This document shows, in pieces, positions 1 through 64,000 of a stretch of DNA of 64,000 nt. The stretch lies in assembly GCA_045837725.1 (NCBI GenBank), contig JBEWZL010000121.1:1-64000 (forward strand). Direction: 5' to 3'. This DNA is from Vermamoeba vermiformis (Eukaryota). Under the pieces are notes generated by a model. It saw only the letters and a list, made by a program, of their open reading frames with translations. It searched no databases and had not been told where the DNA came from. Numbering within the stretch: position 1 is the first letter of the stretch; each line of letters opens with the position of its first letter. The translations under genes were made by a program, and so were the position numbers.

Positions 1-265
1 TAGTGTGATTATAGATTGAGACTAGTGTTATAAAAATAATCGCGTTGTGAATTACCGAAAATTTAGAAATGACTCCTTTCGAATTTACAAGGATTTATCC
101 CTCAATGATTTTTGTTCATCCAGCGTTTTTTGAATTCAACTTGTAATAAATTTAATTTTAAGATAAATAAAATTTTTTTTTTGGATGAACAAGACAAGAT
201 CTAAGAGACAGCTACAAACAAATAATCCAAACAAATCAGTTTATTATTTATGGACAGGTAGATAC

Positions 266-3200
266 TTATTTTTTCTTCAATTGTTGCTTCATCAACTCAA
301 GTTTCTTCTTTTCTATCTCTGCATTCTTCTTCTCAAGTTCTCGACGCTTTTTCTCTTCTTCCATTCGCTTCTTCTCAGCTTCTTGTCGCTTCTTGTCAGC
401 TTCAGCTTGCTTCTTTTCGAGCTCCTTTTGTTTTCGGTCAAACTCTCGCTGCTTTTGTTCTGCTGCCTGTGCAGTTTGTTGAGCTTTCTTAAGATCTTCT
501 GCACGCTTTTTATCAAGCTCTTTCATCTTTTTGTCTGCATCAGCTCGTGCTTTGTCCATTTCCTTCTGCTTTTTGACCATATCAGCAGCGCGGCGATCTG
601 CGTCCTGCATCTTTCGTTCAAGATCTCGTTGATTTCGCTCTTGTTCTTCCATTTTACGCTCAAATTCACGCTCTCTTTGCTGTTGACGCCAAGCTTCCTC
701 CTCCTCTTCGCGACGTCTGTTGTCCTCGTCTAATTGCTATTAGCAATGCATTTTTATGATAAATTCTACCATACCTATTTCATCCTGAATATCAGATTCT
801 ACACTTTGAGCATCCCGCGGAGTGAAAACCCACTGCAAATTAAGTGTGCAATCTAAACTTCGAGCAGACAGATTCACTTCGAACATTAGCACTGCGCCAC
901 CACGAACAAGCGAGACCTATGAACTGTTAACTCACTATCAAGCATTCACTTTAAACTTACACTAACTTGCGGATTGGTGAAATGACCAAGCGTGAAACTA
1001 GAATCGTTGGCAGGATTAGGGCGAATCAAGATCTCTTGCACGCAATCCTTAATGGCACGGAGAACATCGATATTTTGTTTGGCAAGCGTGGTCACCCTGA
1101 GATTTGATTAGCTTGACTGTCAAAATATAACGCGTGTCTGCTTACTGCTTGATTAGCGTAGTTGGCATGTCCATAACTTTATCTTGCAAGGTGCGTTGAT
1201 AATCGAATTCTGGATCTTGGAAAGCTGGCGAAGTGAGCATGAAGGGCCAATCAACCATTACATCAATGTCCTTGTCAATAACGAACTTGACTTCTTCATT
1301 GAGTTGTGCAAGGTGACTGTCAACTAACGTAACAAAATGCTTCTCGACGAGTGGACGCAAGTTAAGTAGAGCTTCGAGCATTGGCTTCAGCTTTGGAACG
1401 TTGTTGAAATTGAAAAGAGTGTGCCAAGAGTAATTCAATATTAATTGATTTCCGTCAACCAAGACTTCGTAGCCTAGCTGACGGGCACTATCAAGACGAA
1501 CGAGCAACTTTTTAAATTGCTGCAGTAAACTCTTCACCGCAGGGATTTCCAACAAGGCTCGAACGCTGCAGAGCAATACAGTTAATTACATTGGTACCTA
1601 AACAAGCAACAAACATACCCGTTAGCTCCAAGCAATGTGTTATCGAGCACAACTCCGCTCAAGTTTGACAACGAGTGGAACTTTGCTTTCGAGCTCTCTG
1701 CGATAAACTCAGGGTGAGCCAAGATGGTTGCCCAATCAATTTCGAAATTCCAATCGAGGCCAGTAGCTGCAACGAACTTCTTTTCGAACGCAGAGATGAG
1801 CTGGTTGATGTCGTACTTGAGCACTGGGATTTCAGCTTCGAGCAAGGGCAGTAAGTCGTACTTCCACTCGCGGTTCTTAGTGGCTAGCTGGTTCAACGCA
1901 GGCTTGGCAATGATTTGTTTCTTGCTGGCATCATATTCGAGTTGTACGCCAAGACCAGAGGGTTGTAATTCGATCAGCACGCTATCCACCTTGGCGTTCA
2001 CGATGTCTTTCGATGTCGGGTGCTCTCCCAATGTAGCCAAGCCGCCCAACAGTGCGTAGCTGAAGCTGTTGAACAGATCGCGAATGTACTTGGAGCGATC
2101 ACGAGGAGATTCGGTGCCGAAAGCGTTATCGCTCAATAAGAAGGCCGTTGGAACATCGACGGTGATAACCTTTCCAAAGACAGCCTCGAGATTCTTCTTT
2201 AGGTCATTGAAGCCTTGTGCAGTGTCATGCAATGCAATGTCGATGACCAAGCCATAAAGATCCTCAACCACGTCTTTAAGATCCATTTGACGAGCAACAG
2301 CCTCCATTGCACCATTAACGCCTTGCTTATTCAGAACAATCTTGATATTAGTCTGAGCACTATCCGCGAACTTCACTTGGTAGTAACCATCAATATCATC
2401 GACCGCAATAGTGACCTATTCAGCGTTAGAAGTGGATCCGGATCTGGGTTGCGTGCGAGATCTTACCTTCTTCAGTAACTTTCCAACGCGGGCTAGACCA
2501 ACAGGGTGCACGCAAACACTATCCAGAGACTTGACGAGTGCCTTGCCGAACTTGTCGCTCAAAGTGTTGAATGTATTGTACATCGGGTCACATCCGAGGC
2601 GCTTGAATTCCTCGGATCCCAGGTAAGTCCTACACCGATGTTTAAATAAATGTGTTATAATATGTATGTAGCACGTACCAATCAATTTCAAATGAGAAAT
2701 CGGGCAGATATTGGGTCAATTTACTAGTGTGACCAAGGAATGCAACTGCTGCTCTGTACTTCCACAAAGGAATCGAGATATTCAACAAATACTCGATGTT
2801 ATTTTGCAGCGCTTTGAATCCGTCTATAATTACCGGCAGTTAGAATTGCGTGAATAATAGGGGGCGTTTAACTTACTACTAGTGAAGCCATCTGTTACCA
2901 CTAATGTCTCGCCTAGTTTTTGGAGCGGTGCAGAGTACGTCGTGGCCACCAACTTGATCGTGTTGATTTGCGAGGTGAACAATTGCTGACAATTTGGATA
3001 GACTCGCACGATGCTCAATACTGTATCAACCACGACCTTTGCAGATGCGAGGAAGTTGTTCAAAATGCTTTCTTGTTCTTTATCGTCGTGCTTGTCAAAG
3101 AACTCTTTGTTGAGACGTAAACCGCTCCAGTCAATTTCAACTCGCATTGGTTGGCCACACTTTTGGCTCAACTCGGCTTCCCAGCGTGCGATGCGCGACA

Positions 3201-6200
3201 GACCCTCGCTACTAAAGAAGCGTTAATCAAGGCATTAATAGTAGCATAACATACTATTCGGCGGTCGCAATAGTCAAGACTGAATCCACCAAAGGCTTCA
3301 TGTAGTTCAAACTTTCTTTGGCGTAGGTCAAGGCCAAGTTGAACGCCAATTGTTCGGTAGGCATCAAATAGTCGACTGTGTAGTACTTCTGAACATAACC
3401 TCTTGCCAGATCGTGAAGGTTATCACGCTCGCAATCGTATGTCACCGTAACGAGCTTCACGTGGCTCTTTATCGTGCCGTTGTTTTTCGGGTGTTGAAGC
3501 GTTGCGCTGAGGTTATTTCTCCACAACGAGTTGATGTTACTAGCGAGCTGAGTGATGTACGATGCACGCTGCGCTGCGCTGTTGGACAAGAACTTCGGGT
3601 GGGAGATAAATTGCTCATAATCAAGAGCAAAATTGATGTCGAACTGGAAGGTGTTCTTCAGGTGTACCGAGAGGTCATTGAGAAGCTGCTGAGCCTTGTG
3701 CTGGGCTGTTCGAATGCCAAAGCACAACAAGTCGTCGAGTTTCTCCAGAACGTGATACAAAGTATCTCTACGCTGAGCGGACGATAAATTAATTGTCACT
3801 TTCACAAGTTTGGAGTCGGGCTGATATGTGAGCATGTAGAATGAAGACTGATTGCCGTTGTACGGAGCATTCACTTTGTTCTCTGGGTCATAGGTGAACT
3901 CGATCGCCTTGATGCTATTAGTAATGAATTCACCGTTGACCGGGTCTTTGAACAAGCTATCCAAACTACGGGAGGATTAGATATGAGACAAGAATAGATT
4001 CGACAGCGTACCTGACAGATCGGAGGACTCTAGTAGCGTACGAAGATGAGAGTTCAACGATCAGTCGCTCTCTTTCAGTACCGTTGAGTGCAGTGAATCC
4101 AGGTTGTTCCAAGAAAGACCAATCGATCTGAGTTTGGAGATCTTTTGCCGTAGGTGCGTCTTTAATTAAGCTATCTCGAAGTTCTTGAAGCTTCTGGGTA
4201 GCGCTGCGCTTAGCCATGTTGTCAAAGAGACGCAAAAGCTCTTTGATTTTGTGCATCAAGTTGTACAAGCTGCTGTCGTATTTGTCCAAGTTAATGGTGA
4301 ACAGAAGAGTCTTTGTATCGTTGTTCAACTCCAAACTGTAGAATCTCTCGTGCACTCCCAACGATGTGTTATCGTCAACTTTGTTATCGGGTGAGTAGGT
4401 GAAGACAATGTTGGCGATGCGCTCTTGAATCGCGGCCTTAATCATTGCATCCTTGCATAGCGACTGCACACTACGAAAGAATTAGATTGACAGGTCTTAT
4501 CACGTGCAACTTACTTATCGTTGGCATTGAAAAGGAACGAAGCAATGGTGTTCTGCGCCAATCTGGAAATGCGATTTGATCTCCAATCCAAATCTTCTTT
4601 GACGAATCGCTCGTGCGTGGCAAACGACCAATCGATATCTATCTTCATGTCAAAACCAACGTCTTTCTTGAAGCGTGTCTCGATGTCCGAAATTGTTTTG
4701 TACGATGTACGTTTGTCTTGAGCAAGTCTCACGTTCAACAAGTTATCCAACTTGTGACCGATATAATAGAAGCTCAAATCAAACTTGTTCATGTTGATAT
4801 TGACGCGAAGAGTGCCTTCTGAGTCCAACACGAGCTCGTAGTGGTTTGAATATTGATTGTCGCCTGAGGCAACCTTGTTTTCGGGGTCGAAAGTGAAGAC
4901 GATCTTCTTAAAACGAGAGGCCACGGCCTCTTTAATAATTTCGTCCCTGCACTTGGATTGGAGCCTACAAGACGATTAGATGTATTCTTTAGAGGGACCG
5001 TAAAACTTACGACTCATTGTTGTTTAAAACGAAGCTCGGAATTGTTGAACGGTATAACTGCGAGATAATTCGTGAATAACGCTCCAGCTGGCTGTAAGAC
5101 CTTTGTCCCTCTTCGAGGAAGTTGTTATGCTTGGTAAAAGCAAAGTCTATCTCGATGGGCAGCGCGATACCAGTCTCGTTTTTGAATCTGTCCTCGATGG
5201 GCTTGATCGCTGCCTTGGATTTACTCATCTCCTGTTCAACACGAGTATCCAATAGAACTTCAATTTTCTGATTAAAGTTCGTCAAGCTATTATCAACTGC
5301 CTTCGCGTTGACTATAACTTTGAGGAGGCCCTCGGCTTCATCAAGGCCAACGGAATAATTTTGAGCATAGTTTGCCATATTGTCGTTGATGGTGTCGTCA
5401 AAGTCAACGCCGATTTCAACGCTTCGGATGCGCGAGAGAATAGCTTGCTTGATTACCGAGTCGTTTGACAAGTCACCCAAACTGCAATAAGACATGTCAG
5501 TTACCACATTTGTACATGCGCGGCACTTACCCGTTGTTCCTATTCAATATGCACGCGCTAATGTTAGCTAAAGGATCAAGAAGTCTCTTCTTCTCGTAAT
5601 CTGACTTGGCAACGAACTTGGGATGGTTGATAATGGCATCCCAATCCACGGTAAGAGTGACGGGACCAACTTTCTTGATGTAGTCTTCACACTCTTTAGC
5701 AATCTTCCTCTTAACTTCCACAAGAAGAGGATTCTCGGCTAATTTAACCTCTTGCGGAGCCGGTTGAGGAACAGGAATCGGAATGGGCACTGATGGTAAA
5801 GTGACGGGAAGTGGCGTTTGTGTGTTGGTTGGCGTTTGAACTGATGGGGCTGGCGTAAGTACAGGGGTAGGCAACGGTGTAGGGGTAACGATCGAAGGCT
5901 GCGGAGAAGGTGTTGCAAAATTATTGACAGGCATCAAAGCAGCAACTGGCAATGGTTCGATGGACTTCTGGCTGGCCAACAAGGCTTTTTGAGCTCTTTC
6001 TGCTTCTTCTCGAGCACGCTCAACTTCTTTTTGCTCGCGTTGAATACGTTCAAGCTCGCGTTGCTGCTCTTGCTCTAGTTGCACGCGACGAGCACGCTCT
6101 TCTTCGTCGCGTTTCCGTTCCTCCAACAAAACACGCTGCTTCTCTTCATTTTCGCGAGCACGTTGGGCCTCAATTTCAGCCTTTTTGCGCTGTTCCTCTT

Positions 6201-9200
6201 CGAACTGGAGCTTATTAATGCGATCTTGCTCTGCCTTTCGTGCTTCTTGCTCTTGCAAAAGTCTATTGGCTGCATCTAGGTCAACGGTCGGCGTCTCTGG
6301 ATTATTGAGCGCGTAAACCAACTTGTCCTTCAGGTTATAAAACGTAACGTTGAATTGAGACAAGTTAACATTGACACGAAGCAATGGAGGCTGAAGTTTG
6401 ATCTCCCAGTTTTTGTCACCAACCGCGGCACTTGTCGAATTGTTAAAATCGATGCAGTAAACTATCTTGCGGAACTTTAATAACGCGTTGGCTTTCATGT
6501 CGTTGTTTTGGTTCAATAAGACAGGAATTCTACGCAAATAATTAGTCATAATTAGTACTGGCTTAATGGCACTTACGAATCATTTCCGTTCAGCAATCGT
6601 GGTAAACCCGTTTTCCAAATAGATTGAATAATCTTCGAGTAATCGTCCAGTGATTTGCACAGGAAATTTCCACTTAAAGTAAAAGACCAGTCGATCTCCA
6701 ACTCAATGGCGTCTCCAAGACTAGCGGTCAACTGGCTTTGAAGAGCAGGCAACGCTTTCATCGCATCTCTCTTCTCCTTCGCAATGCGCACGTGCAGTGC
6801 AGTCTCGATTTTCTCCAGAGAACTGTAAAGCGTATCTCCGAATTGCTTCATATTCACAGTGAACAGCAATACGCAACCTAAAACACGAGTTTAAAAAGTC
6901 TCCGGAGATTACATTGAACGTACTCGATAAGGTGACATCGTAATGCTTGCCGTAATTGCCACCAATTGGCGAGTTGACTTGATTGTCTGTGTCATACACG
7001 AAGAGAACTTGTTTGACTTGGTCTTGAATAGTTCGCTTTACGAGTTCATCCTTAGCAAGCGCCACAATTCTATTTAAATGATTAGCAAGACCGAAAGGCG
7101 AGACTTCCACTTACCCGTCGCCGGACGTTAACACGCGAGGCAAGTGGTTCTGGTGAATGGCTCGAATAATCTTCGACTGGTCGTCAAGAGATTTAGTGGT
7201 GAAATCAGAGTGGTTCGTGAACTTCCAGTCGATATCAATATCAATTGAAAATCCGATAGCCTTTGCCAAATTCTCCATTATTGTCTTCAAACCGAGCTTG
7301 GCGGCACGTTTCTCTTGTTCCGTGCGAACATTGAGCAATACCTCCATCTTTTCTTTGAACGAATACAAAGCATCGCCGTACTGCTTCATATTGATGGGAA
7401 TGTACAAATCGAAACCTGAGTTATAAATTAACACTACGTTCTTGCAATACACCGAAACTCACCTTGTAACAACAGCTCGTAATGCTTTCCGTAGTTGCCA
7501 CCAACAGTTGACGCAATTCTATTTTCAGCATCATAAGTCGCGTGAATAGAACGAATACGCTCTCTGACTGCCTCTTTAATTGTGTCGTCTTTGGCCAGAT
7601 CAGCAAGACTGAGAAAGAATTAGACATACATTGAAGGTATGATTGTGCGCATACCCATCGCCAGAGGTCATGATACGCGGGAGGTGCGTTTGATAAAGTG
7701 CTTTGATGATTTTTGACTGTTCTTCGAGTGACTTGGACGTAAAGTCAGAGTGATGAGTGAAGATCCAATCGACGCCAAGTTCGATGGCAAAGCCTAGCTT
7801 AGCGTTCAAGCTCTGCTCGATATCCTTGATAGGCTTGCCCGCGTCGCGCTTTTCTTGTTCAACACGAACATTGAACAAGACGTCAATCTTATCCTTGAAG
7901 TAGTAAAGCGTGTCCGCGTACTTGTCCAGGTTGATCCGAATGACAAGGTCTTTGCCGCTCAAGGTCGTTTCATAATGCTTGGCATAATTTCCACCAATAG
8001 GAGACGCAACTTTGTTGTCGACATCATAACTAAAGACTATACGGCAAACCTGCGACTCTATTGCGTGCCGCATAATATCATCTTTGCACATGTCAGCCAA
8101 ACTAAACAAAAAGAATTAAGTACTATATTGAAGCAATCCTAATCCTTACCCGTCGCTTGATGTTAGAACACGTAAGGCATGTGCGGTATAGACTTGCTTA
8201 ATGATCTTCGACTGGTCGTCCAAGGACTTTGATTTGAAAACTTGGTGCTCGGTGAATTGCCAATCAAGCTGGACCTCAATAAAGACGCCTATTTTCGCCT
8301 TCAAATCGGCTGCTATCTTTTCAAATGCTTGATGTGCATAGCTCTTCTCCTGTTCGACGCGCACGTTCAATAAGACTTCAATTTTGTCCTTGAAGTTGTA
8401 GAGAGTATCGCCGAACTTGTCCATGTTAATGTTTACCACGAGATTTGCGCCTTGTAAAATAGTCTCATAGTGTTTAGCATAATTGCCACCAATGGCGGAA
8501 TTGATCGTATTAGCTGGAATGTACGCCACAATAACTCGACCAATACGATTTTGAAGAGCAGCCTTCATAACACTGTCTTTGGCCAAGTCGGGCAATCTTT
8601 ACATAAGTTAGCATTTGCTAGATCCACGTACGTGACCAGACATACCCGTCACTTGAGTTCAATATCCTAGGTAAATGATTCGCATGAACGGCCTTAATGA
8701 TTTTTGTTTGGTCGTCGAGAGATTTTGATGTGAATGCTGGGTCAGTAGTGAACTCCCAGTCCACGCCGATATCGATGAAGAAGCCCAACTTCTTGTTAAC
8801 CTCAGCAGCTAGCTTTTCAAGGGCCACTTGAGTATCGCGCTTGTCTTGTTCGACGCGCACGTTCAGTAAGACTTCAATTTTGTCCTTGAAATTGTAGAGT
8901 GTATCGCTATACTTTTCGCTGTTGATGGTCACGAAGAGGGTATTTGCTATACATCATTAGCTATCAATAATGTACAAGCCGACAAGACTTACATTGCAAA
9001 GTTGTCTCATAATGCCTGGCGTAATTACCTCCCACAGGAGAGTTGACACTGTTAGTCGGATCCAACCTTATTATTACGTGATTTACTCGGCCTTGAATAG
9101 TGCGCTTCATAATATCATCTTGTGCAAGCCCAAATATACTATCAATATTAGATAAAAGTACTAGTAAAGAATGACATCATACCCGTCGCTAGTGGAAATG

Positions 9201-10054
9201 ATACGTGGGTAATGTGACTGGTAGATTTGCTTAACGATCTTTGTTCTTTCGTCCAAAGGCTTAGCGAGAAACGTTACGTCCGCAGCGAAACTGAAATCAA
9301 CATCTAAATAGAGACCCAAGCCAGATTTGCTTCGCAATTCGTCTTGAAGCTTATCCAAAGCCTGGCGCGTATCACGCTTATCTTGATCGGTGCGTACGTC
9401 AAGTACCACTTCTAACTTTTCTTTAAAGTTATGGAGCACGTCGCCATACTTATCCAAATTAATTGTTACCACAAGATCCGTGCCTGAATTCAATTAAATC
9501 AATTGAGCTCACAAAAAATCGTGCCCGAATTTAATTACCTTGCTGTTGCACAATATAATGCTTTGAATAGTTGCCTGTATTGGCGCAAATAGAATTGTTT
9601 GGATCAAACTGAAAGACGATCTGTCTGAACCTGTCGATGATCGTGCTCTTTATAATGTTATCCCCGCATAACTCTGCGATACTGAATAGTAAGACGTTAG
9701 TTCTTATCTGTCACAGAGAGTTACAGTAACGTGCTAAATTAAATTGATAATTACCTATTTACGACCGTATTTGCCGCGTTCTGAGACGTGTTCAAGAAAA
9801 TTTTTTGTTGCTCGGTTGCACCCTAATATTAACCGTAAATACTTCGGAAGCAATAATTCCTGGATTTACCTTGGAAATAAAAGAAGGGTGCGAGATAAAT
9901 GTATCCCATTTTCCAGCAAAGCTAATTGCATGCCCGATTTTTGCCTCTAAGGCTTTTGACTGTTCTGACAACCTAAATCTCGGATGAGAAACAAATTTCC
10001 TTTGTGGTTGTGTTTAACTTACTTAGCGTCAGCCGCAATACACCACGAGTCCAT
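266..10054 (-). CDS. Giant multi-exon protein with ~17 tandem ~150-aa repeats, an internal coiled coil plus Pro/Thr linker, and a C-terminal coiled coil
   Basis: Minus-strand ORF pieces join in frame through GT-AG introns at the junctions I checked (e.g. ~3255, ~2880, ~2680, ~2465, ~775). The motif (I/V)DWxF...KSLDDQSKII...HLPRIL.SSDG recurs every ~500 nt. Probable start MDSWCIAADAK at 10054; C-terminus is the E/K/Q-rich ORF 266..652. Confidence 0.8.
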
Positions 10055-10232
10055 GATAGTTGATCGTAGTTGTGGTTACCTCCGTTGCAATTTGGGACGG
10101 GACTGCCGAACAGTGTGGATTTTTTCAACGCTGTTTTGGCAGAACTTTCTGGTTTATTAAATTACGGGTGTAATATTTACAATACTTCTACAAAAAGGTT
10201 TGCTGGTTGGAGTAATTTGGACCGGGCAGTTT

Positions 10233-10562
10233 TTAGCGTGATCCTTCCTCGCTACTACTGGTGCTGCACGAGCAATCGTAGACGTATTTCTTCTTTTGCT
10301 TGCGCTTCCATGATAAAACTTGTCCCGGAATACTTTGTGCGAGCTCTGTGTGCGAGCCTTTTGTTTTTGTTGATGGCACGTCTGCCGCTAGATCGCCTGT
10401 GGATGAGCTTCGTTTTTTGTGATGATGCTTGTGTTTGTGCGATTTCTTCTTCTTGTGATGCGACTCGCTACCATTACTATTGTTACTGTCTGTTGTTTGC
10501 GCGAAGAGCGAGTAGGCTTCGATTTGTTTGAAATTGTGTGCGTGTTGGCCTTTGTGCGACAT
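10233..10562 (-). CDS. Small intronless basic, low-complexity protein (His/Lys tract, NLS-like)
   Basis: ORF MSHKGQHAH...HHKKKKSHKHKHHHKKR...; AATAAA follows on the minus strand (~10155) before the giant gene's start. Confidence 0.45.
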   Translation of the reverse strand: MSHKGQHAHNFKQIEAYSLFAQTTDSNNSNGSESHHKKKKSHKHKHHHKKRSSSTGDLAADVPSTKTKGSHTELAQSIPGQVLSWKRKQKKKYVYDCSCSTSSSEEGSR

Positions 10563-11299
10563 TTGCTGCAACTCTTCGGATCTGTGGTTTTTTCGTTGCT
10601 GTGTGCTTCGCTTACTGCGAATTTTTTTTATGCTGTGGTTTGTCGTTTAGGAAAATTAATAAATCTCGAGATTTGAAGAATTTGGGATTGAATCTAGCTG
10701 AAAATTGAGTTAAGATTTGCCAGATTTGTTAAAACTAGGCCCAAAAATTGCGAAAGCTGCTATAAAATTACACAAAATATCTTCCCAACTTTACCTTAAT
10801 AATTAGAATGCCCAGGTGGGTCCTGAACCGAGCAATAAACTTAATCTCAAGAATGTTGTGTTTGTGTTCAATAATCAACCGCAATAGCAATTGTAATTAA
10901 TTTTAAAATGCAATCTGGCCAATTTAACTCACGTATAACCAATTTTTAATTCTGAAGTAAAAGGCGCACTGAAAGATCGCAAACCGTCGACACCTCTAGC
11001 CTCGTGAACATTGTTGCTCATCATATGGTTAGATGTTGTTGCGATGTGTTTGTGTTCTGAGTGTGGTTGTGGCTTTTGTGCTTGTGATCTCATTGCACCG
11101 AAAACATTTACGAAAAATCGAGGGGCTTTGATGCATGTCCCAAAATTTTTATTATTTTTGATTGTAAATAGGGTATACTACACCTACACTAGTCTATATC
11201 TTGCCGAATTGATGTGGCAGAAACACGCAATTGGCACGCGCAGATCTAGTAGAAGATAGGTTAATCACGCTGTAATATTTAGCATCAATATACATTATA

Positions 11300-13355
11300 A
11301 TGGAAGAAGTAACGGCCAAGCAAGGTAAATTATCGGTTTATATTATCCTAAAAGCTGTTGCAAAATGCAGCTGTGCTCGATCGCATCTCGATCAAAATAA
11401 CGTTCCGGCAAAAAATCTGTATTTTATAGGACTTATTAATTGCAGTATTTTGCATTGCGCTAGAAAATCAAATCTTTTGCGGTAATGCAAGATCTAATCT
11501 ATTTTTCCCTCTTACAGCGGAATTAGAAGAGTTATCTCACCTCGAAGCCGAGCCCAATACAGATACATCAAAATCATCAAGGACATCTTCAGGAGACTCA
11601 GATGCGCCTGTAGTAAATGATGATGACGAGGCAGGTGTAGAACTCGAGGACGAGTACGAAGAACAAGAAGGAGCCCGCTACAGCTGATTCTAAAAAAGTC
11701 AGAAAACGAAAGGCAAAGCTCACCAAGTTGATTACAGACGGTAATTATCGCCACTAAACACGAAAACTCGCTTTACTAATCTGACACAACAGTTGAAAGT
11801 GTCAAAACTAAGCGGTTGCAAACCTCCGTCTATTGTATGGCGTATATAGGTAAGACTTTTTTATCAATAATGAGTTCACCACGGAAAATCTAATTCCGGA
11901 TCGGCAGCATTGGGATTTATCGTGGGAAGTCTTGGCCCAAGTTTGCTTCTATTGGCAGACAACGTTGGTGAAACGAGCGATACTATTGGTTCATTGTTTT
12001 CTGCTCGTGGCGTTGGCTGGATTACTGGTGCGTGAATGTTACGCGGTAGTTTTTAATGATCCTCAAAAATCCTAACGTAGTTTTCATACTTAGGGAGTAT
12101 TATAAGTGGATTTTTATACAAAAGGTTTAGAGCTCACCCGATGATGTTTGGTGCCCTGGTTACACTTGTCATGTGCTCGTTTGTGACACCTTTTGTGAGG
12201 TCATTTCCACTTCTACTGATTGTTACAGCAATTGTAGGATTGTACGTATACAGCTTTATATTATTTGACGTCGATACTGGCTAACCTTAGGATGCAGTTG
12301 CGGTGCTGTCATTGACGTGGGTGCTAACACAATGATCGTTCAAGTGTGGAAACAAGACTCCACTCCGTACCTTCAATTTTTGCACTTTAACTTCGGTGTG
12401 GGTTCAACTCTTTCGCCTTCAGTTATCGGAGGTGTTATGGCACTCTCAGAGAACAACAAATTACTGTGGTCCTACATTACTCTTGGATTTTTAATCGCAG
12501 CGTGTGCGGTCTTTCCGGTCATCATTAAGAGCCCTCCAGTTGAGACCGGCGATGAAAATGTAAGTTTTTGAACTATAACATAGCGCGGTAAGCCTAACAA
12601 CCATTTTAGAGCAAAAAAGTTAAGTGCGAAATGTCGCGCACAACCATGCACTACTATGGTATCGTGTTCTCTATTGCACTCTATTTGTTCTTGTATGTTG
12701 GTGCTGAAGTCTCGTACGGTGGTTGGATTTTCACATTTGGAGTCAAATTCTACGATATGGCTGATTGGATTGCTGCGTACTTGAGCTCAGCATTTTGGTT
12801 GTTCATCACGTTTGGTAGACTGTTAGCAGGTATGCGGATACGCTCGACATTTATTATCAATACTAACCATTGGTAGTCCCTCTCGCTACCAAATTAAGCA
12901 ACAAAACGTTGTTGTTAATCAACATGGGCGGCTGTTTCTTGAGCGTGTCGCTGCTGATTCTGTTCGGACACTTGAAGAGCCAAGCCATCCTTTGGATCAG
13001 CACCTGCGGCTATGGTTTATTCATGGCCTCAATCTTTGCTACGGCGTACTCGTTGCCTCAGTATCTAGGACTGGATATGGACAGCACTGCCTCAAGTATT
13101 TTGATTTGTGGATCGAGCTTGGGTGACATTCTCGTACCGATGTTCGTAGGTATGCTGATGACCAAGCACGGCCAATACGCTATGTTGCTCGCAGTTTGGG
13201 GTGTCTCCATCATTTTGTTGGTCATTTACGTGGCGGTAGTGCATGGAATACACAAATTTTTGGGACCGAGACCCGGCGAGGTCAAACAAATAGAAGAGGC
13301 TCAAAATGTATTGACTACAAGTGGTGAAACAAACGACAGCCAAACTCGATTGTAA
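11300..13355 (+). CDS. MFS transporter (MFSD4/fucose permease-like)
   Basis: Spliced exons give GSLGPSLLLLA, DVGANTMIVQVW...LQFLHFNFGVGSTLSP, LFLYVGAEVSYGGWIFTF and many TM segments. Confidence 0.85.
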
Positions 13356-13470
13356 ATAAACGTTCCAAAAAAAAGTCGCGCTTTGATTGGTGGCTAAATT
13401 TATTGCTGAAAGAAGAGAAATTCAACGCGTTTGCCAACCTATTTAAACTACTTACAAACCTGCAATAACC

Positions 13471-15404
13471 ATGGAAGAACGTGTAAACGTATTTGGACGA
13501 ACAGTTGAAGACCTATTCGAACCAGACGGTAACGACCTTCGAACAAGACCTATCCAACCTTTCTCAAAACAAAAACTATAAAAATATTAGCAATCGTTTT
13601 GATACTGCCAAATGGTCTGATACCCTTACATTAAATAGCAGGGTCATATAAAATACAAAATTAAATCATTACTTTTTATTGCATTATTAAAGCCAAGCAA
13701 TTATTGATTTATAAAATGCCATCATTCTATTATATTATTTAACGATTGATTTAGATTATTTTCGGATTGAACGATACTATGAGGATATCAAAGATCACAC
13801 TTTCGATACCGTTGTGCTTCCATTATCCTTGACTGAAGCCGAGGAATTAGCTAAGTATGGATATATAATATGTTTATAGAATACGGATTTAATCAACTTC
13901 GGCAGGTACCGTGAAGCAACGAAATTTTTAATGCAGATGCGCTCATTCGCTGGTACTGCTAAGATTCCGGAGATGGAGCTACCAGAGTCAACAAAGAAAG
14001 TAATGGATGACGTAAGCATAGTATGTCGATCTTTATTTCCGTTGTTTAACGAATAAGAACGCAGATCGCGGATCGATTAGACAAAGTGTTCAAAGAGTGG
14101 GGAGGCGGTGCTTTCGTGAAGCTAAGTACCCGAAGGTAATAATTACACGAGAGCTTACTGGATTGGCAAGTACTAATCGGTCTATACAGTCCTAAAGACG
14201 CTGTTTTGTCGTCACAAAAAATCAAGCAAATTATCGAAGAAGAGCTCGGAGAGAACGAACAAGACGAATACAAAGGACTGGATTGGAACACGAGAGCGCT
14301 CATTGCTTTTACCAGAGGTAAGAAGGAAGATTATCGGTTCCTCAATCAAAGTCCCAGCCTTACCTCTTTACAGCTTGTAGCAAGACAATGAAAGTAACCA
14401 CCGGACGAGAGGCAATAGAGCTATTATTTAACAGCGATCGAACTTACCAAGACATTTTGAGAATGAAGTTGATGCTCGCTGACAAGTTCGAGATGAAGCT
14501 CATCGCTCGAAAGTGGGTAGAAATCGACCCCGAATTAGAGTTCAGAAGTAAGTCTCGCCCTTGATATGAAGACTGCATCGTCATTAACCAAACTTATAAC
14601 CAGCCTTTGTTGTGAACAAGAAAATCGTCGCGTGCACGCAGTACTATCCGCTTTGTTACGTGCCAAAGTTGAGTCAAAACAAAGAGAAGATCACCAAAGT
14701 ACTCTTCGACTATTTCGAGAAAGTGAAGGACTTAATCAAAATAGAAACTTACACGATCGACTTCGTGCTCTCGAGGGATCTGAGTAAGTTGTGGTCATTT
14801 CAATCCATTGTTGAGTACTAACCATTACCTCTTGCATAAGATTCCGTTCAAATAATTGAGCTTAATAACCCTCCGCCAACGGCAGGTGTTTCATTGTTTA
14901 ACTGGGACGATCCGAACGACCGAAAGATTCTGACCGAAGGTCCTTTTCAAATGAGAATTTTGATAGATGCTTTGGTATGTACTAAGCTATCAATATAATA
15001 TTTATTTATCGTTTTTCTCAGCCCGAGACAGCAATGTCGGAGATTCATAAGCCCCTAGCAATGTTAATCCGGCGATTGGAGCAAGTGCAGAAGAAATCTC
15101 GCGGGGAGATTGAGGATTTCAACGAAGAAGACTTCATATGTCACACTAGTAGCTGCTGCAATGAATGTCGGGCAACACCGATCATTGGATACAGATTTCG
15201 GTAAGTTTTCAAGTACTCGAGGATCGGATGTCTGATCTCAACTTTAGTTGTTTGCAATGTCCGGGAAGTTATGACCTTTGTCGACCATGCTTTGAAACAG
15301 TAATTGATGACCACGACAAATCACACAATTTCGAAGTGTTTAAGTCCCCAGATCTTCCTCCTGAGCCGGTCGAACGCGCCAAAAAGCGATGTCTTATCAT
15401 GTAG
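13471..15404 (+). CDS. Cdc123/D123-like (R2K-type) ATP-grasp protein with C-terminal ZZ zinc finger and CaaX motif
   Basis: FVKLSTRSPKD, ARKWVEIDPELEFR, ACTQYY, YTIDF, IIELN motifs; then CNEC...IIGYRFRCLQCPGSYDLCRPCF...HDKSH; ends KKRCLIM*. Confidence 0.8.
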
Positions 15405-15542
15405 TTATAATGTAAGTATACTAAATCCAATTTATTCACGAATATAATCAAAGCAGTAGAAATCACGCGGTATTGAAAACATGCCATAATTGGTATTGAT
15501 TGCAAAATAAGTGGAACGGGTCATTTTTGAATACTTACCAAC

Positions 15543-17642
15543 ATGAGCGCAACAAATCAAGTTTTATTTTTATTAGCCACACTGTTGTGCGCGAGCCTCG
15601 TCAGTACGCAACATAACCATGGCAATCCGTCGACGAACAATAACAATAATGGCGGAGACGGCAGAGGTTCGTCCATGAAGTACAAGGACGCCGGTTTTAG
15701 ACTTAGTGTTCACTCGGATGGATTTTATTGCGACGGTAAGCACTTTCTTATCCTAGTTTGCAAAGCAAAGAATTTCTGGAGATCCAAGCGCGGATCTTCC
15801 ATTCAGTACTCCGCATTTTACTAAAATTCAACCAAAAACAATAGTACAACAATACAAATAATTTAAAATAAATCCGCTTATTCCTACACAATTTGGAACA
15901 TTTTATGTCACGATCAGCCGTATTCCAAACACTTCAGTGGCACTTTTTAGGAATACTTTATTTATTGTAATTAATCTTCGAAAACTGACTTACTTCTCGT
16001 ACCCGAACAATTATTGACGTCTTTTTTTGACACTTCAGAAAATCTCATGACGCCGAACGGACCGAATCCATCCGCTTCAAACGTCATTTTAGAACGACCT
16101 CAAAGTTGGGCTTATTACCATCCGTTCCGCTTATACTTTTGCGGAGTTACTTCTACAATGCCAATTTCTTACGAGATGAGGATCGAGATCGAAAACAAAT
16201 CGATAGCGCAGTTCTCAATGGCTGATGGATATCATCAAGTAAGAACATTCAATTGGATGGCGCACGTTTGCTACGGAGAGGGCTTAGACGACCCAATTTG
16301 TTGGGACAAGGTAACGAATCCGCCGAATTTTCAATTAAGTACTTATTCGTTGGTACAGATCCGCAAATCGGAGGCCATCATGATCTGCTTGGAATCCGGC
16401 GTTACCAAGGCTCATATCAATTTCTATTTCCCTGGCTCGGGTACGGAGATTTGTTTCATTTTTTTTCTCCGAGTTCTAATTTATTTAATTAGGTGAACAT
16501 GCTCACACAGATGTTCAACTCCTTTGCAACGGTACCGATTACGATCGAATTTACTGGGAGAACCCAGCATACGGCCACTGGTTGCCTGGCGGTGGTCCCT
16601 TTATCGGTTACACTCTTTTGTTGATGCTCGAGCTCGGTATCATTAAGTCAAGTAACTACAAATCCAACAACGAAATCAGAACCAAGAAAGAAGGCAGGCG
16701 TAAACGACGAAACTCAGTTGAAATTGAGACTTCGAGCGACACCAACAGCGAAGACGAAGCCAACGGACTTAATGGAGTCACTCTTGAAGACGACCAGGAT
16801 GACCTTGTAATCTCTCAACGTCGCAGTCCTCGTGGTACCGTTATCACTCGCATTTTCCGTCGCGCAAAACATGTGGCCAAGAAAACTTGGGTCGCATTGG
16901 GCTTCGAGAACTTCGTACTCGTCTCCACTGGTTTTGGTACGAAATGACATTGTTCGCTTTCAAATTATCTCATACTAACGTCGGTTTCAGGTGTTTTTGC
17001 TGCGCATATTCCTCACGGTAACATTTCGTGGGCAGATCCGTTTAACTTGATGCACTTGATGCTTGGCGGCACAATGTTAGTGATGGGTCTTGTCGGCACC
17101 CTATTCAACACAAGATACATGGCCAAGATCACCTTCAACTTTACTGTCTCACTGACCTTGGTTATGCTCGGTATCATGATGAAATATCACGAGCAAGAGG
17201 AGGGTTTGATCGGTCTTGTGCACGATACCTTTACCTACGGTAAGTACAGAATATTCAAATATACTTACTCGGTCTCGGCTCTAACTGAGGGAAATTTACG
17301 GTGATCGAAATAATTTCTTGGATTCCGACTAATTTACTTGGTTTAGGCATCGTTATCAGTGGTTTGTTCCGCATGGTTAGCGACTTCTTGCCCAAATTCA
17401 AACTCTTGTTCATCGTTACTGGTATTTGGGCCACCTTCACTTTTGCCCTTGGCTCTCCTTCGTGGATGATTTCATTCATCTCTTTGGGCATTATGGATGT
17501 AACTTTTGTGATCTTCACTGGCTTTGTCAGCATCTCTTGGGTTTGCTTCTGGGTATTTGTTGGCTATCTCGTTAACAAACGTCGCGAGTCGCGCAGTTAT
17601 CATTCCCTTAACGGTGAATCAATCGCTATGCAAGCCCTGTAA
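15543..17642 (+). CDS. Signal-peptide protein with a luminal N-terminal domain and a TMEM45/DUF716-like multi-pass membrane domain
   Basis: Hydrophobic N-terminus; HGHWLPG opens the TM region; His-bearing TM helices (LMHLML, YHEQ, LVHDT). Confidence 0.6.
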
Positions 17643-17736
17643 GACACTTTTTTTGTTGAACGGTAAAAAATTTTGTTTTTTGTAAAGTGTTCAGTCGTTT
17701 ATAGAGTTTTAAGCCTCAAACAATAGAAGCACAAAG

Positions 17737-18756
17737 ATGTCGAAAGCAACGCCGCTTCAATCAGCAGCAGGTTCGGAAATACACCAGATTGAGCACAGCT
17801 ATTGTGCCCACACTTACTTATTAAAATCAGGTCTCGGAGAAGATTTCAAAGTTCAAGATTTGATCAAATCTGGTAAAGCGGGTGACGTGAACGCAGGTGA
17901 CGCGAAGGTAAATTTGAGATCAATTCATAATCCAACCGTAATGGCGTTGTAAAATTACATAAAATACAGGGATGGACTGCTTTGCATACTGCCGTTGCTC
18001 ATAACCACGAGTAAGCGTAATATACAATTTAATAAAATTTAATTGAGAAAAAAATCTTTTTCAACTGGAATTAAAATCTAATTATGCAATCAGCGGTGTC
18101 GTAGAAATTCTGCTTAAGGATGGCAAAGCAAATTCCAATGTCAAGGATCGTGATTCAACAACACCATTGCACGTCGCTGCCGCTGCAGGAAACGCAAAGG
18201 TGGATCATTCAATTTCCGTATCTTGTGCCTGAAAATTAATATTTATTATTCAAGGTCGTTAACACTTTATTACAACACGGTGCGCAAGTTGGTGCGAAGA
18301 ATAGAAATGGTATGAATGGAGTTTCAAATGACGAACGAATGAAACCCTTTTGTCCACGACAAGGCTAACGCGTAACATATCGCAGGTGAAACTGCCTTGA
18401 TGCTAGCAGTGAGCAACAATACGTAAGCGGAAGTGGAAGGACGCTTCAAAGTTAATTGGTTCTAATCTCACCCCTAGGCCGAATGCGTTGATTACCGCAC
18501 AAAATTTGATTAATGGCGGCGCTAATGTAAATGTAAGTACTTTTTCTGTGATTAGCGTTCTTATTTATCTTTATGACTTGTCTAGGATAAAAACAATTCG
18601 GGCCGAACAGCGTTGCATTTGGCCGTTCGCGCCGGATCTGTTCCAGTTGTCCAATTGCTGATCGCGCAAGGCGCTAAAAAAGACGCTACCGATAACTTGG
18701 GAATGTCCGTCAAGGATTTTGCTGAAGGAAATCAAGAGATTATTAACTTGCTTTAA
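17737..18756 (+). CDS. Small ankyrin-repeat protein
   Basis: Exons encode GWTALHTAV, STTPLHVAAAAGN, GETALMLAV, GRTALHLAVRAG. Confidence 0.85.
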
Positions 18757-18963
18757 CGCGAGCGCGATGTATTATTAATAATTGTTAAATGTTCATGATC
18801 ACAGATACCGAATCCATTTTATATTTACACTGGTGTAGAAGTGCTATGTAACACAGTTTATTTTGGAGGAGTATTGAATCACAACGAAGCGTGACACTAC
18901 AGAAACTTCCAAATCCACAATAATGCTAACTCTAATTGCCTATCAATGGGACTACCACACTAA

Positions 18964-21900
18964 ATGATTGTTCTTATCTTGACATTGTTGGTAGTGTCCG
19001 CTAGCATCGCGGATATGCGTCAAATCCAACCTCTTCCGCAAACTGAACAGCAAGTCTTGCATGATTTATTAGATGCTATTAATTTAGAATATATTGGGTG
19101 GCGTCGAGACTTCATTTCAGGAGCTTGCAATGATAAAAATGTATATTTTGCTGGATTAACTTGCGGAGACGCAGAAATATTTGACTCGACGAGCGGAAAA
19201 AATGTATCTGTTAGAGTTATTGAGGATTTGTAAGTATTCATAATTATTTCCATTTATTCATTCAATTAATTTTGTGTGGTGCGTTGAACACCTTTGTTTA
19301 CATTTTAGCTAATTAATGAAGCATCTAATTATCAATATAATAATCCTATTTTAGGAATTTACGAGATTCATCTCTTCGCGGCACAATTCCAAGCTCGATC
19401 GGGAACTTGTTGCATCTACAGGAGCTGTAAGCGTTGCACGGCCAAATAATAGTGATATTAATTCGTACTCATCATAGGCACGTAGTTGGTACAGGTTTTC
19501 ATGGCACAATACCCGCATCACTAGCTGACATCTCGACTTTGCGGACACTGTAAGGTTGCAATTGATCCAACTAATCTAATCTCAATTATGTAGGATAATT
19601 GGCGAAACTAATATCGAAGGCACCGTGCCAGACATCTTTAATAATAAGCCTTACTTAAGTAACGTGTACGTAACAGTGTTTCTTATTATCGGTCCCAATA
19701 CTCAACATTATTAACAGGGAGTTTGTTGACAATGCACGATTAAAAGGCACCATTCCCGCGTCGTTATTTGGATTGTCAAGACTACAGAATTTGTAAGATA
19801 CGAATAACGAAGGCTAGGATACATTTTAATCTTCGACTTCTAGAATGTTGAACTCGCCATTTGAAGGCACGATTCCTGAGGCCATTGGTCAATTAACGGC
19901 CATTAATTTTCTGTAAGTCATATTACGTAAGCTCGTATAATATTAATCAATCTTTGTTACAAAGGGGACTTCGTGGAACGAACTTTGTTGGGACCATTCC
20001 CGCTAGCATTAACAATCTGCGTAACATGCTGCATTTGTACGTCGTTGGTAATTAGTGTGCACTTATTTAACGCTTGTTTCAGCTACATTTCGGACAACAA
20101 GCAATTGAGCGGATCTCTTCCGTTTACCGCTGAAATGCCAAATTTAATCAACATGTAAGCGCTCCTTATTACTCTTATTCATATTTTAACACTACTGTAT
20201 TAGGGAAGTAGTTGATAATCCGCAAATAGAAGGAACTCTGCAAGACTTCGTTACGTATACTCCGAACGTCGCTTGGCTGTAAGTTGAATTCTCTAATGCC
20301 CATTAGTATTAAGACTTATTTAGGCGAGTTCACGGTTCGAAGTTTTCAGGAACAATTCCGTCGTCCATCGGTAGACTAGGAAAACTCGAACGATTGTAAG
20401 ATTGGGCTCGATCGTAGTTGACGAATTGCACTAGACTCACGGCTATATTTTACCAGCATATTGCGTAATTTGCCGCTCACTGGAACAATTCCTGATAGTA
20501 TCTCCAACTGCAGATCATTGAATGCTTTGTAAGTTACGATAGCTTAATCAAGATAATTTGTATACTAAATTGGCTTCTAGCGAGGTGTCGAAGACGCAAG
20601 TATCCGGTGCTATTCCCAGCAGCTTATCACAATTGACTTCACTGCTTGTTTTGTAAGTACTGTAATCCTATGGCAAGGTAGATTATCACCAGAGCTGATG
20701 TGAACAAACAGAATCCTATCTGAAAATCGATTGGAGGGCACAATTCCAGGAGACATTTTCGCTCGTGCACAGCGCATGGTTTGGCTGTAAGTGTCACCAA
20801 ATGATTTCTCCACGTTCCTCGTACTAATATACATATAGTGATCTCTCTTCCAACAAATTGAGCGGAACAATTAGCCCTCAAATAGGCAGCATGCCGGCTC
20901 TGCAGTATTTGTAAGTAATCGCAGTGCCAAAGAATGACCTAACGCTGTGTTTAACCACTTTCTTCTTCTCAGAATTTTAGCCCGAAATCAGCTTGTGGGT
21001 ACTCTGCCGACAGAGCTATCTGGACTTACTCGAGCTGTGTTAATGTAAGTTATAGGAGATCTGTGCACGACATTAACGTGTTGTAGTAACTTGGCGTCCA
21101 ACAATTTCATCGGTGAAGTTCCCTCGCTGTACCTCATGACCAGACTTCGTGATTTGTAAGCAACACTAATAACCGCTCATTAACTGGTACTAACGGTTAC
21201 TATCCATAGGAATTTGAGCGACAACAGGTTCTCTGGTTCGCTGCCTGATTTTCATCTCTTGCCCGAGATGGCCAATGTTCGTGTCAGCAACAATTCATTC
21301 ACGGGTGCTATTCCACCCTCAGTAGGCACCTTGAGATCATTAGTCCTCCTGTAAGCTATTATTCTATTTCCTCTGCATCATTAGCTAAGACAGTGCTGTC
21401 AGGGATGCAAGTGAAAATCAGCTTTCGGGTACCTTGCCCGATTTGTCAAACTTACCGAGGCTACGACAAATGTAAGGCAAAGGCATTGTAACAATAATAC
21501 CTAATATAGTATCGCAGAGATGTCTCTAGTAATCAGTTGGGCGGGTGTTTGCCTCAGTTTGCACAAATTCAAGTAGACCAATGGTAACCACAACCACTAA
21601 TACTTGCAATTGTTACAGCTAATCATTTGCTTATAGCTTATTCCTAAACAACAATTTCGAATGCTGTTGTACGTCAGTACCTCCGTGTACAATGCTACGC
21701 ACACCGTGTGACTACGATCATTGCAACTTCCCGTCAAAAGCGCCAGTTGACGATGACGATGAAGACGATTTAACGCCGCACGAAGAAGGAAAAGAGCTGA
21801 AAGGATACGAAATAGCAATAGCCATCATCATTCCTATCGCTGTAGTAGTCGGTGTTGTCTTTTTAGCTATCCACTTGGTATCGAGGTGAGCAGATCCAGA

Positions 21901-23757
21901 TCCACTTTATTTTTGTCAGTCATTAACCACTATACTCTTAGACAAGAGAAGATTCGACACTATCGCACGTACATTGATGATGAACCTGGTCTCAGCAACT
22001 TTGGCGTTGTTCAATCGAGCAGCGTCGTGCCAGCAATTGTCAATTGGATTCCTCCATTGTCCCACAAGTGCGTACATCGCTGATCAAACTATGATTTCGT
22101 CGTGCTTAATTGTGCTTTAGATTTACGGAACTTGAGAAACTGCCGATCAAACTGTCCAAGTCGACCTTCACTTTTGACAACGAAGGAAATCAGTTTGAAG
22201 TTCAACGTCAATACGTGGACTCCTTCACCGTGTCTATCCGTTTGCCTAAGGTAAAAACAGTTAATATAGTTGGTATAATGCTTACGTCAACTTAGGTCCC
22301 GCCTCCCAAACCGCTGAACCTCAATCGCGACACTGAAATAGTTGAGTTAGATGATATGGACTCGGTAAATATCAATTTTTTAACTACTAGACTATGCATT
22401 TTCTAATACTCGAACAGAAACGCAATGTCGCAGATCCCAACAAAGTGTACAACGTCAGATTTCACGTGCCCAACACATACAAGTACCAATTTGCCATCGA
22501 ACCGTCTTCTGTTGTTGTCGTCAAGGTATGTTAGTGACCTAAAGGTTGATACGCTGACTTGCTGCAGGGACGCAATGCCGATGTGGATGTGAAGCTGACG
22601 ATGAACATGACCACCGAAGTGAACATCAAAATTGGCGTGGAAATCGAGAACTTGAAAATTTATTCGTTCTTGTACGTGCATGCAAACGCCCAGCCTTCAC
22701 ATTTGATCGATTACGATGAAGTTGATCTCGAGAGCTCGATTTCAATTGGTGATGGACCGTAAGTTAGCGAGTATATTTTGACTTGGTTAGACATTTGATA
22801 ACATTATCATTATTAGTTATGGATCCGTCTACAGAGGAAAGGTATGAAGGTATTGTAAGTGTTGATATGTAGCTAATTCTTGTGCAGTATCGTGGCTTGG
22901 AAGTAGCTGTCAAACGACTCAAAATTCATGACCTGCAACCAGACATAAGAGAAAAATTTATTCGTGAGGTCCAATTGATGAATAAATTGCGTCACTCGAA
23001 TATCGGTAAGAAAATTTTATCGCATTTGACGCGTCTGACGTCGTTTTAGTTCAATTCATTGGCGCATCCGAAGCATCAGGGAAAATGGCCATTGTTACCG
23101 AATTTATTGAAGGAGGATACGTAGGGCAGGTATGTCGAACGAAACTAAAAGAATTGGATTTGCTATTGGGTACTAATGAGGTGAATAGTTATTGCTGGCA
23201 CAACCGCAGTCAGGATGGAAACTTAGGTTGCGCATTGCTCTTGACGCGGCCAAAGCGTTGGAATTCTTACATCAAAACCATTGCACCCACCGCGATATAA
23301 AGATGGAGAACTTAATGGTAAGGCTAACTTGTAGTGAGAAAGTGCTGATGGTTCCGTTCAGGTTGTTTCTCAAGATCCATCCGCGCCAGTGGTAGTCAAG
23401 TTAGGCGACTTTGGAACGTCACGCGCACTAGGCGATGCTTCGAAACATCACTTTTCAGTCGATGAATTGCTGTACATGGCCCCTGAAGTTTTGAACAAGC
23501 AACCGTACGATACCAAAGCGGATGTGTACGCGTTTGGTGTAGTTCTGTGGATTATCGCCGCGCAAAAACTGCCTTATCAAAGTATGTCACATCCACGGGA
23601 TATAATAGCACACGTGACTTCAGGACGTCGTGAGATTATTCCTCGAGATTGTCCTGGAGATCTGGCTTCCTTAATCAAGCAGTGCTGGGCTCAAAATCCA
23701 GAGGATAGACCCGATTTTTCCACTATTGTGCGAGAGCTGCAGATTTCTCAAGCTTAG
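18964..23757 (+). CDS. LRR receptor-like kinase (signal peptide, ~19 plant-type LRRs, TM helix, juxtamembrane domain, TKL kinase)
   Basis: LxxNxLxGxIP repeats on ~72-nt exons; TM IAIAIIIPIAVVVGVVFLAI; kinase motifs GDGPYG, VAVK, HRDIKMEN, DFG, APE, DVYAFG, CWxxxPEDRPDF. Confidence 0.9.
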
Positions 23758-23924
23758 TTCAGTAAACATTGTTGTACATTTAAAATCGGACAAACATTTT
23801 AATCAGAGAGTAATGTTGTTACCACTCAGCTTTAAAGCAATGCTATGCCATGGAACATTGAAAAGCTTATCAATAGTAGGTAAATCATTCACTAAATGGT
23901 ACATTTACTATTTACACTGATCCA

Positions 23925-25334
23925 TTAATGCTTAAATCGAGGATCTGAAGTATTTTTTAAGATCTCGGCATAATCAAAGTAATTCTTCGCTCGAATGTAT
24001 TCCGCCACATTCTTATCCAACATCTGCTCCATTTCTGCGATATTTCCGCTTAGAATACAATTGCGTACTGCCGTCGATGAAAAATCTTCAGTCTCGGATT
24101 CGATGAGGATAAAATGCCGTTCCGCAGTGTTGTTGATGTTACTATTATTAGGTTGACTATTGTACTCTTCATCTGATATCCATCTTATCGCCGCCATTTG
24201 TTTGCAAAGGATGTTTCTCGACGTATTCTTTCCATTCTTGGCGCAATTGCTCTCCGTAACCTGGTCTGCAAACACCAACAAATTTCATTGGTCGTTTGCC
24301 ATTACGATTGTGAAATCCACATCGAACTGCTAGATCTGAAGAAAAAAAAGATTTTTAATGCAAACAATCGGTAGCTATCAAAGATTTGATTTAGAATTCT
24401 TTTTAAGGGAAATAGAGTAATACTAGGTTTTTAATTTCAATCTTTATATGCTTAAGAATTTGAAGATGGATCAAGTTTAAACTTACCGGCGCCGCACAAA
24501 TAAAAGACTGTCATGTCGCTGGTATATTTCTGTTCGATGTTTTTTACGACAAATTCGTTAATTTGACGCGTTACTGCGCCTAAATCAACGAAGAACGGCT
24601 GGGAACCTTCCCACGATGAAACCTCGATCCAATCACTATCTTTGACAGCCAGCTGCGCCATTTTAACTCTAACAATATTATATTAGCATTAAAATGACCA
24701 AATTTCTATCTAATAATGCCATATGAGATTAGATAAGCAAAAAAAGAATTACCTGTCTTCGATCGGAATTGCGAAGTCGCCTACTTTCGCGTGAACATGA
24801 AAGTGATGACTTGGAGATAAAAACCCTAGTTGATTTAATGTTAGTATAAAGACTGTTTCATTGAATTGACGATTTTTCGCGAATTCTTCATGGATGTGGT
24901 CTTTACCTCCAACTACGTAATAATTGTATTCTTTTTCGAGGTGCTTTTTAGCTGATTCAAATACTTCAACGTGCATTTTGTGTATGGGACAATAGGACCC
25001 TAATAAAAAGTAAATTTCCGGATTCAACTAAAGAAATTATTTGAAATAAATTCAAAAATAAAATTAATAATGTATAATTTGCCTACCAGTAGCGACTAGC
25101 ACTGCATATCGTCTACGTGGTTTATTGTCGCAGATCTTTAATTGACTACGTAATTTTTTTAACGGCGTCAAATTTTCGTCGTTGTCCACAAGCTGTGGAG
25201 GTGAAAATCCATCGTCACTATCTCGTCCTATTAAAATAAATTAATTTAAGCATGATTAACAAAGAGCGGGCGATCTTGGTCTTGGATCGAAGACTGCACG
25301 TTGTTGGCTATTACGTACGGTTTGTATTGCCCAT
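23925..25334 (-). CDS. NMNAT-like nucleotidyltransferase (HxxH cytidylyltransferase superfamily)
   Basis: ATGSYCPIHKMH, VVGGFLSPSH, RVKMAQLAVKDSDWIEVSSWEG, YLCGAD, FSSTAVR. First exon MGNTN is inferred. Confidence 0.8.
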
Positions 25335-25992
25335 TTTACACTAATACTAATGATCTTTGTGCTAATTGCCACTTGTGCTATTAGCGGTCGATTTAAAAAA
25401 AAAAATACGTCATCCGCTTGCGTGATTTTTTGGCCAAAAATTTTTGTGACTGTCAAGAGTCGAGCCAAAAAGCACCGATAAAAGTAGGCACTGTGACTGA
25501 TGGATAACCTTGACCGATAGATCAATCGCGGATTGGATTCTGCAGAGCGTAAATGCAAAGTTACAGCAGTTACAGATAAGACTCAGATTATAGCATGACG
25601 ATGTAGTCTTGTCAAAGACATTTTTTATCCCTAAATATTACGATAATCAACATGAGATGGCAGATGAAGCCCAGTGTCAGTTTGATTTTCTGAACATCGA
25701 TTTTCGGTAGTCGTAAGAGTCTGCATAGAAATAATCTGTAGATGCTTCCCCAAATATAGAAAGTTTTTAAACGTGTTCCCTCACAAAGGGGGGTTTTGAA
25801 ATTTTTTATTTTTGGGTTGAAGGTTTTTTGGGTTTTTTTTTTTTTTTTTTTTTTTTTTTGGAATTTTTCCAAACTATTAAAAACTGAGCTATTGTAATTC
25901 ATTCAACATCATAGCAGAACAACACAAATTGTGTTAACTCGACAATCAAAGCAACTCAACAAAATCTATAACTCCGAATCCATTTCGTCAAC

Positions 25993-26920
25993 ATGGCATT
26001 GAAGGGCAAAGTCGCTTTAGTTACTGGTGATCAAGAGGTATTGGTACTGGCATTGCCATCGAACTTGCGCGTGAAGGAGCCAACATTGCCTTTACTTATG
26101 TAAGCAACGCGGATGCCGCGCAGAAGGTGAGTGGATCTATCTCCTCGTCCTGAATTACGTTGCCTTATATCAATCTCATGCTTGCTACTAGACCGCCGAA
26201 GCGCTCAAAACTATAGGTGTGCGTGCACTCGCTATCCGAAACGACGTGGCGGATCTGAATGGCCATCAAGATCTCGTCGACAAAGTCCTCGCTGAATTCG
26301 GAAAAATTGATATTTTAATAAATAATGCTGGTGTGTTTGGAGGAGCTCCTCTTGGAAAACTTACCGAAGTTGAATTCGATCGTGTGTTCAACATCAACAC
26401 CAAGGTAACTAACTGCCTTGTAGCTGCATCTCCGCTTAAACTCTCTCGTATTAACGATTGTGCTTCTTAGGCCGCTCTTTTCCTCATCCAAGCAGTTATT
26501 CCGCACATTCCGTCGGGCGGATCCATCATCAACATTAGCAGCGCCGGCACCAAAGTTGCAATGCCACAGCCAGTGTACCTTGCCAGTAAATTAGCTCTCG
26601 AAGGCTTCACTGTCAGTCTTGCACGAGAGCTAGGCGCTAAAGGCATCAGAATCAACACGGTCTCGCCTGGCTACACTGACACGGACATGATGGCCGCCGG
26701 AGGACCTGACTTAGTCAAAGCTGGCATCGCAGCCTCTCCGCTCAGTCGCGTTGGTAAGGCTGTCCATCTCTCATAGCCGCGTAGTAGTACTTATGTTGTT
26801 GGTTCAGGCACTATTGAAGACGTTGGTCGTGTCGTAGCTTGGGTGGCGGATCCAGTCAAGGCCGGTTGGATTGTCGGACAAAACATCTCCGCTGCCGGTG
26901 GTGCTGTGTTGTTGGCTTAG
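25993..26920 (+). CDS. Short-chain dehydrogenase/reductase (FabG-like) with a 1-nt deletion in the TGxxxGIG motif
   Basis: MALKGKVALVTG, NNAG, YLASK, INTVSPGYTDT. ACTGGTGATCAAGAGGTATTGGT lacks one base relative to TG-x-SRGIG (~26028). Confidence 0.85.
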
Positions 26921-27260
26921 TTTTAATACGGGCCATATAATTAATAAGTCCACATTGGTATCATAGCACCGTGAGTTCTACCTTGTAATTTCGTTAATTA
27001 TTGTAAACTGTGTGGATCAAGTTTTGACTTACGATGCAATACAGCGTTACAATTATGATTCGTATTCATTCGCTCGCGTCCGATTGATCAGTGCTCTGTA
27101 ATGTCAGTCAGTGAATGTTCAAATTATCTTTCGCTGCTCGGTACTCCACGAATTTTCGTGCAAGTGTCGCTTAGATCGCCTGTGTCGCAAGGCTGACCTG
27201 TAAAATATAAAGAGGTGAGCAGTGTATTTGTTACAAATACTCAACAACTAAACAACAATC

Positions 27261-27771
27261 ATGTCAAACCCTAACTTTGGAAATCCCAACCCTTTGACAA
27301 ATCCCGGAGGACTCGGATTTGGTGGTCAACGCGACCATGTTGAAGGAGGTCCTCAAGATATTGGCCCCGGCGCATATGGCGTCGGCGGCAAGCCACCCAT
27401 TCACTCAGGTGACGAAATAGGAATTAACAGAAGCGATTTGGGCGGATTAAGGCCTGATGTCGAGCAAGGCGGCCCGTACGATAAAGAACCAACTATGGGC
27501 CCTGGACACATATTCGGTAACAAAGAGATGTTCCAGGCTGACAATATTCCTCGCATTGCTCCTAACACTGGTATGTTAATTGCAGATGCAGGAAAACTCG
27601 GATCTGGCACTGGTGAGTATCTAGAGTAGAAAATTAGCATTGAAAAATTATGTTGCTCGAGGTTAATATTGAATCGCTGCGTTGCATCTACTTACGCATT
27701 TAATCTACATAGATTTGGAGAACAAGCACGGCATGGGTCCACAATTATCTAAAAAACCAGAAAACGCGTAA
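27261..27771 (+). CDS. Small Gly/Pro-rich hydrophilic protein
   Basis: 122-aa first-exon ORF, intron ~27613-27712, short last exon; TATAAA at ~27206 and an A/C-rich leader. Confidence 0.65.
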
Positions 27772-28157
27772 TGTGTGCATAATATGTTTTAAAGCGTGTA
27801 AATAGCAACATAACAATAACATAAAGATTTATCAAATCTGACCGTTGTTTTGCTATTCAAGTTGATTTGTTTCAAACGTAGTTGTGCGTAATATAATACC
27901 GTGAAGTGGCAATAAAAGATTAGAATAGGCTAATTGGTGGTAGACGCTTGTCAACAATGTCGCAGTAACAAAACAGAGCTAAATTTAAAAATCTTCGCCA
28001 ATTAAAAATCAAAAAAATATATATTCTGGTAGCACACGCTCAACCCAAATCGACATGGTGCTTGATCACAAAAAATCTTCGAAGCCGATCGTACTTTTTA
28101 AATTTTTATTTGGTTAAAAAGGTTTCTAATAAATAGATTTACAATTGTTTGTGTCTT

Positions 28158-28897
28158 TTAGACTTGACCAGAAGGCACGTACTTGCCACTGTCTTGAGTA
28201 GCAACATAATCAGCGTGGGATGAGCCAGGACCAACAGCTTGGCCAACAGGTCTGTAGCCACCTTCAACATTGCCAGATGGGGCGTACTTGCCGCTATCTT
28301 GAGTGGCGACGTATTCAGAGTGAGAAGATTGAGGACCAACAGCAGATCCGACGGGTCTGTATCCACCTTCAACGTTGCCAGAGGGAGCGTACTTGCCGCT
28401 GTCTTGAGTGGCAACGTATTCAGCGTGCGAGGAAGCAGGACCGACGGCTTGGCCGACGGGTCTGTAGCCACCAGTGTTTTGAGCGGAAGGAGCGAACTTG
28501 CCGCTGTCAGTGGTGGGAGTGTAAGTAGCGTGAGAGCTGCCAGGGCCGACGGCAGAAGAGACAGGGCCTCTGTAGCCACCAGTGTTGCCGGTCTCTATAA
28601 ATTAAGGACTGTTAGATGGCTGATACATTAAAGAAAGACAAGTCAGATGTAACCGACAAAAATTAAAAAATTACAAAAAATCTTTTAGTGTTTAGAAAAT
28701 CTTCGACGATCGTCGATAATATTAATCACACGCGTCCTATATAATTTTTAAATACGAGGCGTTAAATTTCGCGACAATACTAGAATTTCTCGAGTCGAAT
28801 CTGCGCCAGAAGACTTACTGTTGAATTGCTTGCCAGGATCAGTAGTGGCCTTGTAGTTACCGGTGGAAGAACCAGGTCCAGCGAAAGTAGGTCTCAT
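28158..28897 (-). CDS. Small protein built from 35-aa repeats (GGYRPVGQAVGPxSSHAEYVATQDSGKYAPSGNVE)
   Basis: Exon 1 MRPTFAGPGSSTGNYKATTDPGKQFN, intron ~28596-28818, exon 2 with 105-nt repeats. Differences between copies are mostly synonymous in this frame, which the ORF track misses. Confidence 0.85.
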
Positions 28898-29823
28898 TTT
28901 GTTGTGTTAGTGTTATGTAAGAGGTGTTTAGTTTGAATTTGAACTGAAAGAAAAAATCCTTTTTGTAACCAACAAAATCTACCAGGGCTCAGAAAACTGG
29001 CTGACCAATGGTTGCGCGTTCTCGAGAGTTGTGATGAGATTTCTAGTCGACTGGAGAACTTTAAAGTACACACCATTCGATTTCGAAACAAGATTCGATT
29101 TTTGAACACTCTGTCCGTTCGATGATTGCGGTTGGAAAGCAGATTTAATGAAGTTTAATGGCTTTTTAACGCTTTTAGACCGTATTTGTGAAAAAATATA
29201 TAACTACGATGTGGCAAACGCTTGAGAAAATTATTTTAAATTTTTCTAATCACAAGAAACCGGAAGATTCTGTCGTGTGGGCTAGTTCCGGATCTTGCAA
29301 TTTCACTTCGTAAATTATATCGGCCGATTTTTTATTAATGCGTGTATGAGATATGTGCATTATTAGACGGTGGTAATCTGGAAAATGAGGAATCACAAGC
29401 CAAAAAATCGAATAACACATCCAATTTTCAAACTGACATTTGTCTATTTATAAAACTAGCAAGCAACACGCTTATTTAGTGTCGTGTTTGCGAAAAGAGC
29501 ACTTGCCTGGCCTGTAGCACTCCAGTGTAATGCTTGATGAAGAGTTTCCAATATCAGATTCGGTTTTAATAGCCGGTAAGAATTTAAGAGCAATAATTGA
29601 CAAATAAATATAATTATATCCACGTTTACAAATTGCTGTCAGTGAAATTGTTGTTGTAGCACGAGTGCTAAATTGATCAAATTTTTTTGAATATTTTCAG
29701 ACTTGCCTAATTTACGTACTCCATCATTAATACTCAATACAATTCACGGTTTACTACAATCAAATATTTTTGCAAATTTTCTATTGGATAGTTTAATGAA
29801 GTGACGTTTGTAACCGAATTTAA

Positions 29824-32136
29824 ATGGCTGTTATTAAGCCAGACATCGTCACCGTCCAATTATTTTATTCATCTATTAGTATAATATTATCGTGCTAAAA
29901 TATTAATATTTTGATAATATCTAATTGTTTCTTTGAACGTAATTTTCCGATGTTTCATTGCGTACTAGCTCTTCTAATCACTCATTTTAAATAGGATACG
30001 TAATTGCTGCAGTATTTGCAGTCGCGGCTACAGTTATAACATTATATTTGGCCGTTCAACACTTAAGAAACTATACTGATCCACATCTGCAACGACCAAT
30101 CGTTCGAATATTGCTTATTGTCCCTATTTATGCTATAGCATCGTGGCTATCATTAGTATTTACCGACCAAGCGCTATATTTCGAATTAGTTCGAGGCTGC
30201 TATGAATCTTATGTAATATACGTCTTTTTCAAATTATTGGTCGAATTTCTTGGCGGAGAAGACAGACTTTTGGCTCTATTTAATACAAAACCGAAGAGAA
30301 ACCATCCGCCGCCATGTTGTTGCATTAGCTATGTCCCAGGTACGTCATACAATTTTTTTTTCAATTTTTAAAAATCAATCAAATTAGAATTAATTATCAA
30401 AATCAGATCCGTTTTCGTATTTTTCAGCAAACGATCCAAATTATTTATTGTAATTAACAACCACGATATTAAAATGTCCTACCTAATACGCATGCTTGCC
30501 ACAATACTTGATGATTGCTCAATGGGTTGTAACTGACCCGCTAATTATTTTCAATAGATGGCACGTTCTACCAACGATGTTTGCAATCAATGCTGCAATT
30601 TGTGATTATTCGACCGTTGTCCGTATTGGCAGCTCTTATCCTCGAGTTTTTCCACTTGTACGATGAAGGAAATTTCAGTCCTGAACGAGGCTATCTATAT
30701 TTGACTATAATAGGTACGTTTATCGTAACATAACATACGATATATATATATTTCGTAACTAGACAAATAATTAAATTACGTTAACATAATTATTATTCCT
30801 TTTTTTGGATCAGTTCGTCGTGCTCAGTTTTAATTACTTAATAGAAGACTAATTATAATAATTATATAGATAACGTATCGTTTACTTGGGCGTTATACTA
30901 TTTGGTCTTGTTTTACGAAGTTACGAAGACAGATCTGGCTCCGTACAAACCACTCGCCAAATTCATGGTGATCAAATCAGTCATTTTCTTCTCGTATTGG
31001 CAAGGTATTATTATTGCAATGGGCTTGTATTTCAGTTGGATTCCTGGTGGCGATGTATTTGCTGGTCAATTGCAAGGATTCTTGATCTGCATCGAAATGG
31101 TGCTCATAGCGTGGATGTTCGCGAGATCATTTGGAGTAAATAACTATAAGACTAGGTAAGTATATATGACAATATAATCAGATTTTATTTAAGATTACGT
31201 GTCGTCCGAATATTTCGTCTTGACACCTCATTTGGTGCAACTTTTGTACGATTAATAATCACGTGATATTAATGCAATTTTTACGTAGCACGGGCGATGT
31301 CGAGATCCATGATCTTCGCGAAAAGCGAAGTGTTTTGGAGAATATTGCCAGCGTGGCCTCGATGCGCGATGTGATCAATGACACGGTTGAAAGTTTCAAA
31401 TCAGCGAAGATGTACGTCGATGTTGGAGATTTCGTTACGGTCTCTGTCGACGAGAAAGTCAAACGAATGGGTACGTAGCATTTATAGGCCATTCTAGTTA
31501 TTTTGACACTTTGACACTTCGTGTCAAGCACCGATTAGAGCTGCTGGTCTCGTCACTAGGTGTTATGTTTGGTTAACTCTAATATCGATTTCGTATAGTC
31601 AAACACGGCCTGCTGCAGAAGAGAGACAAGGATATGTTCAAGAAGTGGCACTCGTTTTATTTCTTTTTGATCAACAAGCCCGCTGGCCTCGTGTACTACG
31701 TTGAAAACCCGTTCGATGCGCCAGATCAATTTACAGCCTTTTCAAAGCCAAAAGGTAAGACACTAGACGTATACTATAAGTACTAAGGATCATATTAGGT
31801 TTTATCAATTTCCAACACCTGACAAAAATGTCGCATGTGGATCACGAAGGCGATGAAATTTCATTGAAAGAAAACAACAGTTTTATAACGCTAACCACGC
31901 TTAAGCCTGGCGAGAGCGAGCCACGACGATGGTACTTGAGAGCTGATGTTAATGAGACCGATGATTGGTTCTCGCTGATCGAGAAAATTGTGGGACAATT
32001 GGACAAGCACGTGCCCGTTACTGCTGAAGAGGAGTTAAGCCCTGTTGGCTCTCCTAATGTTAATAATTATAATGTGAATAATAACGTGCGAGGCGGATCT
32101 ATTCTCGACGACGATGAAGATCTGATGCTAAGTTAG
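29824..32136 (+). CDS. TMEM184/OST-alpha-family membrane protein fused to a C-terminal PH domain
   Basis: QHLRNYTDPHLQRPIVRILLIVPIYA, YESYVIYVF, KPLAKFMVIKSVIFFSYWQG, LICIEM; then VKHGLLQKR...KKWHSFYFFL...KPKGFINF...WYLRAD...DDWFSLI. Start codon uncertain. Confidence 0.85.
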
Positions 32137-32317
32137 CACTTCTCCAACAAACAATGTAATTAATAAACCTATCTTAAAAGATGACGTATTGGTTTATAAG
32201 AAGCTCAAAATATTCCTCAATAAAATTTCTAAGTTAGTACTTTTTTCAACAGGCAATAAGCTTTATCACTAACGTCTAATGTTTTATTAAACCTTGAAAG
32301 TTATGGGCAAACAAAAA

Positions 32318-35191
32318 TTAGAGTGTTTCTTGCTGGTGTTCAAAGAATGATTCTGCAAATACACGCAAGAACCAATCTGATAGCAAATTCTTTCCATTTG
32401 AAGCAAACAATATGTTTGCATCCTCCCATTGCATAAAGGCTACCTTTTGGGTATTAATTCTTGAAAGGTTAGCAAGTGATGTGTTGTCTGGAAAGTTTGG
32501 TGACAAAACCATGACAATTAGATTTTCTTCACCAAGAATGTATTTCATTTGTGGGTACAGATTGCCTGGCCGCACCTACACATGGAGTTATTCTTTGCAT
32601 AATTGGATGGTATTTCTTACCTTGCTGCTGTCTGCTTGAACATTGTGACGCTGAATGCAAAGCAACTTCTTAAATTTGCCCGATACATCATAGAGTGGTG
32701 CAATTATGTTGGCAAATTGGGCATTAACAACATTAATGGCAATGTAATGATTGACTGACAAAAATTCCACAAATTTGTCGAAGTTCTCATGCTTGACTAT
32801 TTGTTTTGGCTTATCTTCTTCAGTATCAATAGCTTTGAAGGATAAACCTTTTGTAGAAAGTCTAATAACAGCTCTCCATGATGCCTAGTAAGATTGTTAG
32901 TAGGCTAAAAGAGGCTTGTTAACTTACATAGAAGGTATTTAGCTGTTTAAAGCCTGGTAATACTCTTTCCATTGGCATGAGTACATCTTTTCTTAGAGCT
33001 GTTGCACGCAGGTATCGCAACCACAAACTTGCTGCTGTTGCCTCCTGCAAGAATTATGCCAGCATCATTATTTGGATCACCAGCATGAAATATGACAGTA
33101 TTCGCTTTTTCTGTGGCTTCCTCGTTGATTCTTGAGCGACCATACACCTTCAATGCACTTTCAAGGATTATTGTAAACTTTACTCTAGCAATGTTGTGTG
33201 GATTCACTTCATTCCGAACGCTGCCTTGATATGATGGTATTGCTTCTTGGATTATCTCTTTTGATAGTGAGGAGAAAGGGATGGTGTACTGTCTTTGCTC
33301 ATTTGCCTGCTGAGCCACTTTTTGCGACGCTGGTTGTTGGAAATGAAATGGAATGATGAATCCAGCTGCTTCAAGGTCCTCATAGCAGCGTCTGTTTTCC
33401 CAAAACATTAGAAGTTGACTCTTTTGCAATGCAGAAAACAAAGTCCAACAGTAGTGTGTTCCATTTTTTCTCTGTCAAATTTCCATCAATTTCATTTCTA
33501 ATGTCATTAAGTGTAAATTTAGCTGTTGCCATAGCTTTTCTAATTGGTGCAATCTCTGCAGTTGTTAGCTTGTCTTTATCAGCAAGATTTAGGTCTTTGA
33601 GGAGCATAACCAAATTTTCAATTGCCCTAGGAATACCACATGCAGATACCCAAAGCTCATGCAATTGAGTTGACAGTTCTTTATTGAAGCAGTTAGTGCC
33701 TGCATCAGCTGAATACAACTTCTTTTTCAGCACTGTCGTCACAAACTTCACTTAAGTATTTTCGCTGGAGTAGTGGATCGATTGGCAGATAGGGGACCAG
33801 AAAGAACTTAGATTCATCTCGAAACTTGGTCAATCTACCCATATGCAGGCCCACCTGGGAGCTGTTAGCAAGTTGTCAATGAAAAATAGAGCCTACCATG
33901 TTAATTATGAAGGTATGTCTGTGTAGATGTTCCAATAATTCTTTAGCTATTGCACAGGCCAAGTTTTTGCCTGTGGCAGTTATTTGAGTAACAAATCCCT
34001 AAACATGATTTAAGCTTATAACAACTGAATTATAATTCAAACTTACCTGAATTTCATCAATGTTAAGGACAAGCAGTGGCATTGGCCTCTCAGTGTGGTT
34101 TGCAAAATTAGGCCAGCTAGTCTTGCCCCTCACCAGAGACACAAAATGCTGAGCAAGCATTACTATGCTCATCTTCTTCAATCCATCTCTGTCAGCATCG
34201 TCAAAACGAGAAGTAATGCCACTAATCAGAATTGCCTTGCAGACTTCAAATGAACGGTTAGCAGCTAATAGATATTTGGAGGGATACTTACTCTCTTGAA
34301 CTTGCTGTTCTGTCGCTTTAGTGACCCCTTCAAGTGCACGTCTAATTTCAACATTTAGGTTGTCTGCATGGACCGTGATTATAGACGCTGAAGTGCCAGC
34401 ATCAAACAAGCGTAAGAGGAAATAGGCTCGTTTCTTTTGATCGTCGGTGCCAGATTCTAACGCAGTTTCTATTTGCTCTTCAACGTCTGCGTTGATTGAG
34501 TCGTCCAGTTTAGGAAGGCCAGCCAAAAATGAGCCAACAATGAAAGGATGACGGAAGACTTGCACGATCCATTCAACCAAAATTCTCGTTTTGCCAAAGC
34601 CGGGTGCAGTTGTTGCGACAGTTACTACTGGCTTCGTGCTGGTATAGAGCGAGCCATAAGCGTTGCAAAGCAAAGTGAAGAGTGCGTCGTGGCGATCGAG
34701 AAACGGCGGCGCTACGCCCCACTTTTCTAATTGCAACGAATACCACTCCGGACCATTATCACCCGCGATGATAGGAAATAAATGGCCTTTGGGTCCTTCG
34801 ATCACTTGTTGGTGCTGAGCAGCAGATTCCGGATTTGCTGATTTGCCCGCCTTTGTTGATTTGTTTATCTTGGGCTTTTGGGCAATTGCCGTTGTGGGAG
34901 CATTTTTAGCTCGTCGCGCAAAGGACTGGGGCGAAGTGTGCAACGATCTCGGGGTAGTTAATCTAAAAATAAATTAATTTAATTAAATTTCAAATTATTA
35001 GTATTAAACGCGAGGTAATATAGCTGATTTGGTTTACCTATTTTTTTTAAAGAGGGAACAGTGAGTTTTTGGTAATTTTGTCAGTGCAACTTTGATTTGG
35101 CGCATGCCAAATCTTTGCAAGCCTACCAATAAACGGAGTTAAGGCCTTGTAGTAATGGGACGTTATGAAAAATACCTAACAAGGCATTCAT
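32318..35191 (-). CDS. Crinkler/CR-type P-loop NTPase with degenerate PD-(D/E)xK-like C-terminus and a mitochondrial-type presequence; two apparent frameshifts (possible pseudogene)
   Basis: Walker A TAPGFGKT; Walker B LVLNIDEIQ; GIPRAIE; C-terminal NAQFAN...LLCIQ. Frameshifts near ~33752 and ~33385-33440. Confidence 0.6.
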
Positions 35192-35808
35192 GGTGTTTGG
35201 TTGGGAAACGTGCGAAGTTCCACAAACGGGCTGATCGCTGGCACTAAATTATTAAACACCTAAAAATATGTTAGGGCTCAATTGGCACCCAAACGTTCGT
35301 GTTCGCCATGTAATTTTTTGAAGTTCGTCGTGGAAGAGCAGCCGAAAATGGAAACGCGCACGTGCTGTTCTTGTTCACGCTGAAAGATGCCTGAACTCAC
35401 AGGTGAAAACTTTGTTTATGTTTGCGCGCCTGAGAACCAGGTAGCTATTCAAGTGCGATCAACCTCAGCATTCCAAATGGTTCATTTAAAATCTTTCATG
35501 GCGTCAATTTGGTCAAGCTTGACCCTAATCTGTTGCACGCCCAGTTAATACAACAATAATTGTAAATTGAACCTTCGAACGAAGTATCTAGCCGAGCTGC
35601 AGTTATATTACGAGGAAGGATTGATGGTAATTTTGCGAATCTTGATCACTTTGTTTTTCGAGAATTTTTTTCCTTTTGCAATACGGATGAACCTAATTTA
35701 ATTAATTGTAAAAGTGACAATTGAAACAAAATTAAATTTATTTTTCTAACAGGTTTAAGCGATCCAAACGCATGAAATGTTACAGATTTAACACTCAGTT
35801 TTGCTTGC

Positions 35809-36450
35809 GATCATTTAGCGTCAATAACTATAATACTAGGTAAGTGCATTTAATATTATAATACGATTTTAATACCCTAATCTAAGCACGCGCAAAAAGC
35901 GAACCGAATTTATTATTTGATGTTGGTACCTTGACGCAACTTTTGTAACGTCAATCTTTGCACAAATTCTAACACGATCTATAAATAGCACGGGCGATGT
36001 CGAGACCCACGAGCTGCGCGAAAAGCGAAGTGTTTTGGAGAATATTGCAAGCGTGGCCTCGATGCGCGATGTGATCAACGACACGGTTGAAAGTTTCAAA
36101 TCAGCCAAGATGTACGTCGATGTCGGTGATTTTGTCACCGTCTCCGTCGACGAGAAAGTCAAGCGAATGGGTACGTAGTATTAATAATCTTACATCGTCA
36201 GTTTGTGACACTTTGACACTTCGTGTCAAGTACCGATTTGACACGTTCATCTCGGACTATATGTTACGTTATAACGATTCTAATAATGCTTTAATATAGT
36301 CAAACACGGTCTGCTACAGAAGCGAGACAAAGATATGTTCAAGAAGTGGCACTCGTTTTATTTCTTTTTGATCAACAAGCCCGCTGGCCTCGTGTATTAC
36401 GTGAAACCCGTTCGATGCGCCAGATCAATTTAAGCTTTTTAAAGCAAAAG

Positions 36451-36495
<45 letters not shown>

Positions 36496-36786
36496 AAAAA
36501 ATGTGAAATTTCATTGAAAGAAAACAACAGTTTTATTACGTTAACTACAGTCAAGCCTGGCGAGCATGAGCCACGACGATGGTATCTCAGAGCTGATGTT
36601 AATGAGACCGATGATTGGTTCTCGCTGATCGAGAAAATTGTGGGGCAATTAGACAAGCACGTGCCCGTCACTTCCGAAGAAGAGCTCAGCCCTGTTGGCT
36701 CTCCTAATGTTAATAATTATAATGTGAATAATAACGTGCGAGGCGGATCTATCCTCGACGATGACGACGATCTCATGCTAAGCTAA
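35809..36786 (+). pseudogene. Duplicate of the 3' (PH-encoding) exons of the TMEM184-PH gene
   Basis: Exons near-identical to 31125-32136; introns more diverged; 36400-36505 is scrambled by indels and a poly-T tract. Confidence 0.75.
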
Positions 36787-36894
36787 CGTTTTTCTTCGCA
36801 AACAAACTGTAATAAATAAACTTATTTAAACGCATTGTACATATTTATTATTAATAATTCGGAATTTAAGGATGATTAACCATTCGACCAAGAA

Positions 36895-37812
36895 TTAAGT
36901 AGGAAGTTTTTTTACAGCGCGCGCACATCTAGTTTTTGACAACTCGACGAAAAAATCATCATCATCTTCGTCGTCAGTATCTAATTCATTCAATTCTTCA
37001 ATCTGGGCATTGAGCCGTTCGAGAGTCATCGTTTGTCTACGAATGAACTCCTGCGAGCTGGCGCTGAACGGAGGTTCTTTTGAATGCAACGAAGAGGGGT
37101 TATAAACGGTATCAGGGAAGGTATATAGTTGAGCCAGCTCCGAGTACAGCTCCTGATCATAGAGGAAAATATGTTCGATAACTTGACTTCGCACTGGAGC
37201 AAGTTCGAAGGGCTTGGCAAAAAAATCTTGGATTGGCTTTGGTACTGTCCATTCATCCATACTCGAGTGTATTTCTAGGGTGGCGATTGAGTAGAAGTCA
37301 TCCTTGCCCATTTTAACTTCATCGACGTAGATCGTGCACCCCATTTGGAATTCCCGCCGAATAACCGTCATTTCTCCGATGAATATACAAATTTCATATA
37401 AGTGTTGGAGCTTTGTATGAAGCGCCGCATTAATTGATGCCAGTATATCTTGAGAAAACTGGTCGTGTTCCGCCACAAAAAACTTTGCACTTCGGATCTG
37501 GGTGTACGTTTTTGAGAGAGGCTTGTTTAAAGACCACGAGACACTCCCGTCCTCGGTTTCCTTCCGCTTGAGCCAGCAGTTGATTTTTGCAAGAGGGTAC
37601 CCGGGTAAATCCATAAAAGTTTCAGTAAACTTGGTCCGTTTAAAAGGGCAATTCATTTGCAACATTTGCACGTCTTCGGGCGATATAGGAAAATGGATCC
37701 GAGGTCTCGTTTTAGCGAGTTCCGGGATGTCTTGAATACTCGTGCAAAAATCCTTCAAGGAAGTGGTAATAGGAGAGACTGGCTCTAATGCTACTCTTCG
37801 ATGCTCTGCCAT
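36895..37812 (-). CDS. Intronless degenerate CYTH/thiamine-triphosphatase-like protein
   Basis: FTETFMDLPGYPLAKINCWLKRKE...WSLNKP resembles the CYTH D-x-Y-Y-D...L...WLRxR...WxLK segment; the N-terminal ExExK motif is absent. Confidence 0.55.
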   Translation of the reverse strand: MAEHRRVALEPVSPITTSLKDFCTSIQDIPELAKTRPRIHFPISPEDVQMLQMNCPFKRTKFTETFMDLPGYPLAKINCWLKRKETEDGSVSWSLNKPLSKTYTQIRSAKFFVAEHDQFSQDILASINAALHTKLQHLYEICIFIGEMTVIRREFQMGCTIYVDEVKMGKDDFYSIATLEIHSSMDEWTVPKPIQDFFAKPFELAPVRSQVIEHIFLYDQELYSELAQLYTFPDTVYNPSSLHSKEPPFSASSQEFIRRQTMTLERLNAQIEELNELDTDDEDDDDFFVELSKTRCARAVKKLPT

Positions 37813-38045
37813 TGTGCTTGTGTTTGGTTTAGAAATAAATTGACGACAAAAAAGGTTGTCTTTGTCCGCAATAATTTTTGTTTTTTGCAGGTTGCGCTCG
37901 TTTTCTCGAATCACAATGTATAGGTTCATTTACAGTTTCAATGACTGAACTGGGAATACGCTGGTAGGATTGACTAACGCGTCGAAAAATTTTTCGCTGC
38001 TTGGTTTTTCGAAAAGCTTTAGCGTGCCGTCAGTAATTCAGGAAC

Positions 38046-40205
38046 ATGTCAAAGAGAAGCCACGAACTCAACGATAAAGATAACGACCGACCGTTAAAAA
38101 AGCAACGTGTATTAGAATTAGATATGAACGAGTTGCCTGTGGAAGTACTTGAGAAGATCTTGATCTGGGTTCCTAAATACGAACTTAAAGGTAATTAATT
38201 AAACTTGATTGACAAAGTGATGCACCATGATATTCTTACTGCAATAACAACAAAAGTGGAGTTACGTATTTTTTCAATTGAAAAATATTTTTAATTAAAT
38301 AGATGTATCTATGGTGTGTCGTCAATGGGCCTCTTTAACCTCGAACCCAATGTTTTGGAAATTATCATGCGTTATTCGATGGGGCGAGAACGTTTATCCC
38401 GCCACCCTAAGCACGGATCAATTGCCTTCGTACGATCCACAGTTCATTGTTCCCCTGTCAAGTAAGAAGCAAGTATTATCCGACTAATTGATGCTAATAA
38501 TATTCTTAGGTGAATGTGGAGTCGACTGGCACTCTTATTATTTAATTCGGTAATCAATTTACGAAAAAGTACAAGCTTTTCCCGATCTTATTATTTTCAG
38601 ACACCACCTGGCCAATTTCTTAGCATTTCGCGGACACAGTGTACGTTCATTAATTTTCATTGTCTGGAAATCTAACTGCTAGCAAAGGATGAATCGGAGT
38701 TAGCAGTCACATCCATTCTAGTTTGTTTGGAGCCCTACGTTCGCAAGGAGACCGACAAAAACCGTCCATTAAATGGAAAAGATGCAAAGAAATCCTATGC
38801 GCAAGTTGCTACGAGAGTCGCAGAGATTTTACTGGATCAAGATCGCGATCCCGAGCTTGTAACAAAGTTACTTGATAGAAAGGATAATATTTATTACAAT
38901 AGTTTTCCGTGGCTATGTACCAGGTACGTACATCGATGATTAAGTGGTGAATCTAATTTAGATTATCAGGCTGTCGCGAATCTGCCACTTATTGCTGCTG
39001 AAACCAATCGACAATTTCAAAAAAAGGGTTTTTCCCAATACATATAATTGGCTACAAAGGTGCTTCGGTTTAATTAAGGAGATGAATCAAAACGATTGCG
39101 ACGTCTTCGCGGAGATGATCCATCAATGGGTCCGATGGGCGGGGTGGGAAAATTCAATTTACGAATGTTATCTGGATACAAAGACCAATACAAGGACTAA
39201 GAATAGAGCAATGCAGCGAGTATATTTTGAAATCGCCAAAGAAAAAATCAATGATGACGTAGATCCGGTAATTCAGCAACGTTATTTGAATTGGTCAATC
39301 TACAATAGAGATGTAATCGAATCAAATAGCGATGGTATTCTGCAATTATTCGAGTAAGTAGAAATCAAATCTAGATTATCGGGCAACTAATTTAATTTAA
39401 TCAGGTTGGAGAAATCAGCATGCCGGTCAAAATATGAATTAATAAGAGATATGGGAGTACAAGGCCTATCAATCGTACTTACTGCCCAAGATCATCTCAA
39501 TGACGAGCATATAATGTTCGTTTATGAAAAGTTTTTATCGACGCTGAAATCATGCCAACAGCGTGACGTGTAAGTATTAATACTTAATGAATCCTCGCCA
39601 GAATTTCTCGCACTTATTTCTAAGAATAATTTTACGCTTTAGGTACTGGTTTGTTTCAAACATCGTCAAATTAGCAAGACGATTGAATATGATCCTCAAC
39701 GATGAAAAATTCGACGATCTCAATCAAACGATACTACGGCGCTTTAGCGGTGAGGATCTTAACCTGACTATAGGCTCGTTCGATATTTTTGGCACTTTTG
39801 GTACTGCTTTTGGCAACCGATTACAGAAGGTAGGAGTTATAATACATGTATTATTGAAATCCGTAATTAATAATTAATCGCTATTTAAATTAGTATTTGC
39901 CTGAATACAGTCGGGTACTTCTAAAAATACGCCACCCAGTTTATCCTGACGAGCCATTTAAATCTCTTATTCAACTAGGTAATTCTGATGTGTAACATCA
40001 ATCAGTTATTTAGTAATAACTAATAATGATACTATTAATTTTAGGGTACCATTCACTTGGTGAAGAATTTACAGCGGAGGCAGAAGCGCTGTGCAAGCAA
40101 AACGGATTTCCAATTTTGAAACGATGTACTTGCCAAGTGTGCAATCACGAAAGGAAGAAGAAAGCAAAGGAATACTTCCAATCTCAGATCAATAAGAATC
40201 AATAG
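38046..40205 (+). CDS. F-box protein with N-terminal NLS-like motif and unknown helical C-terminus
   Basis: RPLKKQR; MNELPVEVLEKILIWVPKYELKDVSMVCRQWASLTSNPMFWK; multiple GT-AG introns. Confidence 0.75.
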
Positions 40206-40307
40206 TATTCCTTCCAAAGTTGCTGCTTCAACCTGTTCGGATCCGCTAAATTTTTGATTGACACCGGTTTTAAAAAATGCTCTCCTGTTCTGCTAAGGCA
40301 AGGAAGG

Positions 40308-40407
40308 GGTCTAATTTACAATTTCGATGCAGAACTGGCACTACGCTAGCAGGAAATAACGGCGTAAGTATTTGCTGCTTGATCTAGATCCAAAGAAAAT
40401 TTGACGA
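40308..40407. repeat. ~100-bp direct repeat, copy 1
   Basis: ggtctaatt(t)acaatttcgatg...ggcgtaagtatttgctgcttgatctagatcc...tttgacga also occurs at 41142-41248. Confidence 0.9.
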
Positions 40408-40529
40408 AATACATAATCTTTATAGTGATTATGGCCTTTTTAAATTAAGCAAATCAAACTCGATCGACTTACCAAACTTGAACAACGTCGTAAATTAGCA
40501 ATCCAGCAATACATACAACTTGAAAGAGG

Positions 40530-40835
40530 TCATTTATATTCCGGTAGGGCAAAGAACATATCCGCTAGGTTCCAATCATCGTAACAATATTGTTTAGCAT
40601 TTTGTCGGATTACTACTGAAATGCCAGAGCCTTGAGAACGAAGTTTAACTCTTTCTAGTCGTCCAACGCCGATATCTCGGTAGAAATAGAGCTTATCGCC
40701 GTCCTTCTTAGACGTATTGAAATACCGTCCATCAGAACCTATCACGGTAGGAGAGCCCATGTACCAGTTAATCTTCCATTCTTTGTTATTATTAGTGTTC
40801 ACAGGGGTGAAGCCGATAATTTTTGACCAATCCAT
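40530..40835 (-). CDS. Intronless 101-aa orphan ORF between the direct repeats
   Basis: ATG-initiated ORF with globular, aromatic-rich composition; no family recognised. Confidence 0.45.
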   Translation of the reverse strand: MDWSKIIGFTPVNTNNNKEWKINWYMGSPTVIGSDGRYFNTSKKDGDKLYFYRDIGVGRLERVKLRSQGSGISVVIRQNAKQYCYDDWNLADMFFALPEYK

Positions 40836-41141
40836 AAAGCTGTTGCTCGTTAGTTAAAATATCGTCGTTGTGTTCGCTTTAGTCTTTAAACAGATTTGTC
40901 GGTTATTTTGTTTACCAGAAGCTGCAAATTTTGTTAGCAAGGCACAAGATTTTTGGGAGGAAGAACCAAAAAGAAAGCCGCGTAATGTCAAAGGTTAATT
41001 AGAGCTGACGGGCAAGAAAAGTGGTCGGCATCAGAACGAACGAGAAATTCAAAAAGTTGTTCAATAGGAACTCCTCGAATATGAGCGAAGATCGTTCGAG
41101 ACTGGTTAGGCAACGCTAGTTCTCTTGAACCACAATGTATT

Positions 41142-41248
41142 GGTCTAATTACAATTTCGATGACTGAACTGGCACTACGCTAGTAGGACTGATGATATAA
41201 CGGCGTAAGTATTTGCTGCTTGATCTAGATCCAACAAAAATTTGACGA
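41142..41248. repeat. ~100-bp direct repeat, copy 2
   Basis: Matches 40308-40407 with small indels. Confidence 0.9.
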
Positions 41249-41313
41249 GTTAAGTAAGACCAATACGAGACAATCATAAAAGGTAAAACGGTTTTTTATG
41301 AGAAATTTCGATC

Positions 41314-43716
<2,403 letters not shown>

Positions 43717-44157
43717 TCAATAAATATTATTTACAGTAGTTCCTTGTTCAAAATGTGTTGTGTTATAAACTGAATTCTTGAAAACAAAGCAAGAAGAGCA
43801 GAAAATCGACTTTTTGTCGATCGCGGAGCTTCGGTAGAATCGTCTCGAAGCAACATCCGCCGGAGATGACTCCTTATTTGGAAATCTCTTTCAACCGTTT
43901 GGAAATCCGCAGCCCGGCAAGGCTCCGCGGCCGGTGACCAACCGTTGTAGTGATCTGAAACGGCGGCGCTCGGATCCTTAATTCGTTGAACGCCCATAGC
44001 ACGAGAAGCATTAATACGGATTTTAAAATAATGCCACCAGTTTCAATGTAGTAACTTAACTTAAGCAGCGCAGTGGCAGCGATTACGAGGCAGAAGTTTG
44101 TACGAATGCTGCAACCCGTTGTAATCAATAAATAGTACTTTAATTTTCTTTGTAATA

Positions 44158-45328
44158 TTACATTTCTATATCTACACCAGTAGTTTGCGTCTGAGTCTGA
44201 GTGCGGGTAGCACCACTCGGGGATTTAGCGCTGGATCGAGACGAGTACTTCCTGCGAACGCTGTCGAGATTGAAGGTCCATATTCTGCAGAACGAGTCGA
44301 AATATAGAGCTAAAAATAGTACAGCCCAAACGGTGATGTACGGCACAGGGCGGGTTGAGATTGAATCCACGATGAAAAGCAATCCGACAATGACCGAGGC
44401 AAGCTTCGCTACTCCGCTCATAATCATATCTCTATTAACCTAAATATTATACTGTTAACAAAATATACGATGAAGCAGCGAGAGAAACAAAAATAAAAAA
44501 TAGCGGATTTGCTTACCTTCAGCAGCTGTTGCATGCGTCGCTTTTTCTTATCAGCGGAGCTCTTGGCTAATCTTCGCATAATTTTGACGATAGTTACGGT
44601 GTAAAAGATCAAAAATGCGAGCGAGATGCCTGCGTAGAGCCCAGCCAAGACATTAATTATGAGAAAGTTGGGGGTGGTTTTTTTAGTTCATGGCCATTTT
44701 TTTTGCTGGCAATTTTAATACTTTATCATTTAAGAATTACTACTGGGAAGCTATTAAATATTTAGTCGTATTGTCAAATTTAAATTTAATACAGTACCGC
44801 TTGGTGGATTCAACGGTTCAATGTCATTCGTCAACAAAATGAAAGAAGTTCGTTGGATCTAAATATACATACCTCCAGGCTCGGCGATTAATATGCCAAT
44901 AGCACCTTCATCCTGCAGCTTCTTAATCGTAGTGAAATAGCTGATAGGAATCACTTCTATGAAAACAATTTTTCCTGCGACGGATGTAGCGTTCTCTAAA
45001 GCCAACTCTCCGCGAACAGTATCAAAGAAGATGCTAATATCATCACCTACAAATAACAATGCCGTCAATTAAATGATTCATTTTGCCCTTAATCGCGGAA
45101 AAGTTCCGCGCCATCCAAATATTAAAAAAACGAATCTTTCAAAGTTTAAATGCTCGATATATGATTGTAATTCACTATAATCTTACCTTTTTTGAACATT
45201 TGAGCAGTAATGATGCTTGTATTCGCAAGAGGACCGGTTTCCACGACCAAATTACCAGCGGCTGGATTTGCGCCAAGCGCCAGCACCACCACGAGTACTA
45301 ACAACGAGGTCTTAATAGCACTGACCAT
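44158..45328 (-). pseudogene. PA-domain 7TM receptor-like paralog A, missing the central exons
   Basis: 5' exons and last two exons are homologous to paralogs B and C; the exons between ~44650 and ~44870 are absent and the junction is homopolymer-rich. Confidence 0.6.
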
Positions 45329-45900
45329 ATTGAATAGTATATGACTATAGTTCGCTCGTGTGGTTGTGCGTTTGCGATTTCATATTCGCTGTAACGATCC
45401 GTTGTTAATGAGTTTTTGTCATCGAGGAGCTTTCCATTTGACAGCTGATTGTTTGCCAAATTTAGCTCTTGTTCAGTGAATAAGGATCTTATATGTAGCT
45501 TATTACGTGTCGGTATACCAGCCGTCTGACTGAGAGCTGAGAGCTGTCGCGTCGATCCGCTAAGAAGCTTGAACGCATGCCAAACCGTTATACTCCGCAG
45601 ATCTTGAGTAAATCGTTCTGCGCTAAACAAGGGACTTGGTTAGTCTATATCATTATATAACGGACTAATACAATTTTCAGTGGTGTCGCGTAAATTAAAT
45701 TGCTCGTGCTTCACGGATTTAAATTTGCGAACTTTTATACAAACCACCAAAAAATTCAAACGACATTAAATTTCATATTTCCTAATAATACTTTGCATAT
45801 TAATAGGGTCAAATAATTAATTAAAAATTAATAACCAGAATTTAGAAAGTCAAATTTCGTATGCACGCAAAGCTTGTACGTTTAATGTAATATGGTTCAG

Positions 45901-48626
45901 TTGTTACGTACGTGCCGAAACCGAGCCATAAAGCAGCCAATACTTTAGAAGTCGGTGAATTGTTGGCTTCACATTCTCAATCGATCGTGGAAGTATTCGT
46001 TCGTTTTTTTTGTGCAGGTGAGCACAAAGTGGTGATGGAATTAGATCGCCACGTAACGCAAGATAAGTACCTTGCGTACTTAATTGCTACTCAGAGCAAG
46101 TGGAACATTGATGGTAAATAATTGAGAATAATAAAATTTTAACTGAATCAACAATTTTTTTAAATATTTTAGCCGTGTAATACTGGATATGAAAATCTAA
46201 TTGTATTATCCGTTGCAATTTTTAGAATTAAATTTTGATTTTTAACTTTTTCAATTATTTAGATCTTGCTTCCTACAGTCAGTATGCGCAAATAATTAAG
46301 GCTCTAGAAACGAACAAGAGAGTTAAGCATTTATGTTTGCATTGTGGCTTGCACGGTGGATTAAGGGAGGCAGATCTGTTAAAGCTTGCCACGAGTTTAG
46401 AAGCAAATAAAACGCTTGAAGCCTTGGAAATACGAGGTCAGCAAATACAAATGATCATTAATATGCATATTGACATTTAATTAGGCTTATTTGACCCTGC
46501 TGAACACGCTCTGGCTGAAATTTTCCACGTTCTAGCGCGCAAGCCCAAATTCAATATTCTCGAGCTTTGTATGTTTTATATGGCATATACGACATATTTA
46601 ATAACATTCCTTAGACGATCTAACACTTGCTACATCCGCATGGCACGCTTTTCTAGAGTTTATACGAGCACAGCCACAATTGAAACAACTGACTCTTCTT
46701 AATTTAAATGAATCCCAAGTGATCGAGTTAATGGACGCGTTACAAGACCACAACGAATTAACTGATCTCAATCTAGGAGGTATGACACGTGTCTTAACCA
46801 AGTTGTGAAAACGGACTTATCATTTTGTAGGCGAAAATAGCGGCACTTTAGAGAGCTTGAAAGCAGTCGCACGATACGTATCAAAGAGCACCAAATTGAC
46901 TAGACTCTTTTTGAACGAAGATGATTTGACGGCAACAACGGCGGCTACGGTGGCTGAAGTGATCGAAATAATGCAGAACAACACCAGCTTGTACCACGTC
47001 CCTTCTTATGGAGCAATAGCCACCAGTGAGTTTGTAAAACGGAATAAGGAGGCACATCTGGCTCGGCAAAGTAAGGCCCGTGACGAGATGGCTGCAGCAA
47101 ATAGTGGACGTTGGCAGCCACCACCACTGTTAGCCCCAAGCCTTAGCCTTGACCCGATAATTGAACAACTTCCTAATGATATAATCCGAGTCATACTATG
47201 GCAACTCCCAATCAAACCATTACTTAATTGCAAAAGAGTCGACAAGTGGTTCTACACGTTCATGAACAATGAGAAGTTCTGGCGTGGCTATTACCTGAAG
47301 TTCTTCTCGTGCATTCCTGGTGACATCTTAGCTTTGACAGACATCACCTATGGAGCCAAGTTGATGGCTGCAAGTTCAATGGATGACATTACTACAAGTG
47401 TTTGGGAGGAGATTGTGATTAATTCTTTCAGAGCTCGAATCGTTGGTTCGGATGTGTTTCCAACAAACTATTGCATGCCATCCATGGAGCCAGTCTTCCA
47501 TCAATACCCACAGCTGATTGGCACCAAACAGGCAGAATGTTCAGTCGATGTTTTTCCACCTGACCGATGGTATCATAAGACAAAGGACGCACCATATTCT
47601 AACACATGGTTCACGTTGTTTGCGAATAACGCAGCTGTTTATCACCTTGGTTTTGAGAAGCTGCATGACGGCCAGTACAACGGAATCTTACTACTTGCAC
47701 CTGACTGTCAAGTGTGGCGTGAAAGGTTCACTTACATGGTGTACATTTTTGATTGGTTTTCAGCCAAGAACGAGGCTGAATTTGCAGACAAAATGAAGCC
47801 GTTGTGCGAAGTCTACTTGACAGCTCGTGAAAATTACAATCACTGTTATAACACAATGCAAGAGCCATTCAACAAATACATTGAAGGTCTAATGAAAGAG
47901 GCAGTCAATAAGCGTCATAAAACCATTCAGGCTATCAACTTCAGAATAGAACAGTCTGCTAAAGATTATTGCAGTGAGCAGGGGATTGACCACACTAATT
48001 CAGCATCATTTATCAAAACAGTTGATAGTCTTGCAAGCTATTTCAAAGGTGCATCAGACAAGACATTTGAGACAGAATTTTCTCAGCTAAAGCAAAAGAT
48101 GCCTGTGAGGTCAGCTCTCAATCAAAAGTATGGACTTGACAATGGTCTTTTCCATAACTTTAATACATATTTGTGGAGTGCACCTAATGCTGCAGGCAAA
48201 AAAGATTTCAAAATTCATCAGAGGAACAGAAAACAGTCTAAACCAGTTGGGCATGTAGCATTGATGAAGTTGTATCGTGTAGCATTGAACTTCACTTTGA
48301 TGGCAGTGTTGAAGACTTTTTGGCCAGTTGACATTGACCATCCTGACTGTGAACTCTATCCTTTTATCAAGTGGGTAAAGGATGCTAAGACTTTGTACAG
48401 AGCCATATATTATCCAACTCATTACACTGCATTCAGCAATGTATCTGTTAGTAATGCATCTCCTGCTCAATGGCCATTGATAGCTGTTGGTTTGGCAAAG
48501 TTATTGTTGCCAACTATTATTTCTAAAGTTAATAGATTGATTCAGAAACAAGAAACAACAGAGACGTTTATGGATGAAGTAATTGGCTGTGCTAACAAAT
48601 TTTTAGTGTTTTTCAAATGTCAATAA
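45901..48626 (+). CDS. RNI-like LRR, internal F-box and unknown C-terminal domain (start not resolved)
   Basis: ALETNKRVKHLCL, SLEANKTLEALEI, NNTSL repeats; IEQLPNDIIRVILWQLPIKPLLNCKRVDKWF...FW F-box in the 589-aa terminal exon. Confidence 0.7.
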
Positions 48627-48945
48627 AATTTAATGCCAATTTTGTTGACACTCTAGAGATCATCTCCAGAGGATAAAAGCAATAGAAGAGAGCGGATCCG
48701 GTGAAAGTGGGCTGCTCAACTAGAGATGCTAGCCTCTGTTTTGCAGATTGTCACAACCAGATGAATGTTAACTTTGCAGTTTAGACTCTATAAATTGTGA
48801 AGGTTGACACTATGATAAAACAATAGGACTATCAGCTTGGATTGTAGACTAAATTTTGCTAAGAAGTTGACAAATTGACTGTTAAGGGCTAAACTACAAT
48901 TTATTTACAGGATAGGACAAAAGAGATCATATACCACCAGTGCAT

Positions 48946-51061
48946 CTAGACTTCAGTGGAAACAGGAGAAGGCAATTCCGCTGTTGTAGTGCTATTTGTA
49001 GTGACAGCGCTATTAATAGACAGCTTGAGATTATTTTCGCTTTTTTCAGTGTGTGTCGTTCTCGATCTTGAGCTGTTAAGGTTTATGCTTCGGCTAGAGG
49101 ACGAGGCTCCCTTGGCAGACTTGAGATTGAAGGTCCAAATACGACAAAACGAGTCAAAGTATAGGAGTACATATAATACTGCCCATAATGACACGTAAGG
49201 AATTGGTTTTGTTGCGATGGATTCGCCAACAAAAAGAAAACCCACTGCAATTGTCGTGAACTTGGCTACGCCACTCATAATCATATTCCTATTTATCTAT
49301 AAATACCATTAATACGATATTTCAATAAATTATGAAGTAGTAATTTTGTTTCAATCTTATTCAATAATCTTGCAGTCAAAATATTTTTCGCATCCGGTAC
49401 ATCCAACAACTTACTTCCATTAAATTTCTCGTTCTCTTAGTAGTCTTCGAAGACTTGGCCAATCTGCGCATAATTTTGACTATAGTAATTATGTAGAAGA
49501 TCAAGAAGCCCAGGGCAATCGCTGCGTACATCGCTGTAATGGCTGTCGTGAATTTGACGCCCAAGAACAAGTTGAGCAGCGGGAACAATACCGCCAAGAA
49601 TAATAACACGCACGTGAACACGTAGAACGGAATTTTGAGCTCTACTCAAGAACGGGTAGATCCGCACTGATGCATCCGTCATTGCTTCGTGCCTGAAATA
49701 TTCCATTAATACCAGAATTTAAACACAATATTATATTGTAGTATACTTACCAGTACATGGTGATCAAAAAGAAGGTTGGTTGAGTGAACAAGCCGTTGAA
49801 TGCTTGAAATACCGCTACGACTCCAAAATCGTAGTTGAAGAAACAGCCGAACGGATCTCCTGCGAGATAAACTACTCGTACTATAATATAATTAATATTA
49901 GTATTATAAGAATGCGACTATTGGTCAAATGCGGTCCAATATAAATTTTTTGTAACGTACTGCAATTTCCGATAAACTCGATCGCCAAACAGATCTGAGG
50001 CACATTGAATTGAGAGCCTTGGTAATAGATGAATAGAACTAGTTTGATAGCTGCATATACTGCCAAAGATGAGCCAATAATCGAGTAAATTACTCGATAA
50101 ATAGCCAAAAATGCATGCGAGTTAAACACATCCGTCCATTGATTGCCTATTGATACCAAAATAAATTAGTACTTGCACAGTATAATTTCGAGACTCGTAT
50201 TATCTGAATTTACGCAAAGAAGGAAATATTATTTGCTGTCAAAACTGTCAGATCCGCTACTTGAAATCGAGTTTACATTGATGGTTACGCAAAGCGGAGG
50301 TAAATTTACTCCGTTAGCGGTAAATCTAAAATTTTACCTTCTGAAGTTAATGTTATCTCGACCGTATTTCCATTCTGGACCAAGGCTAGTATAGGCTCGA
50401 GATCCTGCGTAGTGGCTAACGAGATCGGAATCTGAATCTCGTTTAAGAATTTTTCGCCATTATATGTGCAATACGATCTTCCAGGAACAACTACAAAAAG
50501 ATAATTAATATCAATCGCTACACCGATTTTAAAAATAGGTCGGTTTTAACTCGGGACAGGTAATTTCAAAATTATTTTCTTTTGCGGTTATTTTTAGCTA
50601 CATTTTATCTACCGAGACTTACTTCCGCTTTCCGCGGTTAATATGCCAATAGCACCCTTATTCTGCAGATCTCTAACAGTGGTGTAGAAGGTGTTCGGGA
50701 TCAGTACCAAATAGACGATTTTGCCATCAACGGATGTAGCATTGTCGAGCACCAATTCGCCACTGATTGATTCAAGGAAGATACTATAGTCATCACCTAA
50801 ATGAAAACAATATTAATTTGACGAATCTTATAGTTTCGTAGCAACTAAATTTCAGATTTCGTTTTGATCTCGTTTAAACTTAACTGTAATCTATCTTTTA
50901 TCGATTATAGTCGTAAAAATATTAGCCTTACCTTTCTTAAATACCTGCGCAGTGCTTATAGTCGTATTTGCAAGCTCTCCGTTAGTCACCGTTAACATGG
51001 CAAAACACGAGTGGATGTGTAGCACCAAAATGATCGTTGCAAACAAAAAGCTTGGCTTCAT
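48946..51061 (-). CDS. PA-domain 7TM receptor-like paralog B (1-nt frameshift at ~49642)
   Basis: Signal peptide; VDGKIVYL...LQNKGAIGIL...IPISLA PA-like domain; ~7 hydrophobic helices; Ser/Thr-rich tail. Confidence 0.75.
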
Positions 51062-51850
51062 ATTGATAAGTACTGCTCTGTTGTGCTATTCACAAACGGA
51101 TAATAAAAAATAGGTACGTAAATGCGCATTTATCCTTCGCGAATCGGTTTACGCAACAGTATACGTTATTCCTAATTTAGATTGGACGGAAATATTCGCC
51201 AGGATTTTGTACAAAATCAAGCGCTAAACAGCAGTAGTAAGCATTTAAGCTAAGCAACTTATGGCATAAAATCGATTATGAGGTGAGGCTGCATTTCCCT
51301 CGCGAGGAAAATTAATCTGGTTCTTGAACAATTTCATCCAAATTAACGTTAAAAATGCATAGTAGTACGTTTGGTATATTTTGACATATGCGGTATGATG
51401 TTAAAATGAAGTTTTGAAGTCAAATCTAGGTAACAGAATAATTATTGTCGCCAGAAAATCAGAAGGCCTCCCAAAAATATTATTCGCTAAAATATAATAA
51501 TAATAGGCACAAGTGTAATTTTTCCAATTTTTTTCGGCTTACCAGCACAAGACAAGAAGCGGTTAAGCAAACCATCCGGATTCTACAGCATTCTACATAG
51601 TACAACTAGTGAGGTATTCTCACACACGGAGCGTAGTATTGTTCATATACAATTAGCAGGATAGACATTTGTGGTTTGTTTGGAGAAGGAAAAGTTAATT
51701 TGAAGCTCGATTGAATTTGGTTTTTGTAAACAATCGGAAAAAAAGAACGATGGGTAACCGCCACTTATAACTTATATTAGTATTATTATTAGGCAATAAA
51801 TATATTTACATCACTGGTAGTACAAATTTTTCTAGATCAGTTGTTTGCAA

Positions 51851-53905
51851 CTACATTTCCGTTGTAAGGGGTGCAGGTGGTTCAGTAATTGCGCTATTAC
51901 TTGAGTGCGTAAAATTATCGCCACGCTCAATTTGCGTCGTTTGAGCTCGCGATCTGCTGTTGATCATTCTGCTTCCTGGGCCAGATGAGTTCGACAAAGA
52001 CTTTGCTGCTTCGAGATTGAAGGTCCAAATACGACAAAACGAGTCAAAGTATAGGAGTACATATAATACTGCCCACAATGATACGTAAGGAATTGGTTTT
52101 GTTGCGATGGATTCGCCAACAAAAAGAAAACCCACTGCAATTGTCGCGAACTTGGCAACGCCACTCATAATCATATTCCTGCTGATCTATATATACCATT
52201 AATACGATGTTTTAATAAATTATGAAGTATTGAAGAAAATTTAAGTGTGGATGCACATCCGCTACGCGCGTTACTTGCCTCCATTAAGTGCCTCGATTTG
52301 TTCGTCATTTTCGTTACCACGAGCAATCGGCGCATAATCTTGACCACAGTAATTATATAGAAGATTAAGAAGCCCAGAGCAATCGCTGCATACATCGCGG
52401 TAATTTCGGTCGTGAATTTGACGCCCAAAAATTCATTCAACAATGGGAATAGCACTGCTAAGAATAATAGCACGCACGTGAACACGTAGAACGGAATTTT
52501 AAGCTTGCTCAAGAACGGGTAGATCCGCACTGATGCATCCGTCATCGCTTCGTGCCTGAAGAAGTCCGTTAAAATCATCATCAATGCATAATATCATATT
52601 ATAGTATACTTACCAGTACATGGTGATCAAAAAGAAGGTTGGTTGAGTGAACAAGCCGTTGAATGCTTGAAATACCGCTACGACTCCAAAATTGAAATTG
52701 AAAAAGCAGCCATTCGGATCTCCTGCAAGATATACGACTCGTACTATAATATTCATTAATATTAGTACCTCTTGACGACGATTAATGGTTAAGTTTCGTT
52801 ACGTACTGCAATTCCCGATGAACTCGATCGCCAAACAGATCTGAGGCACGTTGAATTGGGAGCCTTGGAAGTGAGATGAATAGCGCTAGTTTGACTATGG
52901 CGTAGATACATAAAACGGATCCGATAACCGAGAAAATTACTCGATAAACAGCCAAATAAGCATGGGAGTTGAACACATCCGTCCATTGATTGCCTAAAAT
53001 TTAAGAAATTTAATACACGTGCGTCGAAAATTATTCAAAAATCTGACAGCCAGATTATATGGAAGGAAATATCCGCCGTTTCTTATGCTGTCAAAATCAT
53101 CAGTTAAAATGTAATTTGAGATTGCTATAAAACCGGAGAAAAGATCCGCGTATCAAATCAGCATATTGAATCAACGTTACCTTCTGAACTTATTGTAACA
53201 TTGACGCTATTGCCACTTTGAATCGACGCTAATATTGGCTGCAGATCGTCCGTGTTCGCTTGCGCGATCGGAACCAAAATCTCTTGTAAGAAGTCCTCCT
53301 TATTATACGTGCAATATAATCGCCCCGGAATGACTAACAAAGACTATTAATATTGAATTGAAGCATAATTATCATATTTACGAGGAAATGTGAGGGAAAT
53401 GTAACGGATCTATTTTTAGCTCTAATAAAATGCGGATTTTCGTTACTAACGAGACTTACTTCCACTATCGGCAGTAAGTATGCCAATAGCACCCTTATTC
53501 TGCAGGTCTCTAACAGTGGTGTAGAAAGTGTTCGGGATCAGTACCAAATAAACGATTTTGCCATCAACGGATGCAGCATCGTCGAGCACCAATTCGCCAC
53601 TGATTGGTTCAAAGAAAATGCTATAGTCATCACCTGAATAACATAAGAGTCACTAAGATATTGCTAAAGTAATGACGCTAATTCCAATTAAAATTTCGGA
53701 TTCCGAACGGACTCGTTGCGATTATATGTATAATTCAAGCTGTATTAATTTTATATATGAACCTGTATTACTCACCTTTCTTGAATAGCTGCGCAGTGAC
53801 TATAGTCGTATTTTCAAGGTCTCCATTCATTACCGTTAACGTCGTAACACACGAGTGGATCTGCAGCACCAAAACAACCACCGCTAATAACGAGTGGAGC
53901 TTCAT
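51851..53905 (-). CDS. PA-domain 7TM receptor-like paralog C (1-nt frameshift at ~52870)
   Basis: Same exon structure as paralog B with high identity. Confidence 0.75.
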
Positions 53906-54567
53906 ATTATGACAGGCGGTCTATTGTGCTCGTTAAAGTTACAAATAATCAAATATATTTAGTCCATTGCCAATGTCCCTTTGACACGTGATTCGTTCTA
54001 AAAAAGGCAAACAAAAAGATAGAATCTCGTATTATCGATAAAATATCAAAGTTGGCGCTCAATAAGCAATAAGACCAAGCTAATATGCTACTATGGGCAA
54101 TGTCATTGCAATAATTGAATGTTTCCAAGCTAGATTCGTCAAATGATATCTACTATCACGGATTAACTATATATTTTACATTCTTACAGGCAAATAACGA
54201 AAAGTATTTAAATAGCTAAATAATTATTAGATGGATATGGTGTTCAATATTAATAATTATATTGAAATCTGAAATTAAATTAAATCCGGGCTTAACAGGT
54301 TAGTTTCGTGCAAGTAAAAACGCCCTTAACATTTTCAAAGATACATAATTATAAATTGTTAATTATTAAATACTCAAGCTTACGCTCAGGGTATCAACAA
54401 CATCCGTTTTTCCTTTTGATCTGGCCAATCCAATTGTTGTAGAGCTTTGGGGCTGAACATGATTGTACGCTCCACGTAGTTAAAAATAATGGCCTGCTGT
54501 GCACGAGAAAGAGTTTAATTAAAATTGTAACTTGGCAAACACATGTTTTTGGATTTTTCAAAACCCT

Positions 54568-56275
54568 CTAGTCAATAATAGATTTTTCAATTGATTCCGA
54601 ATATAATACTTCTGATCTTCGTTGCTCAATTTGTTCTAATATTTTGTGCATCCACTCAGCTTCGTCTTCAAATCCGTTGTGGTTTTGGTAAAACCTCAAT
54701 AATCGCTTGTAGCGCTCTTCAACATCGAAACCTACATTTAATATAAATATTAGTCTTAAACAATTAATACAGCTTATAGTATTTTGTTTAAATGGCGTAC
54801 CACAAGCGTATTGAAGTTTTCTTAGGTCGATCGGACATAGATGCATTGGCAACGCATCCGTCTCGTCCAAGTGATTGCATCCTTCCATTATACAGTCATA
54901 GTAAACGCTAATCAACAGATTAATTTGCGCGGAAATACAATTCATGTCCTCTCTTACCAATGCCGGATACCGAACATGTGGCTCAGTTCGTGTGTCATTA
55001 CCTAATATGGTAAGTCACTATCACCCGCGAGTTAGCATGACTTCTACCGTACCTTACAAGCTCTTCGTAATAGCAAGTGATGATCTTCGGGAGTCAATCG
55101 GCCGTGTTCTGCGAAGTCGTAAAACATCGGGATTGTAGCGCGCGAAACTGAACACGCCAGTACGATCAGCCAATGAGGCCTCGCCAAACGCGAAATTCCA
55201 TTGTTCATCAGGGTACAAGTCTTCCATCGTGACTGCATTAAGACTGAACGCTATCAATTTACAAGTTAGATCCATGGTCAAAAACACGTGTCCTGAAAAC
55301 ACTTCTAAGTCGCTTAATGAACGCACTGAAATAAATTCAAGAATGAAAAAGATGAAGCTACGCCATAAAAAATTGATTCGGAAAGTGTAACAAGGGTCAA
55401 CTTGACACGTGTCAAAAGGTTAAAGTCAATGTACCTGTCGGGTAATGATCCAACATCTTCTTTAACATGCGCAGTATATCTTTGGTGCATAATTGATTAT
55501 TGCCCGTCATATCGTTGTATCGTGCTGTGATTTTATGCGAGTGATTGTGAAGCGTCATAATCTACGCAAAGCAATTCAATAAGAATGAAATTCTCCACTG
55601 AACGGTACTTACGAATTCTTTTTCGGATTTCTCCGATAGCACTGCCTCATCAATCACGGTTACTTTAGTGCCAAAGAACGCTTCGGAGTACCTCCGCAGC
55701 ACTTCCAAATTTGGGGTTCTATTTCTGTCGAAGTGACCAATTGGCAAGATTAATAGCTCGTATTTATTAGGCGTCCTAAGATATATGAATTAATAATAAG
55801 TAATAAATTTGATAAATTTTAGCTTACAATTTGTTGCAGTCGGTCGCGACGTACTCAGCAAAAGTTTGGCCTTGAGTACGAGGTGCAATTGGATGATCTT
55901 TCGTTGGCTTTGCGTAATTAAATAAACTATGTTTCGGTTGAAATAATACTTCTTGAATTGGATCGATAGGACCTGTAGTAAAATCAAATAGCGGATCAGA
56001 TCTTGAAATTTCTTTGTTACTTCAGAAATTCAATACTTAATTAGTTCGTAGTATAAAATATTACCTAATGCATCTTTATAAGCTTCCTTTGGAAGGGCAG
56101 CCCCTGCATATTTAAATAAATGTGAGCGAGATCTTAAATACAAGTTTTTATTCTTTCAGAAAGACTTACGTCCATGCCAGGTGATCGTCGAACATTTTTT
56201 CTTGGCTAAGTATTGTATGGTACTCAGTTGTGAAACTAATCGTGATTTTGTACTTGAAATAAGTCGTGACAGCAT
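54568..56275 (-). CDS. Archaemetzincin (peptidase M54)
   Basis: DLYPDEQWNFAFGEA, GVFSFARY, HELSHMFGIRHC, CIMEGCNHLDE, LCPIDLRKL. Confidence 0.9.
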
Positions 56276-56465
56276 TGTGGATTCGATCCAAAATAAAAGC
56301 AGGAAGCAAATGTGGTTTAATTTGCGATTGCGAAGATTAAATGTCAATAAAAGCTTAATGTTGTAAAATCTGAAAGCATTAATGAATCGCTTAAAATAAA
56401 GGAAATTTGCTAAATTTTTTCTAAAATTCAATTTATTTCAGGATCCGATTTTGAAACTTTAAGCG

Positions 56466-57749
56466 TTACTTATCCTCTTCGCTATTATCATTCTCGCTAT
56501 CTTCTTCATCTTCACTACCATTATTATTAGTTCCTTCTTTTGCTTCTCCCTCGTCATCAGGCAAAATATTCATTTTTTCATCGTCGTCAGGCACGCCAAC
56601 TTTGCTCAATGCAATATGTTTGCAAATATCTTCTGAGCTCGGGATATAGATCTCTTCTTTGGCAGTCTCGAACTTATCAAAAAACTTGCCTTTAAAGTAC
56701 GCAAAATTTTGTTTGACGAACGGTGTAATGTCCTACATCCACAACAAAAAAATTGTTAAAATCATGTAACAACACTCTTTATAGCATATTATTGATTGTA
56801 TTGTGGTTATTTATTAATATGATATTTTTATAGCTATTATCGTACCTGAATATCGACAATCCATTGGCCACTAATGTACTCGGGCACATCTCGCAGACCC
56901 AACTGAACTGCTCGCCGTTGTAACTGAATAAAGACGTAAATAATAAGCGCTATTATAATATTACTATTAGTGCGTACTTTAGTGCCGCTAGGAGTATGAT
57001 CCGGATCCCACTGCAAGCGCACAGTAGTTTTTGACAAAGCTCGCTTAGCTTCTTTAGCGTTCTTATAGTAGCCTTAAAAGCTTTATTAGGGTCTAGTATG
57101 ATTTTAATATAACATATTTTAAGGCTTACCAAAGTCTCTATTTACAATACCGGCTCGTTTCAGAATAGTTTCAAATCCAGTACGCGTGATCCAGATGGCC
57201 AATATTCTTTCTTGATTATACTTCTCGGCCCATCCAGCTCTATACTTATACCATAAGTATCGCATTAATAAACTGAAGGACGTTGTTGACTCACCTGTAC
57301 ATCATCCACAGAAAATTCGTCTTGATCCAAGTCATACGCGTGTTACTAAAGCCAGGAGCACCAATGAACCTAGCAATATTACGATGTTATTAATATCAAC
57401 GTCTAGATTGCTAAATTTAGCCATACTTTTTGTTTTCTACTGCGTAATTCGCGATCTTCGCGTTGTAAGCTTGATAAACGACTATTGACTCGTCATCATA
57501 TTGAGCAAGTATATGACGACCTATTTTTGGCCATTTCTAACAAAAGTAGGCGTTAATCAAGGAGCCCGCCAGGAAATAAATTGAATAATTATTTTTTGTT
57601 TAATAACAGTAATGAGTATCATGGTATAGGACAATTATAACAAATTGTAATTATATTTTGCTACGATTAAAAATATTTACCGCTTTTTGCTCCTCCCAGT
57701 TGGCGGATTGAAACACCTTTTTCTTTTCTTCAACTTTGTTGCTTTCCAT
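56466..57749 (-). CDS. DUF4291-family protein with acidic tail
   Basis: ILAQYDDESIVVYQAY, RMTWIKTNFLWMMYRAGW, VRLQWDPDH, RRAVQLGL. Confidence 0.85.
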
Positions 57750-57953
57750 TGCAGTTTTATTCACCTGGTGTTGTATATAATACGTCGAGAATAAATGCAA
57801 AATAATCTTTGCACAAAACAGCGTGCAAATTGTGTTGATTGGTTCTTTACATTTTCGCAAGTCTAGATTTGCATCCAACCGCTTAAAATTTATCCTCCGT
57901 ATAATACAATTTATTCAAAACGAGGCATCGAAGTGTATAAAACAACGTTGTTA

Positions 57954-60515
57954 TTAATAAACAGTGGCCGTGTCGAAGATTTGACCTTTGTCGTCAACAG
58001 ATCGGAGGGTCATGTTTCGTTGACCGACATTGACTTGAATGAAATTTCTCTTATTGCCCTTGCTATCCAAGTACCAGAAGTCCGAGGGCTCGTATGAATT
58101 CACACCCCAAGCGCCGTCTCCGATGTACAGAGTGCCCTTTGGATCCTCTTTTCCACCGCGCAGCAACTTGGTTCGTTTGTACGAGTGCGAGTGATTTTCA
58201 AAGCCAACAGTCAAGTTGTACCTGGAAATATAGTGTTATTACACTTATATGTCAAGGTAATAAGTAATAACAAAAGCATTCAGATTTCTTTAACTGAATT
58301 TTGGATCGTGCATCCAGATGCGCTACAAAAACGGCATGTATTTCCAAAAATGTCCAAATTTAACATTACTTTGCAAAAATTTCATTAGTTCGCTACTTAC
58401 TGATCGAAGACAGGCAGCCAAGCTTCACGCACGTCGTCATTAAATGACGTGGAGGAGACAGCAGGATACAACGGCGCGTGATACAGCGCAGAAGTGAAGC
58501 GAATGTTCGACGGCAGTGCGGAGAATTTTTCATGCATCCACGGCACTTGCGACTGCGGCGATGAAATGATCTCGCTGTCGAGCGTCATCAGGAATAAATT
58601 GCCCAAATAGTACTCATGGTAGAACGAGCCGTTCAACTGCAAAGAAAACATGTTAGATTATTGCAACGTATAAATCTTTTCGTCAAAGAAGGATATCCCA
58701 AAAGTAGTTTGGTTTGACACGTGTCATGAATACCGTTAACTCGCATTGACTCAGTTTAAGATGACATGTTGACACGTGTCAAACTAAACTTTGTTTAGGT
58801 GCACCCGACACTAACAGAATTTTTGCAAATATCGTTGACACGTGTCATTGAAAAAGTGGATCGGGTGAAAATGAAGGAATTTAGTACTTACGCTAGTGTC
58901 AAAATAGTACTTGTAGAATGGCACGTCATCAATGTGCGCGTTGAAATTTCCAGCCTCGTGATTGCCAATAGCAGTAATCAATGGCACGGAATAACCTGTT
59001 GGGGTCACCATTGCTTGCGTGATGAACTCGAGCCACGTGTCCACACGCGTGTAGCAGCCCAAATAAGCGTCATCGTACGACAAGTCACCGCCAAAGGCAG
59101 CAAAATAAGGTTCGAACGATGCCGCTATTTTGAACATCTAAACGCGAGATCAGATCCACATCCACCGATAGAAATTTTTTGTTTGTTATATGAACGTACC
59201 TCTCGTGTAGTATCAGAACCACCGGCATCACCACCAGCTACAAAAGAGAAATCTCCGGTCATCGGAATTGTTCGGAACTTGATCTCCGTTGAAAAAGAAT
59301 TGTCGTTGGATTTGTCGCCTGCCACCAAGTAATAAGTGGTACCAGGTGATAAGTCCGTCAATTCAGCGGTATATAAATATCGCGGATATTCACTAATAGC
59401 TGGCGTAGGTTGTTGCTGAGCTGGAAAAACGATTCCATTGCCCTAATCCGGTAAAATTAATTAAATTTTTCGGAAAGGATGAATCGAACTTATTATGATT
59501 ACCTGAATAATAGGACTCGTGCTAATCTTAACGATGGGATCGCTATATTTTTTGCCAGTATGCACGAAAGCTTTGAACGAGGTCGATCCATTTGTTCCGA
59601 CTGTCAAATAAACAAAACAAGGCGTGTCCTTGCCTAAATAATAGCGTCAATACATGAATCCATTAATTTGAACTATTATAGTTGATTATAAGCTCTAAAG
59701 AACGCTTTGGTTGAAATAGGATAAAAAGATCAGATTTCGTACCGCTGCAGGGATCGTCGTAAAACAGGCGAGTGAATCGAACTGATACTGAAAATGGTTC
59801 TGAAGTGATGCATACGTGTTCAGTACCCCAGAATAATATGGCGTAGGTTCCAATAGCCAAGATAAACACCAAGATCTGAAAATGCGAAAGTTACCGTTAA
59901 AATTCCGAAATCATGTCTGATATTAATTTGATATATCGCGCATTATCTAATAATATATTATTACCAACTGTAAAAATAAGTATTATCGGTTATTGTTCAT
60001 AATTGAGAATCGTATTTTAAATGAAAATGAAACGTATGTCAATGTTAATACACGAGTTAAAAATTATAATATCGCGATATTATTATTATGGCAATTTTTA
60101 CCTGTGTCCAGTTATAGTTAATTTTACGATCTCCTCCATATTTTTCAGATTTGGGTGGCCCAATCAAGAATGAAACTTCTTCCGGGTCATCGAGTTCATA
60201 TGTACGCTTCTTGTATTTTCCCGAATGAATTCTGGTCAAAAATCGCAGCCAGATCCAGTAGAGCAAGAGATGCGCCACAAAAACCACCAGTAGAGCCACA
60301 AACCAAGGGATATATGAAAATACAGATAGCAAACCAATAATACAAGAGAATGAAATCGATAATAAGACGTAACATAACCGGATTAGCCAAGCTGGGCACC
60401 GATGAGCTAATCTGGTTCGTAAAATGACAAACAGCAAGAAGAATACCAACGTCGTGCCTACGACAATAGGCATTGTCTTCAGCAATTGCCGGTGCACGTA
60501 TGATAACCGTGCCAT
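57954..60515 (-). CDS. Membrane-anchored purple acid phosphatase-like metallophosphoesterase (N-terminal TMs, FN3-like domain)
   Basis: LTDLSPGTTYY, GGDAG, GGDLSY, GNHE, ALYHAPLYP, ENHSH, YIGDGAWG. Confidence 0.85.
58706..58790. repeat. Intronic ~85-bp fold-back (MITE-like) element with 21-bp inverted ends containing TGACACGTGTCA
   Basis: agtttggtttgacacgtgtca ... tgacacgtgtcaaactaaact, a 20/21 inverted match. Confidence 0.7.
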
Positions 60516-60605
60516 TTGTGCTCTTTTATCGATTCCAAAAGGAATAAAAAAATAGATCGAAACAAAGCAAAAAAACTCGTTGGGAGGCAAGAGATTACAC
60601 CGCTG

Positions 60606-61524
60606 TGTTACCGCCACTTCGAAACTGCGAAACCTGTCAACAAAACCGCTAAATCATTCCAGCCGGATCGAAACCGCACAACCACAAACAAAATTTTCTC
60701 ATTTTGAAAGTCTGAGGAGAAAATATAATAGTAATCAATGCATAGAGGGATAATTATAATTGACTAGTGAAAGTTGTAAGTGAGATCTTTTATCAAAAAA
60801 TTTAATTTCAAGATCTAGCTCTCCAACCATAGGAGAGCCAAATAGCTTCGTGCTCTGATTATGAATAATATATTGATATATATACCTATATATTTTTTGA
60901 GGTGCCCATCCGAAAATCCAGCTCCATCTGATTTTCAAACCGAATCTTCACTTCCTAATGTAATTTGCGTATTTTTAGTGGAACCAATGTTTGTATGTTT
61001 TTTAATATTGTTGGTATTCATCTGAAAAATCAAGGCCGCTGCCGTCGTTCGATCCCATCCGGTACCAGAAGATTGGTCAATTCACTCTGTCAGAAAACAA
61101 CAAATGAACCACTTTTTCAATTTTGTACAGTCCTACTATCATACTAATTATGCACGGCATTACATTGCATAATTTCCGTTTTTTGTTAAAAGAATTTTTT
61201 AAATGATTAGGGCCGCGAAAAATTTTTTTTCATTCTGGAGGGCGAAAGCCCCAGTGAGATTATTGAAAATCTCAATTTTTTAAACAACGCATCCAGTATC
61301 TAAATCGAGGGGAACGTTGATTGGATAGAGATATAAAAAAGGAAGGATGGATTTCTTACGAGTTATTTCACTGCCAGTGGACGATTGTCTTCTCTTAATA
61401 TCAATTGTGCGAAATTGATCAATATTCGAATTATTTTTTTACTTGTGGTTGTGCGGTTTCGATCTGGCTGAAATGATCTTGCCGTTTTGTTGACAGGTTT
61501 CGCAGTTTCGAAGTGGCGGTAACA
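60606..61524. mobile_element. Non-autonomous DNA transposon (Ginger/TDD-like ends): 82-bp TIRs, TGT...ACA termini, 5-bp TSD CGCTG
   Basis: 60606-60687 is the reverse complement of 61443-61524 with ~6 mismatches; CGCTG at 60601-60605 and 61525-61529. Confidence 0.85.
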
Positions 61525-61759
61525 CGCTGAAACTTAACCGTAATTTTTTTTTCGTGCAGTGTAATTTTTACCAACTCGTCGGTCCTCAACAAAAAGGCCT
61601 CGCTACGGTCATACCTGTTTTAAACCTTAGCCATCATCTTTTCACTGAAGATGCAGTGTAATTACAATAAAAATACGCGGACAGCATCTTGCTCCATCGG
61701 TTGCTAGTAATAGCCGCTAAATTTAACTCTTTAAATATTACATAAAATATTAATACAAA

Positions 61760-64000
61760 TCACAGCGTGAAGTTTTTGAACATTTTGAGCAGCAATGTTG
61801 ACTCGCTGTTAGACTTGGGAATATCCCACGGTCCTTCTTTTTGAGCGGACTAGATGAAATGTTCGATTAGTTAATCAATTATAATTTGGCTTGTCGTACC
61901 TCAAGTTGCTTTTGAACTTCAGGACTGAGTTTTTTGAAGGCTGAAGTCTTCGACACTTTTTTGAACCGATAAGAAATGAATTCTTCGCACGCTATTCAGT
62001 GAACATTAGTAACGATCTTAGACGTGTCTTATTTTGACAAATTGCATTGGCCGTCAGATTTAAAAGCACGAGGAATGTGACACATTTGACACTTTGACGC
62101 TTCCGAAATAATTTGGCTTTTTGACGTGTGCTCAAGCGATCAATTGGCATTTAAACTGACTTTTTTGACACTTTTGACACGTGTTACTTGCCTAACTTGA
62201 GTGTGCTTGACAACGAGAATAAATCGCACAACATGAGCACGAAACAGACTGTCTCGATGGATAGATGGTCGCGCAAGTATGACTCGACTACTTGCACTAC
62301 TGGCTTCTCGTCGTACATGTGGGCAATCCTAAAGTAAACGACGTTAGTTTTTCACAATTATTATTCGAACTTATAAATATTACCTTAACACGTCGCACAC
62401 AATGGACTCGTCGTCGATTTGTCTGGCATTGAGGTAATAGTACTTGATGAGGAAGAACATCGCTGATTAGAACTAAGTCAGTAGGGGCAATTTAACGGCC
62501 TTCAATTCGCTTACCGTCATAACTACAATTGTCTACGATGAGCTCTGCTGCATCTGACTCTTTGAATCCTCCCTGCACGACAACTGATTAGTAGCTGCTA
62601 TGGTTTTAAAGGTCGGAAATGACACGTGTCAAAGTGTCAAATAGATATCGTGACGCTTGAACCTGGTCTGACGTTGAGTGAACGCGGATAGATATTTTTT
62701 AACGTTGAAACTGACACGTGTCATTAAATATTTTTCACTTGTCAAAATGTCGTGCACTTACGTAATACATAGTTCTGAAATAAGCGCTGCGAGCACATAA
62801 GATCATCTTGTGACAAAAGATCTCTCGTTCAGTCTTCTTCGACTCTTTGACGACGATCTTCAAGTCGCTCAAAAAGTTCAAGTTGAGAAGTCGTTCGAAC
62901 TTTGGGTCAAATCCTTCAATAACGACGTTTTCTTGCTTCAATATCGGCAATAAATTAAATACTTCAAGTTTCATAATCGCTGGTTTGTATAAATCATTGC
63001 TAATGTTTTCGCTGTCCGTACCGCCGATTAGCGACATTTTTCCATATTTGGTAAATAACGTTTTGTCCAAGACGTACCGTTGAAACTTTCCAGTATAAAG
63101 ATATTTCATTATACTCAACACGGCGGGATAATTCAATGCGGATAAATCCATTTCTTTGTCGGTCTGAAAAAGCCGTTAAAAAAACTAATTTTTATTAAAG
63201 AAATTACGTACGGGTTTAATTTTCTCCATAAAACTTGGTAGTCTCGAGAATAGTACGGCCTCTATAATAAAAATATCAGTATTGAATACTCAAATCAAGC
63301 CAGCACTCACTGTGCACATAAATATTTCTATCGCCGGCTACTTTGAGTACCAGGTCCGAGTACTTCTCAACATCTAATAAATATGTTTGAATATCTTCGA
63401 CCTATTATACATATAATTGGTTATAAATATGACCAGGTAAGATACAGAAATTTCGGATTCGAACTTAAGTTTGTAACGTACTATATTTGCGTTAGCCTGC
63501 GGAATAACAATATTGCTGTGCGGAATAACTTTTTTGACCGGTTTGGCGGGCTTATTTTTCTTTTTCTTTTGCGGTTCAGCTTTCTCAGCTCGTCGTTTTC
63601 GAAGCATCCGGATGAGCTCGAATACGGCTTCATCAACGTTAATGCGAACCCTTGCTGATGTTGAAAAGAAAGGCGCTCCATATCTCTTTGCGAGTTGTTG
63701 ACCTTCTTCGAGTGAAACCATGCGATCTGAAGCAAAAATTAAATTTAGATCCTCGGAAAAAAAATTAAAAGTTACTTACCTTGTTGTAGATCGCATTTTG
63801 TTTCAATAATAACGATCGGTATTAATTGTTCGATAGTGTCTACATCTCTGGTGCGCATGACTCGTTCGATGATACGCGGGATCTCCTCAAAAGAGGATCG
63901 ATCTGTATGACTGTACGCAAGCTGCCGAAAATAATTAGTAAATATTTTAATATAATAGTATTTTGTATACAGAAAAATTTTCGATTAGCGAACTGCTTAC
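61760..64000 (-). CDS. Ras-like GTPase fused to two BTB domains (5' end outside the window)
   Basis: YSHTDRSSFEEI, TKCDL, STSARVRINVDEAVFELIR; then YSDLVLKV...IYVHRAVL and LSDLKIVV...IFCHKMILCARSAYFRTM. Confidence 0.85.
62618..62725. repeat. Intronic ~108-bp element bounded by inverted aatgacacgtgtca
   Basis: aatgacacgtgtca ... tgacacgtgtcatt inside a Ras-BTB intron. Confidence 0.6.

Follow-up and report, generated by a model that had tools for sequence, protein, structure and literature searches.

A first-pass annotation of the window (the whole 64-kb stretch of Vermamoeba vermiformis DNA analysed here) read one minus-strand gene as a Crinkler-type NTPase/nuclease retargeted to mitochondria. 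The locus raises three questions: what kind of NTPase the gene encodes, whether its N-terminus is an import signal, and whether the copy in the window is intact.

Gene structure and surroundings

A real gene occupies 35191-32318 on the minus strand. It is a spliced, intron-rich nuclear gene of eukaryotic type that encodes a rare P-loop NTPase (coordinates below refer to the minus strand unless stated). Contigs of the public run X1, placed on the window, lack introns 35175-35123, 34291-34244 and 34046-33999. One contig occupies 35269-35175, 35121-35038 and 34958-34751, in agreement with intron 1 of the splice model, and the four letters of it left unplaced are compatible with an exon 3 that starts at 34962. 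Across intron 2 (35037-34963), the joint row was dropped at a skipped repeat, and the contig fits this intron of the model. Introns 1 and 2 are both GT-AG, with lengths of 53 and 75 nt. The three 5' exons proposed earlier (35191-35176, 35122-35038 and 34962 onward) do join in frame to give the claimed peptide, in agreement with the X1 contig. The start codon, ATG 35191, is the first ATG after the 78-nt ATG-free leader observed in the spliced contig (35192-35269), and the frame is closed ∼20 codons 5' of it by a TAA.

Exon 1 (35176-35191) encodes MNALL and the first base of a G codon, and exon 2 (35038-35122) encodes GLQRFGMRQIKVALTKLPKTHCSLFKKN plus two bases of an R codon. Exon 3a (34292-34962) holds the end of the presequence-like region, a polar linker and the N-terminal part of the NTPase domain, including Walker A. 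It is bounded by an in-frame intron of 48 nt (34244-34291; GTAAGT...CTAAC...AAG), our addition to the earlier gene model, which is absent from an X1 contig and whose removal is required by homologues that align straight across it (QVQE/ICKAIL). Exon 3b (34047-34243), defined by an X1 contig and by homologue alignment, ends in Walker B, and exon 4 (33897-33998; 34 codons) has both borders in an X1 contig.

The large exon (32928-33854; 927 nt) is recognized from orthologous ORFs and contains three frame breaks. Its start at 33854 is predicted. The sole X1 contig that crosses intron 4 is joined to an acceptor lying 20 nt deeper in the exon, such that the exon begins at 33834, meets a stop after 6 codons and yields a 363-aa product. 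Behind the large exon lie a 43-nt intron (32885-32927), found at the same place in P0028 and P0029, and an 88-codon exon (32621-32884) with 41% identity to the matching part of P0028. This exon contains FANIIAPLYD...LLCIQRH, the stretch put forward earlier as nuclease-like. A predicted 45-nt intron (32576-32620) separates it from the last exon (32318-32575; 85 codons plus TAA), whose border is predicted only and for which the search recovered no orthologous ORF. All splice sites of the gene are intact, its introns span 42-75 nt, and the conceptual protein of ∼838 aa differs from a plain reading of the ORFs. No X1 contig was placed on the 3' 1.5 kb of the gene. From the raw RNA runs X4, X5 and X6, which bear the same species label, 3, 7 and 6 reads were placed, all within 31700-32235 and none on the NTPase gene; these reads fall on the last exons of the neighboring gene and have no bearing on NTPase gene expression.

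The gene is bracketed by two copies of a ∼1-kb direct repeat. The left copy (31121-32173, plus strand) corresponds to the 3' exons and stop of the neighboring Solute_trans_a (Ostalpha-family) gene together with ∼40 nt at the beginning of its trailer, and the right copy lies at 35805-36826 (plus strand). Identity between the copies extends to 812 of 996 aligned columns, with exon-like stretches 88-98% identical and intron-like stretches much less so. A scan of the window with Rfam returned no RNA family.

An N-terminus resembling a mitochondrial presequence

The N-terminus is basic and acid-free, as had been claimed: residues 1-78 include no D or E, and the first 40 contain nine R+K and six S+T. 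The helical hydrophobic moment (18-residue windows) reaches a maximum of 0.52 at residues 7-24. In six more distant relatives, the first acidic residue comes already at positions 2-21.

The RSLHTS motif, described earlier as cleavage-like, is the beginning of RSLHTSPQSF (residues 39-48; 34920-34949), which matches the R-10 pattern. PMC3128517 gives this pattern for MPP/Oct1 as RX↓(F/L/I)XX(T/S/G)XXXX↓. The same alignment columns read RPLHTSVSLF in P0003 and RSIQTSVQLF in P0004, and all three specified positions agree with the pattern in each of the three orthologues that have an N-terminus. The pattern is short, and we roughly estimate that chance alone would place it in about one in ten random N-termini as long as this one. 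Among the three orthologues, 5 of the 13 columns of the block are invariant, compared with 0 of 44 linker columns and 66 of 124 columns of the NTPase core. In all three proteins the block lies at the extreme N-terminus, preceded by 4-38 acid-free, basic, hydroxylated residues.

Oct1/MIP substrates, as described in PMC3128517, resemble the window protein in two ways: counted from the predicted mature end, position -10 is R, -8 is L/I and -5 is S, and an acid-free basic stretch lies ahead of the motif. Such substrates are matrix proteins processed in two steps by MPP and octapeptidyl-peptidase, whereas processing of the window protein is predicted, and the specificity of the organism's own MPP and Oct1 may differ. 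The flavoprotein reductase encoded nearby begins directly at its FAD-binding motif, and hence provided no mitochondrial presequence control.

These comparisons support a presequence-like N-terminus. In the mechanism that we propose, a matrix-targeting presequence of ∼48 residues would open the ∼838-aa product, MPP would cut after R39-S40 and Oct1/MIP would then cut after F48, leaving a predicted mature N-terminus at A49 and, behind the presequence, a non-conserved polar linker of ∼35 residues. More distant family members have no comparable N-terminus, and it is therefore reasonable to suppose that the presequence was added on one branch of the NTPase family.

The extension could instead have nothing to do with import. 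The RxLHTS...F-A-K/R block would then serve another function, as a nuclear or nucleolar signal, a binding site or a regulatory site, in a cytosolic or nuclear protein. Presequences typically diverge quickly, whereas this block is strongly conserved at ∼50% overall identity, possibly under another constraint; the linker behind it is rich in lysine (KPKINKSTKAGK); and, since distant members lack the block, a mitochondrial location is improbable for the family taken together. Yet the terminal position of the block and its agreement with R-10, each seen in three of three proteins, tell against such a function, and conservation of the cleavage region beside a freely drifting linker is the pattern of processing sites. 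We regard a non-import role as unlikely, if well worth keeping in mind.

The NTPase family and the Crinkler question

Both nucleotide-binding motifs reported earlier, Walker A (APGFGKTR, 34584-34607) and Walker B (LLVLNIDEIQ, 34047-34076), are present and conserved family-wide in the alignment of relatives. None of 12 aligned relatives shows a substitution at G119, G121, K122, T123 or R124, and NIDE.Q is retained in every relative long enough to reach Walker B. The two motifs are separated by ∼175 aa, mostly helical residues, a spacing that is atypical for STAND or AAA+ proteins. Alignment of orthologues reveals two further invariant motifs, CGIPRAIE (33611-33640) and NPHNIA (33187-33204); CGIPRxIE and NPHN bear a tentative resemblance, not a computed match, to the GxP and MHD-type motifs of STAND proteins.

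The family is small and nameless. A search of 1.84 billion cluster representatives detected 20 relatives, of which 10 were looked up and none carries a name. No membership was found in Pfam (window exons, 20 members and seven C-terminal sequences) or in NCBIfam and PADLOC (15 sequences), and nothing significant emerged from PDB sequences queried with one sequence and two profiles. Four orthologous ORFs (P0026-P0029) span the large exon with 44-53% identity and 93 invariant columns, and these alignments indicate that the family is real and constrained. A large-exon profile recovered only these four ORFs from 8000 scored candidates. Among genome contigs, 1 of 155 pattern matches was confirmed, a bacterial CHAT + AAA_16-like protein with 32% identity over 82 residues; among metagenome contigs, the single confirmed match (of 255) was a short contig of an already known distant member. 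On viral contigs, none of 34 and none of 36 pattern matches was confirmed, plasmids searched by tblastn gave no match to the family, and the 64-kb window contains no second copy of the gene and no paralogue.

Assignment to an NTPase class was approached from several directions. In Pfam searches with the 20 family members, AAA_16 (E 0.0022) and AAA_22 (E 0.094) each appeared for one member, both below the cut-off; for the exon-3 translation of the window, the best match had E 0.11 (12.4 bits), with neither AAA_16 nor AAA_22 listed. No NTPase family (AAA_16, AAA_22, KAP_NTPase, NACHT or NB-ARC) reached the Pfam cut-off. Language-model neighbors in the Atlas were AAA_22, KAP and AAA_16 clusters, with scores of 0.83-0.84 where the tool's reliability line is 0.9. 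Comparison by hhalign with the bacterial CHAT + AAA_16-like protein aligned 71 columns surrounding Walker A, with a probability of 76%. The family C-terminal profile gave a probability of 0.1% against the same protein, and a search of the genome encoding it with the HMMER family profile yielded no match at E ≤ 0.01; the bacterial link may therefore be generic P-loop likeness only, and we claim no bacterial origin. Structure prediction added little. An AF2 model of the exon-3 translation (20 sequences) had a mean pLDDT of 65.6, which dropped to less than 50 in the strand that carries Walker A, with no Foldseek match at E ≤ 0.001 and a best VIA-wide Z of 6.3, in long helices only, none reaching Z ≥ 8. 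The AF2 model of P0028 (nine rows; pLDDT 39.1) was too poor for a fold search.

From the motif order, we infer that the protein is closest to the STAND/KAP/AAA_16-AAA_22 group of switch ATPases. With these ASCE proteins it shares Walker A GxxxxGKT, Walker B hhhhDE, a conserved Arg ∼30 residues ahead of Walker A (PPFLDR) and a putative downstream helical module, which in the window family has the invariant G-I-P-R; all the weak profile and language-model hints point to this same group. It differs in having no C-terminal repeats (WD40/TPR/LRR), a presequence-like region at the N-terminus in place of an effector domain, no family cut-off reached, ∼175 residues between Walker A and B, and a poorly predicted fold. 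A known STAND-class NTPase that a presequence directs to mitochondria is comparable by analogy alone; its domains and lineage differ from those of the window protein, and no kinship in sequence is expected. In the proposed mechanism, the linker would lead into an ASCE-type NTPase domain (Walker A GFGKTR, Walker B NIDEIQ), followed by a helical module with invariant C-G-I-P-R-x-I-E and, last, a conserved C-terminal region of ∼350 residues, a putative sensor or effector. The whole would act as a nucleotide-driven switch within mitochondria.

The first-pass annotation had instead seen a Crinkler/RHS (CR) module, with P-loop NTPase, HTH and REase fold, whose header was swapped for a mitochondrial presequence; such a protein would act on mitochondrial nucleic acids or as a selfish toxin. 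The review PMC5289972 gives the layout of CR proteins (Zhang et al. 2016) as NTPase+HTH+REase, and the order seen here (NTPase, helical region, C-terminal domain) is compatible with it. CR effectors so described resemble the window protein in that a P-loop NTPase is followed by further domains and in their eukaryote-restricted, patchy distribution. Atlas neighbors of P0028 come from taxa in which CR proteins are reported (Mucoromycota, diatoms, oomycetes and Euglenozoa), and include one cluster in which 16% of members carry RHSP (score 0.80) and another in which 24% carry PDDEXK_3 (0.78), all below the 0.9 reliability line. The two direct repeats that flank the gene are a sign of local rearrangement.

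Profile searches nonetheless gave this kinship no support. No Crinkler, RHSP or PD-(D/E)xK match was obtained with five window exon translations, 20 members and seven C-terminal sequences: RHSP gave nothing at E ≤ 1 for the 20 members or at E ≤ 10 for the seven C-terminal sequences, and no PDDEXK family appeared at E ≤ 10 among the latter. PADLOC and NCBIfam likewise returned nothing for 15 sequences. The two degenerate nuclease-like segments that had been proposed match no nuclease family, and the window protein and P0028 do not share the candidate D and E-x-K residues of these segments (FANII.../FADVI... and LCIQRH/LCIQCC). Compared with CR effectors as characterized in PMC5289972, the window protein departs from them in having no header domain, no detectable REase signature and no profile match, and its gene in being single-copy in the window. 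Nor does the locus display any transposon-like feature or have matches on plasmids or viral contigs. Half of the header claim survives: the N-terminus is presequence-like, a 48-residue peptide plus non-conserved linker. But there is no header to be replaced; neither the exon-3 translation nor the 20 family members gave a Pfam match to one, and the earlier annotation likewise took a header to be absent. A literature search for Crinkler and mitochondrial targeting yielded no crinkler paper among the matches listed, which does not imply absence in print. On balance we lean against Crinkler/RHS kinship, and a CR module with an exchanged header appears improbable.

Frame breaks and implications for the family

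The frameshifts noted earlier are real in the assembly. There are three, each +1, at 33737-33734, 33388-33385 and 33045. At the first (33734-33737), GACA stands against one codon (K) in the orthologues; at the second (33385-33388), CTGC stands against one codon in P0026 and none in the other three; at the third (33045), an extra G lies between ...GIILA and EATAASLWLRYL. P0026, P0027, P0028 and P0029 are open across all three sites, with conserved flanking residues. As assembled, the window copy is broken, and its literal product stops at residue 406.

New short introns could in principle reconcile these breaks with a functional gene. GT-AG pairs at 33751-33709, 33419-33392 and 33080-33035 would define introns of 43, 28 and 46 nt, restoring an 800-codon frame (an open CDS of 2403 nt), and such lengths come close to the 42-75 nt of the gene's true introns. 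Their removal, however, would delete residues invariant in four orthologues, for instance E-V-C-x-K-V..K.L and I-L-x-E, and 28 nt is shorter than any confirmed intron of the gene. Because the skipped stretches are plain, conserved coding sequence in the orthologue ORFs, we dropped these introns, which seem scarcely credible.

An intact gene in the organism, with the three breaks introduced as indel errors of the assembly and the full ∼838-aa protein made, is a far better prospect. Three single-base excesses aside, the in-frame pieces of the large exon share ∼97% identity with P0026, an open ORF, and are free of stops, and every splice site is intact. A short-chain dehydrogenase gene located 6 kb away, unrelated and otherwise well preserved, likewise shifts frame by one base, within the glycine-rich motif (VALVTG in one frame, SRGIGTG in another); breaks in both genes are the pattern expected of an error-prone assembly. 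Against this, none of the four breaks falls in a long homopolymer, no indel is seen relative to X1 contigs over the ∼1 kb covered, and the Ostalpha, glutathione-reductase-like and kinase neighbors are unbroken at the resolution of Pfam matches. Given the unbroken neighbors and the indel-free X1 contigs, three breaks in 2.5 kb look enriched (Poisson p ∼0.02, a rough value that assumes one break per 4 kb). We put an intact copy only slightly below an even proposition; real inactivation and assembly error stand at about even odds, and the window copy is possibly dead.

The original annotation is thus partly supported: presequence and NTPase are supported, the Crinkler/REase component is unproven, and the copy is possibly dead. 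We see an even chance that the gene encodes a presequence-bearing ASCE/STAND-like NTPase of a small unnamed family, acting in mitochondria, in a copy that is broken as assembled. The data show the 5' gene structure, the start codon, the NTPase motifs, a conserved presequence-like block and the frame breaks; import, processing sites, NTPase class and any activity are what we infer from sequence. A bolder scenario is that one branch of an undescribed, lineage-restricted STAND-like family took on a conserved MPP/Oct1 presequence and became a nucleotide-gated mitochondrial sensor or effector, possibly descended from CR or prokaryotic conflict systems, with the window copy just inactivated or mis-assembled. 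We consider this rather doubtful; if true, the protein might survey, for example, mitochondrial nucleic acids or mitochondrial selfish elements.

For annotation, the locus is an example of a gene of ∼840 aa concealed by frame breaks and short in-frame introns, and it flags a possible indel problem in the assembly. The family, nearly invisible to databases, is also a clean case of 'dark' eukaryotic protein space. Switch-type ATPases usually have sensor roles in immunity or in conflict systems; to our knowledge, very few examples come from organelles. Should the import signal prove genuine, this nameless family would place switch-type NTPases inside the mitochondria of a poorly studied eukaryotic lineage, and would be a lead to organelle-level surveillance.

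Gene structure and genomic setting

The window consists of ordinary nuclear DNA of a eukaryote (~40% G+C), in which genes are interrupted by short GT-AG introns. Among the neighbours of the NTPase gene are those for an Ostalpha-family transporter, a TKL-type kinase, a short-chain dehydrogenase, a glutathione-reductase-like flavoprotein, a purple acid phosphatase, a BTB protein and a Ras-like GTPase. Elsewhere, an 8-kb series of abutting or slightly overlapping ORFs (1145-9493, minus strand; 99-350 aa, no Pfam matches) may represent a single very large, unknown gene, either with short introns or with frame breaks. ORFs at 46809-48623 (plus strand, 605 aa) and 36898-37929 (minus strand, 344 aa) also lack a Pfam family.

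On ORF and splice reading, the NTPase gene extends on the minus strand from an ATG at 35191 to a TAA at 32320-32318. Exons 1 (35191-35176), 2 (35122-35038) and 3 (from 34962) join in frame once introns 1 and 2 (53 and 75 nt) are removed, yielding the N-terminal peptide proposed in the first-pass annotation. Placement of a contig from X1, a public run, agrees with this splicing: it covers 35269-35175, 35121-35038 and 34958-34751, and its four unplaced letters are compatible with an exon 3 start at 34962, the joint row having been dropped at a skipped repeat. The 78-nt leader is free of ATG codons, with an in-frame TAA 20 codons ahead of the start. A 48-nt in-frame intron inside the long ORF (34291-34244), overlooked in the first-pass annotation, is skipped in X1 contigs and bridged by distant homologues (QVQE|ICKAILISGITSRF versus QVTDMICRQIVCQNICRRF). 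Two further X1 contigs confirm intron 3 (34046-33999) and both borders of exon 4, which lies between introns 3 and 4. Toward the 3' end, an intron following ...NTFY is common in position to the window gene and the orthologous ORFs P0028 and P0029. The exon after it (32884-32621) is 41% identical to P0028, and the last exon (32575-32318) is a prediction alone, with no ORF orthologous to it recovered.

As introns are absent from the X1 contigs, we treat them as cDNA-like, the run being RNA by guess only; strictly, they could instead be a processed DNA copy. X1 matches the window at 95-99+%, with substitutions, and is thus from a close relative, not from the same strain. Reads of the RNA runs X4-X6, which bear the same species label, were placed only at 31700-32235 (plus strand), in the last exons of the neighbour gene; their 90-99% likeness and consistent substitutions indicate that their source, too, is related to the sequenced strain but distinct from it.

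The NTPase gene is bracketed by two plus-strand copies of a ~1-kb direct repeat (31121-32173 and 35805-36826), identical in 812 of 996 aligned columns. They are evidence that an old duplication or insertion took place locally, around the gene. The left copy comprises the 3' end of the Ostalpha-family gene, with its last exons, its stop codon and the beginning of its trailer. Exon-like stretches of the repeat are 88-98% identical and intron-like ones far less so; hence the right copy may lie in a live or recently live gene. No transposon features were seen, nor a second copy of the NTPase gene in the 64-kb window.

Frame breaks in the large exon

Beyond exon 4, the reading continues through three overlapping ORFs in three frames, a pattern that is frameshift-like or short-intron-like. 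GT-AG pairs at the frame changes would define introns of 43, 28 and 46 nt and give one 2403-nt frame. We rejected this model because the orthologous ORFs over this exon (P0026-P0029) are open across all three sites, and splicing out the 'introns' would delete residues that do not vary among these ORFs. P0026 is ~97% identical to the window within the in-frame pieces, and P0027, P0028 and P0029 are 44-53% identical to P0026. Compared with these orthologues, the window carries one surplus base at each site, which bears out the frame breaks suspected earlier: GACA in place of one codon (33737-33734), CTGC at a place with one codon in P0026 and none in the other orthologues (33388-33385), and an extra G (33045). 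Read literally, the assembled gene encodes a product ending at residue 406.

Assembly error and real decay of the gene seem to us equally probable sources of these breaks, none of which coincides with a long homopolymer. Pointing to assembly error, the in-frame pieces show no other defects, and an unrelated dehydrogenase gene is also broken by one base (~26030). At 25994-26100 (plus strand), this short-chain dehydrogenase gene shifts from ...KGKVALVTG to SRGIGTGIAIELAREGA in the following frame, the break falling inside the nucleotide-binding glycine-rich motif, and the remainder of the gene matches adh_short well; the break bears on assembly quality. Pointing to decay, there are no indels relative to X1 across ~1 kb of the NTPase gene, and three other neighbour genes have no visible break. 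The sole cDNA-like contig across intron 4 also favours decay, using the second AG (62-nt intron, 33835-33896; exon from 33834), 20 nt further in than the first, so that a stop follows within 6 codons and the product has 363 aa. The first AG, 10 nt past a CTAAC branch-like site (42-nt intron; exon from 33854), would preserve both the frame and the G-L..G.L residues that P0028 and P0029 also have. No X1 contigs were placed in the last 1.5 kb, at the 3' end of the gene. The copy in the window is either freshly broken or mis-assembled.

The NTPase family and the Crinkler question

Walker A (APGFGKTR, 34607-34584, conserved in relatives) and Walker B (LLVLNIDEIQ, 34076-34047) were both located, as the first-pass annotation had it. 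Among 12 aligned relatives, the Walker A residues, a PPF(L/F)(D/N)R motif ~30 residues before them and the E-W that follows the P-loop helix are (near-)invariant. The large exon carries the invariant motifs C-G-I-P-R-x-I-E and N-P-H-N, which resemble GxP and MHD-type motifs. Taken in order, the motifs (upstream Arg, Walker A, Walker B, these two) suggest that the domain is an ASCE NTPase of the STAND/KAP/AAA_16-AAA_22 group; a helical insert of ~175 residues, which separates Walker A from Walker B, is atypical of that group.

Public data contain very few members of the family: a search of 1,835,955,588 representatives yielded 20 proteins at E<=0.001, all short ORF calls from short contigs; none of the 10 looked up is named. 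No curated Pfam family was reached (top AAA_16, E 0.0022, and AAA_22, E 0.094, each for 1 of 20 members), and PADLOC, NCBIfam and PDB sequences gave no match. The nearest language-model neighbours, under the tool's reliability line, are unnamed Mucoromycota and Basidiomycota clusters, followed by bacterial AAA_22, KAP and AAA_16 clusters (0.83-0.84, likewise under the line). A bacterial protein with a CHAT domain and a weak AAA_16 match aligned with the family around Walker A (hhalign probability 76%); the HMMER family profile found no match at E<=0.01 in its genome, so we take the likeness as generic. At 660-9699 of its MAG contig (L001), the 841-aa CHAT protein is directly followed by an ORF of >1699 aa that contains an AAA_16 NTPase (E 2.9e-9), a layout that looks like a conflict system. 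The gene of the window belongs to an orphan family of NTPases that are probably STAND-like.

The first-pass annotation had assigned the gene to the Crinkler/RHS (CR) effectors, whose layout, according to PMC5289972 and PMC11064341, is NTPase+HTH+REase. Their header is absent from the window protein. The proposed PD-(D/E)xK-like segments were not confirmed: seven C-terminal sequences gave no Pfam match to PD-(D/E)xK families at E<=10, and the stretch probably intended, FANIIAPLYD...LLCIQRH, reads FADVIAPLYD...ILCIQCC in P0028, so that neither the Asp nor E-x-K is conserved. An AF2 model of the C-terminal half has a pLDDT of 39, too low for fold reading. In the Atlas, P0028 lies nearest to unnamed clusters from Mucoromycota, diatoms and oomycetes (0.84-0.88); lower ones carry RHSP (16% of members, 0.80), RNA12 (0.80), PDDEXK_3 (24%, 0.78) and ATPase_2 (0.78). 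These neighbours are compatible with the first-pass assignment, as leads only. On present evidence a Crinkler/REase assignment is unproven and unlikely, and we do not place the gene in the CR class.

A putative mitochondrial presequence

Acidic residues are missing from the first 78 positions of the spliced N-terminus. Among the first 40 are 9 R+K and 6 S+T, and the helical hydrophobic moment rises to 0.52. Residues 39-48, RSLHTSPQSF, match RX|(F/L/I)XX(T/S/G)XXXX|, the motif described in PMC3128517 for two-step cleavage by MPP and the octapeptidyl peptidase Oct1/MIP. In the two orthologues with an N-terminus (45-53% identical), the same alignment columns read RPLHTSVSLF (P0003) and RSIQTSVQLF (P0004), each after a short acid-free stretch beginning at Met. 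Across the three proteins, 5 of 13 columns are invariant in this block, 0 of 44 in the following linker and 66 of 124 in the NTPase core; given the contrast between block and linker, the cleavage region is a conserved island. This conservation lends support to the presequence reading of the first-pass annotation.

The motif is absent from six more distant family members, whose N-termini are acidic. P0002 (56% identical) is also acidic, with its first D/E at residue 9, yet has one pattern match. The starts of all seven are automatic ORF calls, possibly missing upstream exons. Judged from sequence, the N-terminus of the window protein more probably than not targets mitochondria, and the best description is that one branch of this NTPase family carries a putative mitochondrial presequence.
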